The notes under the pieces were generated by a model. That model worked only from the letters and a program-made list of their open reading frames with translations. It had not been told where the DNA came from and did no database searches. From IMG/VR virus record IMGVR_UViG_3300013947_000025, positions 1 to 64,000 of that record: 64,000 nt of DNA; one strand, 5' to 3'. The translations under genes and the position numbers were made by a program. The stretch comes from a virus (taxonomy: Duplodnaviria; Caudoviricetes). This document shows positions 1 to 64,000 of the stretch, in pieces. Positions within the stretch are counted from its first letter, which is position 1, and each line of letters starts with the position of its first letter.

Positions 1-64
1 ATCGGGTGGGTCCAGGACAAAGGAAGGATTTCCACGCGACGGGTTTTGGATTCCGCGGCGAAAG

Positions 65-424
65 GTGGTGTTTGATGCCGTGGCTAAGAAAAAAGTTGAC
101 TTTAATCAAAAACTGGAGCAGATTCTTGAAGCCGCTTCGAAGACCGGGGCGGATACGAGCCTTTATTATGTGACGACGCTCGACCGGTACAACACGCAGA
201 TCAAAATTCTTGAACAGCTCAAAGCCTCGATTGCCGAGAACGGAATGATCGTCGAGAAGGAGTATGTGAAGAACCGGAAAAACATCGTTGTCAATCCGGC
301 GGTTACGGAGTACAACAAAACTGCTTCTGCGGCGAACCAGACCATCCAGACGCTTATAAAAATCGTGCAGGCTTACAATGACGGAGCTGACATGGCGAGC
401 TCGACCGAGGATGATGAGATGTGA
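65..424 (+). CDS. Terminase small subunit (P27-like)
   Basis: Immediately upstream of and overlapping terL; 'NGMIVEKEYVKNRKNIVVNPAVTEYNK' resembles P27-family TerS; true start may be a few codons downstream. Confidence 0.8.
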   Translation: MVFDAVAKKKVDFNQKLEQILEAASKTGADTSLYYVTTLDRYNTQIKILEQLKASIAENGMIVEKEYVKNRKNIVVNPAVTEYNKTASAANQTIQTLIKIVQAYNDGADMASSTEDDEM

Positions 425-2076
425 CGGGGTGCGCGTTTGTCGATGAGTACATCGACGAGCTGAGATCGGGACGGACGCCGGCTTCGCGCGAGATGCTGCT
501 GGCTTGCGATTATGTCGAGCGGAAGCTTGCCGCGCCGGACGTCTACATCGACGTCGGGAAGACGGAGAAGGCGATCGAGCTTATCGAGCGGTATTTTTCG
601 ATGACGCTGTTTCTGTGGGAGCGGTTCGTTCTCGCCCTCGTCCACTGCTTTCATCGCGACACCGATACGGTCGTCTTTTCGAAATTCCTCATCGTCATGG
701 GGCGCGGAAACGGAAAGAACGGATTTATTTCCGGGCTTGTCTGGTATCTGTCTTCCAAGGCGCATGGGATCGAGGGGTACAACATCGACATTGTCGCGAA
801 TTCGGAGGATCAGGCGAAGACCTCGTTCGAGGACGTCTACCGGATGCTCGAGAGGACGAAGCGGAAATCGCAGAAGTTTTTCCGTTGGACGCTGGAGAAG
901 ATCACGAACACCGATACCGGAAGCTATATCAAGTACAATACGTCGAATGCGCGGACGAAGGACGGTAAACGTCCCGGCTGTCTGGTCTTCGACGAGATTC
1001 ACGAGTACGAGAATTATGAGCGGATCAAGGTGCTCAAATCTGGTTTCGGTAAAGTCGAGCACGCGCGCGAGTTTTACATCACGACGAACGGCTATGTCCG
1101 GGAGGGCGTCATCGACGAGGAAATGCGGATCGCGCACGACATCCTGAACGGAGTCATCGAGGACTCGCGAGAGCTGCCGCTGATCTGGAAGCTCGACGAT
1201 GAATCGGAGATGGATGACCCAGCTTGCTGGGTCAAGGCGAATCCTTCACTTCCTTTTCGCCCGATTCTCCGGCAGGAGATGGAGGAGAACTACCGTGAAA
1301 GCAAGGTTAGTCAGGAGGCGCGAATCGACCTTCTCACGAAGCGATTCAATCTGCCGAGATCAAATCCGGAGCTTACAGTGAGTGACTATGAAAACATCGC
1401 GGCGACGAACAAGCCGCTTGATATTCGTCCCGGCTCGCCCTGCACGGTCGGACTTGATTATGCAGAGTTCAGCGACTGGGCGGCGATCAATTTCCACTTC
1501 CGTGACGGTCAGAGGCGGCTCGACCTGAATCACGCCTGGATATGCCGGGATTCTCCGACGCTCGGGCGCGTGAAAGCCCCGTGGCAGAAATGGGTTGATC
1601 AAGGGCTTTGCACCTTTGTCGAGGATGTCTCGATCTCGCCTGAGCTGCTCGCCGACTATATCGCGACGATGGGGCGGCAGTACACGATCCGGATGCTGGC
1701 AATGGATAACTTCCGCTGGTCGGCGATGTCCGACGCTCTGCGGAAAATCGGCTTTGACGCGAATGACAAGAAGCGTGTGAAGCTTGTCCGACCTTCGGAT
1801 ATTATGCGAACCGATCCGACGATTCAGCTGTGCTTTACCCGAGGGCTGTTTGTATGGGGAGATAATCCGTGTCTGAGGTGGGCGACGAACAACACGAAGC
1901 GCGTCAGATCGTCGCAGCGCGTCGGGTGCGATACCGGAAACTTTATCTATGCGAAGATCGAGGGAAAAAGCCGGAAGACAGACCCTTTTATGGCTCTCGT
2001 CGCGTCGATGACTTGCGAGGAAGTCCTCGGCAGCGGACGTGTTGAGATGCCGAAGATCGGAGTTATAAAAATCTGA
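421..2076 (+). CDS. terL: Terminase large subunit
   Basis: 551 aa; Walker A GRGNGKN, Walker B VFDEIH, KANPSL, C-terminal nuclease GLD...KTDPFMA. Confidence 0.95.
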   Translation: MTGCAFVDEYIDELRSGRTPASREMLLACDYVERKLAAPDVYIDVGKTEKAIELIERYFSMTLFLWERFVLALVHCFHRDTDTVVFSKFLIVMGRGNGKNGFISGLVWYLSSKAHGIEGYNIDIVANSEDQAKTSFEDVYRMLERTKRKSQKFFRWTLEKITNTDTGSYIKYNTSNARTKDGKRPGCLVFDEIHEYENYERIKVLKSGFGKVEHAREFYITTNGYVREGVIDEEMRIAHDILNGVIEDSRELPLIWKLDDESEMDDPACWVKANPSLPFRPILRQEMEENYRESKVSQEARIDLLTKRFNLPRSNPELTVSDYENIAATNKPLDIRPGSPCTVGLDYAEFSDWAAINFHFRDGQRRLDLNHAWICRDSPTLGRVKAPWQKWVDQGLCTFVEDVSISPELLADYIATMGRQYTIRMLAMDNFRWSAMSDALRKIGFDANDKKRVKLVRPSDIMRTDPTIQLCFTRGLFVWGDNPCLRWATNNTKRVRSSQRVGCDTGNFIYAKIEGKSRKTDPFMALVASMTCEEVLGSGRVEMPKIGVIKI

Positions 2077-2094
2077 GGCGCGAGGGAGAAGACA

Positions 2095-2490
2095 ATGATC
2101 AATGAAATGATACTGCAAGGGCGGCTTGTCGCCGATCCGGAACTTAAATCGACGCAGAGCGGCGTGTTCTGGTGCGATTTCACAGTCGCCTGGAGCAAGA
2201 AATACAAGGAGAACGAGGAAGTCTGCTTCATGCCCTGCCGGGCATGGAGACAGTCGGCTGAGTTTGTCTCGAAGTATTTCCGGAAGGGCGACCAAATTGC
2301 CGTCGTCGGCAAGATGGTCACGCAGTCGTGGCAGGACAAGGACGGGCAGAAAAAATCGAAGCTGCTTTGCAAAATCACGGAAGCGAATTTCTGCGGTTCG
2401 AAATCGCAGTCGCAGCCGGCGGCGGGAATGCCGGGGATGGATGCGCCGCAGTTTGAGCTTATCGAAGATGAGGAAGAGCTACCGTTTTGA
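2095..2490 (+). CDS. ssb: Single-stranded DNA-binding protein
   Basis: 'LQGRLVADPELKST' OB-fold start and acidic 'EEELPF' C-terminal tail. Confidence 0.93.
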   Translation: MINEMILQGRLVADPELKSTQSGVFWCDFTVAWSKKYKENEEVCFMPCRAWRQSAEFVSKYFRKGDQIAVVGKMVTQSWQDKDGQKKSKLLCKITEANFCGSKSQSQPAAGMPGMDAPQFELIEDEEELPF

Positions 2491-2499
2491 GGTGAGAGA

Positions 2500-3492
2500 A
2501 TGAAGCATCTGGGTGATATTACGAAAATCTGCGGAGATGAGATCGAGCCCGTCGACTGCATCGTAGGCGGTTCGCCATGCCAGGATCTGAGCGTGGCAGG
2601 AAAACGCGCCGGGCTGTCCGGCGCACGTTCCGGACTTTTCATGGAGCAAATCAGAATCGTCAAGGAGATGAGAAAGAAGCATGGAAAACCAAGATACATG
2701 GTCTGGGAGAACGTCCCTGGAGCGTTCAGCTCCAACAGCGGAGAGGACTTCCGGGCGGTCCTCGAAGAAACGATCAGAATCGCGAATGAGTCAGCGGTTG
2801 TTGTTCCTCGACCTCCGAGGGGGGGCTGGACAAACGCCGGATGCGTCATGGGAGACGGGTACTCGGTCGCTTGGCGGCTCCATAATGCTCAGTTTTGGGG
2901 AGTCCCCCAGAGTCGCCGCAGAATCGCGCTTGTCGCAGATTTTGGAGGAGAATCCGCGCCCGAAATTCTTTTTGAGCGAGAGGGCGAAGAGACATCTTTT
3001 GATCTGGCTGCTCCAGAGAGGACTTCCGGTCGATCCGGAGTTTGGCGCGATACTTATGCGGTGCAGGGAAACCACATCAACCGATCCGACCACAGAATGA
3101 ACTCGGCGGGCTACAGGCTGAATACCGGATATACGATGACGCTGGTGGATCGGAACTGCGTCGCATATGACGACGTACTTCGATGGCTGACCCCGCTTGA
3201 ATGCGAACGGATGCAAGGCTTTCCGGACGATTGGACCAATATCGAGGGCGCGAGTGATGCGCGAAGGTATGAGGCGCTCGGCAACTCAATCGCGCTGCCT
3301 TTCTGGCGGTGGATGTTCCGCCGGATGGCTGGACGCCTTCCGCCCGGCGCGAAGCTTGGCAGCCTGTTCGACGGCATCGGTGGATTCCCGCTTTTATGGC
3401 AGGAGATTCATGGCGATGGGACAGCGCGATGGGCGAGCGAAATAAATGAGTTTGGAATCGCCGTGACGAAGCGGCATTTCGGAGAGGGGTGA
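2500..3492 (+). CDS. DNA (cytosine-5)-methyltransferase, circularly permuted
   Basis: GDITKI, GGSPCQDLS (IV), WENVPG (VI), PQSRRR (VIII), LTPLECERMQGFP (IX), LGNS (X), with SAM motif I 'SLFDGIGGF' at the C-terminus. Confidence 0.93.
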   Translation: MKHLGDITKICGDEIEPVDCIVGGSPCQDLSVAGKRAGLSGARSGLFMEQIRIVKEMRKKHGKPRYMVWENVPGAFSSNSGEDFRAVLEETIRIANESAVVVPRPPRGGWTNAGCVMGDGYSVAWRLHNAQFWGVPQSRRRIALVADFGGESAPEILFEREGEETSFDLAAPERTSGRSGVWRDTYAVQGNHINRSDHRMNSAGYRLNTGYTMTLVDRNCVAYDDVLRWLTPLECERMQGFPDDWTNIEGASDARRYEALGNSIALPFWRWMFRRMAGRLPPGAKLGSLFDGIGGFPLLWQEIHGDGTARWASEINEFGIAVTKRHFGEG

Positions 3493-3496
3493 CTTT

Positions 3497-4705
3497 ATGG
3501 GGTTCTGGGACTGGATTATTCCGGGACGCAAGAAAACGGTATATCTCGACACCCCGGTGTCTGAGCTTGCGAATACCGCGCTGCAATGCTCAGCGGCGAA
3601 CGCGGCTTTCGCATCCTGCGTTAATATGATCGCGAACACTATTTCGCGATGCTCGATCCGGACTTTTGTCAAGGGCGAGGAAGAGCGCGGGCGCGACTGG
3701 GTGCTTTGGAACATCGAGCCGAACGTGAATCAGAACGCGACGGTTTTTTGGCACAAGCTTGTGACGAAGCTGCTTGCCGAGGGCGAGGCTCTCGTCGTGC
3801 CGACGCAGAGAACCGACGGCGTGAATCGCGGCGTCGCCGCGTGGTGCGTGGCTGACGGCTTTACCGAGCCGGAGATATACCCGGCGAAGATGTGTCAGTA
3901 CGAAGGCGTGACCGTCGGCGCGGTGACCTATGACAAGGTCTTCCGTGAAAATGAGGTTTTGCATCTCGTTCTGAGTCACATTGACACGAAGCCACTGCTT
4001 GACGCTGTGAACGCGTCGTACAGCAAGCTTTTACAGATCGCGATGAAGGATTACAGCTGGGGGCATGGACAGCACTGGAAAGTCCATGTGGATCAGATGG
4101 CGTCGGGCGCGGACGATTTCGAGGCGGCTGTCGCGAAGCTTATCGCCGATCAGGTTAAGCCGTTCTTTGACACCGATAACTCGGTTCTGCCGGAGTTTGA
4201 CGGCTATCTGTATGAGCGGGTAACGACCGAGGCAAAGGACGCGCGGGAGATCAAAAACATCATCGACGACATCTACGCGAACACTGCGCGGGCGTTTCTG
4301 ATCCCTCCGGTCCTGCTCGCCGGGAACGTCGCCGGAGTCGGCGAAGTGAATTCACAGTTTTTGACCTACTGCATCGACCCGATATGCAGGCAGATCGAAA
4401 ACGAAATCAACCGCAAGTGTTACAGCTTCGCGGAGTTCGCCGAGGGGACGCGCGTTACGTGCGACTCGTCGACGATCATGCACTTTGATATCTTCGGCAC
4501 TGCGTCGGCGGTCGAAAAAGCCGTCGGTTCGGGCGCGTTCACTATCAACGACGTCCGGAGAGCCGCGGGACAGCCGACGATAAATGAGGATTGGGCCGAC
4601 CGATCCTATATGACCAAGAATCTCGGTCCTACTGTCATAGATGAGGGAGGTGAACAAAATGAAACGAATGTGGGAAATCAAGAATCAGGCGGAGAAAACG
4701 CTTGA
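3497..4705 (+). CDS. Portal protein (HK97-type)
   Basis: 402 aa upstream of the protease; 'NIEPNVNQNA..FW', 'ARAFLIPPVLL', 'GAFTINDVRRAAG'. Confidence 0.92.
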   Translation: MGFWDWIIPGRKKTVYLDTPVSELANTALQCSAANAAFASCVNMIANTISRCSIRTFVKGEEERGRDWVLWNIEPNVNQNATVFWHKLVTKLLAEGEALVVPTQRTDGVNRGVAAWCVADGFTEPEIYPAKMCQYEGVTVGAVTYDKVFRENEVLHLVLSHIDTKPLLDAVNASYSKLLQIAMKDYSWGHGQHWKVHVDQMASGADDFEAAVAKLIADQVKPFFDTDNSVLPEFDGYLYERVTTEAKDAREIKNIIDDIYANTARAFLIPPVLLAGNVAGVGEVNSQFLTYCIDPICRQIENEINRKCYSFAEFAEGTRVTCDSSTIMHFDIFGTASAVEKAVGSGAFTINDVRRAAGQPTINEDWADRSYMTKNLGPTVIDEGGEQNETNVGNQESGGENA

Positions 4706-5453
4706 CCTTTACATCTATGGTGAGGTCGAGGGCGATTATTGGAGCTTCTGGACTGGTGAGAAAGTCGAGTCGGAAACCTCGGCGAACACTTTTCGCGACA
4801 AGCTCGCGGAGGCGGGCGACCTCGACGAGATACACGTCTATATCAATTCCGAAGGCGGCTCGGTGATGGAGGGGACGGCTATCTACAGCCAGCTCCGCCG
4901 GAACAAGGCGAAAAAGATCGTACATATCGACGGCTTTGCCTGCTCGATCGCGGCTCTGATCGCGGCTGCCGGAGATGAAGTTATCATCGCGCCGAACGCG
5001 CTGATGATGGTTCACAACGCATGGTCGCGAGCCGTTGGAAATTCGCGCGAGCTTCGCAAGGCTGCCGACGATCTCGAAAAGATCAACGCGGCGCAGCGGA
5101 CGGCGTTCCTCCGGAAAGCCGGGGACAAGCTGTCCGAGGATAAGCTTATCGAGCTTATGGACGCGGAATCGTGGCTCAACGCCGACGACTGCATCAGATA
5201 CGGACTTGCCGACCGCGTCGGTGAGGAGAACGCCGACATGAGCGGCGCTGTCGCGAAGATGCAGAAAGCCGCGGAGAGTTTGCAGAGCCGGATAAGCTTT
5301 TGTAAATCGCTCGCGGCGCAGCTCCGGACACTCTCGGCTCTGCCGGCTGAAAAGGCGGCGGATAAAACTCCCGGGACAAAACTGGAGACTCCCGCTCCCG
5401 AACCCCAAAATGAGCCGAACGCGCTTATAAAGACGCTTGCCGGACTCAAGTAA
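4659..5453 (+). CDS. ClpP-like head maturation protease
   Basis: 'YINSEGGSV', 'IDGFACSIA', 'MMVHNAW', 'ESWLNADDCIRYGLAD'; ATG at 4659 has a GGAGG RBS. Confidence 0.93.
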   Translation: MKRMWEIKNQAEKTLDLYIYGEVEGDYWSFWTGEKVESETSANTFRDKLAEAGDLDEIHVYINSEGGSVMEGTAIYSQLRRNKAKKIVHIDGFACSIAALIAAAGDEVIIAPNALMMVHNAWSRAVGNSRELRKAADDLEKINAAQRTAFLRKAGDKLSEDKLIELMDAESWLNADDCIRYGLADRVGEENADMSGAVAKMQKAAESLQSRISFCKSLAAQLRTLSALPAEKAADKTPGTKLETPAPEPQNEPNALIKTLAGLK

Positions 5454-5474
5454 AAACCAGAAAGGAAAACAAAA

Positions 5475-6929
5475 ATGGACATGAAGAAAATCAGATCCCG
5501 CGATGAAATCAGGGCATCCATGATGGAGGCTCTCAAGGCGGGAGACACCGAAGCTTATGTCGCGGCTTTTGACGAAATCTGCGACATGATCTCGAACGAC
5601 ATCCGTGCTGAGGTGGATCAGTACCGCGCGGAGCAGGACACCGAAATCCTCGCGAATCGCGGCGTCAGACAGCTCACCTCCGAGGAGAAGACCTACTACG
5701 CCAAGGTCATCGAGGCGATGCGCTCCGCTGACCCGAAGATGGCTCTCACGAACCTCGACGTCGTCATGCCGTACACCATCATTGACTCGGTCTTCGACGA
5801 GCTGCGCACAAATCACCCGCTGCTGTCGAAAATCCGTTTCATGGCGACCAACGGCGTCGTTAAGATGCTCGTAAACACTAACGGCGAGCAGAAGGCGGTC
5901 TGGGGAAATCTTACTGACGCAATCACGAAGGAGCTGGCATCCGGCTTCAAGGAGGTCGACACCACGCTCCTCAAGCTGTCCGCGTTTCTGCCGGTCGCGA
6001 AGTCGATGCTCGATCTCGGTCCTACATGGCTTGACCGCTATGTCCGCGAGGTGCTTTATGAGGCACTGGCGAATGGGCTCGAAGCGGGTCTGGTCGATGG
6101 CGATGGAAAGACCGAGCCGATCGGAATGTCCCGTGTCGCCGATGAAAGCAAGACTTCTGGCGGCGTATATCCTCGCAAGGCAAAGATCACCGTGAACGAT
6201 CTCAGCACCGAGACTATGGGCAAGCTCGCGGCATTGCTGGCGAAGGACAGGAACGGCAAGAGCCGCAAGGTCAGCAATTTCATCCTGATCGTCAATCCGC
6301 AGGACTACTATGAGAAGGTAATGCCCGCGACCACACTGCTGACTCCTGGTGGAGATTTCCGCCGCGATGTACTCCCGTTGCCGACCGATGTCGTCGAGTC
6401 CTCGGCACTTGAGCGCGGCGAGGCGATCTTCGGCATCGCAAGCCGTTATCAGGCTTTCGCGGGTACTTCGAAGGACGGAAACATCCTTTACTCGGACGAT
6501 TACAAGTTCTTAGAGGATCAGCGCGTCTACCTCATCAAGACATACGCTAACGGCTTGCCTCTTGATGACAACTCGTTTTTACTGCTCGACATCGACGGAC
6601 TGCGTCCGCAGGTGCTCACCGTCCAGCAGGAGACCGCGCCGACCGCGTCGAATGACGCTACTCTCTCGGCTCTCAACGGTCTGACGCTCACGCCGACCTT
6701 TGCGGCTGCGACCACTACTTACACCGCTACGACCTCCAACGCGTCGGACGTCATCACGGCGATTCCGAACAACATCCACGCTGAGGTTGAAGTACTCCTC
6801 GGAACGAAGCAGGTCGACAACGGCTCGGCGATCGAGTGGGCTACCGGCTCGAACACCCTTAAGGTCAACGTCGTCGCTGAGGACGGCACGACCAAGAAGA
6901 CTTACACCGTCACGGTGACCAAGTCGTGA
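5475..6929 (+). CDS. Major capsid protein (HK97 fold) with C-terminal Ig/cadherin-like beta-sandwich
   Basis: Follows the protease; capsid-like core; last ~90 aa 'SNDATLSAL...TPTF...TYT...VVAEDGTTKKTYTVTVTK'. Confidence 0.9.
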   Translation: MDMKKIRSRDEIRASMMEALKAGDTEAYVAAFDEICDMISNDIRAEVDQYRAEQDTEILANRGVRQLTSEEKTYYAKVIEAMRSADPKMALTNLDVVMPYTIIDSVFDELRTNHPLLSKIRFMATNGVVKMLVNTNGEQKAVWGNLTDAITKELASGFKEVDTTLLKLSAFLPVAKSMLDLGPTWLDRYVREVLYEALANGLEAGLVDGDGKTEPIGMSRVADESKTSGGVYPRKAKITVNDLSTETMGKLAALLAKDRNGKSRKVSNFILIVNPQDYYEKVMPATTLLTPGGDFRRDVLPLPTDVVESSALERGEAIFGIASRYQAFAGTSKDGNILYSDDYKFLEDQRVYLIKTYANGLPLDDNSFLLLDIDGLRPQVLTVQQETAPTASNDATLSALNGLTLTPTFAAATTTYTATTSNASDVITAIPNNIHAEVEVLLGTKQVDNGSAIEWATGSNTLKVNVVAEDGTTKKTYTVTVTKS

Positions 6930-7249
6930 TCCGGCGGCGGGATTCTCTTCCTGCCGAGCTGGTCGAAGATGTAAAGGCATTCCTCGGGATCACGTGGTAC
7001 GATGATGTGACCGAACGGAAGATCATCGGACTTATCGGCTCGGGGATGGCTTACATCGACAGCAAGTACGGCGGCGAAGCCGACTACGAATCGGACGGAC
7101 TGCCCCGGACGCTGCTGATGGAGTATGTGCGCTACGCGAGGGATTCGGCACTTGATGTTTTTGAAAACAACTACACGTCGATGATTCTCGCGATGCGGCA
7201 CGAAAGGCAGGTGGCGAAGTTTGAGAACGCACAGAATCCCGAATCGTGA
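6926..7249 (+). CDS. Head-tail connector (gp6-like)
   Basis: Synteny; 'VKAFLGITWYDD', 'LLMEYVRY'. Confidence 0.8.
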   Translation: MIRRRDSLPAELVEDVKAFLGITWYDDVTERKIIGLIGSGMAYIDSKYGGEADYESDGLPRTLLMEYVRYARDSALDVFENNYTSMILAMRHERQVAKFENAQNPES

Positions 7250-7583
7250 CAGGAATGAAATTTCACAGACCTACAACGACGGGATTGTGAGGATATACAG
7301 CGTCGAGGACGGAGCAGACCCGGGGCATATGCCCGAGGAGAAGCTGACGCTGAAAGCGCAGCTTTTGTACGCCGAGCAGCGGGTAGGAATTTCGCGGTTT
7401 TACACCGCACAGCAGTACCACGATGACGTCGAACGGCTTGTGCGCGTTCAGCGCGCCGGAGTGATCGCGAACCGCGATATCGCCGTGACCGAGGACGGAC
7501 AGCGGTATAACATCGCGATGGTGCAGACCGTTGAGAATTCCTTCCCACCGTCGCTCGATATCACCCTGACGAGGATAAAATGA
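7221..7583 (+). CDS. Head closure / head-tail adaptor
   Basis: Synteny, size and beta-rich sequence. Confidence 0.7.
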   Translation: MRTHRIPNRDRNEISQTYNDGIVRIYSVEDGADPGHMPEEKLTLKAQLLYAEQRVGISRFYTAQQYHDDVERLVRVQRAGVIANRDIAVTEDGQRYNIAMVQTVENSFPPSLDITLTRIK

Positions 7584-7936
7584 TGAGCTGGGTAAAGAAA
7601 ATTATCGACGCACATCTCGCGGTGACCGATAAAGTCTCGCGGTATCGGCGGCTGAAGTCCGACCGCTACTTCGTCTGGGCTGAGGACGGGACGAACGATC
7701 TCTTTTCGGACGGCTCGCACGCTGAGCGGGCGATTGTCGGCACAACCGATCTTTACACAAAAATCGAGGATGACCCGTGGCGAGAAGAGCTTGAAGCGGC
7801 TTTCGAAGCCGCGGGTATTCCTTTTTACCGGAACTCGGTGCAATATGAAGAGGAAACCGGATACATCCACACCGAGTGGGTCTGGGAGGTGGTCGACGAT
7901 GGCGGTAATCAGGTTCAGAAAGCTCCGGGAGTATGA
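7580..7936 (+). CDS. Tail terminator/completion-like protein
   Basis: Synteny; 'DLYTKIE', 'YEEETGYIH'. Confidence 0.65.
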   Translation: MMSWVKKIIDAHLAVTDKVSRYRRLKSDRYFVWAEDGTNDLFSDGSHAERAIVGTTDLYTKIEDDPWREELEAAFEAAGIPFYRNSVQYEEETGYIHTEWVWEVVDDGGNQVQKAPGV

Positions 7937-8399
7937 GCTGATGCTCGGAAAGCTCGGCAGCGCGTCGAAAGACATATGCGGCGAGGCGATATACGAAGGC
8001 GCGAAGATCGTCGCGGACGAGGTCAAAAACAATCTCGACTCGCTTAACGTCACGACCGACACGCTTGCGATGCAGAAGGCGAAAGCGGGTGAGCCGACCT
8101 ACATCACGCAGCGGGCAAAGGAGGGACTTATAAAGTCCTTCGGCGTCACGCCGATGCAGAAAGACCGGGACGGCATTTACAATGTAAAGCTCGGCTTTGA
8201 CGGCTACAATGATGTAAAGACCAAAAAATGGCCCAAGGGACAGCCTAATCAGCTTATCGCACGGGCGTGCGAGTCGGGGTCGTCGGCGATGATCAAACAG
8301 CCGTTCTTCCGGCAGGCGGTACAGAAAACAAGACGAAAAGCCGAGGCGAAAATGGCTGAGGTTCTGGACGAAAAAATCAAGAAAACAGGAGGATTTTAA
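7899..8399 (+). CDS. HK97 gp10-like neck protein
   Basis: 'AIYEGAKIVADE', 'ESGSSAMIKQPFFRQA'; ATG 7899 with GGAGGT RBS. Confidence 0.75.
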   Translation: MAVIRFRKLREYELMLGKLGSASKDICGEAIYEGAKIVADEVKNNLDSLNVTTDTLAMQKAKAGEPTYITQRAKEGLIKSFGVTPMQKDRDGIYNVKLGFDGYNDVKTKKWPKGQPNQLIARACESGSSAMIKQPFFRQAVQKTRRKAEAKMAEVLDEKIKKTGGF

Positions 8400-8401
8400 T
8401 C

Positions 8402-9004
8402 ATGGCAGTTGTGGGAGTGTGCAAACCCTACTACGCGAAGTATTCGAACTCCGGAAGCACGGTGACCTATTCCGGCGGCGGAGTCATGGGAAAGGCGGTC
8501 GAGCTTTCGGCGGAGATCGAGGCGTCGGACAACAACAATCTTTACGCCGACAACGCTATCGCGGAGTCGGAAAAGACCTTTTCGAGCGGAACGCTCGGGC
8601 TTACGACCGATGATCTCGAACAGGCGGCATCGAAGGACATTCTCGGGCTTAAGGAAGAGACGATCACCGGAATTGATGGCGTTACCGACACGTCGGTAAA
8701 AGAGCTTATTTACGACGACGATCAGCAGACACCTTATCTCGGGGTTGGTATTATCATCAAAAAAATCAAAGGCGGCGTCACGAAGTGGCGGGCGATTGTC
8801 TTTACGAAGGTGCAGTTCGCCGTTCCGTCCGACTCGGCGACAACTCAGGGCGAGACGATCGAGTGGCAGACCCCCGAGATATCCGGAACGATCATGCGCG
8901 ATGACTCGGCGAAGCACGCGTGGAAGAAGGAAGCGACCTTTACGACCGAAGCACAGGCTGAGGCGTACATAAAGGCGCGTCTTAACATCACGGAGGCGGC
9001 ATAA
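8402..9004 (+). CDS. Major tail protein (phi13-like)
   Basis: 'LYADNAIAE', 'TPYLGVGII', 'TQGETIEWQTPEISGT'. Confidence 0.9.
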   Translation: MAVVGVCKPYYAKYSNSGSTVTYSGGGVMGKAVELSAEIEASDNNNLYADNAIAESEKTFSSGTLGLTTDDLEQAASKDILGLKEETITGIDGVTDTSVKELIYDDDQQTPYLGVGIIIKKIKGGVTKWRAIVFTKVQFAVPSDSATTQGETIEWQTPEISGTIMRDDSAKHAWKKEATFTTEAQAEAYIKARLNITEAA

Positions 9005-9384
9005 TGCGGACGGCTGAAATCACCTTAAACGGCGTTAAATATCCGATGTGCTTTTCGCTCCGCGTCGTCCGCGCGTGCAACGAGCGGTATGGCGGCATCG
9101 AGAACATCGAGAGCGCGCTTCGCGATGGTGGCGCGGGAAAGACAATGGACGAGGCGATCTGGCTTTTACACGCGCTGATCGACGGCGGCGTCAGACACGC
9201 GAGAGCGTCGGGTGAGAACGCGCCGGACGCGCCGGAGCTTGACGGGATGCTTGACATCTGCGACATCGGCGATTTCGCCGGGCTGAAGGACAGGATCATG
9301 GAGACCATGACGGCGGGGAGTGCTCCCGCTGTGGCGGTGGAGACTGACTCAAAAAACGCCGAAGCCGCTCGGGCGGGAGTCTGA
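9004..9384 (+). CDS. Tail assembly chaperone (G-like)
   Basis: Between major tail and tape measure genes; slippery A AAA AAC at 9351-9357. Confidence 0.8.
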   Translation: MRTAEITLNGVKYPMCFSLRVVRACNERYGGIENIESALRDGGAGKTMDEAIWLLHALIDGGVRHARASGENAPDAPELDGMLDICDIGDFAGLKDRIMETMTAGSAPAVAVETDSKNAEAARAGV

Positions 9385-9557
9385 CGCCTGAGTGGTTTAT
9401 GTGGTACGCTTTGTCGATGGGGCTCGGGTATGACCGGGCTCTCGACCTGCCTTTCGGAGAGATTCTGACCCTTGTCGCGATTGAGCAGATCAAGCACGAG
9501 GGCGCGAAGCTCGCCGGGGAGAGCGACGATGAAGAGATCATACCTGATGTGCCGTGA
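9351..9557 (+). CDS. -1 frameshift extension of the tail assembly chaperone (GT-like)
   Basis: -1 frame open from the slippery site to TGA at 9555-9557: KRRSRSGGSLTPEWFMWYALSMGLGYDRALDLPFGEILTLVAIEQ...DVP. Confidence 0.75.
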   Translation, partial: KKRRSRSGGSLTPEWFMWYALSMGLGYDRALDLPFGEILTLVAIEQIKHEGAKLAGESDDEEIIPDVP

Positions 9558-9570
9558 GGAGGTGAGCTGA

Positions 9571-11964
9571 ATGGCTGTAGACATCGGACCAAAAATCGGA
9601 ATAGACGGCGAAGCCGAATTTCGGAAATCACTTAAGGATATAACTCAACAGCTGAAGACCCTCGGCTCAGAAATGAGCGCGGTGACATCGGCTTTTACCG
9701 AGGAGACGTCGGCGCAGGAGAAAGCGGCTAAGACCGCAGGGATACTGCACAAAGAGATCGTCGCTCAGGAGGAGAAAATAAAGCTCCTGAAGGACGGTCT
9801 CGCGGCGGCGGCACAGAAGTATGGTGAGAGCGATTCCGCGACGCTGAAGTGGCGTCAGGCGGTCGCTGACGCCACCACGGCGCTCAACGGCATGAACGCG
9901 AAGCTCCAGAGCTCACAGGATGCTTTCTGGGCGACAAAAGAGTCGACCGACGCGGCGGCGGATTCGGCGGAAAGAATCAAAGAACCGGTCGAGGACGCCG
10001 GGGATTCGGCGGAGAAAGCCGGGAACAAGTTTTCGGGGTTCGCCGATGTGCTGAAGGGTGTCGGCACGGCTGTCGCGGCTGTCGCGGCTGCCGCGGCGGC
10101 TGCCGCTGTGAAGCTCGGGAAAGAGGTCGTGACTCAGGCGGCTGAGCTCGAACAGAACCTCGGCGGTTCTGAGGCGGTGTTCGGCGAGTATGCCGAGCAT
10201 ATCCAGCAGACCGGAATGGAGGCTTACAAAAAGCTCGGACTTTCGCAGTCTGACTATCTCGCGAAGGCGAATGTCATGGGCGCACTTTTTCAGGGCTCGG
10301 CGGTCACCCAGGAACAGTCGATGGAGATGGTCGAGGCAGCAATGCAGAGAGCTGCCGACATGGCATCGGTCATGGGCATCGACACGAAGTTCGCACTTGA
10401 CTCGGTGACCGGCGCGGCTAAAGGCAACTACACGATGATGGACAACCTCGGCGTCGCGATGAACGAAACGAATATCAAGGCTTATGGACTTGAAAAGGTG
10501 CTCGAGGGTATCAACAAGGAGTTCGCCGACAAGGGAATCGACTATATGGTCGACTCGGCTGATGACCTCAACGACGCATGGGACATGCTCGAGAAGTCGG
10601 GCACGTCGCTTGAGCGGATCGAAGAGCTTTTCAACGGCATGAAACAGAACTCGAAGACCGGCGCATGGCAGTTTGACACGACAATCATCAGCTCCGCCGA
10701 AAAGGCGGAACTTGCGATGCGGATGTTCCTTGAACGCACGGAACAGTATGCCGGGAACTTTGAGCGCGAATCTACTGAGACGATCTCGGGCTCGATCGGA
10801 CTTTTGCAAGGCGCTATCGGATCGCTGGTCGCCGGACTCGGTACGGCGAACTCAGATTTACAGCAGCTTGTGCAGAACGCGGCGGACGCCGCTTCGGCGG
10901 TCATCGAGAATGTCGTCCCGGTCATCGAGAATCTCGTCGAGGCTCTGCCGACGGTCGTCAGCGCGATCGCGGACGCTCTGATGGAGATGCTTCCGACGCT
11001 GCTTGACACGGCGACGACGCTTTTTGACTCGGTGCTCCAGATGCTCATAACGCTTTTGCCGGATCTCATCCCGGTCGCGCTTGACGCGGTGATGACGATC
11101 GTCGACACAGTGATCGAGAATCTCCCGGCTTTGATTGACGCCGGGCTACAAATAATTCTTTCGCTTGTCTCGGGGCTTACCGACGCATTGCCGGAGCTGC
11201 TTCCGGCGGCTGTCGCCGCGGTGATGGAGATCGCCGACGGACTGGTGGATAATCTGCCGGCTATCCTCGACGCGGCGCTCGCGCTGATACTCGCGCTGGC
11301 TGAAGGATTGATTAAATCTTTACCTGAGATTATCAAGCGGCTGCCCGAAATCATCGTCGGAATCCTTGAGTTTTTCGTCGAGTCTTATCCGAAGATCATT
11401 TCCGCCGGAGTCGAGCTTTTTAAGATGCTGGTCGACAACATGCCGGAGATACTCGGAAACATCGGCGGGGCGATCGCGAAAATACTTAAGCTTATCGTTG
11501 ATAGGTTTGCCGAGGCATGGGAAACCATGAAGGAAGCCGGAACGAACCTTATCAAAGGGCTGTGGGAAGGAATCAAAGCAAGCGCCGATTGGCTCTGGGA
11601 CAAGATCACCGGATTCGCGTCCGGGATCGTCGATGGCTTTAAAAACGCTTTCGACATTCACTCGCCCTCACGGGTTTTCCGCGATGAAATTGGAAAACAG
11701 CTCGCCGCCGGAGTCGGTGTCGGCTTTACCGACGGGATGAAAACCATCGCTGGGCAGATGCAGCGGTCGATTCCCACACCGGAGGTCGCGTTTAATTCCG
11801 CTGCCGCCGGGATGGTCAACGGTGTTTCGACGGCGGTCGCCGGGATCGGATCGGCGCAGCCTGTGACGATAATCTTACAGACGGCGGACGGGCAGGCTCT
11901 GGCTCGCTGGCTGCTCCCCGATCTTCGCGCGGTGTCGCGCGCTAATCCGGAGGTGATGGCATGA
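9571..11964 (+). CDS. Tape measure protein
   Basis: 797 aa, Ala-rich helical, LP/I repeats, 'FDIHSPSRVFRDEIG'. Confidence 0.93.
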   Translation: MAVDIGPKIGIDGEAEFRKSLKDITQQLKTLGSEMSAVTSAFTEETSAQEKAAKTAGILHKEIVAQEEKIKLLKDGLAAAAQKYGESDSATLKWRQAVADATTALNGMNAKLQSSQDAFWATKESTDAAADSAERIKEPVEDAGDSAEKAGNKFSGFADVLKGVGTAVAAVAAAAAAAAVKLGKEVVTQAAELEQNLGGSEAVFGEYAEHIQQTGMEAYKKLGLSQSDYLAKANVMGALFQGSAVTQEQSMEMVEAAMQRAADMASVMGIDTKFALDSVTGAAKGNYTMMDNLGVAMNETNIKAYGLEKVLEGINKEFADKGIDYMVDSADDLNDAWDMLEKSGTSLERIEELFNGMKQNSKTGAWQFDTTIISSAEKAELAMRMFLERTEQYAGNFERESTETISGSIGLLQGAIGSLVAGLGTANSDLQQLVQNAADAASAVIENVVPVIENLVEALPTVVSAIADALMEMLPTLLDTATTLFDSVLQMLITLLPDLIPVALDAVMTIVDTVIENLPALIDAGLQIILSLVSGLTDALPELLPAAVAAVMEIADGLVDNLPAILDAALALILALAEGLIKSLPEIIKRLPEIIVGILEFFVESYPKIISAGVELFKMLVDNMPEILGNIGGAIAKILKLIVDRFAEAWETMKEAGTNLIKGLWEGIKASADWLWDKITGFASGIVDGFKNAFDIHSPSRVFRDEIGKQLAAGVGVGFTDGMKTIAGQMQRSIPTPEVAFNSAAAGMVNGVSTAVAGIGSAQPVTIILQTADGQALARWLLPDLRAVSRANPEVMA

Positions 11965-12335
11965 CGCAGCTTATAATCAACGGCATTGTCCTGCCGGAGA
12001 CCTCCGGCGGGAAATACAAGTGCTACGAAGGCACGCTTTCCGACCAGATCGAGATGATCTCGGGACGAGTGGTCACTGAGGTCCGCGGGCACGTGCAATA
12101 TATCGAGTACTCCTATGATTACATGGGCAACGAGCTTGTGCGGAAGCTCCTTTTGGCTCTCAGAGCTGGGACGGCTTTAACTGTGAAATATCTGCCGGAC
12201 AGCGGGGATGACATGAAAACGTCGACGTTTGTCTGCGAGGAGCTGACACCGCCTGTCTTCGCCTTTTCACGGTCTGGAGTGCCTTATTGGCACGATATTT
12301 CCTTCACACTCCGGGAGGTGAGACCGCATGATTGA
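11961..12335 (+). CDS. Distal tail protein (Dit-like)
   Basis: Directly after the tape measure gene, 124 aa. Confidence 0.65.
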   Translation: MTQLIINGIVLPETSGGKYKCYEGTLSDQIEMISGRVVTEVRGHVQYIEYSYDYMGNELVRKLLLALRAGTALTVKYLPDSGDDMKTSTFVCEELTPPVFAFSRSGVPYWHDISFTLREVRPHD

Positions 12336-13899
12336 GTCGTCGGACGCTTACAAAAACGCGGTCGTCGGAGACTTCCGCCGGACTCTGATCCGGGCGGTGA
12401 TCGACATCATCGACCCGGACATTGTCTATGGCTCGGTCGCCGGGAGCGCGCAGGCGGGATACTCCAAGCCGGCGCAGGTTATCGACGGCGAGTTTGTCTC
12501 GCGGGATGATTTCGCGACGCTGGAGCTTAACCGATGGATACTCGACGGGAGCTTTGAGAGCGTTCCCGCCAGGGGGACGGCGAAGCAGGTCGGCTATATC
12601 GGCTCGGCTCTGGCGGGGGACGACGGGAGCTTCGCCGAGGCGCAGACGATCACGATCAACTTTTCGGGCGTCGAGACCTTACAGGCGATAACACTTTCTT
12701 TTCCGGAATCCTTTTACGACGGAGTCGCAGAGGATTTCACGGTCGCCTGCGGCGGGCAGACCTTTACAAGGACCGGAAACCGTGCGTCACAGGTGATCAT
12801 CAGCGATTTTACCGCGACGAATCCTGCGTCGATTGTGCTGTCGGTGACGAAATGGTCTGTGCCGCGCCGCCGGATGCGGGTCATCGAAATCTTCCCCGGC
12901 TTACACGAGGAGTGGAGCGGGGACGACATCTACGCGCTGAGCGTCAATCAGCAGGCGAACTTCGCGGCGGTCGCGCTGCCTTATGGAACGGCGACGCTGA
13001 CTGTCGACAACACGACGAGGCGGTTTGAGCCGACCTCCCCGACCGGAATTTTCCGCTCGATCGAGGAACGGCAGGGAATCGACATCTCGATCGGAGTCGA
13101 ATTGCCGTCCGGCGCGGCGGAGTACAAAAAAACCGGGCGGTTTTATCAGTACTCGGGCGGTTGGAAGACCGGGCAGAACGCTATGACCATACAATGGTCG
13201 CTTGTCGACATCGTCGGGCTGCTTGCAGACCGCGAGTACATCCCCCCGGCGACTCTGCCGACGACCGCGTCGGGCTGGGTCGCGTCGGTCGTCGCACAGC
13301 TCGGGAAGAACCTCGCGGCGAATTATGTCGTTGATCAGACTCTGGCGGCGGTCACCCTCTCGCCGGACTCGGCGGCGAATGTCACCGGAAAGCGGTGCGC
13401 GGACATACTGTCATGGGTCGCGATGGCGGTCGGTGGGTATATCGTCGCGGACGCTTCGACCGGAAAGCTCGCGCTGAAGGCTATCGGCTCGGCGGGCGGG
13501 AGTGTCTCGCTCGACGACCTTGAGCAGTATCCGACGGTCAAAGCGAACGAAGACCTCGCGGCGGTGATTTTTACACTGCACGATGGGAACTCGACGCAGT
13601 ACTCGGTCGCCGGAAACGCGGCGGCTTCATCGGCGACGCTGTCGATTGATAATCCTTTTATCAAAACTCAGGCGGCGGCGGACGCGGTTGCGGCACGAAT
13701 TCTCAAATTCTACGGCGGAAACGCTTTTGAAACGGTCGGACGGGGAGACCCCGCCGCCGAAATCGGAGACGTCGACGCGATAGAGGTCGCGAAGTCGCAG
13801 ACTGTTTCGGCGAGACGAAGCGGGCAAAGCTTCGCTTTTAACGGCGGGGTTCTGAAATCCTGCCAATCGCAGTTTATCGAGGTGAAGACCGATGCTTGA
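12328..13899 (+). CDS. Baseplate hub / Tal-like minor tail protein
   Basis: Synteny; 523 aa; 'GRGDPAAEIGD'. Confidence 0.7.
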   Translation: MIESSDAYKNAVVGDFRRTLIRAVIDIIDPDIVYGSVAGSAQAGYSKPAQVIDGEFVSRDDFATLELNRWILDGSFESVPARGTAKQVGYIGSALAGDDGSFAEAQTITINFSGVETLQAITLSFPESFYDGVAEDFTVACGGQTFTRTGNRASQVIISDFTATNPASIVLSVTKWSVPRRRMRVIEIFPGLHEEWSGDDIYALSVNQQANFAAVALPYGTATLTVDNTTRRFEPTSPTGIFRSIEERQGIDISIGVELPSGAAEYKKTGRFYQYSGGWKTGQNAMTIQWSLVDIVGLLADREYIPPATLPTTASGWVASVVAQLGKNLAANYVVDQTLAAVTLSPDSAANVTGKRCADILSWVAMAVGGYIVADASTGKLALKAIGSAGGSVSLDDLEQYPTVKANEDLAAVIFTLHDGNSTQYSVAGNAAASSATLSIDNPFIKTQAAADAVAARILKFYGGNAFETVGRGDPAAEIGDVDAIEVAKSQTVSARRSGQSFAFNGGVLKSCQSQFIEVKTDA

Positions 13900-14377
13900 A
13901 CTTATTTACGATCGCACGACGGACGACGCCGCGGAGGCTCTGAGGCTCGCACGAAAGGCGTTCGCCGGGACGCTGACCGATGAGGAGAAGAACGTGTGGC
14001 TCGCCGGACTGAAAGGCGCGTATAACGCGGCGGACATGAACCGTGTCGCGGCGGCGGTTTCGACGCTGTCCGGCTTGTTGAATGAAGCTGGGTACAAAAA
14101 CGAAATCTCGGCGCAGAGCTTCGTCGACGGCGAGGACAGCACGGATGAGAAATATTCTACTTACCTCGCCAACGTCCAGACCCTGCGCGACGCCATCGCC
14201 GTCCGCGCCTCGACGCCGGAGCTGCCCGCGGCGGACGCGAAGCTCGATTATGTCGGCGCGAACAACATCGAGAAAATCCTCGCCGACCTCGACGAGCTTC
14301 TCAGCTGGATGACATACAGCCAGAAATACTGCGGCACGTTCAGTGCCGGGCAGACAATATTACCACGAAAGGGATGA
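13892..14377 (+). CDS. Minor tail protein
   Basis: 'LIYDRT', 'KGAYNAADMNRV', 'ANNIEKIL' typical of Clostridia phage tail genes. Confidence 0.6.
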   Translation: MLELIYDRTTDDAAEALRLARKAFAGTLTDEEKNVWLAGLKGAYNAADMNRVAAAVSTLSGLLNEAGYKNEISAQSFVDGEDSTDEKYSTYLANVQTLRDAIAVRASTPELPAADAKLDYVGANNIEKILADLDELLSWMTYSQKYCGTFSAGQTILPRKG

Positions 14378-14381
14378 TTTA

Positions 14382-15497
14382 ATGGCGGTTTATCAAGCCC
14401 CCGACATAAAAGACCGGATCGCGGTCGGGGATGATCTTTACCAGATTGCCGACTCCGGCGGAAAGAAGAAGCTGACCCCTGACCCGACTGAGGTGACCGA
14501 GGCGGGCACGCCGATCAATAAGGCGCTTTTACAGCCGATGGCAGACGCGATACAGAGAATGGACGCGGCGCTCGTGCCGTATACGCTGTACTACTGGCGG
14601 CGCAGACCGACCGCGAACAGCTACGTTGAGACCAGGCAGACGGCTTACTCAGCGGGCGTCGGGTATAGCCACTCATCGAACAGCAAGACCTACTACTATC
14701 TTGATGCGATACGTTATGTGCGCTATACCGACGATGAAAGCGGTACAGATTACTTCGCGACATTAAAATATGCATCGAGCATTACGATCAATCAGTCGAC
14801 CGGCGCGATCTCGCTGAACAATCCGTCGACATACACCTTTACAAGCAGTGACAATGTACGCGAGTCGTCGGTCTATGGGCGATTCCAGGGCAAATACGTC
14901 CAGGGATTTCTCGGCATAACCAGCAAGGTTTTCTACATCCCCACAAGTGCCTATATGACCGGGCACAACTGGGAAAACAGCGGCGGTGACGTCTGGAACG
15001 AAGAAGGATATGAAGTCACCTCGGACATGGGCAGCACGCTTATGCCGATGCTGATAAACACCACAAAAATCACGACCACCGGCGCGTGGGAAACGATCTC
15101 GTCGGACACTTCTGATGCTTATCCGCACTCGGGAACGCAGGACGGCTACGAATGGGTTTACTGCGGAGAGATTTCGGACTTCGCGCCTGGGCTTCATCCG
15201 TTGGGCGTGAAGAGCTTCAGCCTGACGTCGGCAAGCTGGAGCAATGGTACTTACTCGCTACAGCTGCCGTGCACGAGGTACTTCCTGTGGTCTAACGATA
15301 TTTTTCTTCTTGTTGACAGTGGGCTGGCTTACGGCGCGTACCAGTACTCCGGTTCCAGCAGCTATGACTACCGAACGTACTATGCCGCAGGCAACGAAGT
15401 CGTCACGAGCTACACAAAGTACACTTTTTCCGCGTCTGGCGTAACGATGACTGGCAGTGGCTCAAAGACGCTGTTTTATCTGCCGTTGCCATCATGA
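14382..15497 (+). CDS. Tail fibre / receptor-binding-like protein
   Basis: N-terminal 'VTEAGTPINKALL' anchor motif; Ser/Thr/Tyr-rich beta region. Confidence 0.6.
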   Translation: MAVYQAPDIKDRIAVGDDLYQIADSGGKKKLTPDPTEVTEAGTPINKALLQPMADAIQRMDAALVPYTLYYWRRRPTANSYVETRQTAYSAGVGYSHSSNSKTYYYLDAIRYVRYTDDESGTDYFATLKYASSITINQSTGAISLNNPSTYTFTSSDNVRESSVYGRFQGKYVQGFLGITSKVFYIPTSAYMTGHNWENSGGDVWNEEGYEVTSDMGSTLMPMLINTTKITTTGAWETISSDTSDAYPHSGTQDGYEWVYCGEISDFAPGLHPLGVKSFSLTSASWSNGTYSLQLPCTRYFLWSNDIFLLVDSGLAYGAYQYSGSSSYDYRTYYAAGNEVVTSYTKYTFSASGVTMTGSGSKTLFYLPLPS

Positions 15498-15505
15498 GGT
15501 GAAAC

Positions 15506-15841
15506 ATGACCTACTCACTCTGGGACAAAGCGTCCCCCATCTACGACATCACCGCCGAGCAGGCGATGATAAACAATCCGCTGTACGGCACGGAAGACAG
15601 CTACCTCTTCTTCCGCGACGACGGCAGCATCTACGACATACTGCCGATCTCGGAAATCCGGGCGCGAGCCGATGGCGACGGCAAGACCGACGCGGAGGTC
15701 TGCGCGGCGTACGTCGCGAAGCTTACCGCTCCGCCCGAGCCGGCCGGAGATCTCGCCGCGCTGCAAGCTGAGATCACGAGTCTGAAAGCACAGCTTGCCG
15801 AAATCGAAGCCGTGAACAAAACACTGTTAGGAGTTGATTAA
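15506..15841 (+). CDS. Tail-associated small protein with C-terminal coiled coil
   Basis: GAGGTG RBS; position after the fibre gene. Confidence 0.5.
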   Translation: MTYSLWDKASPIYDITAEQAMINNPLYGTEDSYLFFRDDGSIYDILPISEIRARADGDGKTDAEVCAAYVAKLTAPPEPAGDLAALQAEITSLKAQLAEIEAVNKTLLGVD

Positions 15842-15842
15842 A

Positions 15843-16262
15843 ATGGACGAAAAGCTTATCGAAGCCGCGAGAAAATACCGTGCCGTAATCGAGGAGATGA
15901 CCAAGACCGCCGACGACAAGACGGTATCGAAAGCCCCGACCGCCTGCCCGAGATTAAAGCAGGACGGTTCGCTGGTGCAGGCCGGGACGAAAATCTACTG
16001 GAAGGGCGTCGTGAAGAAAGCCGGATCCGATCTGTGGGACACCGAGCTGAATGACCCTGACCACGCGCCTGCGCTGTGGGAAGAGCTTGCGTATAAAGAT
16101 GGCTACCGGATTATTCCGGCGGTCATCACGGTCACAGGAGCGTTCTCGAACGGCGAGAAGGGCTGGTGGAACGGCGCACTTTATGAGTCTATCGCTGATA
16201 ATAACGTTTATACGCCGGAGCAGTATCCGGCGAACTGGAAGGCGGTCGAAAGTGATAGCTGA
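15843..16262 (+). CDS. Tail-associated protein with Trp-rich CBM5/12-like repeats
   Basis: 'PDHAPALWEE', 'YESIADNNVYTPEQYPANW'; paralogous to 21627-22037. Confidence 0.6.
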   Translation: MDEKLIEAARKYRAVIEEMTKTADDKTVSKAPTACPRLKQDGSLVQAGTKIYWKGVVKKAGSDLWDTELNDPDHAPALWEELAYKDGYRIIPAVITVTGAFSNGEKGWWNGALYESIADNNVYTPEQYPANWKAVESDS

Positions 16263-16575
16263 GAAAATCATATCCTGGGCGATACCCTTTGTCTGCGGCG
16301 GCGTGATCACCGGGCTTATCACCTACATCAAGACGCTGAAGCGCAAGAACGACGCTGAGGAGGAGGGTATACAGTGCCTCCTCCGGGCGGAAATCATCCG
16401 GAATCACGACAAGTACATGGACAAGGGCTACTGCCCGATATACGCGAAGGAAGCCCTGAAGCGAGCGTACCACGCCTATCATGAACTGCACGGAAACGAC
16501 GTCGCGACCGGGCTGTACAACGAAGTGATGAAACTGCCGACGGAGGCGAGGGACAATGATCAGAATCGCACCTGA
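16252..16575 (+). CDS. Putative holin-like membrane protein
   Basis: Single N-terminal TM segment then 'LLRAEII...YHAYHELHGNDVAT...VMKLP'; GTG at 16252. Confidence 0.55.
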   Translation: MIAEKIISWAIPFVCGGVITGLITYIKTLKRKNDAEEEGIQCLLRAEIIRNHDKYMDKGYCPIYAKEALKRAYHAYHELHGNDVATGLYNEVMKLPTEARDNDQNRT

Positions 16576-17506
16576 TAAAGAAGGCAGACTGACGCAGTGG
16601 GACAAAGACCGGAAGGTCATCGTCACCGGAGTCGAAGGTGGCGCGGAGATACACTTCGCGTCGCCGGGCGACGATCACGGCGCGTATGTCGTGGAGCTTG
16701 CCGATGGCGAGGCGGCTGTGCCGAACATCCTGCTGACGATGGCGGGGACGATAAACGTCTACGTCTACCCCGCCGACCGGACGATTTTCGCGGCGACGCT
16801 CCCGGTCATGGCACGCGAAAAGCCGGACGACTACATCTATACCGAGACCGAGGTGCTGAGCTACAAGACGCTCGACGAGAAGATCGGCGATCTCGCGGAG
16901 CTGGAGACCGCTGCGAAGGAGAACCTCGTCGCGGCGATAAACGAAGCGGCGAAAAGCGGAATCACGTCGATTTATATGCGCGTCGCGGAGGGGTATATCG
17001 AGTACTCCGGCAATGGCGAGACGTGGGAGAAGCTGATCGCGGTCGATGAGCTGAAAGGACCGAAGGGTGACAAGGGTGATAAAGGCGAAAAAGGTGATCC
17101 CGGCGAGATCATCGTCGCGAACGTGACTTACTCCAGCGAGGACGAAAAGTGGCACTGCGACATGACCTACGAGGAAATGAACGCGGTGAAATATACGCAC
17201 TCGCTCTACGTGAAATATAACACGCAGATGTATCCGTACATGTTCCAGGGCGCTACGAACGGCGTCGCTTGCAACATGTTCGGGGCACTGTGGGCGTACG
17301 GCACGGACAATCTGCCGTACAACCGCTTTATCATCTGGGCGAACGGCGATGTCTGGGCGAATGCATACCACGCCGTCGTTGAAGAAGCCCTGGCGCAGAC
17401 AATCACGGCAGGCTCGGCTGACGATGTCGCTCCGTCCGCGAAGGCTGTCGCGGACTATGTGGCAGCGCAGCTCGGCGACATTACATCGCTTATCAACGCG
17501 ATATGA
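16556..17506 (+). CDS. Baseplate-upper (BppU-like) / collagen-repeat fibre protein
   Basis: 'LTQWD', 'VPNILL', 'REKPDDYIYTETE'; GPKGDKGDKGEKGDPG collagen stretch. Confidence 0.65.
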   Translation: MIRIAPDKEGRLTQWDKDRKVIVTGVEGGAEIHFASPGDDHGAYVVELADGEAAVPNILLTMAGTINVYVYPADRTIFAATLPVMAREKPDDYIYTETEVLSYKTLDEKIGDLAELETAAKENLVAAINEAAKSGITSIYMRVAEGYIEYSGNGETWEKLIAVDELKGPKGDKGDKGEKGDPGEIIVANVTYSSEDEKWHCDMTYEEMNAVKYTHSLYVKYNTQMYPYMFQGATNGVACNMFGALWAYGTDNLPYNRFIIWANGDVWANAYHAVVEEALAQTITAGSADDVAPSAKAVADYVAAQLGDITSLINAI

Positions 17507-17515
17507 GGTGGTTTT

Positions 17516-17740
17516 ATGGCAAGAACGCAAACAACGGTCGCTGACGCTATTACCGCCGTAAGCGAGATTGTCTCGTCGCAGGCGGCGGCTCTCGCCTCGC
17601 TCAAGGCTCTCATCCAGACGAAAGCGGCTGGCTCTGGCGGCGCGGCACTCTTCGGCGTGATCTGCGACGGCACTTCGCTATATCCGATCTCGGGGGTAAC
17701 CGTTTCCGAGGCGGATGGCGTGATTACTCTGGGAGGATAA
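17516..17740 (+). CDS. Small hypothetical tail-region protein
   Basis: GAGGTGG RBS, co-oriented in the operon. Confidence 0.5.
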   Translation: MARTQTTVADAITAVSEIVSSQAAALASLKALIQTKAAGSGGAALFGVICDGTSLYPISGVTVSEADGVITLGG

Positions 17741-17741
17741 T

Positions 17742-17957
17742 ATGGCTAATGTTACGATAAATGGGCAGAGCTACACCGGGATCACATCGGTGAAGCTGCT
17801 GAAAACCGGGACGGTGGATCAGTATGAGGAGTTCAAGGCGGATTCGGGAGTTGATCTCTCGGCTCTTGAGGTTTATGTCGGCGACTTCCTGAATTCCGAG
17901 AACTATTCCGTCACGAAGGGGTCAATTGATGGCTACTGGAGCACGCTCATCTCCTGA
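17742..17957 (+). CDS. Small hypothetical tail-region protein
   Basis: GGAGG RBS; 'NVTINGQSYTGI'. Confidence 0.5.
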   Translation: MANVTINGQSYTGITSVKLLKTGTVDQYEEFKADSGVDLSALEVYVGDFLNSENYSVTKGSIDGYWSTLIS

Positions 17958-18321
17958 CGGCACGGAATTCGTCATCGGCAACCGGGCGGCTGAGATGTTC
18001 GACGTGGTTCTCCGGATTTGCTCGCCGAAGAAAGGCGGTTCGACCTTCCCTTCTTATCTCCGGGCAGAGTACACCGACGAGCTGATTCGGACTGCACGAG
18101 CGTTTCTGAAGGATGTCGTCACGGCGAACTGCCGGAGAGGAACGGCGCGGAGCGATTTACAGTCGGCTGCACAAGGCGAGCTGGCTTATCTCACCTTCCT
18201 TGTCCGGACGGCTTACAACAACAAATGGATCTCGGAAAGGCAGCATTCGCTCGTGTTCAGGCACATCGGCGAGCTGACCAAACGGATCTGGAACTGGAAG
18301 AAGTCGGACGCGTCCGGCTGA
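17929..18321 (+). CDS. avd: DGR accessory variability determinant (Avd-like four-helix bundle)
   Basis: ~130 aa, basic and helical; 'FPSYLR', 'LAYLTFLVRTAY...WISERQH...IWNWKKSD'; directly upstream of TR and RT. Confidence 0.85.
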   Translation: MATGARSSPDGTEFVIGNRAAEMFDVVLRICSPKKGGSTFPSYLRAEYTDELIRTARAFLKDVVTANCRRGTARSDLQSAAQGELAYLTFLVRTAYNNKWISERQHSLVFRHIGELTKRIWNWKKSDASG

Positions 18322-18346
18322 GCTTTCCGGGAAAGTCTGAACTCGT

Positions 18347-18476
18347 GGCGGGGGCTGCTCAGTGGTGGTGGATGCGGTCGGCGTCCTCCGATTCGCAGTT
18401 CCGGAACGTGAACACGAATGGCAACGCGAACAGCAACAATGCCTCGAACTCGGGCAACTGGCTTCGCCCCGTTTTA
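18347..18476 (+). repeat. DGR template repeat (TR)
   Basis: 130 bp, AAC/AAT-rich, matches 20133-20262 except at 9 positions, all A in TR. Confidence 0.97.
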
Positions 18477-18592
18477 CGGCGTGACCTTTCGAAATGCCAC
18501 AAGGGCGCAATGATGGAGGTCTGAACGCTGATAAAAGAGGCTTTCCCGTAATATAAGGTATCAATGCCGATTCAGGCAGAGTCTGCGGACGA

Positions 18593-19702
18593 TTGGAAAG
18601 GCTACGTATGGTACTGACTTACCCTATGCTCGAAAGGGCTTGGAAGAAAGAGGTTCGCGGCAAGCATGAGATGCGCAATCAGGCGATTTTTGAGTACTAT
18701 CGCGAGAACAAGCTTCTCGCGCTCAAGGACGCTTTGATTGACGGCACTTTTGAGCCGAGTCCTCTGAGGACAAAAGAAATTTATATCCCGAAACGCCGGA
18801 CGGCGCAAGTCCCCGGCGCGGTGGACAAGATCGTGCAGCACCTGCTGTGCGACGAATATCTTTATGACGCGGTCACGCGACCGCTGATCAACACGACCTA
18901 CGCCTGCATGACCGGGCGCGGAACGAAGCTCGCGGATGAGAAGTTGAAAGAACAGCTCAGGCGGTTCTGGCGGCTTTATCACAAGCGTCCGCTGGTACTT
19001 AAATGCGACATTCACGGCTATTTTGCCTCAATTGACCACGAGAGACTGCTCGGTCTGGTGCGCAGATACGTTGATGACGAAATCGTCAGAACCAACGTTT
19101 CAAAGTTCCTCGGACTTTCGGACGAGGGACTGCCGCTCGGGCTTCAGCAGAATCAGCTCCTCGCGAACCTGTTTCTCTCGGAGCTTGATCACATGGTGAA
19201 GCAGAAATGGCACGCGGAGTTCTACGGACGGTACATGGATGATTTCTATATCATCTCGGACAGCGAGGAGTATCTCCGGAATCTGTGGGATGAGATCATC
19301 AGGTACACGGGCGAAATCGGGCTTGAAATGAACCCGAAAACAGGTATCTTCAGGGGAGGATTCGATTTTCTCGGATTCCACTACATCCTGACCGATACCG
19401 GAAAGGTCGTGAAGCGTCTCGCCAGATCAAAGGCGAAGACGGAACGAAATTATGTGCGGCTTATGGCGCGTCAGATCGGCGAGGGCAAGCGCGAGCCTGA
19501 GAAGGCGGCGCAGTCCTACCGGAGCTGGCGTGAACACGCGATGCAGGGCGACTGCCGGAGTCTTATTCTGTCGATGGACAAACACTTCGACGACGAACTC
19601 CGGAAGGTCGGCTACACGCTGAAAATACAGCCGTACAGGAAAGAAAACAAAAGAAAGGAACAGGTGATCATAGAAAAATGTCCCGAACAATTTCTGAACT
19701 GA
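18593..19702 (+). CDS. DGR reverse transcriptase
   Basis: 'IYIPKRR', 'KCDIHGYFASIDH', 'GLPLGLQQNQLLANLFL', 'YGRYMDDF', 'FDFLGF'; ATG 18608 is an alternative start. Confidence 0.96.
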   Translation: MERLRMVLTYPMLERAWKKEVRGKHEMRNQAIFEYYRENKLLALKDALIDGTFEPSPLRTKEIYIPKRRTAQVPGAVDKIVQHLLCDEYLYDAVTRPLINTTYACMTGRGTKLADEKLKEQLRRFWRLYHKRPLVLKCDIHGYFASIDHERLLGLVRRYVDDEIVRTNVSKFLGLSDEGLPLGLQQNQLLANLFLSELDHMVKQKWHAEFYGRYMDDFYIISDSEEYLRNLWDEIIRYTGEIGLEMNPKTGIFRGGFDFLGFHYILTDTGKVVKRLARSKAKTERNYVRLMARQIGEGKREPEKAAQSYRSWREHAMQGDCRSLILSMDKHFDDELRKVGYTLKIQPYRKENKRKEQVIIEKCPEQFLN

Positions 19703-20631
19703 CCCCCGGAACGAAGGTCTATTACGATGTGACGCGCGATGGCGAGACAAAGCCGTGGGAGTTCATCGTTTTAGGCGCGTCCGAGCAGGGAAACTCGGTT
19801 CTTATCATGTCCGCGCTGTGCTTTATGACAAAGCGCATGAACCCAACGAATGTCGCGGAGTATAACGAATGCGAGGCGGATGTATTCCTTGACGGTGAGT
19901 TTCTGACGACTTATTTTGACGAAAAGTTTATCGCGGCTCTGACACCGACGCAGATCAAGTGCTACTCGATAGCTGCTGCCGCCACTCAGACGCTTGCGAG
20001 AAAGTGCTTTCTTCCGAGCTATACGGAACTCGGTTGGACATCGGCGAACGATGAGGGCGCGTCCTATCTGCCCGCGCTGAAAACGTGGAGCAACAACACT
20101 GGCGACAATGCCGCGCAAGTCGCCTACAATACGGCGGGGGCTGCTCAGTGGTGGTGGATGCGGTCGGCGTCCTCCGGTTCGCAGTTCCGGTACGTGAACA
20201 CGATTGGCTACGCGGTCAGCTACAATGCCTCGATCTCGGGCTACTGGCTTCGCCCCGTTTTATCCGTGGCGAATGCCACAATCGTCTCCGACCAAGGGGA
20301 GGAGACAATCTATATCCTCCCTGACCCGGACAAGCTTTACCGCGAAGCAGAAGCGACTTTGTTTCTCGGCTCATCGGTGAAGCGTCCGAAGAAGGTCAGA
20401 CTGCTGACCGATGTCGAGAACGCGACTGAGCAGGTGTGGAAGGTATCTAATAACGCGAAGGACGAATCTCCGGTCTGGGTGACTGCCGCGGCTGATGGCA
20501 CAGCGGAACTGACGAGCACCACGAAGACCACGGACAGCTGGGAGCTGGGTGTACACGTGTACGTAAAATCGGGCGGAAAGGCGATAGTACAAGAGCCGAT
20601 ACTGCTCGTGGAAACGGAGGAGACGGAATGA
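19678..20631 (+). CDS. DGR target protein (C-type-lectin-like, DUF6273-like) with internal VR and extra C-terminal domain
   Basis: 'FLPSYTELG', 'WWWMRS...LRPVL' encoded by VR; ~120 aa follow the VR. Confidence 0.88.
   Translation: MSRTISELTPGTKVYYDVTRDGETKPWEFIVLGASEQGNSVLIMSALCFMTKRMNPTNVAEYNECEADVFLDGEFLTTYFDEKFIAALTPTQIKCYSIAAAATQTLARKCFLPSYTELGWTSANDEGASYLPALKTWSNNTGDNAAQVAYNTAGAAQWWWMRSASSGSQFRYVNTIGYAVSYNASISGYWLRPVLSVANATIVSDQGEETIYILPDPDKLYREAEATLFLGSSVKRPKKVRLLTDVENATEQVWKVSNNAKDESPVWVTAAADGTAELTSTTKTTDSWELGVHVYVKSGGKAIVQEPILLVETEETE
20133..20262 (+). repeat. DGR variable repeat (VR)
   Basis: Codon changes vs TR: GAT>GGT, AAC>TAC (x4), AAT>ATT, AAC>GTC, AAC>ATC. Confidence 0.97.
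20266..20279 (+). other. Hairpin 3' of VR (candidate DGR homing cruciform)
   Basis: GTGGC-GAAT-GCCAC 3 nt after the VR end; TR flank keeps only the right arm. Confidence 0.6.
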
Positions 20632-20793
20632 GGATACAGGAGTATATACGTCAGCGAAACGAAAAGCACCGGGCGGAGATCAAGGCGATGGAAAGCAAGA
20701 TCGCCGAAAACGCCGACAAAGCCGAGGCTCTGAATATCATCCTCGGCGAGGAAAATGGCGATGAAACAAATCTTTCAAGCGGAGGTGACACGG

Positions 20794-21426
20794 ATGGCGG
20801 AAACTGAGAAAACGCCACTGGAACAGAATTCGGACGCGATTGCTGAGATTATGACGCTGGCGAATAATCTGCCCAGTGCGGGTGGTGGAACGGATATTTC
20901 CCTTGGCGTGACCGGGGCGGCTGTCGGGGATATTGTGAAGGTCAAGGCGGTGGATGATAGCGGGAAGCCGACGGAGTGGGAGGCGGCGGGATACACACTT
21001 CTCTCGGAATCGACCGGAATCAGCGAAGCAGTTACGATGTTCGAGTTTACTGGACTCACAGGATATAACGATTTCGTTTTGGTTGCGAATATGCCCAAAG
21101 CATCTGGCAGTGCCAAATATTGTCTTTACATCAATAATCGGTTAGTGAGTGGCAGTCTCGGCAACTATTTTTTACACCCCAACTCGCCGAAGAATGTGAT
21201 TCTTGGTGTTGCTTGTAATCTTATAGACAAGCATTACGTGACGTATGGTGTGAGCCAGACGCAAAACTCGTCATACAATCAGGACAACTTCGGAGTGACC
21301 TTTGGTCAAACGTTGCTGGGGGATAATGAATCTGTCGAGTCATTGAAGATCGCATCGGACAACTCGAATGTCCTCATACCGGCGCAGACATCATATGAGT
21401 TTTACGGGAGGTATATCAATGCGTAA
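20794..21426 (+). CDS. Tail fibre-like protein
   Basis: GGAGGTG RBS; 'GVTGAAVGDIVKVKAVDDSGKPTEWEAA' fibre-linker motif then beta domain. Confidence 0.55.
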   Translation: MAETEKTPLEQNSDAIAEIMTLANNLPSAGGGTDISLGVTGAAVGDIVKVKAVDDSGKPTEWEAAGYTLLSESTGISEAVTMFEFTGLTGYNDFVLVANMPKASGSAKYCLYINNRLVSGSLGNYFLHPNSPKNVILGVACNLIDKHYVTYGVSQTQNSSYNQDNFGVTFGQTLLGDNESVESLKIASDNSNVLIPAQTSYEFYGRYINA

Positions 21427-21586
21427 ATGCGTTAATGGGCAAATTGTGGACATGACCCCCGAGGAAATCGCGGCGATGGAATCGCAGGCTTCCGAAGTCC
21501 CTACGCCTGAGAAGACGATTGAGGAAAGGGTCGGGAAGGTGGAGGAAACCACAGAAGCAATCAAAGCAATCCTCTTGGGGGAATAA
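21419..21586 (+). CDS. Small tail-associated protein
   Basis: GGAGGT RBS; 'MRKCVNGQIVDMTPEEIAAM'. Confidence 0.5.
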   Translation: MRKCVNGQIVDMTPEEIAAMESQASEVPTPEKTIEERVGKVEETTEAIKAILLGE

Positions 21587-21626
21587 CCCCCCTTGAGGTT
21601 TTATAATTTATGAAAGGAGAATCAAT

Positions 21627-22037
21627 ATGAACGAAGCTTTAATCGAAGCAGCAAAGAAATATCGCAAGCTAATCGAAAAAGCCGTGCAATCCTTACCGGA
21701 TGAAGAAGCACTTGAATGCGTATGCCTTTATCAAAAATGGGACGGCAATGGAGTTGAATACGCTAAGGACACAAAGGTGCAAGACGATGGCGTGCTGTAC
21801 AATGTATTGCAAGCGCACACCTCACAGGCAGCATGGAAGCCCAAAGATGCACCAAGTTTGTTTGCCAAGGTGCTGATACCTGACCCGACCGTGATACCGG
21901 ATTGGGAACAACCTGATTCAACAAATCCTTATGCAAAGGGCGATAAGGTAAAATATGATGGTAAGACATGGGTAAGTACGGTTGATAACAACGTATGGAA
22001 ACCTGGAGAATATGGATGGGAGGAAATTAGCGAATGA
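21627..22037 (+). CDS. Tail-associated protein with CBM5/12-like repeats
   Basis: 'LQAHTSQAAWKP', 'YAKGDKVKYDGKTWVSTVDNNVWKPGEYGW'; N-terminus similar to 15843. Confidence 0.7.
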   Translation: MNEALIEAAKKYRKLIEKAVQSLPDEEALECVCLYQKWDGNGVEYAKDTKVQDDGVLYNVLQAHTSQAAWKPKDAPSLFAKVLIPDPTVIPDWEQPDSTNPYAKGDKVKYDGKTWVSTVDNNVWKPGEYGWEEISE

Positions 22038-22772
22038 GCAACGATAAAGTGCCATGTGGTGGTTTTACCCTTGGAGATGGCTTCTATATGGATGGTACAA
22101 CCCTGCGGGGGGGTATTTTATACTGTAAAGAAAAGTGAGATGACACAGAACCCCGCAAATCAACTATGGCTATATAAGAAGCAATTAACAGATGACGAAG
22201 CGACAGAATTGATTACAAAGTTGAAACAGATGGACAAAAATGCCATCTATATTATATACGAAGAAGATGATCGTACTAGTTATGCTTTTCTTGCAGAGTC
22301 TGTATTTGTTTCTGCTTCTGCTTTTACGATTTATAGTCAAGATAATCATTCAATAGGTCGTTGTAGTCTCAGACTAAGTACTCAAAATTCTCAAAAAATA
22401 TTGGTACTTATAATAACTGGTATGCCAACTCCTTATTTTCAGTTGTTTAATAAAGCGGGTTCAAGTTGGATGCCGATATTAAGCTATGAGACGTTTAATG
22501 GTTATTCGTTGTTTGAGATGCAGAATCATGCGAATATCTATCAACTTCGTATAGATGGTAAGTGCCTTAATCTCCAATTGTATTCTCCTTACATTAGTAA
22601 CATGATCAACAAGGGTAACCCAACCTACTATTTTTACTCTAATCCAATTACAGTAGATAATGATACATCTTATTATTATCGTGTAACGTGGGCTTATTCA
22701 GAAAGTAGCGTGTTAGGAACGGTCACCGTAGACAAAATAACATTTGCAAACACGTCAGTCGAAAGCGTGTAA
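22034..22772 (+). pseudogene. PCGGF-leader protein 1, out of frame at G7 tract (candidate phase-OFF)
   Basis: ATG 22034 overlaps the upstream stop (ATGA); MSNDKVPCGGFTLGDGFYMDGTTLRGG, G7 at 22107-22113, then stop; long ORF continues in the +1 frame to 22772. Confidence 0.75.
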
Positions 22773-22818
22773 TCATTAAAATCAATAAACAAAATTATAT
22801 TCAAGAAAGGATGATTTT

Positions 22819-23727
22819 ATGACTAAAATACCATGCGGTGGTTTCGAACTAAACAATTCTCTCAAAGTTGATGGAAAGTCGTTGGGTACGTCATTTGGAG
22901 GAGGTTTAACGGATTATACGGATTCTGATAGGTGGGGCATATCAAATGGCTATGTTTGGCGTTCTGAAGATATCAACATATCTGATTACGCCGTAAACGA
23001 TATTATTCCAATTCTTCAACGTCCGGGATATGCGAATTTGGGTGGACTTTATGTTTATTTGTTTGGTGCGCCCAACAATTATGATGGTTTGTTCCCCGAA
23101 ACACACGTTCATCGTACAACCGCTCATTCATATATCGTAATGCGCGGATGGCGATACAATACAAGCACGGGAGAATGGTACGACACAACAGAAGACCTCA
23201 CGCTCCCCCAAAAGGACGCAACAGAATTCAACGCGTCTGATATGAATTTTGTTTCGCCTGTTGTTATTACAGGTTCGCAAGTATTTGATTTTGTGGGTGT
23301 TTGGAAAAAAGATAAAGCTCCTGCTTCGTATGTGGGGAAAATTTCTGAGCCGGGATTTTATCTTGTGAAAAAGGGCGAAGTTCCTTATGGATGGAAAATT
23401 GGCTATAGAAATATTAAGTTATTGACATATAGTGGTATTTCTAAGAAATCTTTGTCGACAATGAAATTAGAACTTATTCAAGAAAAATCTTCTGCAATCA
23501 CTGATTCAAACAAATCATCTACAACCAATTATCCATCAAATAAGGCAGTATCAGACTTTATCGATTCAAGAGTATCAACCAATACTCTTACACTCAATGA
23601 TGCTACAGATGCGTCCACACAATATAAACTTAAACTACAGACAGGCTCGGATGGTAAGTTGAGCTTGATTGTAACGAATTCAGACGGCTCAAAGGAACTT
23701 TTGAAAGTTACTGGAGATGCTACTTAA
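22819..23727 (+). CDS. PCGGF-leader protein 2 (no G-tract)
   Basis: MTKIPCGGFELNNSLKVDG; 'NYPSNKAV' fibre-like motif. Confidence 0.75.
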   Translation: MTKIPCGGFELNNSLKVDGKSLGTSFGGGLTDYTDSDRWGISNGYVWRSEDINISDYAVNDIIPILQRPGYANLGGLYVYLFGAPNNYDGLFPETHVHRTTAHSYIVMRGWRYNTSTGEWYDTTEDLTLPQKDATEFNASDMNFVSPVVITGSQVFDFVGVWKKDKAPASYVGKISEPGFYLVKKGEVPYGWKIGYRNIKLLTYSGISKKSLSTMKLELIQEKSSAITDSNKSSTTNYPSNKAVSDFIDSRVSTNTLTLNDATDASTQYKLKLQTGSDGKLSLIVTNSDGSKELLKVTGDAT

Positions 23728-23750
23728 AAAAACCAATTAAAGGAGTAAAC

Positions 23751-23942
23751 ATGATAACTCTTTACAGACCAAAGGGCTACAATTCCCCAAGAGCGTCCTC
23801 ATACACAGGACGCTCTATTGACACCAAACCTGTTCATGTTGAAAACGGGGCGGTATTCAAGGAAATTGACACCGGAAGGGTTTACAGATACGACAAGGAA
23901 AATAATTTGTGGATTGAAGGTGAATTGAATGGTCACACTTGA
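23751..23942 (+). CDS. Small protein, paralogue of the N-terminal domain of the next gene
   Basis: 'ENGAVFKEIDTGRVYRY' vs 'ENGDEFYEIDTGKIYKF'. Confidence 0.65.
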   Translation: MITLYRPKGYNSPRASSYTGRSIDTKPVHVENGAVFKEIDTGRVYRYDKENNLWIEGELNGHT

Positions 23943-25077
23943 GCGTCCTGCACATTATTCTGCACAAAGATATAGCGAATATTGTGGATTATCAACAGAT
24001 GATAAGGCTACGATTAAAGCTGAAAATGGCGATGAATTTTATGAAATTGATACAGGCAAAATCTACAAATTCAACGGCACAAGCGGCGAATGGGTAGAAC
24101 AACCTGGCGATACCACAGCGGTTGATACAGGGTTGCCAACGATTACAAGCGAAACCAGTGGGCAATTTTTGTCCAACGATGGTACGGCTACGCATTGGCA
24201 AACCATTGCTTCAATGGACTTTATCATCACGCTTACGGACAACCAAGATGGCACTTATACGGCTGATAAGACCTATGTAGAAATCAAGACAGCCCTTGAA
24301 GAAAAGGAAAATATTGCCGTGTCGATAGGCAATGGGCATACAAGGCTTCCGCTGATGAATGCAGAAATTGCCGAAAATGGAGACGCAGGATTTACCTTTG
24401 GCTATACCAAGCTAACCCTTGATGGGCAGTTGGTATCCATGAGGGCAGTCAACTATCACCATACGGCTGACCCAGTAAGCGATGAATGGACGGATATTGA
24501 CCAAGCGGCTGAATACCTTAAGACAAGTGGCGGAACGATGGACGGCAATTTGAGCATGGGCGGAGCTAACATTACCGATGTCCAAGAGCTTCAAGTCAAC
24601 CCTGCTAATCCTGTTTACATTGGTTCAGTGGTTCATGCCCAAGGAACAAATGGTGTTAGGCTCACGGCAACTACAAATGATGAACTTGCCGTCGTTGCGC
24701 CAGATTCACAAAGCACCTATAAGCCTGTTCATGTGGGCAATCCTACTGCATTGACCCATGCGGTTACGTTAGGGTATCTTGCTCAAGAGCAGAAGGATTC
24801 AACTGCCACAAAGAAATCCGTTGATTTACAGGCGAATTCAGCTATCACTGTATCGCTTGATGATGGTGCATATTTGTTTAGCGCATGTGATGAGCGGCAT
24901 AGAGGATTAACTTGCGCGTTCGTCTGTGGCACTACATCAACCGTGTTTGACCTGTCCGGTATGGCAGGATGGGCAGTTAGCAAGAATGACGCTACAGCAA
25001 ATGCGATTTATATTGATAACAAAATTGATACGCCATTGACCGTATATGTAACAAGTGTTGGCGGCGGTAGCGTTTGA
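23929..25077 (+). CDS. Fibre/decoration-like protein
   Basis: 'ADKTYVEI', 'SGGTMDGNLSMGGANITDV', 'VGNPTALTHAVTLGY' fibre motifs. Confidence 0.6.
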   Translation: MVTLERPAHYSAQRYSEYCGLSTDDKATIKAENGDEFYEIDTGKIYKFNGTSGEWVEQPGDTTAVDTGLPTITSETSGQFLSNDGTATHWQTIASMDFIITLTDNQDGTYTADKTYVEIKTALEEKENIAVSIGNGHTRLPLMNAEIAENGDAGFTFGYTKLTLDGQLVSMRAVNYHHTADPVSDEWTDIDQAAEYLKTSGGTMDGNLSMGGANITDVQELQVNPANPVYIGSVVHAQGTNGVRLTATTNDELAVVAPDSQSTYKPVHVGNPTALTHAVTLGYLAQEQKDSTATKKSVDLQANSAITVSLDDGAYLFSACDERHRGLTCAFVCGTTSTVFDLSGMAGWAVSKNDATANAIYIDNKIDTPLTVYVTSVGGGSV

Positions 25078-25100
25078 CTAAAAATTAGGAGGAATTAAAT

Positions 25101-25508
25101 ATGGCGGATTTACAAAAAGTTCCCTGCGGAGGATTTGAATTAGACTCTTCCCTCAAGCTTACCGATAATAAGTTAGGCGTAGCTGGGGGGGGTATATATT
25201 ATCTAAAGATTAACGCAGAACAAGTAGGTTCAAGTTCTTGGGAGTATTCTATCGCTGAGGATTCACAGTTAAAAACGTATGAAGAGATTGTTGAATGTAT
25301 AGAAAATGGAAATATTATTCGTTGTAATAAGAGTCCGGGAAGTTTGTTTACAGACATTATATTTCAAGACGATACCGCTATTTTGGAAGGTTTCGTTCTT
25401 AGGTTTGTACAACAAAATACGGTATATTTAAGTGGGACTATGATAACGTTTAATAAAGATAGCACAATAAAGTTTTTCACTCAACGCAGTATGAATATTA
25501 CACAATAA
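25101..25508 (+). CDS. PCGGF-leader protein 3 with in-frame G8 tract (candidate phase-ON)
   Basis: MADLQKVPCGGFELDS...VAGGG; G8 at 25185-25192; 'LKTYEEI'. Confidence 0.8.
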   Translation: MADLQKVPCGGFELDSSLKLTDNKLGVAGGGIYYLKINAEQVGSSSWEYSIAEDSQLKTYEEIVECIENGNIIRCNKSPGSLFTDIIFQDDTAILEGFVLRFVQQNTVYLSGTMITFNKDSTIKFFTQRSMNITQ

Positions 25509-25530
25509 TATAAAGAAAGGAAGATAATAT

Positions 25531-25930
25531 ATGAATAACGAAAATCCCAAAATCCCCTGCGGAGGTTTCCGCATAGGCGATGGTCTTACGATGGATGGCG
25601 ATACGTTGAAGAGCTTGGGGGGGGGCGTTTGTTCTTTTTAATATAAGAGCAGAGGTATTAACTGTCAGAGACGATTCCCCAATAAAAACTTACGAAGAAA
25701 TCAGAACGAATTTAAGGGCGGGCGTTCCTATAAAAGCAATGGCTTGGACGGGCGGGTCTTGGCTTGTCTTTGACACTCAAATAAATGATAGAATAGATTC
25801 TGTATGGGTTTATATATTTGAGCGAACTTTTATTGGATATGATAAACTTACGTTACAAACAGCAACAGTCAATCCTTCTGACGAATGGGAATATAAATCT
25901 ACTAATTATGCCCTCACCCCCACCACCTAA
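25531..25930 (+). pseudogene. PCGGF-leader protein 4, out of frame at G9 tract (candidate phase-OFF)
   Basis: MNNENPKIPCGGFRIGDGLTMDGDTLKSLGGG, G9 at 25617-25625, then TAA; +1 frame reads AFVLFNIRAEVLTVRDDSPIKTYEEIR... to 25930. Confidence 0.8.
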
Positions 25931-25934
25931 ACAC

Positions 25935-25967
25935 ATACCCCAGACTTTTACGGTCTGGGGTATTTTT
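25935..25967 (+). terminator. Intrinsic terminator at the convergence of + and - strand blocks
   Basis: ATACCCCAGAC-ttttacg-GTCTGGGGTAT followed by a T run. Confidence 0.8.
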
Positions 25968-25968
25968 G

Positions 25969-26601
25969 TTAAGGGATTAAACGCCAAATTTCTTTTGGCG
26001 ACTTTGCTTCGTGTTCATGAAGAGTTTCTTTTACGTATACACTCGCAAACCGACAATCCTTAAGATTGTTGGACAGTTTATCAGCAGTGGTTGAATAGTC
26101 ATCAGATGTTGCATATTCTTTGTTCCACGGTCTATCAATCAACCAACAATCGTTGCACAGTGTATCATCAATATTCTTGGTATAATCATCAATCATTATG
26201 TCCCCCATGAGCAGGTGCTTGTCATTGCACGTGATGATATGGTGCTTATCTGCCCCTGTCGCTTTGGACGCGACTGTGAGCTTTTCCCTAAGCCCTGTCT
26301 TCAAGGGATTGGTTGCTGTGACAAGATAGACGGTGAAATAATCGGGATGAGCAACCATCGTCCGTACAAGTTCGCAGATTGGTTCAATGGGCTGTACATA
26401 GTCCCATGTCTTGGGCTTGGTCAAGAACTGAAAGAAATCATCGTCAACCTTACCACTGAAATAGTTCCAACAGGTTACATCATCAAGGGTGATGGACTTA
26501 TTGTAGCGGCGATTGTATTCATCTACTATCAGCTGTTCAGTGTTGAGGACAGTGTTGTCTATGTCACAGAGGACGATTAAGGGGCGTGTTGAATTTACCA
26601 T
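25969..26601 (-). CDS. 5'(3')-deoxyribonucleotidase (HAD, NT5C-like)
   Basis: 'LCDIDNTV' DxD motif; 'DKHLLMGDIMIDDY', 'RPWN'. Confidence 0.85.
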   Translation of the reverse strand: MVNSTRPLIVLCDIDNTVLNTEQLIVDEYNRRYNKSITLDDVTCWNYFSGKVDDDFFQFLTKPKTWDYVQPIEPICELVRTMVAHPDYFTVYLVTATNPLKTGLREKLTVASKATGADKHHIITCNDKHLLMGDIMIDDYTKNIDDTLCNDCWLIDRPWNKEYATSDDYSTTADKLSNNLKDCRFASVYVKETLHEHEAKSPKEIWRLIP

Positions 26602-26603
26602 TG

Positions 26604-26852
26604 TTAATCACATTTTCCTTCCCTGATTGCTTCGAAAATCTTACGGTATAGATTGTTATGGGTAGACCATCCGTGGTCTAATTCGTGGACGATTTCTTCA
26701 TATTTCATGGGAAGTTTATCCTTAATATCGGGGAATAGCCGTCTTGCTCGTGTAAGATTTTCGCCCATCTGCTCAGGGCTGTTTGCCAGCCCCAAGAGGA
26801 TAAGAACAAGTTCATCGTGCGAAAGATTGAGGGTGTAGGTCGTGTTAGGCAT
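26604..26852 (-). CDS. Hypothetical protein
   Basis: GGAGG RBS; co-oriented. Confidence 0.55.
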   Translation of the reverse strand: MPNTTYTLNLSHDELVLILLGLANSPEQMGENLTRARRLFPDIKDKLPMKYEEIVHELDHGWSTHNNLYRKIFEAIREGKCD

Positions 26853-27141
26853 TGGGCGTTACCTCCGTGCTTTTGTTGAAGCTCCTGCCTATTGTTGCCA
26901 TTGCGTCATCAAGTGCGTCAAAAAGTCTACTGTCAGCGTCCCCAAAGGGAACGTAAGATGGATGGTTGTTCATGTAGGCAATAACATGCTTGTAGGCTTC
27001 GCAGATAACCGGATTGGACTGTTCAGTAAGCTGGTTGTATTCGTCACGAACGGCTTCTGTGATGGCGGATGTAGTTGCCTGTCCAAGCAGGGCATGGAGG
27101 ATTGCTACCTGAATGTTGTCAAGGTTAAGGGTGATGTTCAT
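26845..27141 (-). CDS. Hypothetical protein, paralogue of 27146-27451
   Basis: 'ITLNLDNIQVAILHALL' vs 'VTLNLTNNQAIMLHALL'. Confidence 0.6.
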   Translation of the reverse strand: MNITLNLDNIQVAILHALLGQATTSAITEAVRDEYNQLTEQSNPVICEAYKHVIAYMNNHPSYVPFGDADSRLFDALDDAMATIGRSFNKSTEVTPNA

Positions 27142-27145
27142 TTGT

Positions 27146-27451
27146 TTATCTCCTTTCTTCGCTGTTGGCTTCCAAGACCTTCTTGTTCAGCTTGCGTCCG
27201 ATTCCTTCTACCGCCCATTCGAGGTCATCGAACAGGTCAATGTCTTCCTCGTTGAATGGAAAGTCCTTAGGGTTGGTATTGATGAAATGCTTGATGGCGC
27301 GATAAGCGGTGAAGTAGTAGGTGTCTCCACCTTCCTTGATGTAATCGTTGAGGTTGTCGTTAATCATGTCAACGATGTCCTCGGCGGTGTGATTGGTGAG
27401 CAATGCGTGGAGCATGATTGCCTGATTGTTGGTGAGGTTAAGTGTTACCAT
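27146..27451 (-). CDS. Hypothetical protein, paralogue of 26845-27141
   Basis: Shared N-terminus and 'LFD.L...IGR' motif. Confidence 0.6.
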   Translation of the reverse strand: MVTLNLTNNQAIMLHALLTNHTAEDIVDMINDNLNDYIKEGGDTYYFTAYRAIKHFINTNPKDFPFNEEDIDLFDDLEWAVEGIGRKLNKKVLEANSEERR

Positions 27452-27463
27452 TTTGTTTCTCCT

Positions 27464-27856
27464 TTATTTCTTTACTTCTATTTCGTAAGGCAGGGGGTTG
27501 GTGTGGAAGTATATCTTGTAGTCATAAGGATTGGTTAATGTTCCTGTGATGTCTTCGACTACGTAAAGCGTGTAATCGTTAAGGTAGACATAATTCTTTT
27601 TGTATGTGTCTTCACCTGTCTTTACCGTTACAACAAGCTCACCATGAGAGTTGTTAGATATATCCATACACCCTTCCATTTCAAGGATGACGTTGTCGGT
27701 ACGAGCGTTATAGACGGTTATTTTGCGCTGACACTCGAAGTAACGCGCCTGTTTGGAAAGATTGTTGTTGACTATATCAGCTTCCGACCAAAGGTCACAA
27801 CTGGTAATAGTCGCAGTAGCAAGAAGTGCCGTGAGTAAGATGGTTAATTTTTTCAT
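27464..27856 (-). CDS. Putative lipoprotein
   Basis: Signal peptide MKKLTILLTALLATATITSC with lipobox-like Cys. Confidence 0.7.
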   Translation of the reverse strand: MKKLTILLTALLATATITSCDLWSEADIVNNNLSKQARYFECQRKITVYNARTDNVILEMEGCMDISNNSHGELVVTVKTGEDTYKKNYVYLNDYTLYVVEDITGTLTNPYDYKIYFHTNPLPYEIEVKK

Positions 27857-27875
27857 TGTTTGTTTCTCCTTTGAA

Positions 27876-28163
27876 TTAAAGATTGGTTTCATCCGAGCCG
27901 AAAGCTTCAGTAACGTCTCCGGCGTAAGCGTAGTGGTAAAGATGTGCTTTACCTATAATTGCGTTAGCCATATGAGAATAACGGCAAGCGTTTGCTCTTT
28001 CGCGCATGGAAGCTATGAGGGCTGTGTAGTCATCACTGACTTCCTTGGTTGCTGATTCCCGCCCGATTTCATAAGCAAGGGCGATGAGTTTGTTAAGGGT
28101 GTCTTTGTCCCCATAGGCTTCATTGCTTTCGCGGGCTACTTTGATTCTTTCAAGAATGGTCAT
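27876..28163 (-). CDS. Hypothetical protein
   Basis: AGGAG RBS; first gene after the promoter at ~28214. Confidence 0.6.
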   Translation of the reverse strand: MTILERIKVARESNEAYGDKDTLNKLIALAYEIGRESATKEVSDDYTALIASMRERANACRYSHMANAIIGKAHLYHYAYAGDVTEAFGSDETNL

Positions 28164-28208
28164 AATTGTTTCTCCTTTGGGCTTTCGCCTTTGTTGTTTT
28201 GTGATTAT

Positions 28209-28262
28209 ATTATACCATATATTGGGGCTTGATTCAACAGTATTTTATGAATTTACTGTAAA
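28209..28262 (-). promoter_or_regulatory. sigma-A promoter (TTGAAT-17-TATAAT, extended -10) with TTTACA-N5-TTCATA box
   Basis: -10 at 28209-28214, -35 at 28232-28237, box at 28246-28262. Confidence 0.7.
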
Positions 28263-28471
28263 TCCGTGTTCATAATTGTGACCTTGGGCTTGCAGTTGGG
28301 ATGGTTGCCGTAGATGACGCGTACCGCCTGTTCAAGGGATTCCTTGGTGTTGAAACGAAGGACAGCGGTGTAGTGGTATTCATCAGTGCGCTCAAAGCGG
28401 ATAATGCGGTCGATGAAATAGTCGTTGAGCGGCTTAATTTGCATACGGTTAAGAACGAATGTAGCAAGCAT
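28253..28471 (-). CDS. Hypothetical protein
   Basis: AGGAG RBS, own promoter. Confidence 0.55.
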   Translation of the reverse strand: MLATFVLNRMQIKPLNDYFIDRIIRFERTDEYHYTAVLRFNTKESLEQAVRVIYGNHPNCKPKVTIMNTDLQ

Positions 28472-28515
28472 GGTATTGACTCCTTTGAATTGCCGTGTGG
28501 CTTTGTTGTGTATAT

Positions 28516-28569
28516 ATTATAGCATAGGTTCAAAGGGAAATCAACAGTATATTGTAAACGGTATGTAAA
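28516..28569 (-). promoter_or_regulatory. sigma-A promoter (TTGATT-17-TATAAT) with TTTACA-N5-TTTACA box
   Basis: -10 at 28516-28521, -35 at 28539-28544, box at 28553-28569. Confidence 0.7.
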
Positions 28570-28585
28570 TTGATGTTCATAAATT

Positions 28586-28620
28586 AAGGGGTAGTCCGTG
28601 ATGGGCTACCCCCTTTTTTG
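28586..28620. terminator. Terminator-like hairpin after dUTPase
   Basis: AAGGGGTAGTCC-gtgat-GGGCTACCCCC flanked by A/T runs. Confidence 0.6.
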
Positions 28621-28629
28621 TTTGGGCTA

Positions 28630-29055
28630 TTAGTTTGTTCCGGTTGAACCAAAACCGCCTCTATCAGGTGAATCAAGGTTATCAACCTTGACGATATCAA
28701 CAGGTGGCATCTTAGGCATGATGCGGAACTGAGCAATGCGGTCGTTTTTGTGGATGACGGTATCACGTGTTGCAAAAACAGGCATACACCATATGTCGTT
28801 GTTTCCTGAAAAAGAATTGTCTATAACGCCTACAGAATTGGTCTGTATTATGCCCCACTTCTTGAATGTAGAGGAACGTGGCGCAAGATGGGCTTCATAA
28901 CCATCCGGCAACTTCATGGATACGCCAAGGTCGATTAGGGCAAATTCGCCCGCATGAAGTGTATAATCCTTGGATGCCCTAAGGTCTATCCAGTCCCCAT
29001 TAAGAAGTGGCTGAATAGGCTCTATATCAGCATGGTAAAGTATTTCAATTTTCAT
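28630..29055 (-). CDS. dut: dUTPase (trimeric)
   Basis: 'WIDLRA', 'APRSS', 'GVIDNSF', 'RIAQF', 'RGGFGSTG'. Confidence 0.95.
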   Translation of the reverse strand: MKIEILYHADIEPIQPLLNGDWIDLRASKDYTLHAGEFALIDLGVSMKLPDGYEAHLAPRSSTFKKWGIIQTNSVGVIDNSFSGNNDIWCMPVFATRDTVIHKNDRIAQFRIMPKMPPVDIVKVDNLDSPDRGGFGSTGTN

Positions 29056-29626
29056 TTAATATAAGCTCCTTGAATGCGGGTAAAGTTTCGATCCAGCTAC
29101 AGAACACACGCCATTCGGGCAGACGATGATTCTTGCGCTGATAGTAGATGGTTTTAAGCTGACGATAATTTGTGGTCATGCCTGCGGTTATCTTGAATCC
29201 GGCAGGGTTTGAATAAAGCACCTTAAGATAATTTTCAGGTGTGGGGTCGGCATTATATTGTGCAACAAGCGTCTGCACAATTTCGATAATTCTTGGGTCT
29301 GTATATTCAATGTACGCCTTGTCAAGGTCGAACTTTGTGATACGGTGCATAGTTGACTGACTTGACACAAAATCAAGGAAATGGTAACGTTCAGCTTCCA
29401 CCCATGCCTTATTGGTAAAGGTTAAATCAAACTGGACGATAACGCCATTTAACCAGTTATCATGACCCGAGCCTACAGAAGCCCTACCAAGGCTGTAGGT
29501 AGTCTTGGTAGGCTCTGTTGTGCAAGCGTTAGTGTCTGTGGACATGGGATACTTTGAGCGTTTGATGCTCTCCTCAAGCCCATAGACTTGTACGTTGCTT
29601 ATAATGTCCTCAATCTGCATCATCAA
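29045..29626 (-). CDS. ThyX-like (flavin-dependent thymidylate synthase fold) protein
   Basis: 'ERYHF...SSQSTMHR', 'TNYRQLKTIYYQRKNHRLPEW'; sits in a nucleotide-metabolism cluster. Confidence 0.55.
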   Translation of the reverse strand: MMMQIEDIISNVQVYGLEESIKRSKYPMSTDTNACTTEPTKTTYSLGRASVGSGHDNWLNGVIVQFDLTFTNKAWVEAERYHFLDFVSSQSTMHRITKFDLDKAYIEYTDPRIIEIVQTLVAQYNADPTPENYLKVLYSNPAGFKITAGMTTNYRQLKTIYYQRKNHRLPEWRVFCSWIETLPAFKELILNEN

Positions 29627-29945
29627 TCTCCATCATCACATCAATGTGGTCGCTTACTTCCCTGCCTCCGTAGCAATGGCAAACACGCTTGACCTTGTAA
29701 ACAGTACCTGAGCTTACATAATCGTCATAATCGGTGTCATCATTGGTGGGCATATCTATATCAAAGATAACCTGTTCGCCCTTCTTAGGGATGGGGGTAT
29801 GATTGGTAGGGTTGTTGATGATTTCTGCAACAAGGGTCTCGTCACCAAATTCTTCACCTGTCTTGACAAAGAAACGGATGGTATCCTGTGCTGCAAGGGA
29901 GCGCGTGGAAATGCAGTTGTGATCGGTTGCGTATGACTTTGACAT
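29610..29945 (-). CDS. Hypothetical protein
   Basis: Co-oriented ORF with RBS. Confidence 0.5.
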   Translation of the reverse strand: MSKSYATDHNCISTRSLAAQDTIRFFVKTGEEFGDETLVAEIINNPTNHTPIPKKGEQVIFDIDMPTNDDTDYDDYVSSGTVYKVKRVCHCYGGREVSDHIDVMMEIDDAD

Positions 29946-29946
29946 A

Positions 29947-30519
29947 TTAGTTGTTCTCCTTTTTAAGATATTCTAAATTCAAGGTAATGAGTAGTGAGCC
30001 TACTGTATTACCAAGAATTACTGTAATTATGAATGGTAGTGTGTTAAGGTTTAATTCATGGGCTGATATTAAAAAACATATATCAGCGATAGAGTGCTCC
30101 GCTCCGCATAAGATAAAAGCAGGGACTCCAAGTAAAGTATACCAATGATTTTTTGATACGCCTTTAATTATTACACAGGCACTGATAAGAAAACCGCAAA
30201 TTATTGCTCTGCCAAACACGTAAGGTAGCGGTGTGGCAAGTTTGTTGATAATTATATCAGTAGCATTAACAGGAAGGAATAAAATAATTAGACATCCTAT
30301 AGTGTTTCCTACCAAAGCGGCGAGTGCAAATAGAAGCCCTCGCAAGTTACGAGCAAATCCTATAATGCCTGTGAATAAATAAAAGTTAAGTTTCATGATT
30401 GTTATTAGCCCGACAGAAAATAATATTGCGCCCATCATTTTATTGGAGCAATTGATATAGACTGCCGAGCCAATAGCAATCATAATTCCAGCCCATACGG
30501 AATTAACAAGCGTCTTCAT
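29947..30519 (-). CDS. Formate/nitrite transporter (FNT) family channel
   Basis: Multiple TM segments; 'LFTG', 'GNTIG', 'FILCGAEHSIAD', 'GNTVG' FNT signatures. Confidence 0.8.
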   Translation of the reverse strand: MKTLVNSVWAGIMIAIGSAVYINCSNKMMGAILFSVGLITIMKLNFYLFTGIIGFARNLRGLLFALAALVGNTIGCLIILFLPVNATDIIINKLATPLPYVFGRAIICGFLISACVIIKGVSKNHWYTLLGVPAFILCGAEHSIADICFLISAHELNLNTLPFIITVILGNTVGSLLITLNLEYLKKENN

Positions 30520-31036
30520 ATAAGACCATCCTATCAGCGACAAGGGATTGTTGAATGTCAATGACTCGTTGATTCGATGAGCCACGCCATTTCAAAGTAA
30601 GGTCTTTAAGGTTTTTATCAAACTTACCATCAATAAAAACATCGCATGATTTGATAAGTTTCCACCTGAGTTGCGCTTCTATTGATGATGTTTTGGAAAT
30701 GTTCATGACCTCTTCCCATGTGAAGCCTGACCATATCCATATGGTTTTGTTTTTTGCGCGAACGGCGTAAGTAAGCCTGATAAGGTTTATCAATCCTGTT
30801 TCGTCCTGCCATAGGGGGTCTCCCCCTAGAATAGAGAGACCCGATACATAAGGATTGGATACAAGGTTAAGGATTATCTCAATTGTATCTTGTGTAAATG
30901 GTTTGCCGTAATCAAAGTCTTGAGATTCTTCATTGAAGCAATCGGGACAATGAAAACGACAACCAGAGAGAAAAAGGGAAATACGGATACCTGTGCCGTT
31001 AGCAAGATCAAAAGGAAGAATTTTAGTGTAATTCAT
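30503..31036 (-). CDS. nrdG: Anaerobic RNR activase (radical SAM)
   Basis: 'NGTGIRISLFLSGCRFHCPDCFN', 'LGGDP', 'WRGSSNQRVID'. Confidence 0.95.
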   Translation of the reverse strand: MNYTKILPFDLANGTGIRISLFLSGCRFHCPDCFNEESQDFDYGKPFTQDTIEIILNLVSNPYVSGLSILGGDPLWQDETGLINLIRLTYAVRAKNKTIWIWSGFTWEEVMNISKTSSIEAQLRWKLIKSCDVFIDGKFDKNLKDLTLKWRGSSNQRVIDIQQSLVADRMVLYEDAC

Positions 31037-33261
31037 ATTTCAACCCCTGAATGTCTTACTCGCATTTCGACCTCTTGTTGTTTACCTTTGTTAAACGCTG
31101 TTTTGTAGTCGTTAGTAAGATAGCCTGTGACTCTACGAAGTCTCTTGATGTCGTGGCTGTTGCACATGGGACAAATTTCGTTCATTTCATCACAATATCC
31201 GCAGTCCATACACTGGTCGTTAGGAACGTTAATTGCGAAATAAGGAATATCGTTGTCCATAGCATAATTAACAAGAGACTCAAGCCCTTTAATATTGTTT
31301 TTACACGAGGAATCAAGTTCGACATAGGTGATACAACCAGCTGAAGAATAGCCTGTAAGCTGTGACTCTATATCAATCTTTTCAAAAGGTGTTAATTTCT
31401 TCCATACTGGTACGTGCATTGAATTAGTAAAGAAATCTTTGTCCGATATATTAGGGATAACACCGTATTTCTTTTTGAACTTCTGCATGGACGTATAGCA
31501 TAAATTTTCTGCGGGACTATAGTACACACCAAAATTGAGCTTATAATGCTCTTTGAACTCTGCGCACCGATCTTTGAAGAGCTGTTCGATTTTCTTCGCG
31601 AGTTCCATCCCCTCCGGTTCAGTGTGGTCGCACCCGATGAGAATTTGTAACGTTTCCGCAAGTCCAAGTTGACCAAGTGCTAATGTTCCGTGCTTAAGAG
31701 CAGAACGTATTCCTTCTTCGGGAATATAGCCTTCCATTACGCCATTTTCGTACATAAATTTGGCTGAATCGGGTGATTGAGAACATATCCATTCAAAACG
31801 CTCAAGGAGCATATCTTTAGCTTCGTGAATTTTTTGGTCAAGAATCTTAAAAAATTCTGGAATCACAACATCATCAAAATCTTCCGAATATGATGGGTCT
31901 TGCGAAGCTCTCTCTCTTGCCTCCATTGCAAGCGTTGGCATTATAATTGTTACGGGACAAATGTTGCCTCGACCGTCTTTAAGCTGACCGAAGCCGTTTA
32001 TGTCCCATCCGTTAGCGGTGCGACAGCCCATCGTTGCAAATAATGTCTTAGGATCATCTTTATTATATCCTTCGTTGCCCGACCAATCTACATTGGCGTA
32101 ATTGGGATATAATCTAAGACTTGTTGATTTAAGAGCGAGTTTGAACAAATCGTAATTAGGGTCTCCGGGTTTACAGTTAATTCCCTTTGCACACTGGAAT
32201 ATTCCACACGGGAATATGCTTGTACGATGAAGTTTGCCTATCCCCTTAATCGAAACATCAAGTAGTGCTTTAGTAACCATACGCCCCTCAGGTAGAGCAC
32301 AAGTGCCATAGTTGATCGAGGTAAAAGGCAATTGGTTTCCTGAACGGCTTTGCAATGTATTCAAGTTATGATAAAGTCCTTCAACGGCTTGGTAACATTC
32401 CTTAGTGGTCATATCAAGAGCATATTCATACGCACGACCATCTTTGTCAAGTCGTTTATAGTAGTCAAAAGAGTATTCTTTCACGTCAAAGTTTGAGGAT
32501 TCGGAATATACAATATTTTCAATATAATACATTCCGTCTTTGAAGTGCTTATAAAAACTTTTCCTTACATAAGGAATCATTGTCCAGTCAAGATGAGAAG
32601 CACTTACGCCTCCAAACTGCTGTAAAGACTGCAACTGGAATATAACAGCAACCAACTGAAATGCCGTATTGATTGACTGTGCCGAACGCACATCAGTTTG
32701 ACGCGTATTGAAGCCTTGCGCAAGAAGTTTGTCAAAAGGAATTGTTAAGCAATTATGGTCTCCAATAACATAATGTCCTAAATCATGGATGTACACTTCG
32801 TTGTTGAGATGGTTTGCTCGTGCCATTGGCGATACAACGTAATCAAGTGCAAATTGTCTTGCGACAAGATCAGCCATTTCACCCATACGACCACCAAACG
32901 ATTTTTCGTCTATGTTGGCGTTTTGGTTTTGCACATCGGAAGCCATAAGTTTCTCTGACACTGCATTCATGAGCTTTTTGTATTGATTGCGTGCCATTTC
33001 ATGTAATGCACGATATTCAACATATGCTTCTGCTACGTCCTTGTACTTAGAAGCCATTAACTTTTTAACAATAGCATCTTGTATTTCTTCAACGTTAAGC
33101 GTTTTGTTAAGAGCTTCTATTTCGCCTTCAATCTTTTTAACAAATTCCTCTACATTTGAATTGATGTCGTATCCTTTGTCAATAAATGCTTTCAATATAG
33201 CGTTTCGTATTTTTTCGCCTTGAAAGTCAACTTCTGAACCGTCTCTTTTAATAACTCTCAA
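31033..33261 (-). CDS. nrdD: Anaerobic ribonucleoside-triphosphate reductase with ATP cone
   Basis: 'VIKRDG' ATP cone, 'YIHDL', 'TMGCRT', 'RLRRVTGYL' glycyl radical motif. Confidence 0.97.
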   Translation of the reverse strand: MRVIKRDGSEVDFQGEKIRNAILKAFIDKGYDINSNVEEFVKKIEGEIEALNKTLNVEEIQDAIVKKLMASKYKDVAEAYVEYRALHEMARNQYKKLMNAVSEKLMASDVQNQNANIDEKSFGGRMGEMADLVARQFALDYVVSPMARANHLNNEVYIHDLGHYVIGDHNCLTIPFDKLLAQGFNTRQTDVRSAQSINTAFQLVAVIFQLQSLQQFGGVSASHLDWTMIPYVRKSFYKHFKDGMYYIENIVYSESSNFDVKEYSFDYYKRLDKDGRAYEYALDMTTKECYQAVEGLYHNLNTLQSRSGNQLPFTSINYGTCALPEGRMVTKALLDVSIKGIGKLHRTSIFPCGIFQCAKGINCKPGDPNYDLFKLALKSTSLRLYPNYANVDWSGNEGYNKDDPKTLFATMGCRTANGWDINGFGQLKDGRGNICPVTIIMPTLAMEARERASQDPSYSEDFDDVVIPEFFKILDQKIHEAKDMLLERFEWICSQSPDSAKFMYENGVMEGYIPEEGIRSALKHGTLALGQLGLAETLQILIGCDHTEPEGMELAKKIEQLFKDRCAEFKEHYKLNFGVYYSPAENLCYTSMQKFKKKYGVIPNISDKDFFTNSMHVPVWKKLTPFEKIDIESQLTGYSSAGCITYVELDSSCKNNIKGLESLVNYAMDNDIPYFAINVPNDQCMDCGYCDEMNEICPMCNSHDIKRLRRVTGYLTNDYKTAFNKGKQQEVEMRVRHSGVEI

Positions 33262-33272
33262 ATAAAATCACC

Positions 33273-33512
33273 TCATTCATCATATTCATCAATAATTTCA
33301 AGCGCGGTTGTTTCCATACCTGCCTTGTCATGCTCAACGTTATACTCAGTTCCGTATTGTTGACGCATATCTTCCAACATTTCTTCTACTGCTTCGATAC
33401 CTTGTATTGGACTGAGGTTAGCTACATCATCTATAAAAGCGTCTATATCATAACTATCGTCTAAATCAATCACATGGTATCTTTCTACTGTTTCTTTTAG
33501 AATTAACTTCAC
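33273..33512 (-). CDS. Hypothetical acidic protein
   Basis: First gene after the promoter at 33551; RBS present. Confidence 0.5.
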   Translation of the reverse strand: MKLILKETVERYHVIDLDDSYDIDAFIDDVANLSPIQGIEAVEEMLEDMRQQYGTEYNVEHDKAGMETTALEIIDEYDE

Positions 33513-33550
33513 GTCATGCTCTCCCTCCTTTCGTTTTAGGGGATGTATAT

Positions 33551-33610
33551 ATTATACCACATCCCCTACGATTTGTCAATAGGTTTTGAAAAAAATTTTG
33601 AAAAAATTTT
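33551..33610 (-). promoter_or_regulatory. sigma-A promoter TTGACA-17-TATAAT with A/T-tract upstream element
   Basis: -10 at 33551-33556, -35 at 33574-33579, AAAATTTT tracts upstream. Confidence 0.8.
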
Positions 33611-33938
33611 ATCTGTCGGGGTCTTCGTCCATAGGCTTACAAAGCTCAAGGGCTAAAGCGCAATCAATAAGCCAGTTGTCGAACAAGTCACTTTGAACCC
33701 AATCAAGCTCTTCGTATAGCTTGAAAGTCTTGGGGCAGTAGATTCTACTTGCCTTTTCTAAACAATTGCGCCAGCCGCCTGTGCTTGATGTGTAGACCCA
33801 TTGAGTTTCATATTCAAACGATACCTGAAAAGTTTCCTCAAGGCATTCTTTGAAATAAAATAGCATCTTGTCAAAGTCGGTCATATTGTCATCATCAACA
33901 CTCAGCTGTTGATTCTTCGTCTCTTCCATAACGTTCAC
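33609..33938 (-). CDS. Hypothetical protein
   Basis: Overlaps the dnaE 3' end; co-oriented. Confidence 0.45.
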   Translation of the reverse strand: MNVMEETKNQQLSVDDDNMTDFDKMLFYFKECLEETFQVSFEYETQWVYTSSTGGWRNCLEKASRIYCPKTFKLYEELDWVQSDLFDNWLIDCALALELCKPMDEDPDR

Positions 33939-36900
33939 TCCTTATAGTTAAATTATTATCTCCATCAATTGACTCGATTAGAGCCACTTGATGTTGATAG
34001 ATGCTGTTCTTGTATTTCTTTGCAACAAATTCATCGCCGCGCCTATAACCTGCTACAATAATCATCGTGCCGCGATTAAACCACGACTTGTCAAGCACCG
34101 TCTTTTTGCCCTTGTCATCGACTTCTGAGAACTGCTGTTTATACCATGCGAATGTGCCTTGATTAAACTTGACGTTGACCACTTCGTTCTCGGGCGTGAG
34201 GATAGTGACGATATGATGCGCGTCTGTACGTGACAAAACTATGCCGCAAATAGCAGACAATTCGTATTGCCGCCATGTTCTGCCCCGGAAACTACGCTCG
34301 ACAAATTGAGGTTCTTCAGGCAGGTCTTTGTAGTTACTTAGATTATATGCTTTGTAGTCTACATGGGCTAACACGTGTTCACGGCTGAAGAATGAGCATG
34401 AATCGAACGACCAAAGGTTGACATTCTCAACGCCGTCTATAAAGTCATCATACGCCTGTCTACGCCGTGTATTGTTGTATTGTTCAAGAAATTCAGGGGT
34501 ATTGATATACTGCATAAGCGCGTCCATTGAAGGCTTGAGCAGTTTTTCAAGCGACTTGTCAACGACTATCGTCCGGTCATCTTCCTGCCAATAATCCACA
34601 GATTCTGCAAGAGATGAAGCAAGGTTAGCGGTGAAATATTTAAGCGCGCGGTCATCAAGCCAATAAAGTTTCTTTGACTTGTACTGTGGATGATTGCCGT
34701 ACAAAAATTGCTTGCTACAAACGTATTTTAACCACCTATAAGGCGCGGAAAGGTTGCGGGGTATAGATACCTTGCTTGATAGGATTGCGGGCAAATTCTG
34801 CCCATTTACGCCTGTTATTAAAGGCGTTGACAAGCAAATATATTCCTTCATCACGGATATGCGATTGGGATTAAAGCAATCGAAACATCCTGCCTTGATT
34901 AGTTGCTTGATTTTAGATGCTGTGACAAGACTGCCGGGATAGGTGTTACGGATGTAAAAGTCGGCGAATGATGTGTAAGGACGATTAGCGATGATTTGAG
35001 CGGAGATGTCGGAGTTGATACCGGAGATTGCTACAAGCCCATATAGAATCGTCTTCTTATCATGAGCAACCGCAAATGACTGCTTTGCTTCATTGATGTC
35101 AGGGGATGATACCTTAATGCCATTGTTCCACGCCTTGTAGATACTTTGCGCTATTTTACCATAATTGATTGCCGCTGACGCATTTTCGCGTTCATCATCG
35201 GACTGTGATTGAGTGGTGATAACTGCTGTGTTCCAGTAGGCTTTAGGGTAATAGTAGTATAGGTTAAGCTCTTGCAGACACTCTGTCCCATATTCCCTTG
35301 AATGCGAAAAATTGAACGCGTACGACTTCGACATTTCTATCTGTACATTCCACAAATAGTCAAGGAACTTTTTGCTACGTCCACATTTCGCCCCACCCTC
35401 GTATAAGTTCTTCTCGGTTTCCGCAAGCGCGTCGGCAGATTTCTTACTTATAGCTTTTCTTGCTTTATCTGCTGTTTTTAATGAAAAACCACAAACCTCC
35501 TCGTCCATAAGACACACCATCATTGTTTCCTGCGATATACACATTCCACAATAGCGTCCCAACAAACGCTTGAATATAGCTTGCTCTTCATCTGTCAATC
35601 CATAATCGGTCATATCTTTATACCATTCGTTTATATCGTCACGATAGCGAATATATTTATCCATAGGCTGTTCACCGTTAGGCATGGATAGACGCATAAG
35701 ACCGTTAGCGAGCGTTAATTCGTCAAGATTGTTAACGCCTATTTGCTTTAATGCCTTTTTACCAACTGGCGAATCAAACTGAAAGCAATTAAGCATTGTG
35801 GGCAACAAATCCCACATTTCCTTAGTTGTAAAATCAAGATTATCCCAACCTATATATTTATCATACGTTGCCCTAAGACTGCCTTGCCATTCAATCAGCC
35901 CATCATCAAGTAAGAGGTCAAGACACGACCGGATACATTCAAGTGCATCTATTGACAAAAGATCGAGCTTAAGATCGCCGCAATACTCAGCGGCATGAAG
36001 ATTATATTGACTTGTGACTGCGCCAGAAGGGGCTACCATGAATGCACCCGTTTCGGTGAAATCATCTTTCAGCACATTTAGAGCTCCTGCATGAACCCCT
36101 GCGCTAATTTTCATGCCCTCAAATGCGCGTGCTATCTTCAAAAGATTGGGGTATTTGTCAATCTGAGCGATAAATTCAGGCACTTTATCCCGGTTCTTTT
36201 TGGGGTTGCCATAAAGACAGTCATCGAGACTATATATAATACCACGCTTAGATGGTACAAGAGACTTAAGATAACCTATTTCATCATCGGGAATGCCCAA
36301 TCCCTTTCCTGCGCGTTCAAGAGCCGTCTTAGCTGATAATGTCCCCCATGTGACAACTTGGCACACTCTGCGTTCACCATAATAATCCTTGATTGCCTTG
36401 ATTATTTGCTCTTTCTTGAATGATTGAATGTCTATATCCGCGTCAAATAGCGAACTACTACGTGCTGTTGAGCAAAAACGCCAAGGCGGAAAATAATCAC
36501 GATTCTCAGGTAGCATGGGGTCTATGCCTGTGATGCCAAGCAACATATTAGTGACATATGCGCCGTCTGAACCGCGCCCTATGCCTACAAGACTATCACC
36601 CTCTGACCAAATAAGGTCAATATTCTTTTGCACAACGGTAAAGTAATCACACATACATTCACCATCAAATATTTCGCCCAGCCCTTTGACTTGCTCCATC
36701 TCCCAATCAATCTCTTTAAGGTATTCATCAAGATTGATGTCATGAGTAGAAGCGTAATTATACAACCCTTTTTCTACTTCTGAATAGTAGTAAGTTTCAT
36801 GGTTGTTGGAGCTGTTAGCATAATATTTGATGTGCGGATATTTGTCGTAATATTCCTTGTAATAATGTTTAACTTGGTGCTTAGGAATTTCGGGCAACGC

Positions 36901-37827
36901 GGGAACTTTTGTTTTATGTTGTAATCGTATAGACTCTATTCTGTCTGCTATGTCTATTGTGGTTTGAAACAGTACATCAATCTGGTCATCGTCAAAGCAT
37001 ACATGAAGCATATCACGGAGCTCATTGGGCGTAAATAGATAGGTTGTTGCATAGAACTTATCCGGCTCACGCCCGTCCCCGCCATCCTTAGATAGCAGGA
37101 ATGTCGTGTGTGTCAATTTGTCCTCGGGGCGCATATAGTGACTGTCTGTGGTAACTATAATCGGTATATTGAACCGTGTATGCAATTGCCAAAGGGCTTT
37201 ATTTACTTTGACTTGTTCTGTGTTATCGTCATGGCAAGGTTGACATTCAAGGTAAAAATTCTCTTTACCAAAAGTTGATTGACACCAATCAATGAACTTT
37301 AATGCGCCCTCGCCATCATCGTTAAGGATATACTTAGGAAGTCTGCCACCCAAGCAAGCAGAGCTACAAAGTAAATGCCCCTTGTCGTTGCCTACAACCT
37401 CTTCAAAATCGTCATAAAATGATGGTCTTCTGAGCAATCCACGATAGGTGTAACTTCTTAACCAAGCGCGTGATGAAAGCTCATACATTTGTTTGAGTCC
37501 GATTCTATCCTTAACATAGACCATGAAATGCCAATACGTAGGACGTTCTGTTTCAGAATTGATAAGGTCATTTTCTTCTTTGCTTATAAGGTAAAATTCA
37601 TTGGCAAAAATATGAACAAATTTATGCTCAGGCTTGATTTCATCTATAGCTTGCTCAAGGTCAACATATCCAGCTACTGATTGATGGTCTGAAACGGCAT
37701 AGCCATATAAGCCATTTTCATAACACCATTTAACATAATCGGATACGTGACCTATTGCATCGGGGAAACGTAGAACCGCTGAAGAGTATTCGGAATGCCC
37801 GTGTAAAGAAGCGTATGTGTTAATCAT
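33895..37827 (-). CDS. dnaE: DNA polymerase III alpha subunit
   Basis: PHP 'LHGHSEYS', 'TTDSHY', 'GIGRGS', 'DADIDI', 'KLDLLS', 'SYAFNFSH'. Confidence 0.95.
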   Translation of the reverse strand: MINTYASLHGHSEYSSAVLRFPDAIGHVSDYVKWCYENGLYGYAVSDHQSVAGYVDLEQAIDEIKPEHKFVHIFANEFYLISKEENDLINSETERPTYWHFMVYVKDRIGLKQMYELSSRAWLRSYTYRGLLRRPSFYDDFEEVVGNDKGHLLCSSACLGGRLPKYILNDDGEGALKFIDWCQSTFGKENFYLECQPCHDDNTEQVKVNKALWQLHTRFNIPIIVTTDSHYMRPEDKLTHTTFLLSKDGGDGREPDKFYATTYLFTPNELRDMLHVCFDDDQIDVLFQTTIDIADRIESIRLQHKTKVPALPEIPKHQVKHYYKEYYDKYPHIKYYANSSNNHETYYYSEVEKGLYNYASTHDINLDEYLKEIDWEMEQVKGLGEIFDGECMCDYFTVVQKNIDLIWSEGDSLVGIGRGSDGAYVTNMLLGITGIDPMLPENRDYFPPWRFCSTARSSSLFDADIDIQSFKKEQIIKAIKDYYGERRVCQVVTWGTLSAKTALERAGKGLGIPDDEIGYLKSLVPSKRGIIYSLDDCLYGNPKKNRDKVPEFIAQIDKYPNLLKIARAFEGMKISAGVHAGALNVLKDDFTETGAFMVAPSGAVTSQYNLHAAEYCGDLKLDLLSIDALECIRSCLDLLLDDGLIEWQGSLRATYDKYIGWDNLDFTTKEMWDLLPTMLNCFQFDSPVGKKALKQIGVNNLDELTLANGLMRLSMPNGEQPMDKYIRYRDDINEWYKDMTDYGLTDEEQAIFKRLLGRYCGMCISQETMMVCLMDEEVCGFSLKTADKARKAISKKSADALAETEKNLYEGGAKCGRSKKFLDYLWNVQIEMSKSYAFNFSHSREYGTECLQELNLYYYYPKAYWNTAVITTQSQSDDERENASAAINYGKIAQSIYKAWNNGIKVSSPDINEAKQSFAVAHDKKTILYGLVAISGINSDISAQIIANRPYTSFADFYIRNTYPGSLVTASKIKQLIKAGCFDCFNPNRISVMKEYICLSTPLITGVNGQNLPAILSSKVSIPRNLSAPYRWLKYVCSKQFLYGNHPQYKSKKLYWLDDRALKYFTANLASSLAESVDYWQEDDRTIVVDKSLEKLLKPSMDALMQYINTPEFLEQYNNTRRRQAYDDFIDGVENVNLWSFDSCSFFSREHVLAHVDYKAYNLSNYKDLPEEPQFVERSFRGRTWRQYELSAICGIVLSRTDAHHIVTILTPENEVVNVKFNQGTFAWYKQQFSEVDDKGKKTVLDKSWFNRGTMIIVAGYRRGDEFVAKKYKNSIYQHQVALIESIDGDNNLTIRSERYGRDEESTAEC

Positions 37828-38470
37828 TTACTTCTTCCTCGAAAGTTTTTACCCACTCTTTAGCCCAATAATAACCCTTATATTTCGTGCCGTTTCTACA
37901 AGCTTTACACAATGCTGAATGGGCTTTGGTATGAAGGAACTTCTTGGCTTCTGTTACCGATGGAAAAATCTTTATTACATTTTTGTCATCATCAAGCATA
38001 TAGACACTTCTACCATTTATAGCATTCTCACCCGACTTGCCCCACATACCGTTCTTTTCGCCCGGACGCGCACAGCTTTCGCAAAACTCTTCGTCAAAAG
38101 CCTCAGGATGCTCTGTAACGTATTTCTTGCGTATTTCTGCCATACGTTGTGCGGTATTTTCATCTATTGCGTTTCCGCTCTTTTTGTTGTAGACTTTGTC
38201 ATATTTCTTAAAAGCGTCACGCGTGTACCACTCCTCTATCATAAAACGATGCCGTGGTTCACAAGTGTCTATAAGTTCTATTGTAAAATCTTCATTTTTC
38301 TGTTTGCGCATATCCGTGTACATAAGATTTGATTCAACACCAAGGCGTGCGCGCTTAAAATGCCCTTTTAATCGTGTTTCAATCTTATCTGCTAATGTTG
38401 AGCCGATATAGACCCAACCATTCGTTGTGTTAGTAATCTTGTAAATCTTAGCAACTTTTTCTTCACTCAT
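37820..38470 (-). CDS. GIY-YIG homing endonuclease with NUMOD-type C-terminus
   Basis: 'KIYKITN...VYIGST', 'GEKNGMWGK', 'IFPSVTEA...YKGYYW'. Confidence 0.85.
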   Translation of the reverse strand: MSEEKVAKIYKITNTTNGWVYIGSTLADKIETRLKGHFKRARLGVESNLMYTDMRKQKNEDFTIELIDTCEPRHRFMIEEWYTRDAFKKYDKVYNKKSGNAIDENTAQRMAEIRKKYVTEHPEAFDEEFCESCARPGEKNGMWGKSGENAINGRSVYMLDDDKNVIKIFPSVTEAKKFLHTKAHSALCKACRNGTKYKGYYWAKEWVKTFEEEVND

Positions 38471-38772
38471 CCTTCGTCCTCCTCATCTAATTCAACCCCT
38501 ACCCTTCCATAGCCCGGCTTAAACCATTCAAATGTCTCTTCAGGATGTTCCTTGACAAACTCTCTTAAAGCGTCTACACATCCACACATCTGATAATTTT
38601 CACTTTCTATTGCGAACTCGTCCATCCGATTGTGGCACTTGGATTCTATCGACCTTGAGGTAACAACTTCCCAACCTACGTGATTAAGAAGCATATTGTT
38701 AGTCAACGTATGTCTCATGGTCGTACTGCGCCAGTTTTCCTTGACTTCGCTCACAAAAAAATAATTTTTCAT
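38467..38772 (-). CDS. Hypothetical protein
   Basis: GAGGTG RBS; first gene after the promoter at 38822. Confidence 0.5.
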   Translation of the reverse strand: MKNYFFVSEVKENWRSTTMRHTLTNNMLLNHVGWEVVTSRSIESKCHNRMDEFAIESENYQMCGCVDALREFVKEHPEETFEWFKPGYGRVGVELDEEDEG

Positions 38773-38821
38773 AATCTCACCTCATAAACAAAATTGGTAG
38801 CCCTTGTTTTGGACTACCAAT

Positions 38822-38882
38822 ATTATACCACTTTTTTGATTGTTTGTCAAGGGGTTTTAAGAAATTTCTTGAAAAATTTTTT
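38822..38882 (-). promoter_or_regulatory. sigma-A promoter TTGACA-17-TATAAT with A/T tracts
   Basis: -10 at 38822-38827, -35 at 38845-38850. Confidence 0.8.
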
Positions 38883-39063
38883 ATTCTTTACTTTCCTCAA
38901 ACATCCAGTCCCGCCGCATAGCCAAGATTGAATTGCCCACCAACGTGATAGGCTTTATCATCTGCTTTGCGGGATTCTTCGATTAGCCAATCTTTGAATA
39001 GCTGAACTATGATGTTATCGTAGATTAGTTCGGTGAATGCTTGTTTTGCTTCGTCAAAATTGC

Positions 39064-39291
39064 TCATAATCTTATTTTCCAGCACCCTTCCTTAAAATAC
39101 CACCAAAATTCCTTTTCGGGACAAGATTTGTAGAAGTAATGTCCGTCCTCCCATTCATTTCCGCCAAAAATTTTAGCGTTTTGTTCATGCACGTATCTTT
39201 CCGCTTTATCGCGACTAAGAAAGCCTAATTTAGGTATGGGTGGAAATGCCGCATTGCTGTAATAGACGATGTAGTGCTGTACTCTGTTCAT
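39064..39291 (-). CDS. Hypothetical protein
   Basis: Co-oriented, abuts the methylase stop. Confidence 0.45.
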   Translation of the reverse strand: MNRVQHYIVYYSNAAFPPIPKLGFLSRDKAERYVHEQNAKIFGGNEWEDGHYFYKSCPEKEFWWYFKEGCWKIRL

Positions 39292-40005
39292 TTAAATTGT
39301 CCACAACCTTTCTATTCTAACCATACTTGTATTATCATCCTTTTTCAATGTTCTAATCTTTTCCTTCTGCCATATGCACATGAAATCATCAGGCGCGTGT
39401 TCCTCGCTTATAAACACCTTATGCCCCTGTTTAGCAAGCTGTCGCATATAATCCCAAAATTCATCATGGTTGAATGCGCCTGTTGAATAACCCGTTATTT
39501 CAGCATATGGGGGGTCAGCATATATGACGCTATGCTCAGGAATCACCACGTCTCTATAATCACCACACACGAATATAGCATTCTTCAATCCTGTCATGTC
39601 CCTCATCACACCGCGTTTCGCCTGACCGCAATAATCATCGCCACGTTTGTCATGAGCATATCCGCCAAACCACTTCCCACCAAACGAACAACCAAACCCT
39701 ACAAATCCCGTAAGTGCCGGATTCTCGTCTTTGTGCGCTTTGATATATTGATATCCTTCCTTGCTTACAGCATCCGGCGGTATCCATCCATCCTGTAGCC
39801 CTTGCCACATGGCGATAAGGTAAGGATGCAAATCGTTGCATATCTTAATATCCGCTTTGACCTTAGCTTCAATGGCGCAACCGCCACAGAATAGGCTCAC
39901 GAACGGTCGATGCACGCTCTCCTTATCCTGCCCCCCCCAAGTGAAGGGATTGATTATAGACGCTATTTCGCTTGATATAAGGCATTTGCCTCCCATGTAT
40001 CGCAT
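39292..40005 (-). CDS. DNA adenine methyltransferase (Dam/D12 class) with in-frame G8 tract
   Basis: 'MRYMGGK', 'LFCGG', 'IYADPPY', 'VFISE'; C8 at 39931-39938 (G8 on the coding strand, T-W-G-G-Q). Confidence 0.9.
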   Translation of the reverse strand: MRYMGGKCLISSEIASIINPFTWGGQDKESVHRPFVSLFCGGCAIEAKVKADIKICNDLHPYLIAMWQGLQDGWIPPDAVSKEGYQYIKAHKDENPALTGFVGFGCSFGGKWFGGYAHDKRGDDYCGQAKRGVMRDMTGLKNAIFVCGDYRDVVIPEHSVIYADPPYAEITGYSTGAFNHDEFWDYMRQLAKQGHKVFISEEHAPDDFMCIWQKEKIRTLKKDDNTSMVRIERLWTI

Positions 40006-40356
40006 TATATAATTACCTCCAATATGTCCCATATGCAACAAGCAACCATCAGTGACATCAGTACTAATCTATGCCGTCCGCCAAATCGTTTATAGCATTC
40101 CCAATTCAACCCAATACAGAATAGGGATAACGCAAAAATGGTTAAATCACGTAAGTTCATTTTCTATCTCCTCACATATGGCTCGCAATTACAACAACAA
40201 CTCCCGCAAGAAATAGTCCAACACCTCCTGCGAATGGATATACGCCAAACGCACAAGATTCTGAGCGACATTTTTTATGATTATATGAGTCCAATAACAT
40301 TGCAACGATACCCAAAATCATTAGAGCAAATCCAATTATACAAGTACATTTTAGCT

Positions 40357-40728
40357 TCATTCAATCTCCTCATTCCAGAACTGCTTACGGCATTCAAAGC
40401 AACCTACATCTCCAAGTTCATCAAACGCATGGCACTCTTTTGAGTTAATTTTCGAATGAATTATTTTACAAGGGTCAATATCCAGTACGCCATCAAAAAG
40501 TAACGCGTCCGGGAACATCTTCAGAAACTCGCTCTGCCGGGTCTTGCGAGGATGTTCCCGTGCCCACTGCTCGACGATTTCGACGGCTTTTTCAGGGCAT
40601 TCGTTGAAGAGACCAATGCAGTTAGCCCGCATTCCGTTATTCGCATATGACAACCCGCATTTTTCGCAGTTACCCTTCATCATCTCGTGCATCCTGTCCT
40701 TTTCTTTCAAAAATTCAACTGCGTCCAT
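40357..40728 (-). CDS. Hypothetical Cys-rich phage protein
   Basis: 'MDAVEFLKE', 'VEQWAREHPRKTRQSEFLKMFP'. Confidence 0.6.
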   Translation of the reverse strand: MDAVEFLKEKDRMHEMMKGNCEKCGLSYANNGMRANCIGLFNECPEKAVEIVEQWAREHPRKTRQSEFLKMFPDALLFDGVLDIDPCKIIHSKINSKECHAFDELGDVGCFECRKQFWNEEIE

Positions 40729-40936
40729 TTTTGTCCTCCTTAACTTTCGTTTCTAAATTCTTTATTCTCTGCTCCAACATTCCCATGCAATTGGTCATGT
40801 GACGCATGATTTCGTTGTGTTGCTTTATTACCTTAAGCGTAGCTATATCCTCTTTGTCGCGCTGAAAATCTGTGTAGACACAAAACGCGATTGCGCCGAA
40901 TGATAAAGCTATCGCAAGTATGCTTAGTGCGGTCAT
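40715..40936 (-). CDS. Small membrane-anchored coiled-coil protein
   Basis: N-terminal TM segment; first gene after the promoter at 40973. Confidence 0.5.
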   Translation of the reverse strand: MTALSILAIALSFGAIAFCVYTDFQRDKEDIATLKVIKQHNEIMRHMTNCMGMLEQRIKNLETKVKEDKNGRS

Positions 40937-40972
40937 GATTTATTTCCTTTCTCCATCTAAGATGGTATATAT

Positions 40973-41021
40973 ATTATAGCACATCAAACACGATTTGTCA
41001 AGGGGTTTAGAAAAAATTTTT
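40973..41021 (-). promoter_or_regulatory. sigma-A promoter TTGACA-17-TATAAT
   Basis: -10 at 40973-40978, -35 at 40996-41001. Confidence 0.8.
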
Positions 41022-41668
41022 CAAGATTTTTCTACTTTTATCAATTTGTCTTTCAAAACATAACCCAATTTGTAATTATTGTTGTTATCACCTTTGGGAT
41101 AGGGTTCTGTTTTCCATTTTAAGACTTGTTGCCATTGTTTCTTTAGATACTTTTTATGTGTACAAAAATAAACGTATCTATGCTTAGACGTTCTTACACG
41201 TCTATACTCACCCTGCTCATCGTTACTATAATGCCTTGGATGCTTGCCATCAGGGACATATTTGTCTGTGCGCTCTTTTGTTGCCCCTGTATAAATAAAA
41301 TTGCACGCTTGATAAATGTATCCGTGATGATTCATTGCTGTGTCGGAATATGATATTACAATTATATCATATTCCGACAACTGACGCAAACACCACGAGA
41401 CAAATCGGCTCAATGGCTCTTCTAAATCATCTGTGCGACATAAGCGATTTAATTCTATGACGTGATTCGCCCATTCTTTGCCACAAACTCCTTCGCACGG
41501 TTTTGGGGACGCAGGCTTACCGAATGTACACACGGCTTTTAATTCGTCGTTACGATACCATCCATAAGCATACGATACACAAGGAGCACGACCTGAATAG
41601 TGTCTGGGTAAAAGAAAATCAACTGCTGTTTTGTAATCAATGCGTCTCATTGGTGCTGATTGATTCAT
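41021..41668 (-). CDS. Mom-like (GNAT-fold) adenine-modifying enzyme
   Basis: 'RHYSG', 'IELNRLC', 'ISYSDTAMNHHGYIYQACNFIYTG', 'KHRYVY', 'PYPK'. Confidence 0.8.
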   Translation of the reverse strand: MNQSAPMRRIDYKTAVDFLLPRHYSGRAPCVSYAYGWYRNDELKAVCTFGKPASPKPCEGVCGKEWANHVIELNRLCRTDDLEEPLSRFVSWCLRQLSEYDIIVISYSDTAMNHHGYIYQACNFIYTGATKERTDKYVPDGKHPRHYSNDEQGEYRRVRTSKHRYVYFCTHKKYLKKQWQQVLKWKTEPYPKGDNNNNYKLGYVLKDKLIKVEKS

Positions 41669-42045
41669 TTGTTATCTTCCCCCAATCCCTTATCCTCAAT
41701 CATCTCATGAATCTTTTCAACGCAATCCTTGCATATATCGTAATATTCCTTGCCACTGTCACCCCTTAAATTGTCGCATATTATCAATAGCTTAAGATTG
41801 TTTTGAGGCTTCTCTTTGCCACAAAAATCGCAGAAATGTTTAGTCATTAGATTCCTCTTTCCCTATTCTAAATTTTTCGTTTCCATACTGCACATATAAA
41901 GCTCCTTCTGAAATTGCTTCTTGTAAAAAGCCGAAAATTGTCTTTCCGCACTCGCAACAAAAATTTCTTTCGACACCTAAAAAATTATAAGAATAACCAT
42001 CAATACCGTCTGTAAATTCCTTAGCGCACATTTCGCATTTTTTAG

Positions 42046-43143
42046 TCATCCCTCAATAACCTCCCTATTTGCATACAGTTCATTCCATTGCTCCTTTGTC
42101 CCATCAAATGGGCTACATTTATTCCAGTTCTCAAGCCCTATATTATTATACACTACGCTAACGTTACAGTAGCCCTTGAACTGCTTTGCTATATCAAACA
42201 TCTTCTTTTCAAATTTGTCATACTCAGGCGTATCAAGCCCCACAAAATCGCTATCAAAGCACAGGACAACATCCTTAACGCCCATCTTGATTATTTCATT
42301 CCTGCGTTTCAAGCCCAGCTGAGAGCCATACAGAGCCACACAGTTGTTGTCTCGTCCAAGAAATTCATTGGCTTTGAGGCAGCTCTTCTCCCCCTCACAT
42401 AACAATATCTGCTGAGTTCTCTCAATCGCTTCCCATGTATAGTTTATTCCATAGAACACTTGATTGGTTGGGAAAGCATATGACTGCCCATCAAGCGTTA
42501 TCAATGGAATATACTTAGCCGTCTCAAGCCGTTCGGGGTCAAGATTCCTACAGCGAATGCCTATAAGCTCACCCTCGCGATTCCGGCAGGGGATGCAGAT
42601 TTGATTAGCTCGGCGATAATATTTTATGCCAAATTTCTTTTGCGTCTCGATGCTTATACCCTCATCAATCCATCCTTCGTAATAACTTGATTCAAGCTCG
42701 TTCAGGATGCAAGGGTCAAAGGTCTTAAGCAAGGTATCGCCTTTACGCATACGGACAAATCGTTCAAGCCCTGACCAATCGCATATGTTGGGTTGCTTGC
42801 TTACGCGCTTGTAATTGCCTATCTCTTTGCCTGTTGATTGCGCTATGAATCCTACGGCGTCCATGAATGAGCAAGGTTTACCAAGGGTCTTCAGTCTGCG
42901 CTGTGTCAGCCCGATGATGTCGAATGAGCAAGCGCATTGAGTGACGCATTGAAACGACTTGGTATCCGTGTAGAAGATTAGATTGTGACCGCCCTTGTAA
43001 GCGTCCTTATGGTGGCAACCTGTGTAAAGTCTCCATGTCTTGTCTCCTTTGGTGTAGATGGGGATTGTCAAGTCGGTTAAGATTTTTTCACAATCCCCAA
43101 GCGTCAACTGCTGTTTCAGTGTTCGGGTGTTGATTTTTTCCAT
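42046..43143 (-). CDS. DNA primase (Zn-binding plus TOPRIM)
   Basis: 'CHH...C..QC', 'IPCRNREGELIGIRCR', 'LCEGEKS', 'CFDSD'. Confidence 0.85.
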   Translation of the reverse strand: MEKINTRTLKQQLTLGDCEKILTDLTIPIYTKGDKTWRLYTGCHHKDAYKGGHNLIFYTDTKSFQCVTQCACSFDIIGLTQRRLKTLGKPCSFMDAVGFIAQSTGKEIGNYKRVSKQPNICDWSGLERFVRMRKGDTLLKTFDPCILNELESSYYEGWIDEGISIETQKKFGIKYYRRANQICIPCRNREGELIGIRCRNLDPERLETAKYIPLITLDGQSYAFPTNQVFYGINYTWEAIERTQQILLCEGEKSCLKANEFLGRDNNCVALYGSQLGLKRRNEIIKMGVKDVVLCFDSDFVGLDTPEYDKFEKKMFDIAKQFKGYCNVSVVYNNIGLENWNKCSPFDGTKEQWNELYANREVIEG

Positions 43144-43556
43144 CGTCTAAGCATATCCTTCAACAAACTTTCTTTGAAAGCGTCAGCCACGTCTGTGCCT
43201 ATATTCTCAGGGCTAAGGGGGAAGCCAAATTCTGTCTTGCTTTCAAAGATTCCATCCCCAAGAACATGATCGAACAGGTTAGCATAATATTCCTTACACA
43301 GCTTACGTAATCGCTTGAATAGACGCTGATTACCATCGGCATACTTCCATTCATCAGCGACATTGTTGGCAGATGCTTTCCTTATCCGCAGTTCCTTGTA
43401 TACACAGGTCATCTGGGCAAAATATTCAACGCATGCATTCGCCGCCTTGTCAAGGCACTTGCCAAACATTTTGCCCATGTTGTATTGACCGCTCTGCGAT
43501 TCAAGGTCGTAGGTCAGCGTGTGCAACGCCTTGACCATATCAAATTCCTGCTTCAT
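43116..43556 (-). CDS. Hypothetical protein
   Basis: Likely start at MKQEFDM. Confidence 0.5.
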   Translation of the reverse strand: MKQEFDMVKALHTLTYDLESQSGQYNMGKMFGKCLDKAANACVEYFAQMTCVYKELRIRKASANNVADEWKYADGNQRLFKRLRKLCKEYYANLFDHVLGDGIFESKTEFGFPLSPENIGTDVADAFKESLLKDMLRRWKKSTPEH

Positions 43557-43740
43557 TTCTTTACCTTCCCTATTTCTGCGATATAGCTGACTTCGCCATC
43601 GCGTTTTTTCATTGCCCATATCTTGCCGCCGTATTCGATTTCACGATACCTCATGAAATGTCCATCCTTTTCGATTTCGTCATCGCTAAGGATTTTGCCG
43701 TAATGGAGCAAGTCTGCTCTGGTAGGTGTTGTTATCCAAG

Positions 43741-43983
43741 TCATCTGTAAAAATCCTTTCCTGCGTCAGTGAGTGCCCAATCGCATATAACACCGAATCC
43801 AAACATATACTCATCGTAGGATATTTCGCCCTTAAGCTCTTTTTTAAGAAGTTCATCAGCGAAGATTCTTGCTCCCGCAGTAAAAGTCCTTACTTTGCAT
43901 CCATCAATCGTAGTCTCCTGCGAATTTTCCTTTACTATCTCGCGAACCAACTTTGCCACATAGTCTCCTCTAATCGTACTCAT
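43741..43983 (-). CDS. Hypothetical protein
   Basis: AGGAG RBS before MSTIRGD; first gene after the promoter at 44041. Confidence 0.5.
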   Translation of the reverse strand: MSTIRGDYVAKLVREIVKENSQETTIDGCKVRTFTAGARIFADELLKKELKGEISYDEYMFGFGVICDWALTDAGKDFYR

Positions 43984-44040
43984 GTTATTATCTCCTTTAA
44001 GTTTATGTATTTGATTTATCCTTCTCTTGAGGACATATAT

Positions 44041-44105
44041 ATTATAGCACAAAAAAGGAGGTTTGTCAACCCCCTTTTCAAATTTTATTATGAACTTTTT
44101 GTAAA
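44041..44105 (-). promoter_or_regulatory. sigma-A promoter with TTTACA-N5-TTCATA box
   Basis: -10 at 44041-44046, -35 TTGACA at 44064-44069, box at 44089-44105. Confidence 0.8.
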
Positions 44106-44107
44106 CG

Positions 44108-45346
44108 TTACTTGCTCAGCCCAACAGGGATACCACGTCCAGCAAGTTCCTTCTTTGCTTCGCAGACATCATCCGAACAGAACATCTCCCTAAATTCCTT
44201 TAGCACCTCAATGAACCTATCAATATCCTGCTCATCCGTATCGTAGCCAAAGCTCAACCGGATACAATGTGCCGCTTCTTCCTTGGTTAATCCGTACGCT
44301 TCAGCGACACGATAATCGCCCTGTCCTGCGCAAGCCGAATGGAATGCGGAAAAATAAACTTGCCGTGTTGAAGCAAATTGCTGGAACGCATCTGCGTTGA
44401 TGTCGGGCAGGTACAGCCCTATGATACCAAGACTAAAGTCCTGCGTACCCCAATGGAACGATTTAACTATATCGTTGTAATCTTCGCGAATGTCGGCAAT
44501 GCCACGAATAAGACGTTCCCAAAGGGCGTTCCACTTGCTTTCAATGTATAATCCTTCCCAGCCATCTTTTCCACCAATGCATCTTTTTACCTCGTTCTGA
44601 CAATGTTCCATTGCTGTTGCCTGTGCCATTGCCTGAGCCACGTTAGGCGTACCGAAATGAAGCGGAGGCTCATTCCCTATACAATGTGCCTTCCACGCTC
44701 TATCGCTGAACCAGATGCCGCCCGTGCCTTTCTCAGCCCCTACCTTCTGCCCTGACCATATAGCTACATCACACCAATCGTCTATATTCTCGGGGATAGG
44801 CTCGTTGTGTAGACCTGCTGTAAGGTCGCAGACCATGTGCATACCGTATTGATGGACAAGGTTACCTATTTCCTTGACAGGCATAATTTGTCCCGTGAGA
44901 TTGTTGATGAACATCCATACACATGGACAAGGCGAACAAGTTTCATTCGATTCCTTTATCTTATCCTTGTTTATTCCAAGCCATAGTTTTAGCCCTTCAA
45001 GAGTTTTGCCAACAAACATATCTGGGCTGATACATTCACGTTTAGCGATATATGCAAGGCAATCATGCTCAAACGCGCTGATGGCACATGGTTCGCTAAA
45101 ATCGCTGTACAAATCCGCAAGATACTTGCCCATAATCGTAGCGTTTGCCCCAAAGATGATATGACCCGTCTTTGACCCAAGGGCTTCAAGGGCTATTGAT
45201 TCAGCTTCTTTTAGTTGTTTCTGGTCGCTTAGGGCATAGGGCTGATTGGGGTTATAATTTGTTCCTGTATTGAAGTCCCACCCCCAATATGTTGTGGGGG
45301 CGGATGCTGCATAATCAAGATATACTGGTTTATTCATTTGATTCAC
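44108..45346 (-). CDS. Cysteine desulfurase (IscS/DndA-like, PLP class V)
   Basis: 'VYLDYAASAP', 'NNLTGQIMPV', 'SGQKVGAEKGTG' (PLP Lys), 'GTPNV', 'HSAC' (catalytic Cys), 'IRLSFG'. Confidence 0.85.
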   Translation of the reverse strand: MNQMNKPVYLDYAASAPTTYWGWDFNTGTNYNPNQPYALSDQKQLKEAESIALEALGSKTGHIIFGANATIMGKYLADLYSDFSEPCAISAFEHDCLAYIAKRECISPDMFVGKTLEGLKLWLGINKDKIKESNETCSPCPCVWMFINNLTGQIMPVKEIGNLVHQYGMHMVCDLTAGLHNEPIPENIDDWCDVAIWSGQKVGAEKGTGGIWFSDRAWKAHCIGNEPPLHFGTPNVAQAMAQATAMEHCQNEVKRCIGGKDGWEGLYIESKWNALWERLIRGIADIREDYNDIVKSFHWGTQDFSLGIIGLYLPDINADAFQQFASTRQVYFSAFHSACAGQGDYRVAEAYGLTKEEAAHCIRLSFGYDTDEQDIDRFIEVLKEFREMFCSDDVCEAKKELAGRGIPVGLSK

Positions 45347-46408
45347 TTTCTGTTAATTTACGCTGTTTTTCAGCTTCTTCTTTTTCGTGGTAAATTCGTC
45401 TATATTCATCACGTTTTGCTTCATCGCCATCATTCCACCATTTTACGTTGATGTAATCGAGGACTTTAGCCATACCAAGCCCCTTATCGGGTATCCACAT
45501 TCCAGATTCATCATATTTACCACCACGCATACAATAGTCATAAAGTTGAGAATGGGTTAAAGCCATTTGTTGAAAACGGTTAGGGAGCTTCTCTTGAAGA
45601 CAACCAAAAGCACAAAATACGCACCCCGTCCTATTCATTCTTGAAAGGCTGTACTTGCCTTTTGCATAAATTATTTCACCATAGGGAGGCGCAATGGTAA
45701 TTTTGTTATCGTAGATATATTTTAACACGTCTTGCTCTGTCCAGAATGCCATCGGAGTTGATTGGGGAATTGCAAGTGTGTCAAAAGCATTGCATCCATT
45801 TTTTAACCATGCGTCTCTACGCCTACGACTTTCTTCCGTTAAAGTTCCTATAAACGCTTTGCGTCCGCTTTCTTTTTCGTAATGATGAAGAGGAGATTTT
45901 TTCATTACATCGCAACACAAATCGTCTATTTTGAAATCTGCTTCCAACAGGAATTTCCACTTGGTGCAATTATATTGAGATTCTTTACCGTCTTTACCCG
46001 GATATGTTCCTTCAAACATCTTATGCGCAGCTGTGTCGTTACGTTTAGATTTACGAACCTCACCCACACGACAAGCAATATTTTTGCTGATGATAGGATA
46101 CCCATACTTAGTCAGCACCTCACTAAACGTCATTTTAGGCTTAACCCAGACAACGTTATCAAACCCTCTAACAAACTCCCTGATTTCTGGAAATTCCAAA
46201 CCTGTATCAGCAAATACTGCGGGCACATCTGGATATATTTTTCTTACTAAATCAAGCAATACTGTACTGTCTTTGCCACCTGAGAAGGAAACATATACTT
46301 GCCCCCCCCCCAGTTCTCGTACCATTCAATAATTCTGGCGGTTGATATTTGAATTTTCTCTTCAAGAGACTTGGATTGTAGCTCTTTTAATTCCTCTTTG
46401 GTTGGCAT
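45330..46408 (-). pseudogene. PAPS-reductase-family (DndC/SspD-like) protein, out of frame at G10 tract (candidate phase-OFF)
   Basis: 'VSFSGGKDSTVL', 'DTGLEFPE', 'CCDVMKK', 'RTGCVFC'; N-terminal MPTKEELKELQSKSLEEKIQISTARIIEWYENW from ATG 46408 (GAGG RBS) joins the main ORF only with G8 or G11; C10 at 46302-46311. Confidence 0.8.
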
Positions 46409-46416
46409 ATTTTACC

Positions 46417-46839
46417 TCACAGACACGTAGTATCTTCCCAATAATCCTTGGTAACGTATACATTAACCTCGTCCTCAAACTTAACGCCAAAGACAAGCGT
46501 ATCGCCAGACATGGTAATGTAAAATTCTCCCGCCTTCCATTCGGGAGACATTAGATGGTCATAGCACTTGTCAACCATTCCCTGAATTTCTTCGTCCTTA
46601 ATCTCTACTGCCGACTCGCTGTCCGTATGGTCAAATGTTGTCCCCCACGTGGGAGTCATCACACGATAATCGCTAATGAATATTTCCTCGCCGCAGACAG
46701 GACAGGTCAAGCACATCATACCCCATAATCCCATGTGTTCATCCACTTCGTTATACTCAAGCTCTGCGCCACAATGGTCGCATATGGTGCGCTTTGGATA
46801 AGCTGTTTCCTTAACTTCGCTTCTGCTAATTACCTTCAT
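46417..46839 (-). CDS. Zn-ribbon hypothetical protein
   Basis: CDHC and CPVC motifs. Confidence 0.55.
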   Translation of the reverse strand: MKVISRSEVKETAYPKRTICDHCGAELEYNEVDEHMGLWGMMCLTCPVCGEEIFISDYRVMTPTWGTTFDHTDSESAVEIKDEEIQGMVDKCYDHLMSPEWKAGEFYITMSGDTLVFGVKFEDEVNVYVTKDYWEDTTCL

Positions 46840-46849
46840 AAAATCCTCC

Positions 46850-48388
46850 TTAAATCTTTACCCATGAATTTATTTCTTTTAATAGAATCGCTGTACCAGT
46901 ATTGTTGACTTTAGATACCGTGTACGCACGACCTACCATTGATGCCGGAACTGTTTTACCGTTGGTGTATACATCATTTGATTTAATGGTGTACTTGTCA
47001 CCTACGGAATATTTAGACATGGTTGTTGATGGTGAATTATTGCCCATCTTCCATTCTGAATAAGACACTACCTTGTTTAGAAATTCTGTCCAATGGGGGA
47101 TGATATAAACAGGACAATTTTTTCTTGCACCATAGATTATCTTATCGTCTGGTTGCCCCATGAACCAGTTATGCGTATAAATATCGTTGATGGTCAAATC
47201 ATGAATATCACATAGGAAAGCAATCAACTTTGCCGCATTGTCTTCAGCTTCCTTGTAGTTGCCTGCAACCTCTATAGCGATGGTATCAAGGTTACCCCCT
47301 ATAATCATACCCTTAGTAGCTTTATCGTGCGCTGTGCGCCTTGTAGAGCCGTCTCCGGCGTGCCAACCACGTTCCACATGACCCTCAGATGTACAAAGCA
47401 ATTGCCAGATTGAATACTCATCAACATAGTAGTGAACCATTGCACCACCCATGTTTCCGTTATAAGTTGCCCTACAATAGACCTCAGCAGGCGTAGTGCC
47501 GCTTGGAGCATCTAAGGTCGATGTGTTATGAACCGTTATGCCCCTTGGGTAGCCTGTGCCGTTATTGACCAAAGCGCATGGCTTGATGGGCTGACCCTTT
47601 TTGACATAAGACGCAACATCCTTGGGCGCACGAAAGGTGTTAGGGACGATTTTTTGATAAACTGTAAATCCTCTACCACTCGGCGTATAAAGATTCAAGG
47701 TCTTGTCGGGGATAAGAAATCCTTGGCTTGTTCTGTCTGTAGATGCGGTCGTTGTAGGCTTTGTAGGGGCTGTACCCTTGGTATAGATAGCAACAACATT
47801 ATCAACAGCACGATTATATGCGGATGAAGTCTTCTTTTCGCCATTGACAAACATTCCTGTTGAACCTCCTCCATCAAGGTTAATTGCGTACTTGCAACCG
47901 AGCTTCTTCATATACGCCTGTGCTTCGATAAGATTCATGCCCGGATTATCAACGCACACAAGCATCACAAAATCATCGTCATAACCAAGCAATGTGCGCC
48001 TTGCCTTGTAGTTGATTTCCTTGGCAAACGTGATTGTGATGCTTTGTGAATCATCAAGCAGGTTTGGATAACCAGACACAAAATCACGCCACCTACGACT
48101 ATTTAATTCACCGTAAATAAGCTGATTTTCACCAATAATGCCCATGCCCCATTTATACTTAGCATTGGTCGCTTTTGCTTTGCCCTCGTCCATATAATTA
48201 AACACTGGCTCACGCGTTGACATATTGAAGAACCCGCCATTGGTCAAGATGGTTGGCTTCTCCGATTGTCGTGCATAGTAGGCTGATAACGTCTCTGCTG
48301 GCTGTTGACAAGCATCAAAATCAATGCGCTTGATTTCCCACTTAGGAACAATCGTCACACAGACGCTACCGTCTCGATAGAATTGCAT
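46850..48388 (-). CDS. Putative endolysin: phosphodiester glycosidase (NAGPA-like) plus N-acetylmuramoyl-L-alanine amidase
   Basis: 'NGGFF', 'RRTLLG', 'AINLDGGGST'; 'ITVHNT', 'HYYVD', 'GWHAGDG', 'IAIE', 'KNCP'. Confidence 0.8.
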   Translation of the reverse strand: MQFYRDGSVCVTIVPKWEIKRIDFDACQQPAETLSAYYARQSEKPTILTNGGFFNMSTREPVFNYMDEGKAKATNAKYKWGMGIIGENQLIYGELNSRRWRDFVSGYPNLLDDSQSITITFAKEINYKARRTLLGYDDDFVMLVCVDNPGMNLIEAQAYMKKLGCKYAINLDGGGSTGMFVNGEKKTSSAYNRAVDNVVAIYTKGTAPTKPTTTASTDRTSQGFLIPDKTLNLYTPSGRGFTVYQKIVPNTFRAPKDVASYVKKGQPIKPCALVNNGTGYPRGITVHNTSTLDAPSGTTPAEVYCRATYNGNMGGAMVHYYVDEYSIWQLLCTSEGHVERGWHAGDGSTRRTAHDKATKGMIIGGNLDTIAIEVAGNYKEAEDNAAKLIAFLCDIHDLTINDIYTHNWFMGQPDDKIIYGARKNCPVYIIPHWTEFLNKVVSYSEWKMGNNSPSTTMSKYSVGDKYTIKSNDVYTNGKTVPASMVGRAYTVSKVNNTGTAILLKEINSWVKI

Positions 48389-48927
48389 TCATCTTCCTCC
48401 TTGATTATTTCTTCCCCTAAATTGGGGTTTATTAACTCGCCCTCATGATTGATGTAGGGTGCGTTACCATCATGTCGTATAGGGTTTAATACCGCATAGT
48501 TGCCATCTTCATCCATAAAAATAATGGGCTTTAGTCGTGTTGTGTAGAACATCCTCATTGCGCCCGGCAAGAGCTTCATTATCCTCAGCATATAGTAAGG
48601 ATTAACGAAAAGATAGATGCTTTTGTCAAGCTCGTAAGGAAAAGGTCTGCGCGTGTTTTTGCCTGATATATTCCTTACCTTTACCATGAAATCAATATCT
48701 GGAACTCTCTGCATCTTAGCAGACACTGGAGCGTCGAGGTATTGAAGCAAATCTTTGTCTACGCCTTGGGACTCAGGAAGGTTTGGTTTCTTTGTAAAAT
48801 AGAAACAACTAATTCCATCAGTCACAATCCAAAACTTCCCCTGCTTAAATGTTCCTTGTAATTCCGGATGGTTGGGATTTGTTATTAACCCCTTTAACAT
48901 TTGCACCTGCGATCCTGTCATTTTCAT
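48355..48927 (-). CDS. Hypothetical protein
   Basis: Co-oriented ORF. Confidence 0.5.
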   Translation of the reverse strand: MKMTGSQVQMLKGLITNPNHPELQGTFKQGKFWIVTDGISCFYFTKKPNLPESQGVDKDLLQYLDAPVSAKMQRVPDIDFMVKVRNISGKNTRRPFPYELDKSIYLFVNPYYMLRIMKLLPGAMRMFYTTRLKPIIFMDEDGNYAVLNPIRHDGNAPYINHEGELINPNLGEEIIKEEDECNSIETVASV

Positions 48928-49084
48928 TATTATTTTTCTCCTTTACTTTTTTTAAGAAAGCAATCCCACGAACACGTGTATTCCTTCCCTATTAAATATT
49001 TAGTATCATCACCCGGTAAAAACCGCTTACCACAGACAGGACAAATCAACGTACTGTCGATATTGTCCTCTGTGATTTTCTTTC

Positions 49085-49282
49085 TTAGTGCCATCTGGGA
49101 TTGCTCCTCCATGTAGTGCGCTTGATTTCCTGCACATCAACAACCTCCCATTTCTTGGGGCGATAGTCATTGAGTACGCGGTTTCTTATGTATCTGTCGC
49201 GCTCCTCGATTGATTCAGCTACCACCATGATGTCCTCGACCTTACCGTCCATCTTAACCTGTGCTAAGTATCTCTTTTCCAT
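49085..49282 (-). CDS. Hypothetical protein
   Basis: GGAGG RBS; first gene after the promoter at 49329. Confidence 0.5.
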   Translation of the reverse strand: MEKRYLAQVKMDGKVEDIMVVAESIEERDRYIRNRVLNDYRPKKWEVVDVQEIKRTTWRSNPRWH

Positions 49283-49328
49283 TTTATGTACCTCCGTGGG
49301 ATTGACCCCTTGTTTTCTTTACGTATAT

Positions 49329-49393
49329 ATTATACCACCAAACCCCCTGTTTGTCAAGGGGTTTGGCAAAAATAATTATGAACTTTTTGTTAA
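49329..49393 (-). promoter_or_regulatory. sigma-A promoter with TTAACA-N5-TTCATA box
   Basis: -10 at 49329-49334, -35 TTGACA at 49352-49357, box at 49377-49393. Confidence 0.8.
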
Positions 49394-49686
49394 TCTTTAA
49401 GAAGTAGATTGAGCAGTCCGGACAGAAAATCATTGGTTGAATCAAGTGTAGAATTAGCGTAATACTTCTTAACATAAGCGTCCTTAAGTTCAAGATAGTG
49501 CTTATATGCCTTTTCAACTTCATCAAGTGCCGTCTCACGCTCGGCGTTCCTTGCTTCACGTTCCTGCTTTTCCTTTTCTGCCTTTGCTTTAGCTTCCGCT
49601 ATACGCTTATCATATTCAAGCTCTTCGGCAGTGAGGTCAGTGGCGGTATCAAATATCTTATCAAGTTTTTCTGAATAGTACTTCAT
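49390..49686 (-). CDS. Hypothetical coiled-coil protein
   Basis: 'MKYYSEKLDKIFDT'; AGGAG RBS. Confidence 0.55.
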   Translation of the reverse strand: MKYYSEKLDKIFDTATDLTAEELEYDKRIAEAKAKAEKEKQEREARNAERETALDEVEKAYKHYLELKDAYVKKYYANSTLDSTNDFLSGLLNLLLKD

Positions 49687-49701
49687 TTGTTTGTTATCTC
49701 C

Positions 49702-51069
49702 TTAGAAATATATTTTGTAATCATTGCCGCAAGCAATTGCCTTTGCGGAGCGAGCTTGAGCAACTAATTTATCTTGTAATTTTTTAGCAAATTCAACCTT
49801 CTCGTTATAGTCACCATGAACAAGAACTATCTTATTATATTCGCACTGCGTGTAATAATCCATCAATTCGTAGTAGTTAGCATGGCTACTAAAGCTACGA
49901 AGCTCAAACAATTTAGCTTTATTTGCTACTTGATTCCCTTCAATTTCAACGGTTGGTTGTGCAGATTTTATCTGTGATGCAAGCCCATTATCACCTGCAA
50001 ACCCTACAAAGATTATAGAGTTATGTTCATCAGGCAATATCTTACCTAACCATTTAAGCACACGCCCACCTGACAAGAAACCAGATGAGCTGAGGATGAT
50101 TTTCTTGTCGATGCTATCTTGTAAACGTTTGGATTCTTCGTAATCAGCAGTAAATTTGAATTTACTCATAACCTTTTGCCATTCGTCCGAATCGTCCCAG
50201 ACTGCGCTTATCTTTTGACAAAGAGGTGAGTCTACCCAAAAATTCCCTCTAAAATTATCCGCAAGCATCTTCATTATCTGCTGGCAACGTGACAAAGAAA
50301 AAACAGGGAACAAGACATTCTTGCAATTCTCAATCGCCCAAGCAACCTTTTCTAAATCTTTTGCTCTATCGGTGGGCAGGTTAGGACGCGCAGGGGATGA
50401 ATATGTGCATTCGCCAAACAATACATCAACAAACGGCAATGACTCACGCTTTGTTGTATACACCTTTTCTTCAACGTTGCCTATATCACCTGTAAAGCCT
50501 ATACGTTTCTTGGCATATCCGGCAGTAAATTCAAGGTAAATTTGAGCCGAAGATTTAATGTGTCCAGCATCGTAATAGGTTAGTTGTACGTTAGGAAACA
50601 GGTTAATAGTTTGATGAAGGTCTATCTCAACAACCTTAGATAACGCCCTTTGAATTGCTTGCTCATCATATAACGGAGGAGCTTTCATGTTATGTTTATG
50701 CAATAATTTTATCTCATCATTACGCATAATGTTTAAGCTATCCATCCACATTATCTCAAGAAATCGCTTGCAACCTGTAGGAACGACAACACGGGGGTCG
50801 CCTCCACGAGCAAAGATATAAGGGACGTTTCCTGCGTGGTCTGCGTGAGCATGACTTATAACCACACATTCCACGTCTTTAGGACGAATCTTTTTCATCA
50901 TATCCTTGTTCACGGTATAGTTATCAAGGGGATTTCCTGCCCCCTGATACATACCGCATTCAACAAGAATGTGATGGTCTTGAAATCGCACCTTATATAA
51001 ACTGCCAGTTACCTCTGTCGCGGACATACCCAAGCATTCTACATAAGGTTTCTTTACGCCTTTACTCAT
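49702..51069 (-). CDS. MBL-fold beta-CASP nuclease
   Basis: 'EVTGS', 'SHAHADHAG', 'AGHI', 'FTGDIG', 'FSSHA', 'LVHG'. Confidence 0.92.
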   Translation of the reverse strand: MSKGVKKPYVECLGMSATEVTGSLYKVRFQDHHILVECGMYQGAGNPLDNYTVNKDMMKKIRPKDVECVVISHAHADHAGNVPYIFARGGDPRVVVPTGCKRFLEIMWMDSLNIMRNDEIKLLHKHNMKAPPLYDEQAIQRALSKVVEIDLHQTINLFPNVQLTYYDAGHIKSSAQIYLEFTAGYAKKRIGFTGDIGNVEEKVYTTKRESLPFVDVLFGECTYSSPARPNLPTDRAKDLEKVAWAIENCKNVLFPVFSLSRCQQIMKMLADNFRGNFWVDSPLCQKISAVWDDSDEWQKVMSKFKFTADYEESKRLQDSIDKKIILSSSGFLSGGRVLKWLGKILPDEHNSIIFVGFAGDNGLASQIKSAQPTVEIEGNQVANKAKLFELRSFSSHANYYELMDYYTQCEYNKIVLVHGDYNEKVEFAKKLQDKLVAQARSAKAIACGNDYKIYF

Positions 51070-51340
51070 CGTCTATTTCTTCGTAGTCATCATCGCCCAT
51101 GTTGTTTGTGTCCACAAAACCGCAGGCATTTGCGCCGGGTGAGTACAGCTTTTCTTCATCATCGAGTCCCGACTCCTGAGCGACTGCTTGGATTTCGGCT
51201 TGATTCTTAACTATGCCCACATTTAGCTTTGTGCATACTGCGGTTAGCGCAGTGTCAATTACTGGAAATAAATAATTAACGACCACAACTGTTCCAAGTC
51301 CAATTACAAGTGATGCTATTGATATTTTATTATTGTTCAT
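51062..51340 (-). CDS. Small membrane protein
   Basis: N-terminal TM segment, acidic tail. Confidence 0.45.
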   Translation of the reverse strand: MNNNKISIASLVIGLGTVVVVNYLFPVIDTALTAVCTKLNVGIVKNQAEIQAVAQESGLDDEEKLYSPGANACGFVDTNNMGDDDYEEIDDE

Positions 51341-52865
51341 CAAAATCTTTCTCGCCATATGGCGTTGTTCTGTTAATGCTGATTAGTTCATCGTTTTCGT
51401 CAGTGACAAAATAGTCTTTGCGTCTCATTGTACCTCTGTCAATCTTTGACCATATCTTGAATTTTGAATAAGATGTATCTTGATAACGTGCCTTGAATAT
51501 ATGCTCAACAATATTAGGAACATCGTCCTCAGCACCATCACCAAAGCCACGTTTTTTGACATATGCCTCAACTTTTTTCCATGACTTGGGCTTATCCTTT
51601 GCACCAATCATAACCGAGCCACAGTCGAGTTTATCCTGCATAGCTACAGCCCCTGCAAGGCAAGACGCGTCACAGAATTCCTGTTGTTCATAGTTACGTG
51701 ACAGCTGGCACATGGTCATCAGCCCCACATTATAAGCTTCTGCGTATTGCTTAAGGTCTGCCGCTATTGATGCGATAGCCATATCGGGACGCACGTTGGT
51801 GCCCATAGACTGTTGATATTCAAGCGACACATCACGATTCAACCATATATAGTCAAACACACCATACGCCGCGCCATCCGCCTGTACACATTCCTTAATC
51901 TTTGTCTCAAGCCCACGTGACGTGAAGTTGGGCATATCAACCAATCGGATACGTGAGCCTTCAAGAATTTCTCCGGCTTTGAGAATTCTGTTTCGCTCAT
52001 CTTTTGTGTACGATGCTTTAGTTATCGTACTGTTATCGACACCTGAGATACAAGCAAGAAATATAGGGTTGACATTGATACGTGTTTCCATCTCTGTATG
52101 GATGAAGAACGTTGAACCTTGATAGTTAGGATTGTCAATGAAATCATTCGCTTCATAATCCCACATTTGCTTTGCGCCTAAGAAACAAAGGTCAGCAACC
52201 GCAAGACGCGTCTTCGAAATTCCCGATCTGCCGCCACGTAATATCAAATGGCTTCTGTTCCAACCATTATATATCGTGGTCTGATAAGGCGAAGTCAGGC
52301 AAGCCCCCATCATCGGCTTCTGCTCAAACTGCTCAAGCAGTCCCTCGGTGTCTTCACCTGCGTACATTTCATGACGGACGTATTTGGTATCGTATGTTGT
52401 CCTTAGCTTATTCGTAAGAACTTCATATTCAGCCAACATCTCTTGAATCGTGAATTCGGCGGTTTTGTCCCCGTTATCAACGGTTTCGTCAAACCATTTA
52501 TCCACGTTCATTCCCGCTTCCTTCATCTGCCGGAGCATGGAATACTTGCGGATGCTGTTCCAGTACGATTCATAGTTGTCAAGGCTTGCTAACTCACGGA
52601 CGGTGGCAACAAAATCCTCAAAGCGATTATCCACAAGAATTTCATAAGCGGCATTATGGGATTTAGCAATATTGTCTATTTCTATTTCCGTAATGTTGTT
52701 AATTCCTGCCTGATACGCTTTAGACGCGCAGAGGAACAAAATCTTATGGAACTGTTCGGGCGCAAAATCATCCGGCTGTAAAGGGAACTGCGGATTCATG
52801 ATGAGACTTGGATTCTTAAATATACAGCCAAGCAACTGCGAGCCAATGTTAATGTTGTAAATCAT
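51330..52865 (-). CDS. Replicative helicase (DnaB-like)
   Basis: Walker A 'GRSGISKTR', 'FIHTEM', 'VFDYI', 'MCQLSR'. Confidence 0.85.
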   Translation of the reverse strand: MIYNINIGSQLLGCIFKNPSLIMNPQFPLQPDDFAPEQFHKILFLCASKAYQAGINNITEIEIDNIAKSHNAAYEILVDNRFEDFVATVRELASLDNYESYWNSIRKYSMLRQMKEAGMNVDKWFDETVDNGDKTAEFTIQEMLAEYEVLTNKLRTTYDTKYVRHEMYAGEDTEGLLEQFEQKPMMGACLTSPYQTTIYNGWNRSHLILRGGRSGISKTRLAVADLCFLGAKQMWDYEANDFIDNPNYQGSTFFIHTEMETRINVNPIFLACISGVDNSTITKASYTKDERNRILKAGEILEGSRIRLVDMPNFTSRGLETKIKECVQADGAAYGVFDYIWLNRDVSLEYQQSMGTNVRPDMAIASIAADLKQYAEAYNVGLMTMCQLSRNYEQQEFCDASCLAGAVAMQDKLDCGSVMIGAKDKPKSWKKVEAYVKKRGFGDGAEDDVPNIVEHIFKARYQDTSYSKFKIWSKIDRGTMRRKDYFVTDENDELISINRTTPYGEKDFDEQ

Positions 52866-53371
52866 ATGTTATCTAAATCCACCTTAAATCCTATATATCG
52901 TTCGCCCGAATTAGGCACTACCGGAACAATCGGGTCATCCTGCATCGTCTCCGCGACTTCTTTTGAATGCTTTACTGCGTCATTGAATTGCTTATACAAG
53001 GGATAGAACCGCTCAAATTGACGGATTCCGTAATCTGTGCAAAGTTCATATCCCTCGTATTCAATCGCATAACGTATCATCAATTTAATGTCGCGGTCTT
53101 CACAGTCATGGTCTTTTTCAAACCTTTCGATTTGCTTGCCAAACCATCCAAAAGGCGTTTCTACGCCGTTGTCAAGATATAGTTCACAAAGAAAATCTGT
53201 GAGCTTGAGACGCTCCTCTGCCTTCTTGGTTTTGCGCTCCTTTGAAGCAGGTTTATGGTCTATATGGTATTCATTATAGCAAGCTTCCGAACAGAAAGGG
53301 ATGGATACAAAGTCAACACCCTTGAATCTATCACCTTTTCTTATCTCTTGCCCACAGACACGACAGTTCAT
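52862..53371 (-). CDS. Zn-finger protein upstream of the helicase (possible loader)
   Basis: CRVC...FCSEAC; synteny. Confidence 0.5.
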   Translation of the reverse strand: MNCRVCGQEIRKGDRFKGVDFVSIPFCSEACYNEYHIDHKPASKERKTKKAEERLKLTDFLCELYLDNGVETPFGWFGKQIERFEKDHDCEDRDIKLMIRYAIEYEGYELCTDYGIRQFERFYPLYKQFNDAVKHSKEVAETMQDDPIVPVVPNSGERYIGFKVDLDNI

Positions 53372-54408
53372 TATTCTACCTTAATTCCCTGATTATCACA
53401 AAGCGTTGTAAGCTGATTGTAAACATTCTCAAGCTGTACAACATCATCATCTGTTGCTTCGCTAACACGCTTGCCAAGCGACACTTCAACAATATTATCT
53501 ACATCATCTGGGAACTTAGCACGTGCCGCTGTGAAATAGGGCTTAATCATGTTGATAAGCTCGTTCGCGGAATAACCTTCCTTCTTAATCTTCCAAGGTG
53601 CTATTCCTGCTTTTCTGTCCTCTGCTGTCTTGCGCATTGCTGCGAGCATAGCTTCCTTTAGATTTTCGGCAGTAAATTCCTTAATGAACGGAGTCATAGC
53701 ATATCTACTACGTGCAAAAACTGTCTTGGTTTCCTTGCAATAAGCTGATGACGGAATAGGATTGCCATCCTCGTCAACACCATTTGAGACAAGCGCAATA
53801 CAGAAGTCGCAAAGGTCACGGACAAAACGCGTTGAACCCTTGATGTTCTCACTGCCCTTGGGCTGCATATAACGGTACTTGTTGCCCTTAGCATCCGTCT
53901 TTTCGATAAACTCCTCATGGCTGATAAAGATAACCGTATAACCAAAGTGGCAAAGTCTATCAACCGTAGCCTTAAAGTCCTTACGATAAATCAGATAGCC
54001 GTTCTTTCTGCTGTCTTCGATTTCGCTGAGGTCACGAACACCGAATTCTGTGCAGGTCTGCTTTTCTGCAAGCTCAACAAGATTCTCGGTGGTATCAATA
54101 AGGATGGTATCGTATAAATCTTGCATAGTTTCCCATTCAAGTCTGCCGTCCTTGTCTTCCTTATCAACCTTTTCTGAGGTCAACTGTTTTACAACATCCT
54201 TGAACTGAATCCAGCTTGTAATTTCCTGAATGGCGCAGTCTGCCGCTCCATATCCTGCCTCAGTTGCAAGAAGCAGAACCTTGTCAGTAAACCTACTCAT
54301 CTGGTAGGTTTTTCCTAAATCGTTGCCTCCATAGCAGATCACCTTCGCGCCCTTAAGTGAATCGCAAATAGTCGACTTTTTGAGACTTCTTAAATCAATC
54401 TTAGCCAT
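53371..54408 (-). CDS. AAA-family ATPase (Sak4-like recombinase)
   Basis: 'YGGNDLGKT', 'ILIDT', 'VIFISH'. Confidence 0.8.
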   Translation of the reverse strand: MAKIDLRSLKKSTICDSLKGAKVICYGGNDLGKTYQMSRFTDKVLLLATEAGYGAADCAIQEITSWIQFKDVVKQLTSEKVDKEDKDGRLEWETMQDLYDTILIDTTENLVELAEKQTCTEFGVRDLSEIEDSRKNGYLIYRKDFKATVDRLCHFGYTVIFISHEEFIEKTDAKGNKYRYMQPKGSENIKGSTRFVRDLCDFCIALVSNGVDEDGNPIPSSAYCKETKTVFARSRYAMTPFIKEFTAENLKEAMLAAMRKTAEDRKAGIAPWKIKKEGYSANELINMIKPYFTAARAKFPDDVDNIVEVSLGKRVSEATDDDVVQLENVYNQLTTLCDNQGIKVE

Positions 54409-54492
54409 TAAATTCTCCTTTTATTCTTTTTATTCATTATATTCAAAGGGAGGTTGCCCTCCCTTAATCACCACGGAAAATTTATCGCGCCA

Positions 54493-55485
54493 TCAAAACC
54501 CAAAGTCATCGTCATCGTCAGTGCTATTCATGTCAGGCTTCTTGCTGAACTTGCTCGTCTTCTTAGCAGGGGCGGACGCAGTTTCCGTAGCCTTCTTAGG
54601 CGGATTTGCCTTGAGCTCAACAAGCTTCTTGTCACGTTCCTTAATAGCAAGCTTGATTGCTTCAGGATTGAGCCAACCATTATCGATAAGATTGCCGTTC
54701 TCATCTTCATCCTCTGGCTCTTCGATAGGCTCATCGCCGCCACAAAGAATGCGCTCCTCTACATCAAATCCGGTGTTGATATTGGTCGATGCCGCCTTAC
54801 CAAACGCCTTCTTGCCCGGCTTCTTCTCGCCCACATGAACCATCTTTACATCAACCTCAAACGCCGCAGTCTGTCCGACCTCATAGACGCTCTCGAAATC
54901 GTCTGCTGAATCAGCGTCAACAAGAAGGTCAACAGGATAAACTGCGCCCTGTCCATCTACACCAAGAAGCTCGACCTTAAGTCTTCCGGTCTCTTCCTCG
55001 TTACGCATTTCAGGCAGAATCTTGCGGATAAATCCAGTCAGCTTGAGCGAGCAACCGAGTGGCTCATCTTCTGATACCTTGGTATTACCTCTTGAGATAT
55101 TCCATCTAAGGGAAGACTTAACATTTCCATCACCGCCCACATAATCATTGATAGAAATCGTTCCCTCTACAGCGACCTTAGTCGGCTCTTTGGTAGGGTC
55201 ACCATTTATCTTAGGATTCCAGTTCATCATTGCTTCGTACATTGCCCACTGCTTGTTGGCTTCGCCCTTAGAGGTCAGCGACTGAGCAAACACGTCAAAG
55301 GTTTTTATTCCACCGTCAATGTCAAGGGCGATTCTACCACGAATACGCTCACCGGGAACTTCATGTGATGCTCCATCTGCGTCCTTGACCTTTATCTTTG
55401 CTTCCTCACGTGTGAGCGCAAGTTCTGATACATTTGCTACCGCTCTATACCATACTGGAGTCTTGTTAAGAATTGAATTATCCAT
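54493..55485 (-). CDS. Putative phage single-stranded DNA-binding protein
   Basis: Acidic C-terminus 'DDDDDFGF'; adjacent to the ATPase and helicase. Confidence 0.65.
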   Translation of the reverse strand: MDNSILNKTPVWYRAVANVSELALTREEAKIKVKDADGASHEVPGERIRGRIALDIDGGIKTFDVFAQSLTSKGEANKQWAMYEAMMNWNPKINGDPTKEPTKVAVEGTISINDYVGGDGNVKSSLRWNISRGNTKVSEDEPLGCSLKLTGFIRKILPEMRNEEETGRLKVELLGVDGQGAVYPVDLLVDADSADDFESVYEVGQTAAFEVDVKMVHVGEKKPGKKAFGKAASTNINTGFDVEERILCGGDEPIEEPEDEDENGNLIDNGWLNPEAIKLAIKERDKKLVELKANPPKKATETASAPAKKTSKFSKKPDMNSTDDDDDFGF

Positions 55486-55844
55486 TATTCATTTACCTCA
55501 TTTTCTTCATCAATTTCATCATTAAAATCTTTTAAGTTTAGTTTGTCTAAAGTTTCTTTCTTTTTGTTCCTGAGCAATTCAAGGATTTCCTCCTTTGTTT
55601 CGCACTGTCGACACTGCGCTTCAAGCGTAATCAATGCCCCATTCCATCCAATTTGTACACCCATCATTCTTGCTTTCTCAAGATGGGGCTGAATAGTCTT
55701 ACGAACCACATCGTATAGCTCAGGATTTTGGTTGTCAACCAGTGCCTCAAGAACTTTCTTTGCGTTTGGGCTGTTGTCGACAATTTCCTTAAGCTTAAGA
55801 AGCTCCACGCGCTCTTTCTTGGTCAAACGTTTTGTCTCAGCCAT
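55485..55844 (-). CDS. Hypothetical protein
   Basis: Likely start at MAETKRL. Confidence 0.5.
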   Translation of the reverse strand: MAETKRLTKKERVELLKLKEIVDNSPNAKKVLEALVDNQNPELYDVVRKTIQPHLEKARMMGVQIGWNGALITLEAQCRQCETKEEILELLRNKKKETLDKLNLKDFNDEIDEENEVNE

Positions 55845-56124
55845 TAAAATCGCACTCCGGACACAGATAATTGCAGAAATGCTCCTTGGGGCTGTCATCA
55901 AGTTCAGAATGACGCTCGTCCCATTCGTAAGGAACAAGCTCCAGTCCGCACTTAGGGCATCTACCCATCTGCTCAATCGCCGTTCTTGCCACGTCCTGCT
56001 CTCTTGCGTCCATTAGATTAGACGCAAGATATAGGTAGCAGTCAACTGCGATTTCGGGATCGTCCTTGAAGAACTCCTGAATCGCTTCAAGAGTTTCAAG
56101 AATCATCTTTGGTTTTCTTGTCAT
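55837..56124 (-). CDS. Zn-ribbon hypothetical protein
   Basis: CPKC...CPEC. Confidence 0.55.
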   Translation of the reverse strand: MTRKPKMILETLEAIQEFFKDDPEIAVDCYLYLASNLMDAREQDVARTAIEQMGRCPKCGLELVPYEWDERHSELDDSPKEHFCNYLCPECDFNG

Positions 56125-56136
56125 GATATTCCTCCT

Positions 56137-56988
56137 TTAGAATCTTATTTTTGCCATAGCATTTGAAGCAGCTTCATCTGCCATTTTGGCATATCTTAAC
56201 GTGGTGTTGTAGTTCGAGTGACCCAGCATTTTCTGGATAACAGGAAGTTCAACGCCATCGTTAATAGCTATAGTAGCCATCGTGGTGCGCATGAGATGAT
56301 TGGTCACACGCTCCCAATTTTCAACCCCTGCCAACTTTGCGACACGTTTGAGGGCGGCTGACGTGTATTCACTATTCAGCATATTACCCTGATTGCCCAC
56401 GAAGAGCAATCCACAGTCACCGTTACGCGTGTTGTGCTTGCGCTCAGTGTTGATGTACTGGTCGATGAACGTCTTTGCTTCAGCAGGGAACGTGATTGTG
56501 CGCTGTTTGTTGCCTTTACCAGTGATAACGATGGTATTATCCATCATGCTGTTATACTGGTCAAGCGTGATAGTGGAAAGCTCAGCGATACGCATACCTG
56601 TGGTTGCAAGCGCATATATCATTGCCCTCATGCGGACGGAAGTCGCGCTGTTAATCATCTTGCGAATATCGTCAGGGGTCAGCGGAATTTTTACCTTGTT
56701 GCTGACCTTAACAGAATCAAGGTATTCAACCGGATTTTCCGTGATATACTTTCTACGCATAAGAAATGCGTAGTAGGTTTTCACGGCGGAAAGTCTCGTT
56801 CTTAAGGTGGACGAAGACAATTCCTTGGACGCGAATTTGTAATTTTCAAGGTCTTCAATTGTTACCTCCTCTTCGGGCTTGTTGATGACGTCAAAGACAT
56901 AACCAAGGTTACGTGTGTAACCCGTGATAGTTCCCTCGCTCATCTGTCTACCCTTCATATATGTAACGAATTCATTCATGTACTTCAT
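56137..56988 (-). CDS. Tyrosine recombinase (XerC/D-like)
   Basis: 'TGMRIAEL', 'GKGNKQR', 'HLMRTT', 'LGHSNYNTTLRY'. Confidence 0.93.
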   Translation of the reverse strand: MKYMNEFVTYMKGRQMSEGTITGYTRNLGYVFDVINKPEEEVTIEDLENYKFASKELSSSTLRTRLSAVKTYYAFLMRRKYITENPVEYLDSVKVSNKVKIPLTPDDIRKMINSATSVRMRAMIYALATTGMRIAELSTITLDQYNSMMDNTIVITGKGNKQRTITFPAEAKTFIDQYINTERKHNTRNGDCGLLFVGNQGNMLNSEYTSAALKRVAKLAGVENWERVTNHLMRTTMATIAINDGVELPVIQKMLGHSNYNTTLRYAKMADEAASNAMAKIRF

Positions 56989-57018
56989 ATTCAGTACCGC
57001 CTTTCTTTTGATGTATAT

Positions 57019-57084
57019 ATTATACCACATATTCAATCAAAAGTCAATACCTTTTTAAAATTTTCTTTATGAATTTTTTGTGAA
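57019..57084 (-). promoter_or_regulatory. sigma-A promoter with TTCACA-N5-TTCATA box
   Basis: -10 at 57019-57024, -35 TTGACT at 57042-57047, box at 57068-57084. Confidence 0.75.
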
Positions 57085-57252
57085 CAATTTTGGGCATAAG
57101 AATGCCCCATGTCTTTTCCAGTTGTCCTGATAACGGATTGTACTTCGGCATGGGGCGGCTAAAGGAGGCGGGCTGATGGGAGGAGTATCTAAACTGGGAT
57201 TCTTCAAAAACCAATCTAAAGCCCATCAGCCCCGCTATGTTAGAATGAGGGC

Positions 57253-57546
57253 TTAGTCAGCGTCTATGCCGACACCCTTTAACGCGTTCTTAATCTGCTT
57301 TCCGAACTTAAAATCGGGAACATACTTAGCGTCAACGTTAATGGTCTCACCTGTTGCAGGATTGCGGGACTCGTGCGCTTCCTTAAACTTTACTCCAAAA
57401 GTACCAAGCTCGGTGAAGTATACGGAATCGCGCTCCTTGATGACATCCGCAATTTCGTTGATAACATTATCAACAATCTCCTTAGCGGCAGTCTTGGAGA
57501 TGCTCTGATGCTCTGCTACGCGTGCGATAAAATCTGACTTGTTCAT
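57253..57546 (-). CDS. hup: HU-like DNA-binding protein
   Basis: 'MNKSDFI', 'LGTF', 'SRNPATGETI', 'PDFKFGK'. Confidence 0.93.
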   Translation of the reverse strand: MNKSDFIARVAEHQSISKTAAKEIVDNVINEIADVIKERDSVYFTELGTFGVKFKEAHESRNPATGETINVDAKYVPDFKFGKQIKNALKGVGIDAD

Positions 57547-57606
57547 GTGTTTAGTTCCTTTTTAATCCAAAATATTACAGCTTTTGTCGAGATGCTGCTG
57601 AACTCG

Positions 57607-57684
57607 TGGTAGCGCAATTCGGGCTCGAACCGAAACTGTTGGTATTTTGAGTACCATGCCTCCTGCCTATTGGGCTACTGCGCC
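57607..57684 (-). tRNA. tRNA-Leu(CAA), short variable arm
   Basis: GGCGCAG/TTGCGCT acceptor, anticodon loop CT-CAA-AA, T-loop TTCGAGC, encoded CCA. Confidence 0.85.
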
Positions 57685-57743
57685 ATATGCGCCATTGCTG
57701 ACGCATACAAAAGAGGTTATTATGGAAATGGGGACAAGCCCCT

Positions 57744-57819
57744 TGGCAGACGAGGTTGAATTTGAATCAACGTGTGCAGGAGTCAAAGTCCTGTGCCTTA
57801 ACCACTTGGCTACTCGCCT
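57744..57819 (-). tRNA. tRNA-Gln(TTG)
   Basis: AGGCGAG/CTCGTCT acceptor, anticodon loop CT-TTG-AC, encoded CCA. Confidence 0.88.
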
Positions 57820-57826
57820 ATATACA

Positions 57827-58195
57827 AACTCGAATTACACCAGCCATGCAGGAACTTCACGGTCATTTGCAACAAACCTTACTGTACTCATGGATTTTGT
57901 AAACCTTTCACCTTTCACCTTTATTCATTGACCTTTAGATTAAAATAACCTTTGAATTTTGACCTTTAATCGTTGACCTTTATCCTTTAACCTTTACAGT
58001 TAAATATTTACCCTCATACATTAGCAGTGTATAGGTAGCTTTCTTCTATTCCCAAGCTTAACCGAATAAGGCAGGAACAAAATATTGGATAATGAGTCCA
58101 ATGAATTGTGAAGGGCATTTCTTTATTTTATCCTTGCGAAACACGCCCAAAACCGCAAGCTGTTACAGTTTAGAAGTTTCGATGCAATTCGAGTT
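57827..58195 (-). ncRNA. Putative ~370-nt structured ncRNA with heptad AAAGGT array
   Basis: 15-bp terminal stem (58181-58195 with 57827-57841) including G-U pairs on the - strand, second stem 58173-58180/57851-57858, internal hairpins, no credible ORF. Confidence 0.7.
57903..57995 (-). repeat. 7-nt periodic AAAGGT(N) array
   Basis: ACCTTT on + at 57903, 57910, 57917, 57931, 57948, 57962, 57976, 57990; TCCTTT at 57983. Confidence 0.9.
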
Positions 58196-58212
58196 ATTTA
58201 CTTAGAAGTTAA

Positions 58213-58851
58213 TCAATAGTCAAATTCTATCACTGTCAGCGCATTTGATACGCTAAGGGCTGAATCAACCTCAGACTTGAACGAATCAATCTTGTCGGTT
58301 AATTCTTTGATAACCTTCTCAACATCAAATCCGGTCACGATGTCATAGGCGTTATTGGTCATATACACCCTCTGTGCGGTTTCAATATCGGGATTATTTA
58401 TCTTGTCCTTAGAACCGAACGTTGCCTGAATATAAGTTTCGCAAGCCCTTACAAGCTTTTCGCCATTCTCAGACTCCGCCATGCGCTTTGCGGACGTATA
58501 CTGGTCTCTAAGGAAATCACGGAAATCAATCAAGTTCTCCATGCCGTGATTATTCATCTCAATTGCCTCGGCAACCGAATATTGAACGTCACCAATCTCG
58601 ACCTTGGTCACAGCATTGGACAGGACAACCGCCTTCTTAAGCGCATTGCGTCTGTTAATCAATGCCGTCACAGACTGAAGATTCGAGATAGTATCTGCCC
58701 GGAAATCCTCTACAGACTTGCCAAAAATCTTCATGTTGTTGTGGCGGTTCGCCTTGACAAAGATTGAACCAGTGATTTCAGAATTGATTCTATCATCAAG
58801 GGTCTTAAGTTCTGCAAGTGCCTTATGCACCGTCATCTTTTCGTGTATCAT
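58213..58851 (-). CDS. Helical/coiled-coil hypothetical protein directly upstream of the putative ncRNA
   Basis: 'MTVHKALAELKTLDDRI...YSVAEAIE...FKSEVDSALSVSNALTVIE'; GAGGTG RBS. Confidence 0.8.
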   Translation of the reverse strand: MIHEKMTVHKALAELKTLDDRINSEITGSIFVKANRHNNMKIFGKSVEDFRADTISNLQSVTALINRRNALKKAVVLSNAVTKVEIGDVQYSVAEAIEMNNHGMENLIDFRDFLRDQYTSAKRMAESENGEKLVRACETYIQATFGSKDKINNPDIETAQRVYMTNNAYDIVTGFDVEKVIKELTDKIDSFKSEVDSALSVSNALTVIEFDY

Positions 58852-58892
58852 AATTTCACCTCATTTAATAAACTTTGATGCGGTCTTGCCGC

Positions 58893-58967
58893 TGGTAGCG
58901 ATGTTGAGTGTCGATCTCATGTCTTCCCCTTATAAGGAGGACGCTCTAACCGTTGAGCTACATCGCC
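58893..58967 (-). tRNA. tRNA-Ile(TAT)
   Basis: GGCGATG/CATCGCT acceptor, anticodon loop CT-TAT-AA, atypical T-loop ATCGACA, encoded CCA. Confidence 0.8.
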
Positions 58968-59105
58968 ATATACAGCGCATCCCACGGAGGTTTTGGTGGT
59001 TGGTGGTGTGGGATGCGCCCTAACAGATGGATGATATTCTAAGCGTCATCCGCGCGATTCTGTCAAGAGCAAGTTTAGCGCCATTGCTCAAGGCGTCTTA
59101 TATAA

Positions 59106-59172
59106 AGGGGCACGTCCGGGAATTGCACCCGAGCATATGGTGGTTGACTTGTCTAACTCGTCCATCCGTGCC
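59106..59172 (-). other. tRNA-like remnant (acceptor stem and T-arm only)
   Basis: GGCACG/CGTGCC stem and CGGG-TGCAATT-CCCG T-arm; no canonical D or anticodon arm. Confidence 0.4.
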
Positions 59173-59225
59173 ATAGTGGTGTCTATTTTAGCCCAACACC
59201 GAGGGCTTGATTAGATGGTATATAT

Positions 59226-59287
59226 ATTATACCATATTTTCTTCAATTTGTCAAGAGGTTTTCGAAAAGTTTTTTTAAAAATTTTTT
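59226..59287 (-). promoter_or_regulatory. sigma-A promoter driving the tRNA/ncRNA operon
   Basis: -10 at 59226-59231, -35 TTGACA at 59249-59254, A/T tracts upstream. Confidence 0.8.
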
Positions 59288-59594
59288 ACTGTTGTGCCCC
59301 CTTGATTTTTCGCCAAGCATCGTATCGCTTGTAGCTCTTGGCTTCGTTCTTGGTTACGTGAGGGGTGATGGAATTCCATTTATCAACCTCGTCCCCCGCT
59401 ACAACATAAGCTCCATCGAAGTAGTCCGTGTTCCTGCATTCCGATGCGTCAAACGATTGATTCGAACCATCCTCGAAGTAGATAGTTCCGGTTTCATCAC
59501 CGCTTAAGATAGTCACCAAAATGGACTGAATAGGCTTGTCAAGGGTCTCAACCATCGTAGCTTTGTTGTCGTAATCGTAAACCTTGAACTTCAT
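59286..59594 (-). CDS. Hypothetical protein
   Basis: AGGAG RBS, own promoter. Confidence 0.55.
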   Translation of the reverse strand: MKFKVYDYDNKATMVETLDKPIQSILVTILSGDETGTIYFEDGSNQSFDASECRNTDYFDGAYVVAGDEVDKWNSITPHVTKNEAKSYKRYDAWRKIKGAQQ

Positions 59595-59626
59595 ATCGTT
59601 TATCTCCTTTTGATTGGTGTATATAT

Positions 59627-59686
59627 ATTATACCACATATTTTCTGATTTGTCAAGTACTTTTTGAAAATTTCTCAAAAATTTTTT
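59627..59686 (-). promoter_or_regulatory. sigma-A promoter TTGACA-17-TATAAT
   Basis: -10 at 59627-59632, -35 at 59650-59655. Confidence 0.8.
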
Positions 59687-59744
59687 CTCTTTTATTTATC
59701 GTGAAATTCAGCCCAAATTTCAACGGAAGCCTTTCCCCTACTAC

Positions 59745-60062
59745 TTACTCATCCGATTCATCTTCGTCGATTGTAGCAGATTTTTTGCTTTTATTTAAGG
59801 AGCTTCTCAACCGTTCCCCTGCTATGCGTCTTTGTTCGTCCGTCATGACGCGTTTCTTGGGCGGTGAAGGAAGCTTGACCCATACCCTTGGAATTTTAGC
59901 AACAATCACGCCTTGATTACTGCCGGGATAGCTACTAATTACAACTTCATCTGGATGCGCTTCATGCAGTTCCATAATCCGGTTGATGACTTTCTTTTCG
60001 TCTGAGCTTATGCAAGCCCATTTTTCGTCTGTGTAGTATTCGTAACAAGTTTCCATAATCAA
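59745..60062 (-). CDS. Hypothetical protein downstream of MazF
   Basis: Overlaps the MazF stop; 'MTDEQRRIAGERL'. Confidence 0.55.
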   Translation of the reverse strand: MIMETCYEYYTDEKWACISSDEKKVINRIMELHEAHPDEVVISSYPGSNQGVIVAKIPRVWVKLPSPPKKRVMTDEQRRIAGERLRSSLNKSKKSATIDEDESDE

Positions 60063-60433
60063 ACCTCAATCTTTCCTTTATCGCCTTCATCAAGCATTGA
60101 CCCACAACCAAAGCTGATTGCAATGGCTCTGTCATCCCATTCGGTCATGTGTTTATGTCCTATCTTGTCCAGCAGGCGCAACTTGTCAACAGTCGTTATC
60201 TGCTCGTATAGTGCAATTGATGTAACCTTCATGCCGTCCTTTGGATAAACCGGAACGTGAGTGGGTAGCTTATGCTTCTTTGCGGTTGTGATTGGCGCAA
60301 CCATGACCGTAGGGGCATAATAATTACCCTTGTTGTTTTGCAGGATGATTGCAGGACGGATACCGCCCTGCTCAGACCCTACGCCATAACCGAAATCTAC
60401 ATAGTAGATGTCTCCACGATTGATTGATTCCAT
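60059..60433 (-). CDS. MazF/PemK-family endoribonuclease
   Basis: 'RGDIYYVDF..GSEQGGIRPAIILQNN.GN..APT..VAPIT', 'EQITTVDK.RL'. Confidence 0.9.
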   Translation of the reverse strand: MESINRGDIYYVDFGYGVGSEQGGIRPAIILQNNKGNYYAPTVMVAPITTAKKHKLPTHVPVYPKDGMKVTSIALYEQITTVDKLRLLDKIGHKHMTEWDDRAIAISFGCGSMLDEGDKGKIEV

Positions 60434-60452
60434 TGTATGTACCTTACCTTTC

Positions 60453-60777
60453 TTATCTATAGATTTTTTCTTCTCTTCCATCAGGGGGAGGACACGGGAC
60501 GCAATTGATTCTCTTGCAGTTTGCAATATGCTGTTTTATTGCATTTTCTTTTGAAGTAGCTCGGTAGCAATTACCGTAATACTTGCCTGTTACTTCGTCC
60601 TTGCACCAAAGCAGATACTCCGCAAAGCACTTGCCGCGGACTCCGGACGGCTTCATGCGTCCCTCGGGGATGATAACTTTAATCGTCCTGCTTGTTGCGC
60701 TATAGCTTCCTGCAACCGTCTTGCAGTCTGCGTAGTGGTCTTTGTAATCTCTGTAGCGCATACGTATTGTTTCCATG
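60453..60777 (-). CDS. Hypothetical protein upstream of MazF
   Basis: Start at METIRMRY, after the promoter at 60810. Confidence 0.55.
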
Positions 60778-60809
60778 TTATGTACCTTACCTTTCTTTAC
60801 TGTACCTAT

Positions 60810-60871
60810 ATTATACCACATCTTGATTGATTTGTCAAGGGGTTTTGCAAAAGTTTTTGAAAAAATTTTTT
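60810..60871 (-). promoter_or_regulatory. sigma-A promoter TTGACA-17-TATAAT with A/T tracts
   Basis: -10 at 60810-60815, -35 at 60833-60838. Confidence 0.8.
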
Positions 60872-60892
60872 GTACCCCCTTGACTTATTGAC

Positions 60893-61084
60893 TTAGACCT
60901 CTTCTACGATTCCTTTATATCCATAGCTCGTTTCGAATTCTGCCCACGATTTCCGATTGCTTCTTGTGTACCAATGGGGAGTGTAAGTAAAATCTCCGTC
61001 ACTGCTCACAAGCTTTAAGATAGCCTGTCTCAGACAAGTTGCCTTGATCTCGTAGGTAAATCCTCTAATTCTAAACTTTCTCAT
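60893..61084 (-). CDS. Hypothetical protein
   Basis: AGGAG RBS, own promoter. Confidence 0.5.
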   Translation of the reverse strand: MRKFRIRGFTYEIKATCLRQAILKLVSSDGDFTYTPHWYTRSNRKSWAEFETSYGYKGIVEEV

Positions 61085-61127
61085 GTGTATTTCTCCTTTG
61101 CGGTCGTGGGTTTTCCGCGCCCCTTGT

Positions 61128-61199
61128 TATATATATATATATATATTATACCACAAGCAAGGGTAGAAATCAATAGACGAAATATGAATTTATTGTAAA
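61128..61199 (-). promoter_or_regulatory. sigma-A promoter (TTGATT) with TTTACA-N5-TTCATA box and (TA)9 tract at the start site
   Basis: (TA)n at 61128-61146, -10 at 61145-61150, -35 at 61168-61173, box at 61183-61199. Confidence 0.7.
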
Positions 61200-61229
61200 T
61201 TGATGTTCATATTTCAGACGGCTTGATTG

Positions 61230-61439
61230 TCACTTCATAGCCTCCTCAATCATCGCCTTGATTTCTTCATAAAACTGCTTTGTTATAAAAGGAGTTTGAC
61301 ACTCTTCGATACTATTTATCATATAAATAATAGCAAGTTTATCATCATCCAACGCATCAAATACAACGCTTTCAATTGCACGAACATTGATTAAAGCAGT
61401 ATTGCCGCTTAACAAACTAACTTCAATAAATCCCTTCAT
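61230..61439 (-). CDS. Hypothetical protein
   Basis: 'MKGFIEV...YEEIKAMIEEA'. Confidence 0.5.
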   Translation of the reverse strand: MKGFIEVSLLSGNTALINVRAIESVVFDALDDDKLAIIYMINSIEECQTPFITKQFYEEIKAMIEEAMK

Positions 61440-61687
61440 CCCAAATCAATTCCTTCCAAATTGGCTCTCAATTCAAGAACGTCCAAATATTTAAGCATCC
61501 ACACAGATTGTGTTTCTAAAGTGCATATCGGACACGTAGGCTCAAATTCCAACTTACCCGCTCTATACTTTTCAAGCATCATGCACAGCTTATCGTACCT
61601 TATCTTGGTCTGCCAGTATTCAGCCTTGAATCTATCCTTGTAATCTGCCGAAGTCATCAATTCAACTGTTTCGTCAAGGTTGTACAT
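61436..61687 (-). CDS. Conserved phage protein (crAss001_48-like)
   Basis: 'MTSADYKDRFKAEYWQTKIRY...YLDVLELRANLEGIDL'. Confidence 0.6.
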   Translation of the reverse strand: MYNLDETVELMTSADYKDRFKAEYWQTKIRYDKLCMMLEKYRAGKLEFEPTCPICTLETQSVWMLKYLDVLELRANLEGIDLG

Positions 61688-61688
61688 T

Positions 61689-61946
61689 TTAATTCTCCTC
61701 CTCTAAACGTCCTAATTCACAAAATCCATCACACCGCTTGAATGTATCGTACGTAATGCAATACACCCATTCATCTTGGCACGCCATATCAGGGTATGGT
61801 TCGTGATGGATGCAATCTTTACATCTTACTAATTCTTCTACCTCACGATCGCTTCCTGTTTCCCATACATATCTCCACGCAAGGGCTTCTAAACCATACG
61901 CAAATCTTTTGTTTGCGTTAGGTAATGGTTTATTCGTTTTAGCCAT
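61689..61946 (-). CDS. Cys-rich hypothetical protein
   Basis: 'VRCKDC...DGFC'. Confidence 0.5.
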   Translation of the reverse strand: MAKTNKPLPNANKRFAYGLEALAWRYVWETGSDREVEELVRCKDCIHHEPYPDMACQDEWVYCITYDTFKRCDGFCELGRLEEEN

Positions 61947-62484
61947 TTATATCCTCCTCATATGGGCTATCCCATGACCAATCCCAAAAATCTTTACTAC
62001 GCCAATCAGTACGGAAATAATTTCTATCACCATCCCCATAAAAATGCGTATATTCAATAGGCAATACTCTGCCCACATCCATCACCCCATCTTTTTCCAT
62101 GTGCCATCTAATCAATACATCCTCAGCAATATCAACAAGTTCATCAACCAGCGGATTATCCTTGTCATAGCCCATAAATTGATTAGGTGCAGTCACAGCA
62201 TCCTCAATTGTCTTGATGTCCTTAAAATCGTATTCATCACTATCAACACGATTAAGAATACACCAACACACAGCCGCCTTTTCCATCTTGGATTCAACGC
62301 CACGTGCTTCGCCATATAGCGTCCGAGCAAGATAATTGATGTCCGATTGGACGATTTCGTACTGGGCTTGCACCTCCGAAGAAACCGCCTGCTCATGAAT
62401 CGGAACATCAAAATTTACCGTTTCCGTGCCTCCTGTTAGTAAAGTAATGGTAATTAGTACCGTTGCTAAGTTATTCATTATCAT
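61939..62484 (-). CDS. Cell wall hydrolase (SleB/Hydrolase_2-like), secreted
   Basis: N-terminal hydrophobic signal; 'LARTLYGEARG', 'AVCWCILNRV', 'APNQF'. Confidence 0.85.
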   Translation of the reverse strand: MIMNNLATVLITITLLTGGTETVNFDVPIHEQAVSSEVQAQYEIVQSDINYLARTLYGEARGVESKMEKAAVCWCILNRVDSDEYDFKDIKTIEDAVTAPNQFMGYDKDNPLVDELVDIAEDVLIRWHMEKDGVMDVGRVLPIEYTHFYGDGDRNYFRTDWRSKDFWDWSWDSPYEEDING

Positions 62485-62513
62485 ACCTCAATCTCCCTTG
62501 ACTTGATGATACT

Positions 62514-62579
62514 ATTATACACCATTTGTCATCAAAAGTCAAGGGGTTTTCTAAAATTTCTTTATGAATTTTCTGTTAA
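62514..62579 (-). promoter_or_regulatory. sigma-A promoter with TTAACA-N5-TTCATA box
   Basis: -10 at 62514-62519, -35 TTGACT at 62537-62542, box at 62563-62579. Confidence 0.75.
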
Positions 62580-64000
62580 TAGTTCTTTCAACCACGTATC
62601 TCTTTCAAGATTCTGCACTTCTTTCATTCCATTGGCTATCGCCCTTGAATCGCCTATAATGCACAGCTCCGTCTTGGCGCGTGAGAACGCCACGTATTCG
62701 ATGTTCCGGTTAATCATGTATAGATGTTGCCTGAGCATCAAAGCAATCACCACAGGGCTTTCAGAGCCTTGAGATGAATGCACAGAAATAGCATAAGCAA
62801 GATGCAGTTTCTTGATTTCTTCACCACTAAATACGATAGTCGATTCATCAAAAGCAACAACCAAGTCATTATCATCTACATCGACAACTGTGCCTATATC
62901 ACCATTGGCTATAAATGTGGTAGCCACTACACGCCTTCCGTCCTCTGTATATGTTACCAAAGTACCGTCAGGGTCATAGATTTCAGCCCCATAATTGTTT
63001 ACTTTATTGATTACCTTGTCACCAATCTTGAAATTGACGCTTTCGTATTGTGTTTCGTAGCCTATGCCCGTAAATTCATGGTAATTAAATTCCTGCTGAA
63101 GCATAGCATTGATAACACGTGTTCCGAGTGCGCCTTTGTTGTAGGGGCATAGACAAAGAATATCTTTCATCTTATAGCCCTTATCAAGGTAATAGGCATA
63201 CGCTTCCTTGATTTGGTCAAGCACCTCGGATGAATCGAAAGCCTGCTCTTCAAATATATAATCATCAAATTGCTCAGATTCAATTGACGACGATTCACCA
63301 TTTCGTGTATCGGTTACAACAGTAGCGATACCGGATGAATTGTAGCGAAAGACTTTAGTCAAGCGCGTAATGGGAACGATGCCGCTATCGATGATGTCTT
63401 GGGCAAGGTTGCCGCAGGATATAGAAGCAAGCTGCGAAGGGTCACAGACAAAGAATATTTTCGTTTCGCGGTCAATATGGCGCAACAATTCAGCAAGCAA
63501 ATCAACAGCCATAATAGAGGCTTCATCAACTATGACAACATCAGAGCAACACGTAGCCGTTCCCAATAATGTCATCCACATATGAATTGTAGACGCAGAG
63601 CGTCCTGTTGCTTCTTTAAGCCTACGTGCCGCACACCCTGTAGGTGCAAGAAGAGTATAGGTTTTATTGATTGATTCAAGATATTTGATTATCGCGTTTA
63701 CCGAAAAGCTCTTGCCGCATCCGCCGGGCGCAGTCAATACACCCACCGAACAATTCTTAACCATATCCAGTGCGCCCATCTGTTCATCCGTCATGGTGCT
63801 ACTGCCTATCTGCCGGAACTGCTCAATATCTCCATCATACACAACAGGATTCTGCGCCCTTGTCAGCAGCTCCCTTGCGATTTTACACTCGGCTTCAAAC
63901 GTAGATTTTTTGCTTACGTATTTAGACTCAGGCTCAAAGAATACCTTATCGTTTTCAGTGATACATCCACCTATCCATTTGATACACTCAGGATAATCTT
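62562..64000 (-). CDS. RecD2-like SF1B helicase (5' end outside the window)
   Basis: 'APGGCGKS', 'LAPTG', 'VDEAS', 'AYAISVHSSQGSE', 'YVAFSRAK'; frame open to the window edge. Confidence 0.92.
   Translation of the reverse strand, partial: DYPECIKWIGGCITENDKVFFEPESKYVSKKSTFEAECKIARELLTRAQNPVVYDGDIEQFRQIGSSTMTDEQMGALDMVKNCSVGVLTAPGGCGKSFSVNAIIKYLESINKTYTLLAPTGCAARRLKEATGRSASTIHMWMTLLGTATCCSDVVIVDEASIMAVDLLAELLRHIDRETKIFFVCDPSQLASISCGNLAQDIIDSGIVPITRLTKVFRYNSSGIATVVTDTRNGESSSIESEQFDDYIFEEQAFDSSEVLDQIKEAYAYYLDKGYKMKDILCLCPYNKGALGTRVINAMLQQEFNYHEFTGIGYETQYESVNFKIGDKVINKVNNYGAEIYDPDGTLVTYTEDGRRVVATTFIANGDIGTVVDVDDNDLVVAFDESTIVFSGEEIKKLHLAYAISVHSSQGSESPVVIALMLRQHLYMINRNIEYVAFSRAKTELCIIGDSRAIANGMKEVQNLERDTWLKELLTENS

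Follow-up and report, generated by a model that had tools for sequence, protein, structure and literature searches.

Poly-G tracts in the glycine linkers of a phage leader-gene family as probable ON/OFF switches

The window analysed here (the whole stretch of 64,000 nucleotides) carries genes that share a short N-terminal leader, and in three of them the glycine linker behind the leader is written as a run of G. It is probable that these genes are fibre-type paralogues of a ~104-kb low-GC siphovirus, that slippage in the linker poly-G flips those with a tract ON or OFF, and that the bodies displayed on the virion bind hosts. In the proposed mechanism the Gly-Gly(-Gly) linker of some paralogues is, in the poly-G lineage, a run of 7-10 G on the coding strand, where slipped-strand mispairing at replication would gain or lose single Gs, so that each tract gene would flip ON or OFF independently. 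The ON length would be G8 for genes 3 and 4 and G9 for gene 1; at any other length the gene would be OFF and only a leader peptide of 34-37 residues would be made. The leader may dock the proteins on the virion, at the tail-fibre end or on the head, and the bodies may bind host surface structures. Docking leaders, host-binding bodies and independent flips would together give a phage population in which displayed sets are mixed stochastically, a form of bet-hedging over host range.

The leader genes and their neighbours

The features of this region, in positions of the window unless stated otherwise, are as follows.

20244..20320, + strand: probable chimeric junction, a DUF6273-gene stretch with exactly the same sequence as the very end of the 124,408-bp contig
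21627..22037, + strand: CBM_5_12 carbohydrate-binding protein, the upstream neighbour; its stop overlaps the start of gene 1 (ATGA)
22034..22772, + strand: gene 1; leader 22034-22106, G7 at 22107-22113, body in the +1 frame; OFF in the window
22819..23727, + strand: gene 2; leader and 270-aa body, linker GGA GGA GGT, no homopolymer
23751-23942, + strand: p63; a second, leader-unrelated N-terminal domain of ~58 aa (ITLxRP...FYEIDTGKxY...W), alone
23929-25077, + strand: p382; starts with the same ~58-aa domain as p63
25101..25508, + strand: gene 3; leader, G8 at 25185-25192, 105-aa body; in frame, ON in the window
25531..25930, + strand: gene 4; leader, G9 at 25617-25625, body in the +1 frame; OFF in the window
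25935..25963, + strand: strong intrinsic terminator; 12-bp stem with 6 G-C pairs, T tail
95363-95548 of the genome: fifth leader gene, 61 aa, without a tract

The tract positions and frames given by the first-pass annotation (G7 out, G8 in, G9 out) are exact, and the PCGGF leader which it saw in four genes is real. A K(I/V)PCGGF leader is common to the four window genes and to the fifth gene elsewhere in the genome. Its consensus of ~25 residues reads K-x-P-C-G-G-F-x-(I/L/V)-G-x-G-L-x-M-D-G-x-x-L, and the profile of the leaders matched 445 proteins at E <= 1, the best at E 1e-16. An exhaustive search places at least 140 clusters at 50% identity in the family. Leader-only matches (profile positions 2-41) occur in proteins of 158-492 aa with differing bodies; across the family the bodies span 40 to 460 aa and include one DUF6273 domain, of the DGR-target type. 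Alignments and profile matches reveal a conserved N-terminal part joined to unrelated distal domains, as in modular receptor-binding proteins built of anchor, linker and head. The KTYEEI motif proposed to link gene 3 with the restored gene 4 belongs to a family motif, DDSPLKT(Y/F)EEI. The proteins would thus have three parts, an N-terminal leader corresponding to one fibre-repeat unit, a short Gly or Gly/Ser linker and a variable globular body. The leader genes are probably a paralogous family that encodes small fibre-type proteins, which are probably trimers.

The leader genes come after the tape measure, tail and tail-fibre genes and before the operon terminator, which directly 3' of gene 4 closes the late (structural) operon; they form the tail-fibre end of that operon. 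The cluster of the CBM_5_12 protein recurs on 103-112 kb contigs. The ~104-kb phage also encodes its own DNA polymerase. The ITLxRP-type domain of p63 and p382 has its own partners in relatives of the phage, as it heads a 450-aa BspA-LRR protein in one of them (L009) and is joined by a GGGGGG linker to a KTYEEI-type body in another (L025). The product of gene 2 had no Pfam or PHROG match, and in the ESM Atlas it gave weak leads only, to tail-fibre and BppU clusters.

Poly-G switching had been proposed as a second diversification route beside the DGR, and this part of the proposal has to be revised: the reverse transcriptase very probably comes from another phage, of ~41 kb and high GC. The avd-TR-RT cassette lies on the high-GC segment. 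Because the proteins of that segment recur on ~41-kb contigs and those of the poly-G phage on 103-106 kb contigs, the 124-kb contig is very probably chimeric, with its junction within the DUF6273 gene; what the poly-G phage itself retains is only a DUF6273 target copy. No TR-like repeat was found in 22034-25930 and the leader genes do not classify as DGR variable proteins; the only VRs are those in DUF6273 genes.

Poly-G tracts and their length in related genomes

Long G runs are in excess in this phage. In the 103-kb low-GC part, 6 runs of G/C of 8 or more were observed against 0.56 expected (maximum 3 in 200 simulations) and 3 of 9 or more against 0.11 expected, and no A/T run is longer than 8. 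GGG is the rarest Gly codon (11%). Wherever such a run of 8 or more lies in a coding sequence, it is the sense strand that carries the G, and the run is near the 5' end. Coding G runs of ~7 or more, above the frequency predicted from composition, are also the mark of the poly-G genes of Fletchervirus phages. Two tracts of the same genome-wide class as those of the leader genes lie in other genes:

39292-40041, - strand: Dam-type methylase gene; G8 at 39931..39938 on the coding strand near the 5' end; in frame
45330-46325 and upstream, - strand: PAPS-reductase-like gene; G10 at 46302..46311 on the coding strand at the 5' end; out of frame

Near-identical DNA differs at the tracts. A 6.5-kb metagenome contig (L005; coverage 2.8x) aligns to window positions 21706-28176 (6.47 kb) at 99.85% identity, with 7 SNPs and 3 gaps. 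The only three indels are the three tracts, which read G7/G8/G9 in the window and G8/G7/G8 in L005, and no A/T run differs. Run length thus differs between near-identical genomes and shifts the frame ON or OFF, as in the Fletchervirus type of switch.

Alleles were further surveyed by exact-protein look-ups over independent 103-106 kb assemblies (NCBI, IMG, Logan, ENA), all of them consensus sequences. Gene 1 was found on these contigs in four states, PCGGV (G7), NPAGGV (G8), TLRGGV (G9, ON) and PCGGGV (G10). Its frame had been predicted to be restored by the loss of one G; this does open a 245-aa product, but the natural ON allele (P0125, 246 aa, on 4 contigs) carries G9, two Gs more than the window, and not G6. 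The homologues P0122 and P0123 are in frame. Gene 3 is ON with G8 (135 aa, 5 contigs) and OFF with G7 (P0133, 34 aa, 6 contigs) or G9 (P0134, 37 aa, 5 contigs). For gene 4 the predicted loss of one G yields an open 131-aa product, and G8 is also the length of the natural ON allele (P0131/P0006, 132 aa, 8 contigs); the OFF alleles carry G9 on 5 contigs and G7 on 3, with products of 36 aa (5 contigs) and 37 aa (3 contigs). All predicted ON products were found as real proteins in other genomes. Thus the comparison across related phage genomes that had been suggested as a check gives lengths which vary and are not fixed among homologues. The claim of slipped-strand switching gains from this, since near-identical genomes differ in tract length and each ON product exists elsewhere.

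The paralogues without a tract behave differently, being unbroken in every contig seen. All three variants of the gene 2 cluster are 302 aa, on 13 contigs, which bears out the view of gene 2, with its GGA GGA GGT linker, as constitutive-looking; the 61-aa gene is unbroken on 25 contigs. L025, a relative at 30% GC, likewise writes the same Gly linker in mixed codons, and so the homopolymer is not needed for the protein. The switch recurs in other members of the family. L009, an 87% relative, also carries G tracts (G10, G7 and G8) in three fibre-region genes, and in the family at large 13 of the 140 clusters (50% identity) are leader-only peptides which diverge exactly at GG(G), several others are bodies after a leader read in another frame (for example P0142 and P0152), and P0158 decodes as the +1 G version of the SLGGEVQTDWNQ... 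type.

Homopolymers are error-prone, the coverage of L005 is low and the comparison is among consensus assemblies only, so that the length differences could be sequencing or assembly errors over genes that are all in frame and fixed. This is very improbable, because each state is backed by 3-8 independent contigs of differing origin, ORFs for the leader alone and for the body alone pair up in contigs of equal size (for example 106,044 and 103,726), and the A/T homopolymers of L005 and the window are identical. Errors would also leave unexplained the long G runs in a genome of 41% GC with GGG as its rarest Gly codon, and their place at one position in a gene family.

If the length differences are real, the tracts could still be mutational hot spots that erode dispensable, redundant paralogues, and not an evolved reversible switch. 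The ON frequencies, about 24%, 31% and 44% of contigs, are near the one-third expected under neutral drift, and in L009 the G10, G7 and G8 tracts of the three fibre-region genes are all out of frame (OFF, 3/3). Against such pseudogenisation, none of the OFF alleles seen has a stop or a further indel in its body, which stays fully open, and the tract position is kept across many lineages that still encode intact proteins. Moreover, near-identical genomes show the ON phase side by side with the OFF phases on either side of it, and this implies that the changes are frequent and reversible. We regard erosion as improbable. It is also conceivable that transcriptional or ribosomal slippage on the G run gives some full-length product from 'OFF' alleles, as long homopolymers can make RNA polymerase slip. 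Such slippage is documented mainly for A/T runs, and to our knowledge it is not well documented on G runs in bacteria; the length variation is seen directly in the DNA and is enough for the data, and there is hardly any likelihood that this is the explanation. Phase variation is the reading of the poly-G tracts that these sequence comparisons strongly support.

Fibre nature of the leader and probable display of the bodies

The leader corresponds to one unit of a ~32-residue fibre repeat which is present in 4-14 copies in large, lectin-tipped phage fibre proteins. Profile positions 9-27 match these 4-14 tandem repeats in proteins of 320-914 aa, which carry Pfam DUF5907, Phage_head_fibr and a C-terminal Laminin_G_3 lectin domain. 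The link to the phi29 head fibre gp8.5 (3QC7; Phage_head_fibr) and to DUF5907 is made by the multi-repeat relatives, with the motif YxLPxA(S/T)xxxxGG(I/V)K; only P0144, P0150 and P0174 match DUF5907 or Phage_head_fibr. In contrast, the small leader proteins are single repeat units below every Pfam threshold. They have no Pfam or PHROG family match, the window proteins and ON alleles show no DUF5907 or Phage_head_fibr match even at E <= 10, and the leader repeat matches 3QC7 weakly (E 0.03).

The AlphaFold model of the ON form of gene 4 has a pLDDT of 82.8. In BFVD its body resembles the C-terminal domains of long uncharacterised gut-phage proteins (TM 0.54-0.60, E 5.6e-5 and 4.4e-4); matches with tail or head fibre in their names came only at E 0.06-0.1 and are leads only. 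No convincing match to the body fold was found in the PDB (Foldseek E > 0.1; VIA Z <= 4.5).

The leader as a fibre-repeat unit, the Gly/Ser linker and the interchangeable bodies, including a DGR-target domain, make display of the leader proteins on the virion likely. The idea of a common anchor peptide with interchangeable domains, put forward at first reading, is plausible on the basis of the fibre-repeat leader, the Gly/Ser linker, the many bodies and the place at the tail-fibre end of the late operon.

The tracts could be hypermutable and the proteins still not part of the virion. They would then act inside the cell or free, as anti-defence proteins, decoys or assembly factors, with the leader serving oligomerisation and not docking. 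The proteins lack Pfam or PHROG annotation, a motif scan found no other protein of the genome with the repeat or a matching half-repeat that could be the docking partner, and the same phage has poly-G tracts in its DNA-modification genes, so that the tracts are not specific to structural genes. What speaks for the virion instead is that long fibre proteins with lectin tips are built of the repeat to which the leader corresponds, that the bodies include the DUF6273 domain, that the genes stand where they do in the late operon, and that the BFVD matches of the fold are to C-terminal domains of long uncharacterised phage proteins, the fibre-named rows being weak. In addition, no signal peptide or membrane segment was found in the leader proteins. 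A role outside the virion is therefore unlikely, though it retains some weight.

A bolder form of the display reading starts from the two termini. A C-terminal YTLTPAT, put together with the N-terminal KxPCGGFxIGDGLxMDGDTL, gives one unit of the YTLPTAS...KGGIKVGxGLxMxGDTLN repeat, and because of this the small proteins could plug in by strand complementation. It could be possible that such split fibre repeats plug into a virion fibre or head to tail into one another, that independent poly-G switches give the virion a stochastic, combinatorial set of tip domains, and that the 34-37 residue OFF peptides cap the docking site or compete for it. A large undescribed group of ~100-kb gut phages would then have a general system of display, alongside poly-G-switched DNA modification. 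The proposal is speculative and we think it rather unlikely in this full form.

Relation to known systems and significance

Modular receptor-binding proteins with a conserved N-terminal anchor, such as lactococcal TP901-1 BppL, the p2 RBP, the T2 gp38 adhesin and those of multi-tailspike phages like CBA120, resemble the leader proteins in that a short, conserved N-terminus serves for attachment and a linker connects it to a distal binding domain that can be exchanged, with several alternatives per genome. However, they have no sequence or fold relationship to the leader proteins and are not known to be homopolymer-switched. In Neisseria, the paralogous opa genes encode adhesins, and each gene is switched on its own by CTCTT repeats in the coding region of the leader peptide. 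There too the paralogues have a common N-terminal leader, variable bodies and their own repeat near the 5' end, giving combinatorial ON/OFF states. The opa system is bacterial, with pentamer repeats and a cleaved signal peptide, whereas here a phage uses a mononucleotide run and a fibre-repeat leader without signal-peptide features.

The closest switch by mechanism is in Campylobacter Fletchervirus phages, where hypermutable polyG tracts are described in receptor-binding protein genes (Sorensen et al. 2021, Cell Rep 35:109214; cited in PMC12823448, bioRxiv 10.1101/2025.10.21.683753). Both systems have runs of 7-11 G in genes thought or known to bind the host, with frame shifts and subpopulations. 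The genome here is, unlike Fletchervirus, that of an unrelated ~104-kb gut siphovirus of 41% GC, and its tract stands at a fixed site, the Gly linker between leader and body; more than one paralogue has it there, and it recurs in a family that counts at least 140 clusters. Fletchervirus genes encode receptor-binding proteins; the leader proteins are candidates for that role, in view of the fibre-repeat leader, the place in the tail-fibre operon and one relative with a DUF6273 body. Contingency loci in T2/T4 and other phages (Gomez, Barrick and Waters, bioRxiv 10.1101/2025.10.21.683753) likewise use homopolymer runs for reversible frameshifts and bet-hedging, and the present genome also has its methylase and PAPS-reductase tracts. 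The T2/T4-type runs are mostly A/T and in single-copy genes, whereas those here are concentrated in a fibre-region gene family. The same preprint mentions that the DGR phage BPP-1 has a methylase gene with a polyG tract, and reports that simple repeats are under-represented in coliphage tail-fibre genes.

Poly-G phase variation of host-recognition genes is known from experiments in one phage genus, Fletchervirus, and contingency loci were named only recently in T-even phages. New here is that poly-G switching is found in another group of phages and that its site is the same throughout a gene family; new also is the leader, by its repeat matches a fibre-repeat unit, with interchangeable bodies placed behind it on a Gly/Ser linker. 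The principle of poly-G switching thereby extends to an abundant, uncultured group of ~100-kb gut phages. It comes with a clear design rule: the switch is placed in the glycine linker that joins exchangeable bodies to a common leader of fibre type. Several paralogues follow this rule at once, and it recurs in more than a hundred protein clusters. There is a practical warning as well, as gene callers split the tract genes and assemblies fix one arbitrary state. Should the virion display these proteins, a single phage stock would be a mixture of host-range variants, and this, if true, would bear on the interpretation of gut virome strain data, on host prediction and on any use of such phages.

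Length variation of the poly-G tracts

Four genes of the window begin with a common leader, and in three of them the leader is joined to the body by a homopolymer of G. The first-pass annotation had placed tracts of seven, eight and nine Gs in these genes, and the same coordinates were found in the sequence.

Leader genes of the window, with tract and reading frame
Gene 1, start 22034: G7 tract at 22107-22113; stop 8 codons past the tract, the long ORF going on in +1
Gene 2, 22819-23727: linker GGG spelled GGA GGA GGT
Gene 3, 25101-25508: G8 tract at 25185-25192; frame open through the tract
Gene 4, start 25531: G9 tract at 25617-25625; stop 4 codons past the tract, the long ORF going on in +1

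All four N-termini follow the pattern K(I/V)PCGGF-x-(L/I)-(G/D/N)-x-(G/S)-(L/F)-x-x-(D/T)-(G/D)-x-x-L. The out-of-frame genes 1 and 4 had been expected to be rescued by the loss of one G, and in translation of the window a one-G deletion indeed fuses leader and body into products of 245 aa and 131 aa, respectively. A fifth leader gene (61 aa, genome 95363-95548) emerged when all 124,408 bp of the contig were scanned in six frames; it has no tract and is the next gene after portal in the low-GC phage, the part of the contig that carries genes 1-4.

A comparison of tract lengths in related genomes had been proposed as a check, and the lengths differ at all three tracts. The metagenome contig L005 (6,470 bp) is 99.85% identical to window 21706-28176, with 7 mismatches and 3 gaps, and all 3 gaps are the tracts of genes 1, 3 and 4. 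For further relatives of 103-106 kb the tract lengths were decoded from exact called proteins, not from DNA.

Tract states in near-identical genomes (ON, body in frame with the leader; OFF, body out of frame)
Gene 1, window G7, OFF; L005 G8, OFF in the other frame
Gene 3, window G8, ON; L005 G7, OFF
Gene 4, window G9, OFF; L005 G8, ON
Gene 1, from proteins: ...PCGGVFY, G7; ...NPAGGVFY, G8 (4 contigs); full-length ...TTLRGGVFY, G9, ON, 246 aa (4 contigs, the longest 103,375 bp); ...PCGGGVFY, G10 (3 contigs)
Gene 3, from proteins: 135 aa, ON (5 contigs); 34 aa, G7 (6 contigs); 37 aa, G9 (5 contigs)
Gene 4, from proteins: 132 aa, G8, ON (8 contigs); 36 aa, G9 (5 contigs); 37 aa, G7 (3 contigs)

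Leader-only and body-only ORFs pair up on contigs of equal size, for example 106,044 and 103,726 bp. The tract-less members are unbroken throughout, the 61-aa gene on 25 contigs and gene 2 on 13; gene 2, with its mixed-codon linker, had been described earlier as looking constitutive. The length states and the intact tract-less genes fit hypermutable tracts and not fixed in-frame genes with random read errors, and we regard the hypermutability of the tracts as nearly certain.

Excess of G runs and the probably chimeric contig

The number of runs expected was obtained from a first-order Markov model of the low-GC part (103 kb). G/C runs of at least 8 were observed 6 times vs 0.56 expected, with a maximum of 3 in 200 simulations, and runs of at least 9 were observed 3 times vs 0.11 expected. 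The longest A/T runs there do not exceed 8, and GGG is the least used glycine codon (11%). The coding tracts all have G on the sense strand and lie close to the 5' end of the gene; outside genes 1, 3 and 4 they occur in two Dam-type methylase genes and a PAPS-reductase-like gene. The tracts in the low-GC phage are not due to chance.

Other runs were also noted. The second Dam-type methylase gene is disrupted by a C9 run (G9 on the coding strand) at genome 67125-67133; the in-frame G8 of window 39931-39938 occupies the same WGG position in its own gene. A G8 run at genome 70670-70677 is in apparently non-coding DNA. In the high-GC phage, which occupies the start of the window, an in-frame G7 (2819-2825) lies within the cytosine methylase gene (2500-3492); at 57% GC it may be a matter of chance.

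The switch had been described as a second diversification route beside the DGR. This description has to be corrected, as the contig is very probably chimeric and the DGR would then sit on a separate phage. The first ~20.3 kb of the window has 55-58% GC and contains a second complete head-tail module together with avd-TR-RT.

Parts of the contig
Window 1-20320: high-GC part, with TerL (421-2076), portal, MCP, tape measure and avd-TR-RT
Window 20321-64000, on to genome 124408: low-GC part

High-GC proteins recur on contigs of ~40-42.5 kb and low-GC proteins on contigs of 103-106 kb. At its end the contig breaks off within another copy of the DUF6273 gene (genome 123766-124408, with an AT-rich upstream flank). 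This second copy is 91% identical to window 19678-20320, and over the final ~77 nt it matches window ~20244-20320 exactly. Removal of 20,320 from 124,408 leaves 104,088, matching the size of the relatives. From the split recurrence of the proteins, the identity at the end and the size of the remainder, the contig can very probably be taken as an assembly chimera of lariat type, with its junction in the conserved 3' portion of the DUF6273 gene. A contig of 187,986 bp elsewhere bears proteins of both phages, as expected if both genomes share a repeat in the assembly graph.

Most differences between the variable repeat of the second DUF6273 copy and the TR (18347-18476) fall on adenines, but three non-adenine positions differ as well. 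The low-GC phage itself lacks both a reverse transcriptase and a TR, and its DUF6273 gene, beside the gene cluster, is thus an orphan DGR-type target. Genes 1-4 contain no TR-like repeat, which rules them out as DGR targets.

Leader, bodies and genomic setting

Genes 1-4, like the neighbouring ORFs p63 and p382, gave no Pfam or PHROGs match, with nothing relevant even at E <= 10. In the family consensus the leader is followed by SLGG and by a body that has DDSPLKT(Y/F)EEI and the C-terminus YTLTPAT; the KTYEEI motif that had been noticed in genes 3 and 4 belongs to this consensus. For the ON form of gene 4, AlphaFold gave a model with a pLDDT of 82.8 overall and about 90 at residues 31-127, the body being one helix and eight strands and the leader a hairpin of lower confidence. 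The gene 1 model (3-sequence alignment, pLDDT 35) was set aside. No convincing PDB fold was found for the gene 4 body by Foldseek against PDB or by wide VIA-align; the top VIA rows (levivirus coat proteins, Z 4.5) do not rise above background. In BFVD the gene 4 model matched one member of the family and, with TM 0.54-0.60, C-terminal domains of long, uncharacterised proteins from gut phages, rows named tail fibre or head fibre being weak ones only, and the ESM Atlas gave only sub-0.9 leads.

The leader carries no hydrophobic stretch and KIPC is not a lipobox, so a lipoprotein or signal peptide was rejected. Its profile positions 9-27 match a unit of ~32 residues (YTLPTAS-xxx-KGGIKVG-x-GL-x-M-x-GDTLN) that is repeated in tandem 4-14 times in P0144, P0150 and P0174, proteins of 320-914 aa. 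These proteins bear Pfam DUF5907, Phage_head_fibr and a C-terminal Laminin_G_3 lectin domain, and match the phi29 head fibre 3QC7 weakly. This suggests, at the level of sequence, that the leader amounts to one unit of the fibre repeat; the small proteins end in YTLTPAT, which appears to resemble the first half of that unit. In a 43-aa protein from another metagenome (P0154) the leader is joined straight to a C-terminal AYTLTPAT, giving one permuted fibre repeat, bodiless. The leader is also fused to many other bodies in proteins of 158-492 aa. One subfamily, whose minimal form is the 61-aa gene, has the C-terminus ...SSTxxSTKKFKITVDDxGTxxATE. DUF6273 is a domain type diversified by DGRs, and a 492-aa protein from another metagenome (P0161), with the leader on a DUF6273 body, links the leader family to such variable domains.

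An N-terminal domain unrelated to the PCGGF leader, that of p63 and p382, heads other variable proteins. In L025, a relative of 30% GC, a GGGGGG linker connects a domain of this type to a KTYEEI-type body (hhalign E 1.4e-4). The p63 ORF (23751-23942) is a stand-alone ~58-aa version of this domain (44% identity) and overlaps the start of p382 (23929-25077); it looks like an orphan anchor or the leftover of a lost fibre gene. In L009, an 87% relative, the domain is found at the head of a 450-aa BspA-type LRR protein.

The low-GC phage is a siphovirus, whose late genes are arranged as terminase, portal, split capsid gene, a tape measure of 1,233 aa, tail proteins and several tail-fibre genes; endolysin and replication genes, among them one for a DNA polymerase of 1,310 aa, are found elsewhere on the opposite strand. 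In the relative L006 two of the tail-fibre genes are within 4 kb of p382, which puts the family cluster last in the late operon, on its fibre side; a terminator with a 12-bp stem lies just after gene 4. These features are compatible with mini-fibres. Their display on the virion, with host binding, is a fairly likely role, and the proteins could attach to head or to tail. A separate six-frame scan of the genome showed no docking-partner motif, the repeat or its halves being present only in the five family genes. The major capsid gene consists of two ORFs within genome 97854-99354 (L001:7855-8256 and 8617-9354), which match consecutive parts of phrog_4088, and the ~360-nt gap between them contains a group I intron hit that falls below threshold (L001:8468-8611, 21.9 bits, E 0.005).

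The switch in the wider family

A profile built from 117 members was searched against 1.84 billion representatives and gave 140 clusters at 50% identity. Thirteen of these are peptides of at most 60 aa that track the leader and diverge exactly at GG(G), and several others are bodies headed by the leader in the wrong reading frame (for example P0142 and P0152); P0158, on decoding, is of the SLGGEVQTDWNQNDPTAKDYIKNRP type plus one G. In L009, three genes of the corresponding region have tracts (G10, G7 and G8), each out of frame; one of these is within a leader, another in a gene homologous to that of the 637-aa tail fibre. The switch is characteristic of the leader family. L025 has the same leaders with even longer linkers (GGG, GGGGGGSGG) in mixed codons and no G run of 6 or more. 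Together with the tract pattern of the family, this indicates that the glycine linker is ancestral and that its homopolymer spelling is a later addition in some lineages.

The L009 G8 (4953-4960) splits gene 4767-5335, whose homology is to the N-terminal part of this tail fibre (637 aa, genome 121395-123308); the window phage's own gene has no long tract at the corresponding position.

No relatives were found among INPHARED phages by DNA or by tblastn, nor in IMG/VR with gene 2, gene 3 or family-profile queries; a degenerate DNA pattern recovered only two true family members in IMG/VR. A search of GTDB genome contigs likewise gave no relatives, and hence no host.

The nearest analogue in logic is the Neisseria opa family, in which many paralogues carry repeats where the leader is encoded, with combinatorial display as the outcome. 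Phage contingency loci are the general concept (Gomez et al., bioRxiv 10.1101/2025.10.21.683753), and that work also cites polyG in a BPP-1 methylase gene. The closest precedent for the present tracts is the polyG in receptor-binding protein genes of Campylobacter Fletchervirus phages (cited in PMC12823448 and bioRxiv 10.1101/2025.10.21.683753). What is new is the phage group, a switch fixed at the anchor-body linker of a multigene family, its recurrence in more than 100 clusters, and the recognition of the leader as a probable fibre-repeat unit.

What the first reader, a model, noticed from the sequence alone, without database searches (positions are those of the whole stretch)
39292..46408. 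Poly-G contingency tracts also sit in the 5' ends of DNA-modification genes (possible phage phasevarion)
Seen: the Dam-like MTase has G8 at codons ~23-25 (39931-39938, in frame, W-G-G-Q). The PAPS-reductase-family gene has G10 at codons ~33-36 (46302-46311, out of frame; G8 would also give W-G-G-Q). Every G/C run of 7 or more that I found in the AT-rich half is G on the coding strand and lies within the first ~36 codons of either a structural or a modification gene. That pattern is unlikely by chance. The C5-MTase in the left half also has an in-frame G7 (2819-2825). Established: phase-variable methyltransferases are known in bacteria. Inference: the phage population may hedge its DNA modification state against restriction versus modification-dependent defences.
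Basis: partly seen in the sequence, partly recalled or inferred. Interest (0 to 1): 0.78.

Follow-up and report, generated by a model that had tools for sequence, protein, structure and literature searches.

The report
Poly-G switches in phage DNA-modification genes
A roughly 100-kb gut phage carries runs of 8-10 G near the start of its DNA-methylase and sulfur-modification genes; these runs change length between otherwise near-identical phage genomes and put the genes in or out of frame, a rare but already described way for phages to vary how their DNA is marked.

Summary
G/C runs of 8 or more are about 10-fold over chance in the AT-rich phage (6 seen, 0.5-0.9 expected).

All five runs of 7 or more in the window's AT-rich half are G on the coding strand, within the first 36 codons. 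Outside the window one more fits (a second Dam-like MTase, G9, off) and three do not. The C5-MTase G7 is mid-gene, within chance, and sits in a GC-rich module that may belong to another phage.

The refutation test failed: tracts are not invariant.
- In independent assemblies 98-100% identical to this phage, the PAPS-like tract is G8 (on, 358 aa), G9 or G10.
- The MTase1 tract is G8 (on) or G9 (off).
- The MTase2 tract is G9 or G8 (on).
- Two 20.6-kb assemblies differ only at the MTase1 tract.
- More distant MTase1 orthologues carry (GA)7-11 at the same linker.

Best reading: slipped-strand contingency switches on accessory DNA-modification genes. Bet-hedging against restriction is inferred. 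A regulatory "phasevarion" is not shown.

Precedents exist (Campylobacter phage poly-G tracts; the A-run in T2 agt). This scan has also noted poly-G-switched phage methyltransferases in at least 34 other genomes. I class it as a new variant of a known kind, of moderate interest.

The parts
39292..40008 (-). MTase1: orphan D12-class (Dam-like) N6-adenine DNA methyltransferase, 238 aa, ON in this record
   Evidence: Pfam PF02086, 54 bits against a cut-off of 22; phrog_56. Motif I FCGGC and catalytic DPPY are present.
39931..39938 (-). G8 tract of MTase1. It encodes W24-G25-G26 in the linker between the N-terminal YMGGK motif and motif I.
   Evidence: G8 in 6 other assemblies and G9 (off, gene split 51+202/207 aa) in L093 and L098. 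L091 has G9 in frame through a 3-nt (GGA) insertion. L092 and L093 are identical over 20,648 bp except for this tract.
45330..46408 (-). PAPS-reductase-domain (PP-loop) gene, OFF in this record. The 33-codon leader from ATG 46408 is out of frame with the body 45330-46325.
   Evidence: Pfam PF01507, phrog_424; PADLOC BrxP 5.8e-19 and SspD 7e-8. The leader is conserved in distant homologues. The gene is absent in L091/L100 and triplicated in L096.
46302..46311 (-). G10 tract of the PAPS-like gene (W-G-G site). G8 or G11 is ON.
   Evidence: G10 here and in L094, G9 in L092/L093, and G8 giving a 358-aa protein in L095/L097/L099. A 63%-identical orthologue (L004) has G6 out of frame. L005 and L023 carry interrupted tracts.
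44108..45346 (-). Cysteine-desulfurase-like (class V aminotransferase) gene overlapping the 3' end of the PAPS-like gene; probable sulfur donor. No tract.
   Evidence: Pfam PF00266; PADLOC SspA 1e-17 and DndA 3e-15. All NCBIfam hits fall below their cut-offs.
41021..41668 (-). Mom-family gene in the same modification-gene neighbourhood. No tract.
   Evidence: Pfam PF25680, 110 bits. The protein is identical in 23 contigs.
22034..22772 (+). PCGGF-leader gene 1 with a G7 tract at 22107-22113, OFF (structural/tail-region paralogue; same kind of switch)
   Evidence: The tract is G7, G8 or G10 in relatives.
25101..25508 (+). PCGGF-leader gene 2 with a G8 tract at 25185-25192, ON
   Evidence: G7 (off) in L106-L108 and L110.
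25531..25930 (+). PCGGF-leader gene 3 with a G9 tract at 25617-25625, OFF
   Evidence: G8 (on, 132 aa) in L106-L108 and L110, reciprocal to gene 2.

Best explanation
The poly-G tracts are slipped-strand contingency switches. Each sits in the first 25-60 codons of an accessory gene, at a pre-existing W-x-G or G-G site that has been recoded to TGG GGG GGG. A gain or loss of one G during phage DNA replication moves the body of the gene out of or into frame.

The switched set has two parts:
- a family of tail-region 'PCGGF' genes;
- the phage's nucleic-acid-modification genes: two Dam-like D12 methyltransferases, a third small N6A methyltransferase in some strains, and one to three PAPS-reductase-like sulfur-transfer genes.

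Each switch is independent, so a burst should contain a mixture of modification states. In this record MTase1 is on, while MTase2 and the PAPS-like gene are off.

What is shown: the tracts exist and are enriched and positioned non-randomly. Their lengths differ between near-identical natural genomes. Both in-frame and out-of-frame alleles occur for every modification-gene switch.

What is inferred: slippage is the mechanism, switching is frequent and reversible within a population, the enzymes modify phage DNA, and the mixture is a bet-hedge between restriction of unmodified DNA and modification-dependent (type IV, DpnI-like or PT-sensing) defences.
For: 1) Enrichment and placement. There are 6 runs of 8 or more against 0.5-0.9 expected. 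All 5 genic ones are G on the coding strand within 36 codons. GGG is the rarest Gly codon.

2) Length polymorphism with identical flanks, in assemblies from different samples and sources (ENA, JGI, Logan) that are 97.9-100% identical to this phage.
- PAPS-like tract: G8, G9 or G10.
- MTase1: G8 or G9.
- Extra Dam gene: G8 or G9.
- MTase2: G9 in six assemblies and G8 in L121.
- PCGGF tracts: G7-G10.

3) Strain-level contrast. L092 and L093 have 0 mismatches in 20,648 bp and differ only at the MTase1 tract. L092 and L098 likewise over 12,388 bp.

4) Coverage. Several of these assemblies have high coverage (193x and 358x in the contig names), so the consensus lengths reflect population majorities.

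5) Convergence.
- MTase1 orthologues at 57-62% identity carry (GA)11, (GA)8 or (GA)7 at the same linker. In the (GA)7 copy the match begins only at query residue 25, at the repeat. Others carry no repeat.
- PAPS-like homologues in other phages carry G6 out of frame at the same site, or (ACAG)12 or G8-G9 elsewhere in the gene.
- All seven modification-gene tracts, across three unrelated families, encode W-G-G.

6) Locked variants. Interrupted TGGGAGGGG or TGGGGCGGG versions occur in sister lineages.

7) Accessory status. The PAPS-like gene is present in 0, 1 or 3 copies, and the extra Dam gene is present or absent.

8) A history of restriction pressure. GATC, GGCC and CTAG have observed/expected ratios of 0.11, 0.01 and 0.05.

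9) Precedent. An A-run in T2 agt acts as a contingency locus between TgvAB and McrA/BC. Campylobacter phage poly-G tracts are cited.
Against: - No read-level data: no sequencing run was listed. Within-population heterogeneity, switching rate and reversibility are therefore unmeasured.
- Consensus differences between samples could reflect slow drift rather than rapid switching.
- Two cultured relatives (CB457P2 and CB473P2, 2 SNPs apart) have identical tract lengths.
- MTase2 was G9 (off) in six of seven assemblies and has DIPY instead of DPPY, so it may be decaying.
- PCGGF gene 1 was off at all three lengths seen.
- MTase specificity is unknown.
- DNA as the substrate of the PAPS-like protein is unproven. 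tRNA thiolation enzymes share the fold, the DndC model gave no hit at the search threshold, and the neighbours searched carry no DndD/SspC-like ATPase domain.
Confidence: 0.72

Rival explanations
1. Decay rather than design. The tracts are ordinary mutational hot spots in dispensable accessory genes. Off alleles are pseudogenes on the way to loss, and the polymorphism has no adaptive value.
For: - The PAPS-like gene is deleted outright in L091/L100.
- MTase2 is off in 6 of 7 assemblies and has a non-canonical DIPY motif.
- PCGGF gene 1 is off at every length seen.
- The record itself has 4 of 6 switches off.
Against: - Decay does not create G8-G10 runs from the rarest Gly codon at the same early position in unrelated genes.
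- In-frame alleles persist for every modification-gene switch. The in-frame length is G8 wherever such an allele was seen (one MTase1 allele, L091, is in frame at G9 through a 3-nt insertion); one PAPS paralogue in L096, seen only off at G8, would need G7 or G10.
- Off alleles show no second lesion.
- A different repeat type, (GA)n, sits at the same MTase1 site in other lineages.
Confidence: 0.13
2. Sequencing or assembly artefact. The homopolymer lengths are miscalled, and the genes are really intact and invariant.
For: - Homopolymers of 8-10 are error-prone.
- Some contigs have only about 10x coverage (L101, L109).
- L092 and L093 could be two assemblies of related or identical reads.
Against: - Errors cannot explain why the long tracts exist, are enriched or are placed as they are.
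- The same length recurs in independent pipelines and sources: L093 and L098 are identical, as are L097 and L099.
- High-coverage SPAdes contigs (193x, 358x) disagree with each other at tracts but not at other homopolymers in coding sequence.
- In-frame alleles are G8 wherever such an allele was seen, apart from one 3-nt insertion allele.
Confidence: 0.04
3. Recoding. The out-of-frame alleles are still expressed, through transcriptional slippage on the G-run or ribosomal frameshifting. The tract would then tune dosage or make two isoforms rather than switch the gene off. For example, G10 in the PAPS-like gene leaves an internal ATG (46325) in frame with a 331-aa body.
For: - Long homopolymers can cause RNA polymerase slippage (general knowledge).
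- The G10 allele keeps an in-frame internal start four codons before the tract.
Against: - DNA-level length variation is seen directly.
- G9 alleles have no such internal rescue.
- The conserved N-terminal helix or motif would be lost.
- No frameshift-stimulating structure was looked for or found.
Confidence: 0.06
4. True phasevarion. Switching of the Dam-like methyltransferases changes expression of phage or host genes (for example the neighbouring mom-like gene, as Dam does in Mu), not protection from restriction.
For: - A Mom-family gene lies about 1 kb from MTase1.
- Dam-dependent control of mom is established for phage Mu (general knowledge).
Against: - Only 41 GATC sites remain in 102 kb. 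None lies upstream of the mom-like gene, and there are no promoter clusters.
- MTase specificity is unknown.
- This is probably a lytic phage, which has little time for epigenetic regulation.
Confidence: 0.05

Closest known systems
Phage contingency loci in T-even phages, notably the A-run in T2 agt (Gomez, Barrick and Waters, bioRxiv 10.1101/2025.10.21.683753; read)
   Same: A homopolymer inside a phage DNA-modification gene frameshifts reversibly. The population then holds both modified and unmodified genomes, each favoured on hosts with a different restriction system.
   Different: - There the runs are A6-A9, at a density expected from composition, and mid-gene. Here they are G8-G10, about 10-fold over chance, and placed in the first 25-60 codons at W-G-G sites.
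- Here several independent switches act on different chemistries (m6A and a sulfur-transfer enzyme).
- The evidence here is natural allele variation, not experiment.
- The host is probably a gut Firmicute, not E. coli.
Hypermutable poly-G tracts of Campylobacter Fletchervirus phages (Sorensen et al. 2021, Cell Rep 35:109214; paper not held, cited in PMC12823448)
   Same: Poly-G tracts in phage genes produce phenotypic diversity by frameshifting. The PCGGF tail-region genes here look like the same use.
   Different: From my own recollection, that work concerns receptor-binding genes in 26%-GC phages of a host that itself uses poly-G switching. I could not read the paper to check whether modification genes were included.
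Bacterial phase-variable methyltransferases (Type III mod / Type I hsd phasevarions; cj0031 of C. jejuni, PMC4889913; review PMC13076061)
   Same: A simple-sequence repeat in the 5' part of an N6-adenine methyltransferase gene switches it on and off.
   Different: - Those enzymes belong to restriction-modification systems of bacterial chromosomes and control regulons.
- Here the enzymes are orphan Dam-like phage genes with no nuclease partner, and no regulon is shown.
- The 2026 review does not mention phase-variable phage-encoded MTases in the passages found.
bpm adenine methyltransferase of Bordetella phage BPP-1 (AY029185)
   Same: A phage adenine-MTase gene holds the only long G run of its genome: G8 at nt 585-592 of bpm.
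   Different: - The tract is mid-gene in a 65%-GC temperate phage.
- Whether it varies, and whether the original paper discussed it, I could not check. That lead came from an earlier scan note.
Enterocloster bolteae phages PMBT24, CB457P1/P2 and CB473P1-P3 (closest cultured relatives; DnaE about 40% identical)
   Same: - Large siphophages of about 100 kb with the same replication-module content: DnaE, NrdD/G, dUTPase, RecJ-like, DnaB.
- They carry 3-5 G/C runs of 8 or more in 31-33% GC genomes (I estimate about 0.06 expected).
- Two genes with a shared 'LNRFPTGGG' leader are split by G10 and G9 and are mis-annotated.
   Different: - Their tracts sit mostly in tail or Gly-rich genes. Only a G7 lies in the Dmt methyltransferase, at codon 154.
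- The PMBT24 paper does not mention homopolymers.
- Two near-identical isolates show no tract difference.

Membership tests
Simple-sequence-repeat contingency locus | Repeat tract within the coding sequence (or promoter) whose unit number sets the reading frame | tested here: met
   Wherever an in-frame allele was seen, G8 is the in-frame length and G7/G9/G10 are out of frame: MTase1, MTase2, the extra Dam gene, the PAPS-like gene and PCGGF genes 2 and 3. PCGGF gene 1 and one PAPS paralogue in L096 were seen only out of frame and need other lengths.
Simple-sequence-repeat contingency locus | Tract length is polymorphic among otherwise near-identical genomes | tested here: met
   Examples: 0 mismatches in 20,648 bp with one tract indel; PAPS-like tract G8/G9/G10.
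Simple-sequence-repeat contingency locus | High-frequency, reversible switching within a clonal population | not testable with these tools
   No sequencing run was listed for read-level analysis. This needs deep accurate reads or reversion assays.
Phasevarion (phase-variable regulon) | The switching methyltransferase belongs to a Type I or Type III restriction-modification system | tested here: not met
   Both are orphan D12/Dam-like genes. Neighbours searched were a GIY-YIG endonuclease-like gene, a Mom-family gene and a primase-like gene (several small neighbouring ORFs were not searched). No res or hsd genes were found.
Phasevarion (phase-variable regulon) | Methylation state changes expression of a set of genes | not testable with these tools
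   Indirect only: the 41 remaining GATC sites show no promoter clustering.
D12-class N6-adenine DNA methyltransferase (Pfam PF02086) | Profile match above the curated cut-off, plus AdoMet motif I and catalytic (D/N/S)PP(Y/F/W) | tested here: met
   MTase1: 54.1 bits against a cut-off of 22, FCGGC at residue 39 and DPPY at 164. MTase2: 34.8 bits against 22, but DIPY in place of DPPY, so its catalytic competence is uncertain.
Dam (GATC-specific) orthologue | Match to the Dam equivalog/subfamily model above cut-off, or a demonstrated GATC specificity | tested here: not met
   TIGR00571 scores 54 bits against a cut-off of 115; PRK10904 scores 20 against 441. Specificity is unknown.
DNA phosphorothioation systems (Dnd / Ssp / BREX type 4 BrxP) | PAPS-reductase-domain protein (DndC/SspD/BrxP) with a cysteine desulfurase | tested here: inconclusive
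   The PAPS-like protein matches PADLOC BrxP (5.8e-19) and SspD (7e-8) over the PP-loop region only. The desulfurase-like protein matches SspA/DndA. The DndC equivalog model gave no hit at the search threshold, and all NCBIfam hits fall below their cut-offs.
DNA phosphorothioation systems (Dnd / Ssp / BREX type 4 BrxP) | Partner P-loop NTPase (DndD/SspC/BrxC), required for PT synthesis according to PMC12914056 | tested here: not met
   No such domain in the neighbours searched: 41021-43619 and 46417-48927.

The most novel reading that the evidence does not exclude
Large siphophages of gut Clostridia, including this phage, the poly-G-dense relatives L026/L028/L037 and the cultured Enterocloster phages, may run a lineage-wide combinatorial 'modification phasotype'. 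Every accessory DNA-marking gene (several m6A and m5C specificities, and a sulfur-based mark) carries its own early W-G-G poly-G, or (GA)n, switch. One burst would then release up to 2^n differently marked genomes. The same device independently switches tail-tip genes. If so, this would be a general, evolved phage answer to the conflict between restriction-modification and modification-dependent defences, and it could be tested in a cultured system.
Probability: 0.3. Interest if true: 0.7.

Novelty: new variant of a known kind. Interest (0 to 1): 0.5.

Why it matters
A phage faces opposite risks. Unmodified DNA is cut by classical restriction enzymes, and modified DNA is cut by type IV, DpnI-like or PT-sensing systems. 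Independent mutational switches on several modification genes would let one phage population pre-adapt to hosts it cannot predict.

Three things would follow if that is right:
- It would help explain how broad or shifting host ranges persist in the gut.
- It would warn annotators that 'frameshifted' phage methyltransferases are often live switches rather than pseudogenes.
- It matters for phage therapy and for reading methylation-based host-linkage data, because one phage genotype may carry several epigenotypes.

The cultured Enterocloster phages carry the same kind of tract, so the idea can be tested at the bench.

Tried and rejected
- Read-level check: the look-up of sequencing runs listed no run for 39000-47000, so read laying could not be used.
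- Pattern scans for the MTase1 and PAPS tract flanks found nothing in viral contigs or metagenome contigs. Near-identical records are left out of those scans, so this says nothing either way.
- megablast of 38-50 kb against cultured phages: no match.
I then found the natural G8 allele with a homology search on the 196-aa ORF instead.
- Host search with the endolysin in genome contigs: no relative found. The host is inferred only from the Enterocloster phage relatives.
- Exact look-up of the cysteine-desulfurase product with the GTG start: not on record. Relatives call a 409-aa form.
- Rfam and tRNA scans of the ORF-free region around the intergenic G8 (genome 70670): nothing found.
- Mu-like Dam control of mom: no GATC sites upstream of the mom-like gene, so rejected as unsupported.
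- C5-MTase G7 as part of the pattern: rejected. It is mid-gene, within chance, and in a GC-rich module that has its own terminase, portal and capsid genes.
- Pfam on the tract-bearing genes of cultured relatives gave only one Gly-rich domain.
- The Sorensen 2021 and Liu 2004 papers are not held.

Full report
**What the window is.** The window is the first 64 kb of a 124,408-bp IMG/VR virus record. Bases 1-21.5k are 56% GC and the rest is about 41% GC. The finding lies in the AT-rich part. That part encodes a DnaE-type polymerase, NrdD/G, a dUTPase, a RecJ-like protein and DnaB. Its nearest cultured relatives are the roughly 100-kb virulent siphophages of Enterocloster bolteae (DnaE about 40% identical). 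The host is therefore probably a gut Clostridium-class Firmicute, but this is inference only; a direct host search found nothing.

**Observation.**
- The gene at 39292-40008 (-) is a D12-class N6-adenine methyltransferase: PF02086 at 54 bits, motif I FCGGC, catalytic DPPY.
- Its G8 encodes W24-G25-G26, in the linker between the N-terminal YMGGK motif and motif I.
- The gene at 45330-46408 (-) has a PAPS-reductase (PP-loop) domain (PF01507, phrog_424).
- Its G10 separates a 33-codon leader from the body, out of frame. G8 or G11 would read E-N-W-G-G-Q-V-Y-V-S-F-S-G-G-K-D.
- The leader is conserved in distant homologues, so the full-length form is the real gene.

**Is it more than chance?**
- In the 102.4-kb AT-rich part there are 6 G/C runs of 8 or more, against 0.5-0.9 expected under Markov orders 0-4 (P 2e-5 to 3e-4).
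- The G/C run-length histogram is bimodal: 2 runs of length 6 and 9 of length 7-10. A/T runs never exceed 8, although A and T are the commoner bases.
- GGG is the rarest glycine codon (11%), and the other W-G-G sites in the genome use GGC/GGT/GGA.
- Only 13.6% of coding positions lie in the first 36 codons, yet all five genic runs of 8 or more lie there, as G on the coding strand (P about 5e-5, or about 1e-6 with strand).
It is not right for the whole record. One further tract fits: a second Dam-like MTase at genome 66495-67206 with G9, out of frame. Three do not fit.
- The C5-MTase G7 is at codon 107 and within chance for 56% GC. It lies in a module with its own terminase, portal and capsid genes.

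**The decisive test: are the tracts invariant in relatives?** They are not. Exact-protein look-ups of neighbouring genes returned independent assemblies (ENA, JGI, Logan; different samples) that are 97.9-100% identical to this phage.

| Switch | Lengths seen |
|---|---|
| PAPS-like gene | G10 here and in L094; G9 in L092/L093; G8 giving an intact 358-aa protein in L095/L097/L099 |
| MTase1 | G8 in most; G9 (gene split 51+202/207 aa) in L093 and L098; L091 has G9 in frame through a 3-nt (GGA) insertion |
| Third small N6A MTase (TIGR01712, above cut-off; present only in some strains) | G8 (on) or G9 (split 68+94 aa), just before its NPPY motif |
| MTase2 | G9 (off) in six assemblies; G8 (236 aa, on) in L121. 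The homology search also shows both 236-aa and 196-aa forms in an 80%-identical lineage |
| Three PCGGF tail-region genes | G7/G8/G10, G7/G8 and G8/G9 |

- L092 and L093 have no mismatch over 20,648 bp and differ only at the MTase1 tract. The same holds for L092 and L098 over 12,388 bp.
- Wherever an in-frame allele was seen it has G8, apart from the L091 insertion allele. One PAPS paralogue in L096, seen only off at G8, would need G7 or G10.
- Several of the contigs have 190-360x coverage.

**Convergence.**
- MTase1 orthologues in more distant viral contigs (57-86% identity) carry, at the same linker, G8, (GA)11, (GA)8, (GA)7 or no repeat. In the (GA)7 copy the match begins only at query residue 25, at the repeat.
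- At the PAPS-like W-x-G site, a 63%-identical orthologue has G6 out of frame. Sister lineages have interrupted, locked versions (TGGGAGGGG, TGGGGCGGG). MTase2's 80% lineage has the same interruption.
- Strain L096 has three tandem PAPS-like paralogues, each with its own tract (G8 off, G8 on, G9 off).
- All seven modification-gene tracts, from three unrelated protein families, encode W-G-G. The switch therefore seems to arise by recoding a pre-existing W-x-G site to TGG GGG GGG.
- Other gut-virome loci fetched in passing are even denser: 6-8 tracts in 7 kb, including one after the PCQ motif of a C5-MTase that is G8 (on) in L026 and G9 (off) in L028.
- The cultured Enterocloster phages also carry 3-5 runs of 8 or more in 31-33% GC genomes. 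These split unannotated genes with a shared leader. The PMBT24 paper does not mention them.

**What the genes do.** MTase1 looks catalytically complete. MTase2 has DIPY in place of DPPY. Neither reaches the Dam model cut-offs, so GATC specificity is not established.

The AT-rich genome is strongly depleted in three short palindromes, which shows a long history of restriction pressure:
- GATC: 41 seen, about 390 expected.
- GGCC: 2 seen, about 200 expected.
- CTAG: 7 seen, about 145 expected.

The PAPS-like gene overlaps a cysteine-desulfurase-like gene. The pair resembles SspD/BrxP plus SspA/DndA in PADLOC. However, the DndC model gave no hit at the search threshold, and the neighbours searched carry no DndD/SspC-type ATPase domain, which PMC12914056 treats as required for phosphorothioation. 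A sulfur-based nucleic-acid modification is likely. Whether the substrate is DNA or tRNA is open. A Mom-family gene lies between the two loci but has no tract and no upstream GATC sites.

**Mechanism proposed.** Slipped-strand mispairing at G8-G10 during phage replication gives plus or minus 1 frameshifts. Each switch is independent, so progeny differ in which marks their DNA carries. This is most plausibly a bet-hedge between restriction of unmarked DNA and defences that attack marked DNA.
- Shown: the tracts, their non-random placement, DNA-level length polymorphism, and the existence of both frames.
- Inferred: switching rate, reversibility, enzyme targets and the fitness trade-off.

**Rivals.**
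- Decay of dispensable genes (0.13). It does not explain why rare-codon tracts arise at the same early position in unrelated genes, or why in-frame G8 alleles persist.
- Assembly error (0.04). It cannot create the tracts, and the same lengths recur across pipelines.
- Recoding at the RNA or ribosome level (0.06) and a true regulatory phasevarion (0.05) are not excluded but have no positive support.

**Comparison and novelty.** The principle is published.
- Campylobacter Fletchervirus poly-G tracts: Sorensen 2021, cited.
- Closest in logic: the A-run contingency locus in T2 agt, which toggles glucosylation between TgvAB and McrA/BC hosts (bioRxiv 10.1101/2025.10.21.683753).
- Bordetella phage BPP-1 has a G8 in its bpm adenine MTase.
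- This scan has itself flagged poly-G or other repeat-switched phage methyltransferases in at least 34 other genomes.

What is different here:
- The tracts are dedicated, statistically exceptional and early in the gene.
- Several independent switches act on adenine methyltransferases and a sulfur-transfer gene in one phage.
- The W-G-G design and the alternative (GA)n repeat converge on the same sites.
- Natural on/off alleles are documented for every modification-gene switch.
- There is a link to cultured Enterocloster phages.

I rate it a new variant of a known kind, interest 0.5.

Noticed in passing
window 1-21600, and genome 123766-124408 (outside the window): The 56%-GC left part has its own TerL, SSB, C5-MTase, portal, ClpP protease and capsid genes. 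Contigs carrying its C5-MTase are all under 50 kb, whereas the AT-rich phage assembles alone as 103-106 kb contigs. The last 643 bp of the record are 90.7% identical to 19678-20320, a DUF6273 gene. The record may therefore join two phages through a shared tail gene. Against that, the independent contig L109 spans the same junction at 99.6% identity.
   Followed up: partly
genome 21600-124000 compared with 1-21500: GGCC (2 seen, about 200 expected), CTAG (7 vs 145) and GATC (41 vs 390) are strongly avoided in the AT-rich part. GGCC and CTAG are also avoided in the GC-rich part, but GATC is not (139 sites).
   Followed up: partly
genome 70670-70677 (outside the window; matches L101:7555-7562): A G8 tract lies in a GC-rich patch of a roughly 1-kb ORF-free stretch between a GP88-family gene and a RecJ-like gene. 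It has the same length in L101. There is no Rfam or tRNA hit. It remains unexplained.
   Followed up: partly
L111/L112 (Enterocloster phage PMBT24, 47928 and 78317); L116/L117 (CB457P2, 72989 and 41463): Cultured relatives have genes with a shared 9-codon leader (M-x-x-LNRFPTGGG) that are split by G10 or G9 and annotated as fragments or gaps. One small ORF begins M-S-K-W-G-G-Q, with G8 in CB457P2 and G7 in PMBT24.
   Followed up: partly
L026, L027, L028, L030, L037 (IMG/VR contigs of 13.7-127 kb): These loci hold 6-8 poly-G tracts in about 7 kb. Tracts fall after the PCQ motif and at GGG motifs of C5-methyltransferase pieces. L026 and L028 differ in length at four tracts.
   Followed up: partly
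L058:3271 (PAPS-reductase homologue, 38% identical): An (ACAG)12 tetranucleotide repeat lies inside the gene, a different repeat class in the same gene family.
   Followed up: no
window 25101-25930: PCGGF genes 2 and 3 are in reciprocal states in all six assemblies: either G8 on with G9 off, or G7 off with G8 on. This could be linkage within strains or mutual exclusivity.
   Followed up: no
window 38470-39292 and 43143-46408, compared with L091, L095-L097, L100: The modification-gene neighbourhood varies between strains. The PAPS-like gene is present in 0, 1 or 3 copies. An extra Dam gene is inserted after MTase1. HNH endonuclease genes come and go. NrdD carries an intein in L095.
   Followed up: no
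genome 66495-67206 (outside the window): The second Dam-like MTase has DIPY where the catalytic DPPY is expected. The G8 (on) allele in L121 also has S for G in motif I.
   Followed up: no

Follow-up and report, generated by a model that had tools for sequence, protein, structure and literature searches.

In the 64,000-nucleotide stretch analysed here (the window), part of a 124-kb phage genome, a PAPS-reductase-like gene adjoins a cysteine desulfurase gene. We tentatively read the locus as an accessory, phase-variable cassette for sulfur-dependent DNA modification and anti-defence, which would draw on a core desulfurase of the phage and is OFF here, a reading with, in our judgement, slightly less than an even chance of being right. 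Compared across relatives at the sequence level, the locus looks like a swappable, phase-variable cassette rather than a fixed two-gene system, and both enzymes look catalytically competent from their conserved motifs. In gut and marine viromes, few so-called auxiliary metabolic genes are commoner than those named as phage 'PAPS reductases'. Their role is still called puzzling in recent papers, and our literature search found nothing on a phage pair of PAPS reductase and desulfurase or on poly-G-switched PAPS genes.

The PAPS-like gene lies on the minus strand. Some 33 codons from its start, a G10 homopolymer divides it, leaving a leader of 53 aa and a body of 331 aa. The leader ORF (46247..46408; MPTKEELKELQSK...IIEWYENWGGG) supplies the N-terminal ~36 aa of the gene and is out of frame past the tract; it shares 90% identity with residues 1-39 of P0052, an intact relative of 355 aa, and was kept in all PAPS-like paralogues compared. 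The catalytic body (45330..46325) is an intact ORF, 93% identical to the full-length, 359-aa P0054, and contains the canonical PP-loop SFSGGKDS, DDLCCDVMK and NRTGCVFCAFGC, with conserved cysteines in CC, GCN, RTGCxxC and DYC. All the motifs by which the earlier note had recognized a PAPS-family PP-loop protein (SGGKDS, CC and RTGCxxC) were thus present in this ORF, and S43-G-G-x-D-S, C165, C166, C206, R260-T-G-C263-x-x-C266 and C293 were invariant in 55 PAPS-like homologues. Residues 111-150, an insert of about 40 residues, formed a hypervariable block, where the entropy was 2.5-3.0 bits; most of the conserved core stayed below 1.

The body matched Pfam PAPS_reduct (PF01507) at 2e-20 (73.9 bits against a gathering cut-off of 22.5) and phrog_424 at 6e-46. 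In a Foldseek search with the AF2 model (pLDDT 91.7), the best structural matches were CysH and APS reductases (PDB 2goy, 6vpu and 1sur; probability 1.00), followed by CysD, LarE and TtuA. By score and predicted fold, the protein is a member of the PAPS_reduct superfamily (PF01507, adenine-nucleotide alpha-hydrolase fold), and we read it as an enzyme of the ATP-pyrophosphatase type. These closest solved folds, and the many annotations that name relatives PAPS reductase, would fit an auxiliary gene for sulfate assimilation, that is, a true CysH-type PAPS/APS reductase making sulfite, but we find this reading hardly credible and rejected it on four grounds. The PP-loop is of the intact ATP-binding type (SGGKDS), which is lost in CysH, where the aligned E. 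coli segment is the degenerate SSSFGIQA. No motif of the ECGLH type, the C-terminal catalytic cysteine motif of CysH, was visible. The scores against the CysH/APS reductase NCBIfam models were 25-39 bits compared with cut-offs of 154-254. A cysteine-consuming desulfurase would also be an odd partner for cysteine synthesis. None of the marks of the CysH family examined (curated score, degenerate PP-loop, C-terminal Cys motif) was therefore found; the phage protein further differs from CysH and APS reductases in its extra N- and C-terminal helices and its hypervariable insert, and with no NCBIfam model did its score come near the curated cut-off.

We take the CC...GC...CxxC arrangement to be a [4Fe-4S] pattern as in APS reductases and DndC, and its CC...CxxC part presumably resembles the [4Fe-4S] ligands of assimilatory APS reductase. 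When the Cys-bearing sub-region was compared with 7lhr by phmmer, only residues 45-90 of the fragment were aligned and the cysteines fell outside them, so the ligand assignment follows known motifs. The cluster is putative and is suggested by the pattern of the conserved C165, C166, C206, C263, C266 and C293.

The downstream gene (44108..45346, minus strand) encodes a phage-specific, divergent class-V aminotransferase of 412 aa, which matched Pfam Aminotran_5 at 3e-13. The earlier note had stated that it retains the PLP lysine (SGQK) and the catalytic cysteine (HSAC); both are present, in WSGQK and FHSACAG, and are invariant, as K201 and C339, together with H94, D174, S198 and R363, in 22 desulfurase homologues, and the catalytic residues align to those of the 4isy desulfurase. 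The invariant set thus covers the PLP-Lys, the PLP-Asp, the stacking His, the substrate Arg and the catalytic Cys loop. The best PADLOC matches were SspA (1e-17) and DndA (3e-15), and the scores were under every curated NCBIfam cut-off. Judged by these residues and scores, the protein is a group-I (IscS/NifS/DndA/SspA-like) desulfurase, but it has diverged and does not qualify as an equivalog of IscS, DndA or SufS. The previously described 17-bp overlap with the PAPS-like gene holds if the desulfurase starts at GTG 45346; the true start is likely ATG 45337 (MNKPVY), three codons further on, as in relatives, which leaves an overlap of 8 bp (ATGAATAA). A search of 185,579 species genomes for prophage copies returned housekeeping desulfurases only, at 22-29% identity, and therefore gave no clue to the host.

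The G10 homopolymer (46302..46311, minus strand; C10 on the plus strand) codes for a W-G-G linker and is both a frameshift site and a recombination junction. At this site the intact 355-aa relative reads TGGGAGGGGCAA. From the leader and body frames, G10 puts the catalytic body out of frame, so that the gene is OFF in this genome, and the frame would be regained by G8 or G11, exactly as had been proposed; the G10 length itself is known from one assembly. Uninterrupted tracts in the relatives and the window measured G8, G9 or G10, and most were out of frame: G8 was in frame in L006 copy 2 and L012, and G8, G9 or G10 was out of frame in L006 copies 1 and 3, both L007 copies and the window. All seven of the seven interrupted tracts were in frame. 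The ORFs downstream of out-of-frame tracts stayed intact. The body of P0053 is 100% identical to that of the window, with a G9 allele inferred from the upstream frame, and the L006 locus, at 94.8% DNA identity to the window locus, has G9. Since tract length differs between near-identical alleles and the flanking ORFs are intact, the tract is, on sequence comparison, a hypermutable homopolymer contingency locus.

Homopolymers of 9-10 are error-prone, the G10 is backed by one assembly only, and the intact body ORF shares 93% identity with P0054; these points would fit a tract artefact, in which the G10 call reflects an error of sequencing or assembly, or a consensus drawn from a mixed population, and the gene is effectively expressed, perhaps through transcriptional or ribosomal slippage. 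We consider this improbable, because out-of-frame tracts were found at the same site in independent ENA, Logan and IMG/VR assemblies and also in other genes of the same genome, and because interrupted tracts were never out of frame, a pattern not expected from random error. G/C runs of at least 8 numbered six in the 124-kb genome compared with 0.9 expected, and A/T runs of at least 8 numbered two compared with about 17 expected. A scan of IMG/VR for the leader plus poly-G pattern gave three short contigs, in which neither protein was matched.

Phasevarions are phase-variable DNA methyltransferases switched by 5'-proximal homopolymeric G tracts, and Sorensen et al. are said to have reported, in 2021, hypermutable poly-G tracts in Campylobacter phages. 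As in those cases, 5'-proximal G tracts here switch modification genes, several per genome, and G/C runs are enriched. The locus differs from them in that the switched gene encodes a sulfur-type enzyme in a gut phage, and in that the tract also joins a common leader to variable bodies. Because it is located at this junction, the tract doubles as a recombination point. Compared with L006, the window has a deletion joining copy 1 to copy 3, with its junction inside the G tract. Recombination within the common leader and tract shuffles or deletes the paralogues.

Among close relatives the desulfurase was constant, and the number of adjoining PAPS-like genes was 0, 1, 2 or 3; these are diversified paralogues, each with its own tract, and where there were three they stood in tandem. 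The earlier note had proposed a minimal two-gene system, which in that form finds no support in this variation, nor in the complete 84-kb relative G001, in which the desulfurase was present and a PF01507 gene was absent from the whole genome. The linkage in relatives that it would have required stood in part. An overlapping or abutting arrangement was seen in the window, L005, L006, L007, L010, L012 and L113-115, and tight overlap recurred among relatives whose desulfurases are 43-93% identical to that of the window. Wherever both genes are present, they are translationally coupled. In L028-L032, however, with desulfurases 80-93% identical, no PAPS gene occurred within 5 kb, and the slot was empty or held an unrelated 107-aa gene. 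As the desulfurase was kept where PAPS copies varied from 0 to 3, it appears to be a core gene and the PAPS-like gene an accessory cassette; as it was kept without an adjacent PAPS gene in L028-L032 and without any in G001, it presumably has, or also has, another role. Among deposited phages, PAPS-like homologues were found in 42 records and the desulfurase was matched in only one; the annotated genes of three PAPS-homologue neighbourhoods included no desulfurase, and DNA-level searches gave nothing beyond short chance matches.

The conservation of the desulfurase where PAPS genes are absent suggests a rival explanation, general sulfur or Fe-S supply. The desulfurase would then act, like NifS, as a housekeeping helper to a number of Fe-S enzymes of the phage, or would meet another sulfur need, with the PAPS-like protein as only one of its clients. 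That client need not insert sulfur itself; it might carry out a different ATP-dependent adenylation, of DNA or of nucleotides, or serve to decoy or inhibit host Dnd. Two radical-SAM [4Fe-4S] proteins are encoded in the genome (NrdG near 30.8 kb and a 340-aa enzyme at 67.2-68.2 kb), and DndA has been described as assembling the Fe-S cluster of DndC (You et al. 2007, as cited in PMC12914056). The near-constant neighbour of the desulfurase is also not a PAPS gene: it is a four-Cys zinc-ribbon protein of 140 aa (46417..46839, minus strand; phrog_2834, function unknown in PHROG), a homologue of which lay in the locus wherever the desulfurase was at least 30% identical, except in L014 and L016. Its model (pLDDT 78.6) had no PDB fold match at E <= 0.001. 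Against this explanation, G001 has the desulfurase and neither a PAPS nor a detectable radical-SAM gene, so Fe-S clients fail to explain the conservation of the desulfurase there, and the tight overlap with PAPS genes recurs across the whole 43-93% range of desulfurase identity. Radical-SAM clients were rejected as the cause of the conservation, none being detectable in G001-G004. We regard general supply as unlikely, though with an appreciable chance of being right.

Comparisons with known systems showed both likenesses to the characterized PT modules and differences from them. In every known PT system, sulfur is inserted by BrxP, DndC or SspD (PMC12914056). As in the phage locus, in the DndA-DndC, SspA-SspD and BrxP modules a desulfurase gene adjoins a Cys-conserved PP-loop gene of the PAPS superfamily, and the desulfurase is dispensable or replaceable. 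In type-4 BREX the partners of a PAPS reductase are a desulfurase plus a small zinc-finger protein (PMC12839542), the latter an addition that the phage locus shares in its zinc-ribbon protein. The phage protein had no match to the DndC model TIGR03183 (cut-off 290 bits) at E <= 0.01, where a genuine DndC scored 625 bits. Profile comparison with that DndC by hhalign gave a probability of 85% and an E value of 6e-6 over 181 columns, a remote similarity in which phage C166 aligned with the Cys of the DndC RWC; the phage protein has CC where this DndC has WC, and is about 355 aa long compared with 509 aa for the DndC examined. PADLOC matches to BrxP (1e-17) and SspD (6e-8) both covered only about 60 PP-loop residues. 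The comparison by HMM and structure that had been suggested earlier thus yielded a CysH/APS reductase fold and a remote likeness to DndC, but the DndC and CysH family thresholds were missed, and the SspD and BrxP matches, likewise below threshold, were limited to the PP-loop region.

The phage module differs from Dnd, Ssp and BREX-4 in being phage-borne, in 0-3 copies with a poly-G switch on each, and in that no DndD/E, SspB/C or BrxC/Z/L partner was found. The lack of DndD/E noted before extended from the window to the 124-kb genome, where neither DndE (PF08870) nor AAA_23 (PF13476) was detected, the AAA_23 control being matched in 14 of 14 genomes, and the linked DndD ABC ATPase and DndE RHH that define a Dnd system were thus not seen. 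For SspB, the DUF4007 profile had no match in the 124-kb genome, and its control likewise matched nowhere. These differences weigh against a PT reading: in all characterized PT systems an ATPase is needed together with a partner that binds or nicks DNA (DndD/E, SspB/C or BrxC/Z/L), and isolates with a lone PAPS reductase were without PT signal (PMC12914056).

The neighbourhood points to DNA as the target. The Mom-like and Dam-like modifiers noted earlier were confirmed on the minus strand, as a Mom-family DNA adenine hypermodification protein (41021..41668; Pfam Mom PF25680 at 1.5e-31, phrog_1384 at 1.6e-53) and a D12-class Dam-like methyltransferase (39292..40041; 2.8e-14). The latter has a G8 tract (39931-39938) at W-G-G, in frame (ON), and in a second Dam-like gene near 67.1 kb the W-G-G poly-G is G9 (OFF). 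The W-G-G poly-G switch common to these two Dam-like methylase genes and the PAPS-like gene links the latter's enzyme to DNA modification. Anti-Dnd activity of a Vibrio phage was traced to two specific genes, one of them a PAPS-Dam fusion (Piel et al., bioRxiv 10.1101/2021.05.05.442762); no other experimental phenotype is known for a PAPS domain of a phage. Likened by domain content, that fusion and the phage locus both associate a PAPS domain with a Dam-type methylase in a variable anti-defence region; the Vibrio PAPS domain is short (residues 4-175), fused to Dam, and without a desulfurase or poly-G tract. A DNA target is therefore favoured, given the switch common to the Dam-like genes and the genetic demonstration that a phage PAPS domain defeats Dnd, and we also count the hypervariable block 111-150 as support for it.

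An RNA target was weighed as well, in the form of an abbreviated pathway in which desulfurase and PP-loop thiolase act on phage or host tRNA. B. subtilis has such desulfurase-thiolase pairs, YrvO-MnmA and NifZ-ThiI; the phage codes for tRNA-Gln(UUG), tRNA-Leu(CAA) and tRNA-Ile(UAU); the Fe-S tRNA thiolase TtuA was among the fold matches; and in L113-115 an RNA_ligase-family gene (PF09414) occupies the same slot. However, the protein belongs to PF01507 and not to the tRNA-thiolase families, of which the sole trace was a PF01171 match at 0.004, below the cut-off, in one relative, and the TtuA fold match (E ~5e-4, TM 0.33) was far weaker than those to CysH and APS reductase. A tRNA enzyme would also not be expected to be phase-variable, to occur as up to three hypervariable paralogues or to have its switch in common with the Dam-like genes. 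We consider tRNA or RNA thiolation quite improbable.

For the favoured DNA target, the desulfurase would convert cysteine to a persulfide and would then load sulfur and/or build an Fe-S cluster on the PAPS-like enzyme, which, with ATP, would activate a nucleic-acid oxygen and swap in sulfur. The likeliest target would be phage DNA, with a phosphorothioate-like mark or a thio-base that may shield it from host restriction or PT-based defence. The sulfur transfer between the two proteins, the DNA target and the anti-defence role are all inferred. The predicted complex of the two proteins had an ipSAE of 0.47 (runs 0.49, 0.47 and 0.43) compared with 0.00 for the best control, with at least 60% of contacts agreeing between runs and a partner pLDDT of at least 86. 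Of 80 solved complexes, 58 attained the ipSAE mark, as did 2 of 110 mismatched pairs, and values of 0.60 or lower among those passing came from only 7 of the 80 solved complexes and from both mismatches, so the prediction lends weak support to the pairing.

Three independent pointers favour sulfur-dependent DNA modification or counter-defence over sulfate assimilation: the dedicated desulfurase partner, the diversification of paralogues in the 40-residue block and the poly-G switch shared with the Dam-like methylases. Natural ON and OFF alleles are available at the locus for a clean experiment. A further, rather unlikely possibility is a 'sulfur phasevarion', in which up to three diversified DndC-like sulfurtransferases, each with its own poly-G switch and with a dedicated desulfurase, would place sulfur marks on phage DNA without a DndD/E-type partner or through host Dnd, Ssp or BREX-4 machineries; if true, the phage population would hedge between hosts restricting unmodified DNA and hosts restricting PT-modified DNA. 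Should the sulfur chemistry prove true, no earlier case would be known of a phage encoding a phase-variable sulfur modification of DNA, and this one would dispense with the ATPase and DNA-binding partners considered essential.

Three co-directional minus-strand genes are located at 44.1-46.9 kb of the window, which covers the first 64 kb of an IMG/VR record of 124,408 bp rated complete by CheckV. These are a zinc-ribbon gene (46417-46839; 140 aa, four Cys), a PAPS-reductase-family gene and a class-V aminotransferase (desulfurase) gene (44108-45346; 412 aa). A coding-strand run of ten G (46302-46311) divides the PAPS-like gene into two ORFs, a leader of 53 aa (46247-46408) and a body of 331 aa (45330-46325), whereas L005, the locus of an 85%-related phage, carries a single unbroken 355-aa gene reading TGGGAGGGGCAA at the split position. 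The frame would be restored by G8 or G11, and the body has no defect other than the tract and is 93% identical to the full-length homologue P0054 (359 aa), the representative of 147 database sequences. The PAPS-like gene overlaps the desulfurase gene by 17 bp when the GTG is taken as the start and by 8 bp (ATGAATAA) with the ATG used by relatives. The two ORFs, the 17-bp overlap and the G10 tract reported in the earlier note were thus all found, and in this genome the PAPS-like gene is switched off, as it had proposed.

Every PAPS paralogue of this lineage carries the tract at the same W-G-G codons, where it is a mutable, frame-disrupting element. Uninterrupted tracts were in frame in L006 copy 2 and in L012 (both G8) and out of frame in L006 copy 1 (G8), L006 copy 3 and both L007 copies (G9), and the window (G10), while interrupted tracts (GGGAGGGG, GGGGAGGG, GGGAAGGG) were in frame in 7/7 cases. 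In the homologue P0053 the body matches that of the window at 100% identity, but its upstream frame would correspond to a G9 allele. G10 in this genome may be an assembly error, but the pattern over independent assemblies is unlike random error. Alignment of the window with L006 showed that the DNA missing from the window is exactly the stretch from the copy 1 tract to the copy 3 tract. Relative to L006:947-3028, the window PAPS gene is a chimera of the copy 1 leader and the copy 3 body, with the junction inside the poly-G tract. These deletion endpoints indicate that the shared leader and tract are also a recombination point for cassette gain or loss.

Over the whole genome, homopolymer runs of at least 8 were observed 6 times for G/C, against about 0.9 expected, and twice for A/T, against about 17 expected. 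The G strand is the gene sense strand for five of the six long G/C runs. The sixth, a G8 at 70670 of the whole genome, has no obvious long ORF around it in any frame and could lie in a promoter or between genes. The GC content of the window changes sharply from 54-60% at 1-21500 to 38-45% at 21500-64000, and all six long G/C tracts are in the AT-richer part.

Two D12-class Dam-like genes also have the tract at a W-G-G site: one at 39.9 kb, with an in-frame G8, and a second outside the window, at about 66.5-67.2 kb of the whole genome, with an out-of-frame G9 (C9 tract at 67125). The second reads MKYVGSKRRL...NWGG and then, beyond the tract, ...YIEPFVGGANM. The phage thus controls the PAPS-like gene just as it does its DNA methylases, and this common switch is the strongest internal hint that DNA is the target.

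In the closer clades, whose desulfurases are 43-93% identical to that of the window, the PAPS-like gene, when present, abuts or overlaps the desulfurase gene (L005, L006, L007, L010, L012 and L113-115), and the two are translationally coupled where both occur. Copy number and sequence are both diversified: the slot holds three tandem paralogues in L006 and L113-115, one gene in the window, L005, L010 and L012, none in L028-L030, and an unrelated 107-aa gene instead of any PAPS gene in L031 and L032; L007 has two PAPS genes, one adjacent and the other ~3.6 kb downstream. All three paralogues of L113-L115 are in frame. In these loci, an RNA_ligase-family gene (PF09414, 222 aa; 2245-2913) separates the zinc-ribbon gene from the first PAPS gene. 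In its behaviour the slot resembles an anti-defence hot spot. In L031:5001-6275 (P0018), the PAPS leader peptide (MPTKEELKELQSK..., MPTKEELKELQSKPLE...) forms the start of the desulfurase ORF, a deletion scar indicating that the PAPS cassette was lost. In the 33-35% clade, the PAPS gene is 3.5 kb from the desulfurase in L008 and downstream of it in L016, and the complete 84-kb genome of L014, a near-twin of L016, lacks any PF01507 gene. PAPS-like homologues were found in 42 deposited phage records, and in the three neighbourhoods inspected they lay beside terminase, portal or replication genes with no annotated desulfurase; the desulfurase search of deposited phages matched a single record. 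Since zero to three PAPS genes accompany the desulfurase and PAPS homologues occur without an annotated one, the desulfurase is part of the core gene set of this phage lineage, with the PAPS-like gene as an accessory cassette. Co-occurrence of the pair therefore holds as adjacency where the closer clades have a PAPS gene and fails in the L028-L032 slots and the L014 genome. The interpretation in the earlier note is supported in part, and its "minimal two-gene thio-modification system" needs correction.

The aminotransferase can be assigned to the group-I cysteine desulfurases as a divergent member. It looks competent: the stacking His, PLP-Asp, S-x-x-K Schiff-base lysine, substrate Arg and HSAC catalytic cysteine are invariant in 22 homologues, down to 30% identity. 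Its nearest named relatives are SspA, DndA, IscS and NifS; the clade is viral, and the closest cellular proteins are only 22-29% identical. The zinc-ribbon protein is its most constant neighbour, upstream or downstream of it in nearly all informative loci and absent only from L014 and L016, and could be its partner. It has invariant C20, C23, C46 and C49 and a C-terminal beta-rich domain; it scores above cut-off for no Pfam family, and the fold search gave no match. The desulfurase outlives the PAPS genes, which makes general sulfur or Fe-S supply by it a serious rival explanation. The phage genome also has genes for NrdG and for a 340-aa radical-SAM enzyme, a further predicted Fe-S protein, but the relative genome G001 keeps the desulfurase with neither a PAPS gene nor a detectable radical-SAM gene. 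The 340-aa enzyme (67.2-68.2 kb of the whole genome; L116:847-1869, minus strand) adjoins a RecJ-like exonuclease gene and has NrdG, MoaA, viperin and QueE as its best, but weak, matches.

The PAPS-like protein scored above the Pfam PAPS_reduct threshold and matched phrog_424, was far under every curated NCBIfam cut-off, and had no match to the DndC model; PADLOC matches to BrxP and SspD were confined to the PP-loop region. Its predicted PP-loop and cysteines are conserved, with S-G-G-x-D-S, the CC dyad, the GCN cysteine, R-T-G-C-x-x-C and the C-terminal DYC cysteine invariant among 55 aligned homologues. The closest solved folds to its confident AlphaFold2 model (pLDDT 91.7) were CysH and APS reductases, followed by CysD, LarE and TtuA. 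The phage PP-loop is intact, whereas the aligned E. coli CysH segment is a degenerate SSSFGIQA, which points to ATP-pyrophosphatase (adenylating) chemistry of the DndC kind and away from sulfonucleotide reduction. Sulfate assimilation is all but excluded on three grounds: the PP-loop is intact, the CysH tail is missing and the family scores fall short. Comparison by hhalign with a genuine DndC from a dndBCD locus gave 85% probability over 181 columns, with phage C166 aligned to the DndC RWC cysteine. The comparison proposed earlier thus yielded a CysH-like fold and a remote DndC alignment, and the curated DndC and CysH cut-offs were missed; the locus is outside the Dnd and CysH families and probably outside the Ssp family. 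Residues 111-150 form a hypervariable block inside the conserved core, which fits diversified specificity among paralogues. The pair might instead thiolate tRNA, as the window has three tRNA genes (57607-58967; Leu(CAA), Gln(UUG), Ile(UAU)). tRNA-Gln(UUG) normally requires s2U34, which could link it to sulfur mobilisation, but family assignment, phase variation and paralogue diversification all count against tRNA thiolation, which is disfavoured.

For modification of DNA, the desulfurase would deliver persulfide and/or Fe-S to the PAPS-like enzyme, which would insert sulfur into phage DNA in an ATP-dependent manner, and the mark would serve anti-restriction. Complex prediction for the pair gave an ipSAE of 0.47 against 0.00 for the best control, rated by the tool as weak support, with at least 60% of contacts agreeing between runs and partner pLDDT of at least 86. 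Among solved complexes 58 of 80 attained the ipSAE mark, and among mismatched pairs 2 of 110 did so; values of 0.60 or below accounted for only 7 of those 80, together with both mismatches. All known phosphorothioation systems (Dnd, Ssp and type-4 BREX) require an ATPase and a DNA-binding partner (PMC12914056; PMC12707154), whereas this 124-kb genome has no DndE or AAA_23, which counts against phosphorothioation; DUF4007 also had no match in this genome, in a search whose control carried no information. A further point against phosphorothioation is that no such signal was obtained from bacteria with lone PAPS reductases (PMC12914056). Sulfur insertion in the known systems is done by PAPS-reductase-domain proteins (PMC12914056; PMC12707154), type-4 BREX often comes with a desulfurase plus a small zinc-finger protein (PMC12839542), and of the two specific genes that confer escape from Dnd in a Vibrio phage, one is a PAPS-Dam fusion (bioRxiv 10.1101/2021.05.05.442762). 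The locus is best described as a phage-borne, copy-number-variable, poly-G-switched PAPS-reductase-family cassette set beside the gene for a conserved phage cysteine desulfurase, probably serving as a sulfur-dependent DNA-modification and counter-defence device that is off in this genome.
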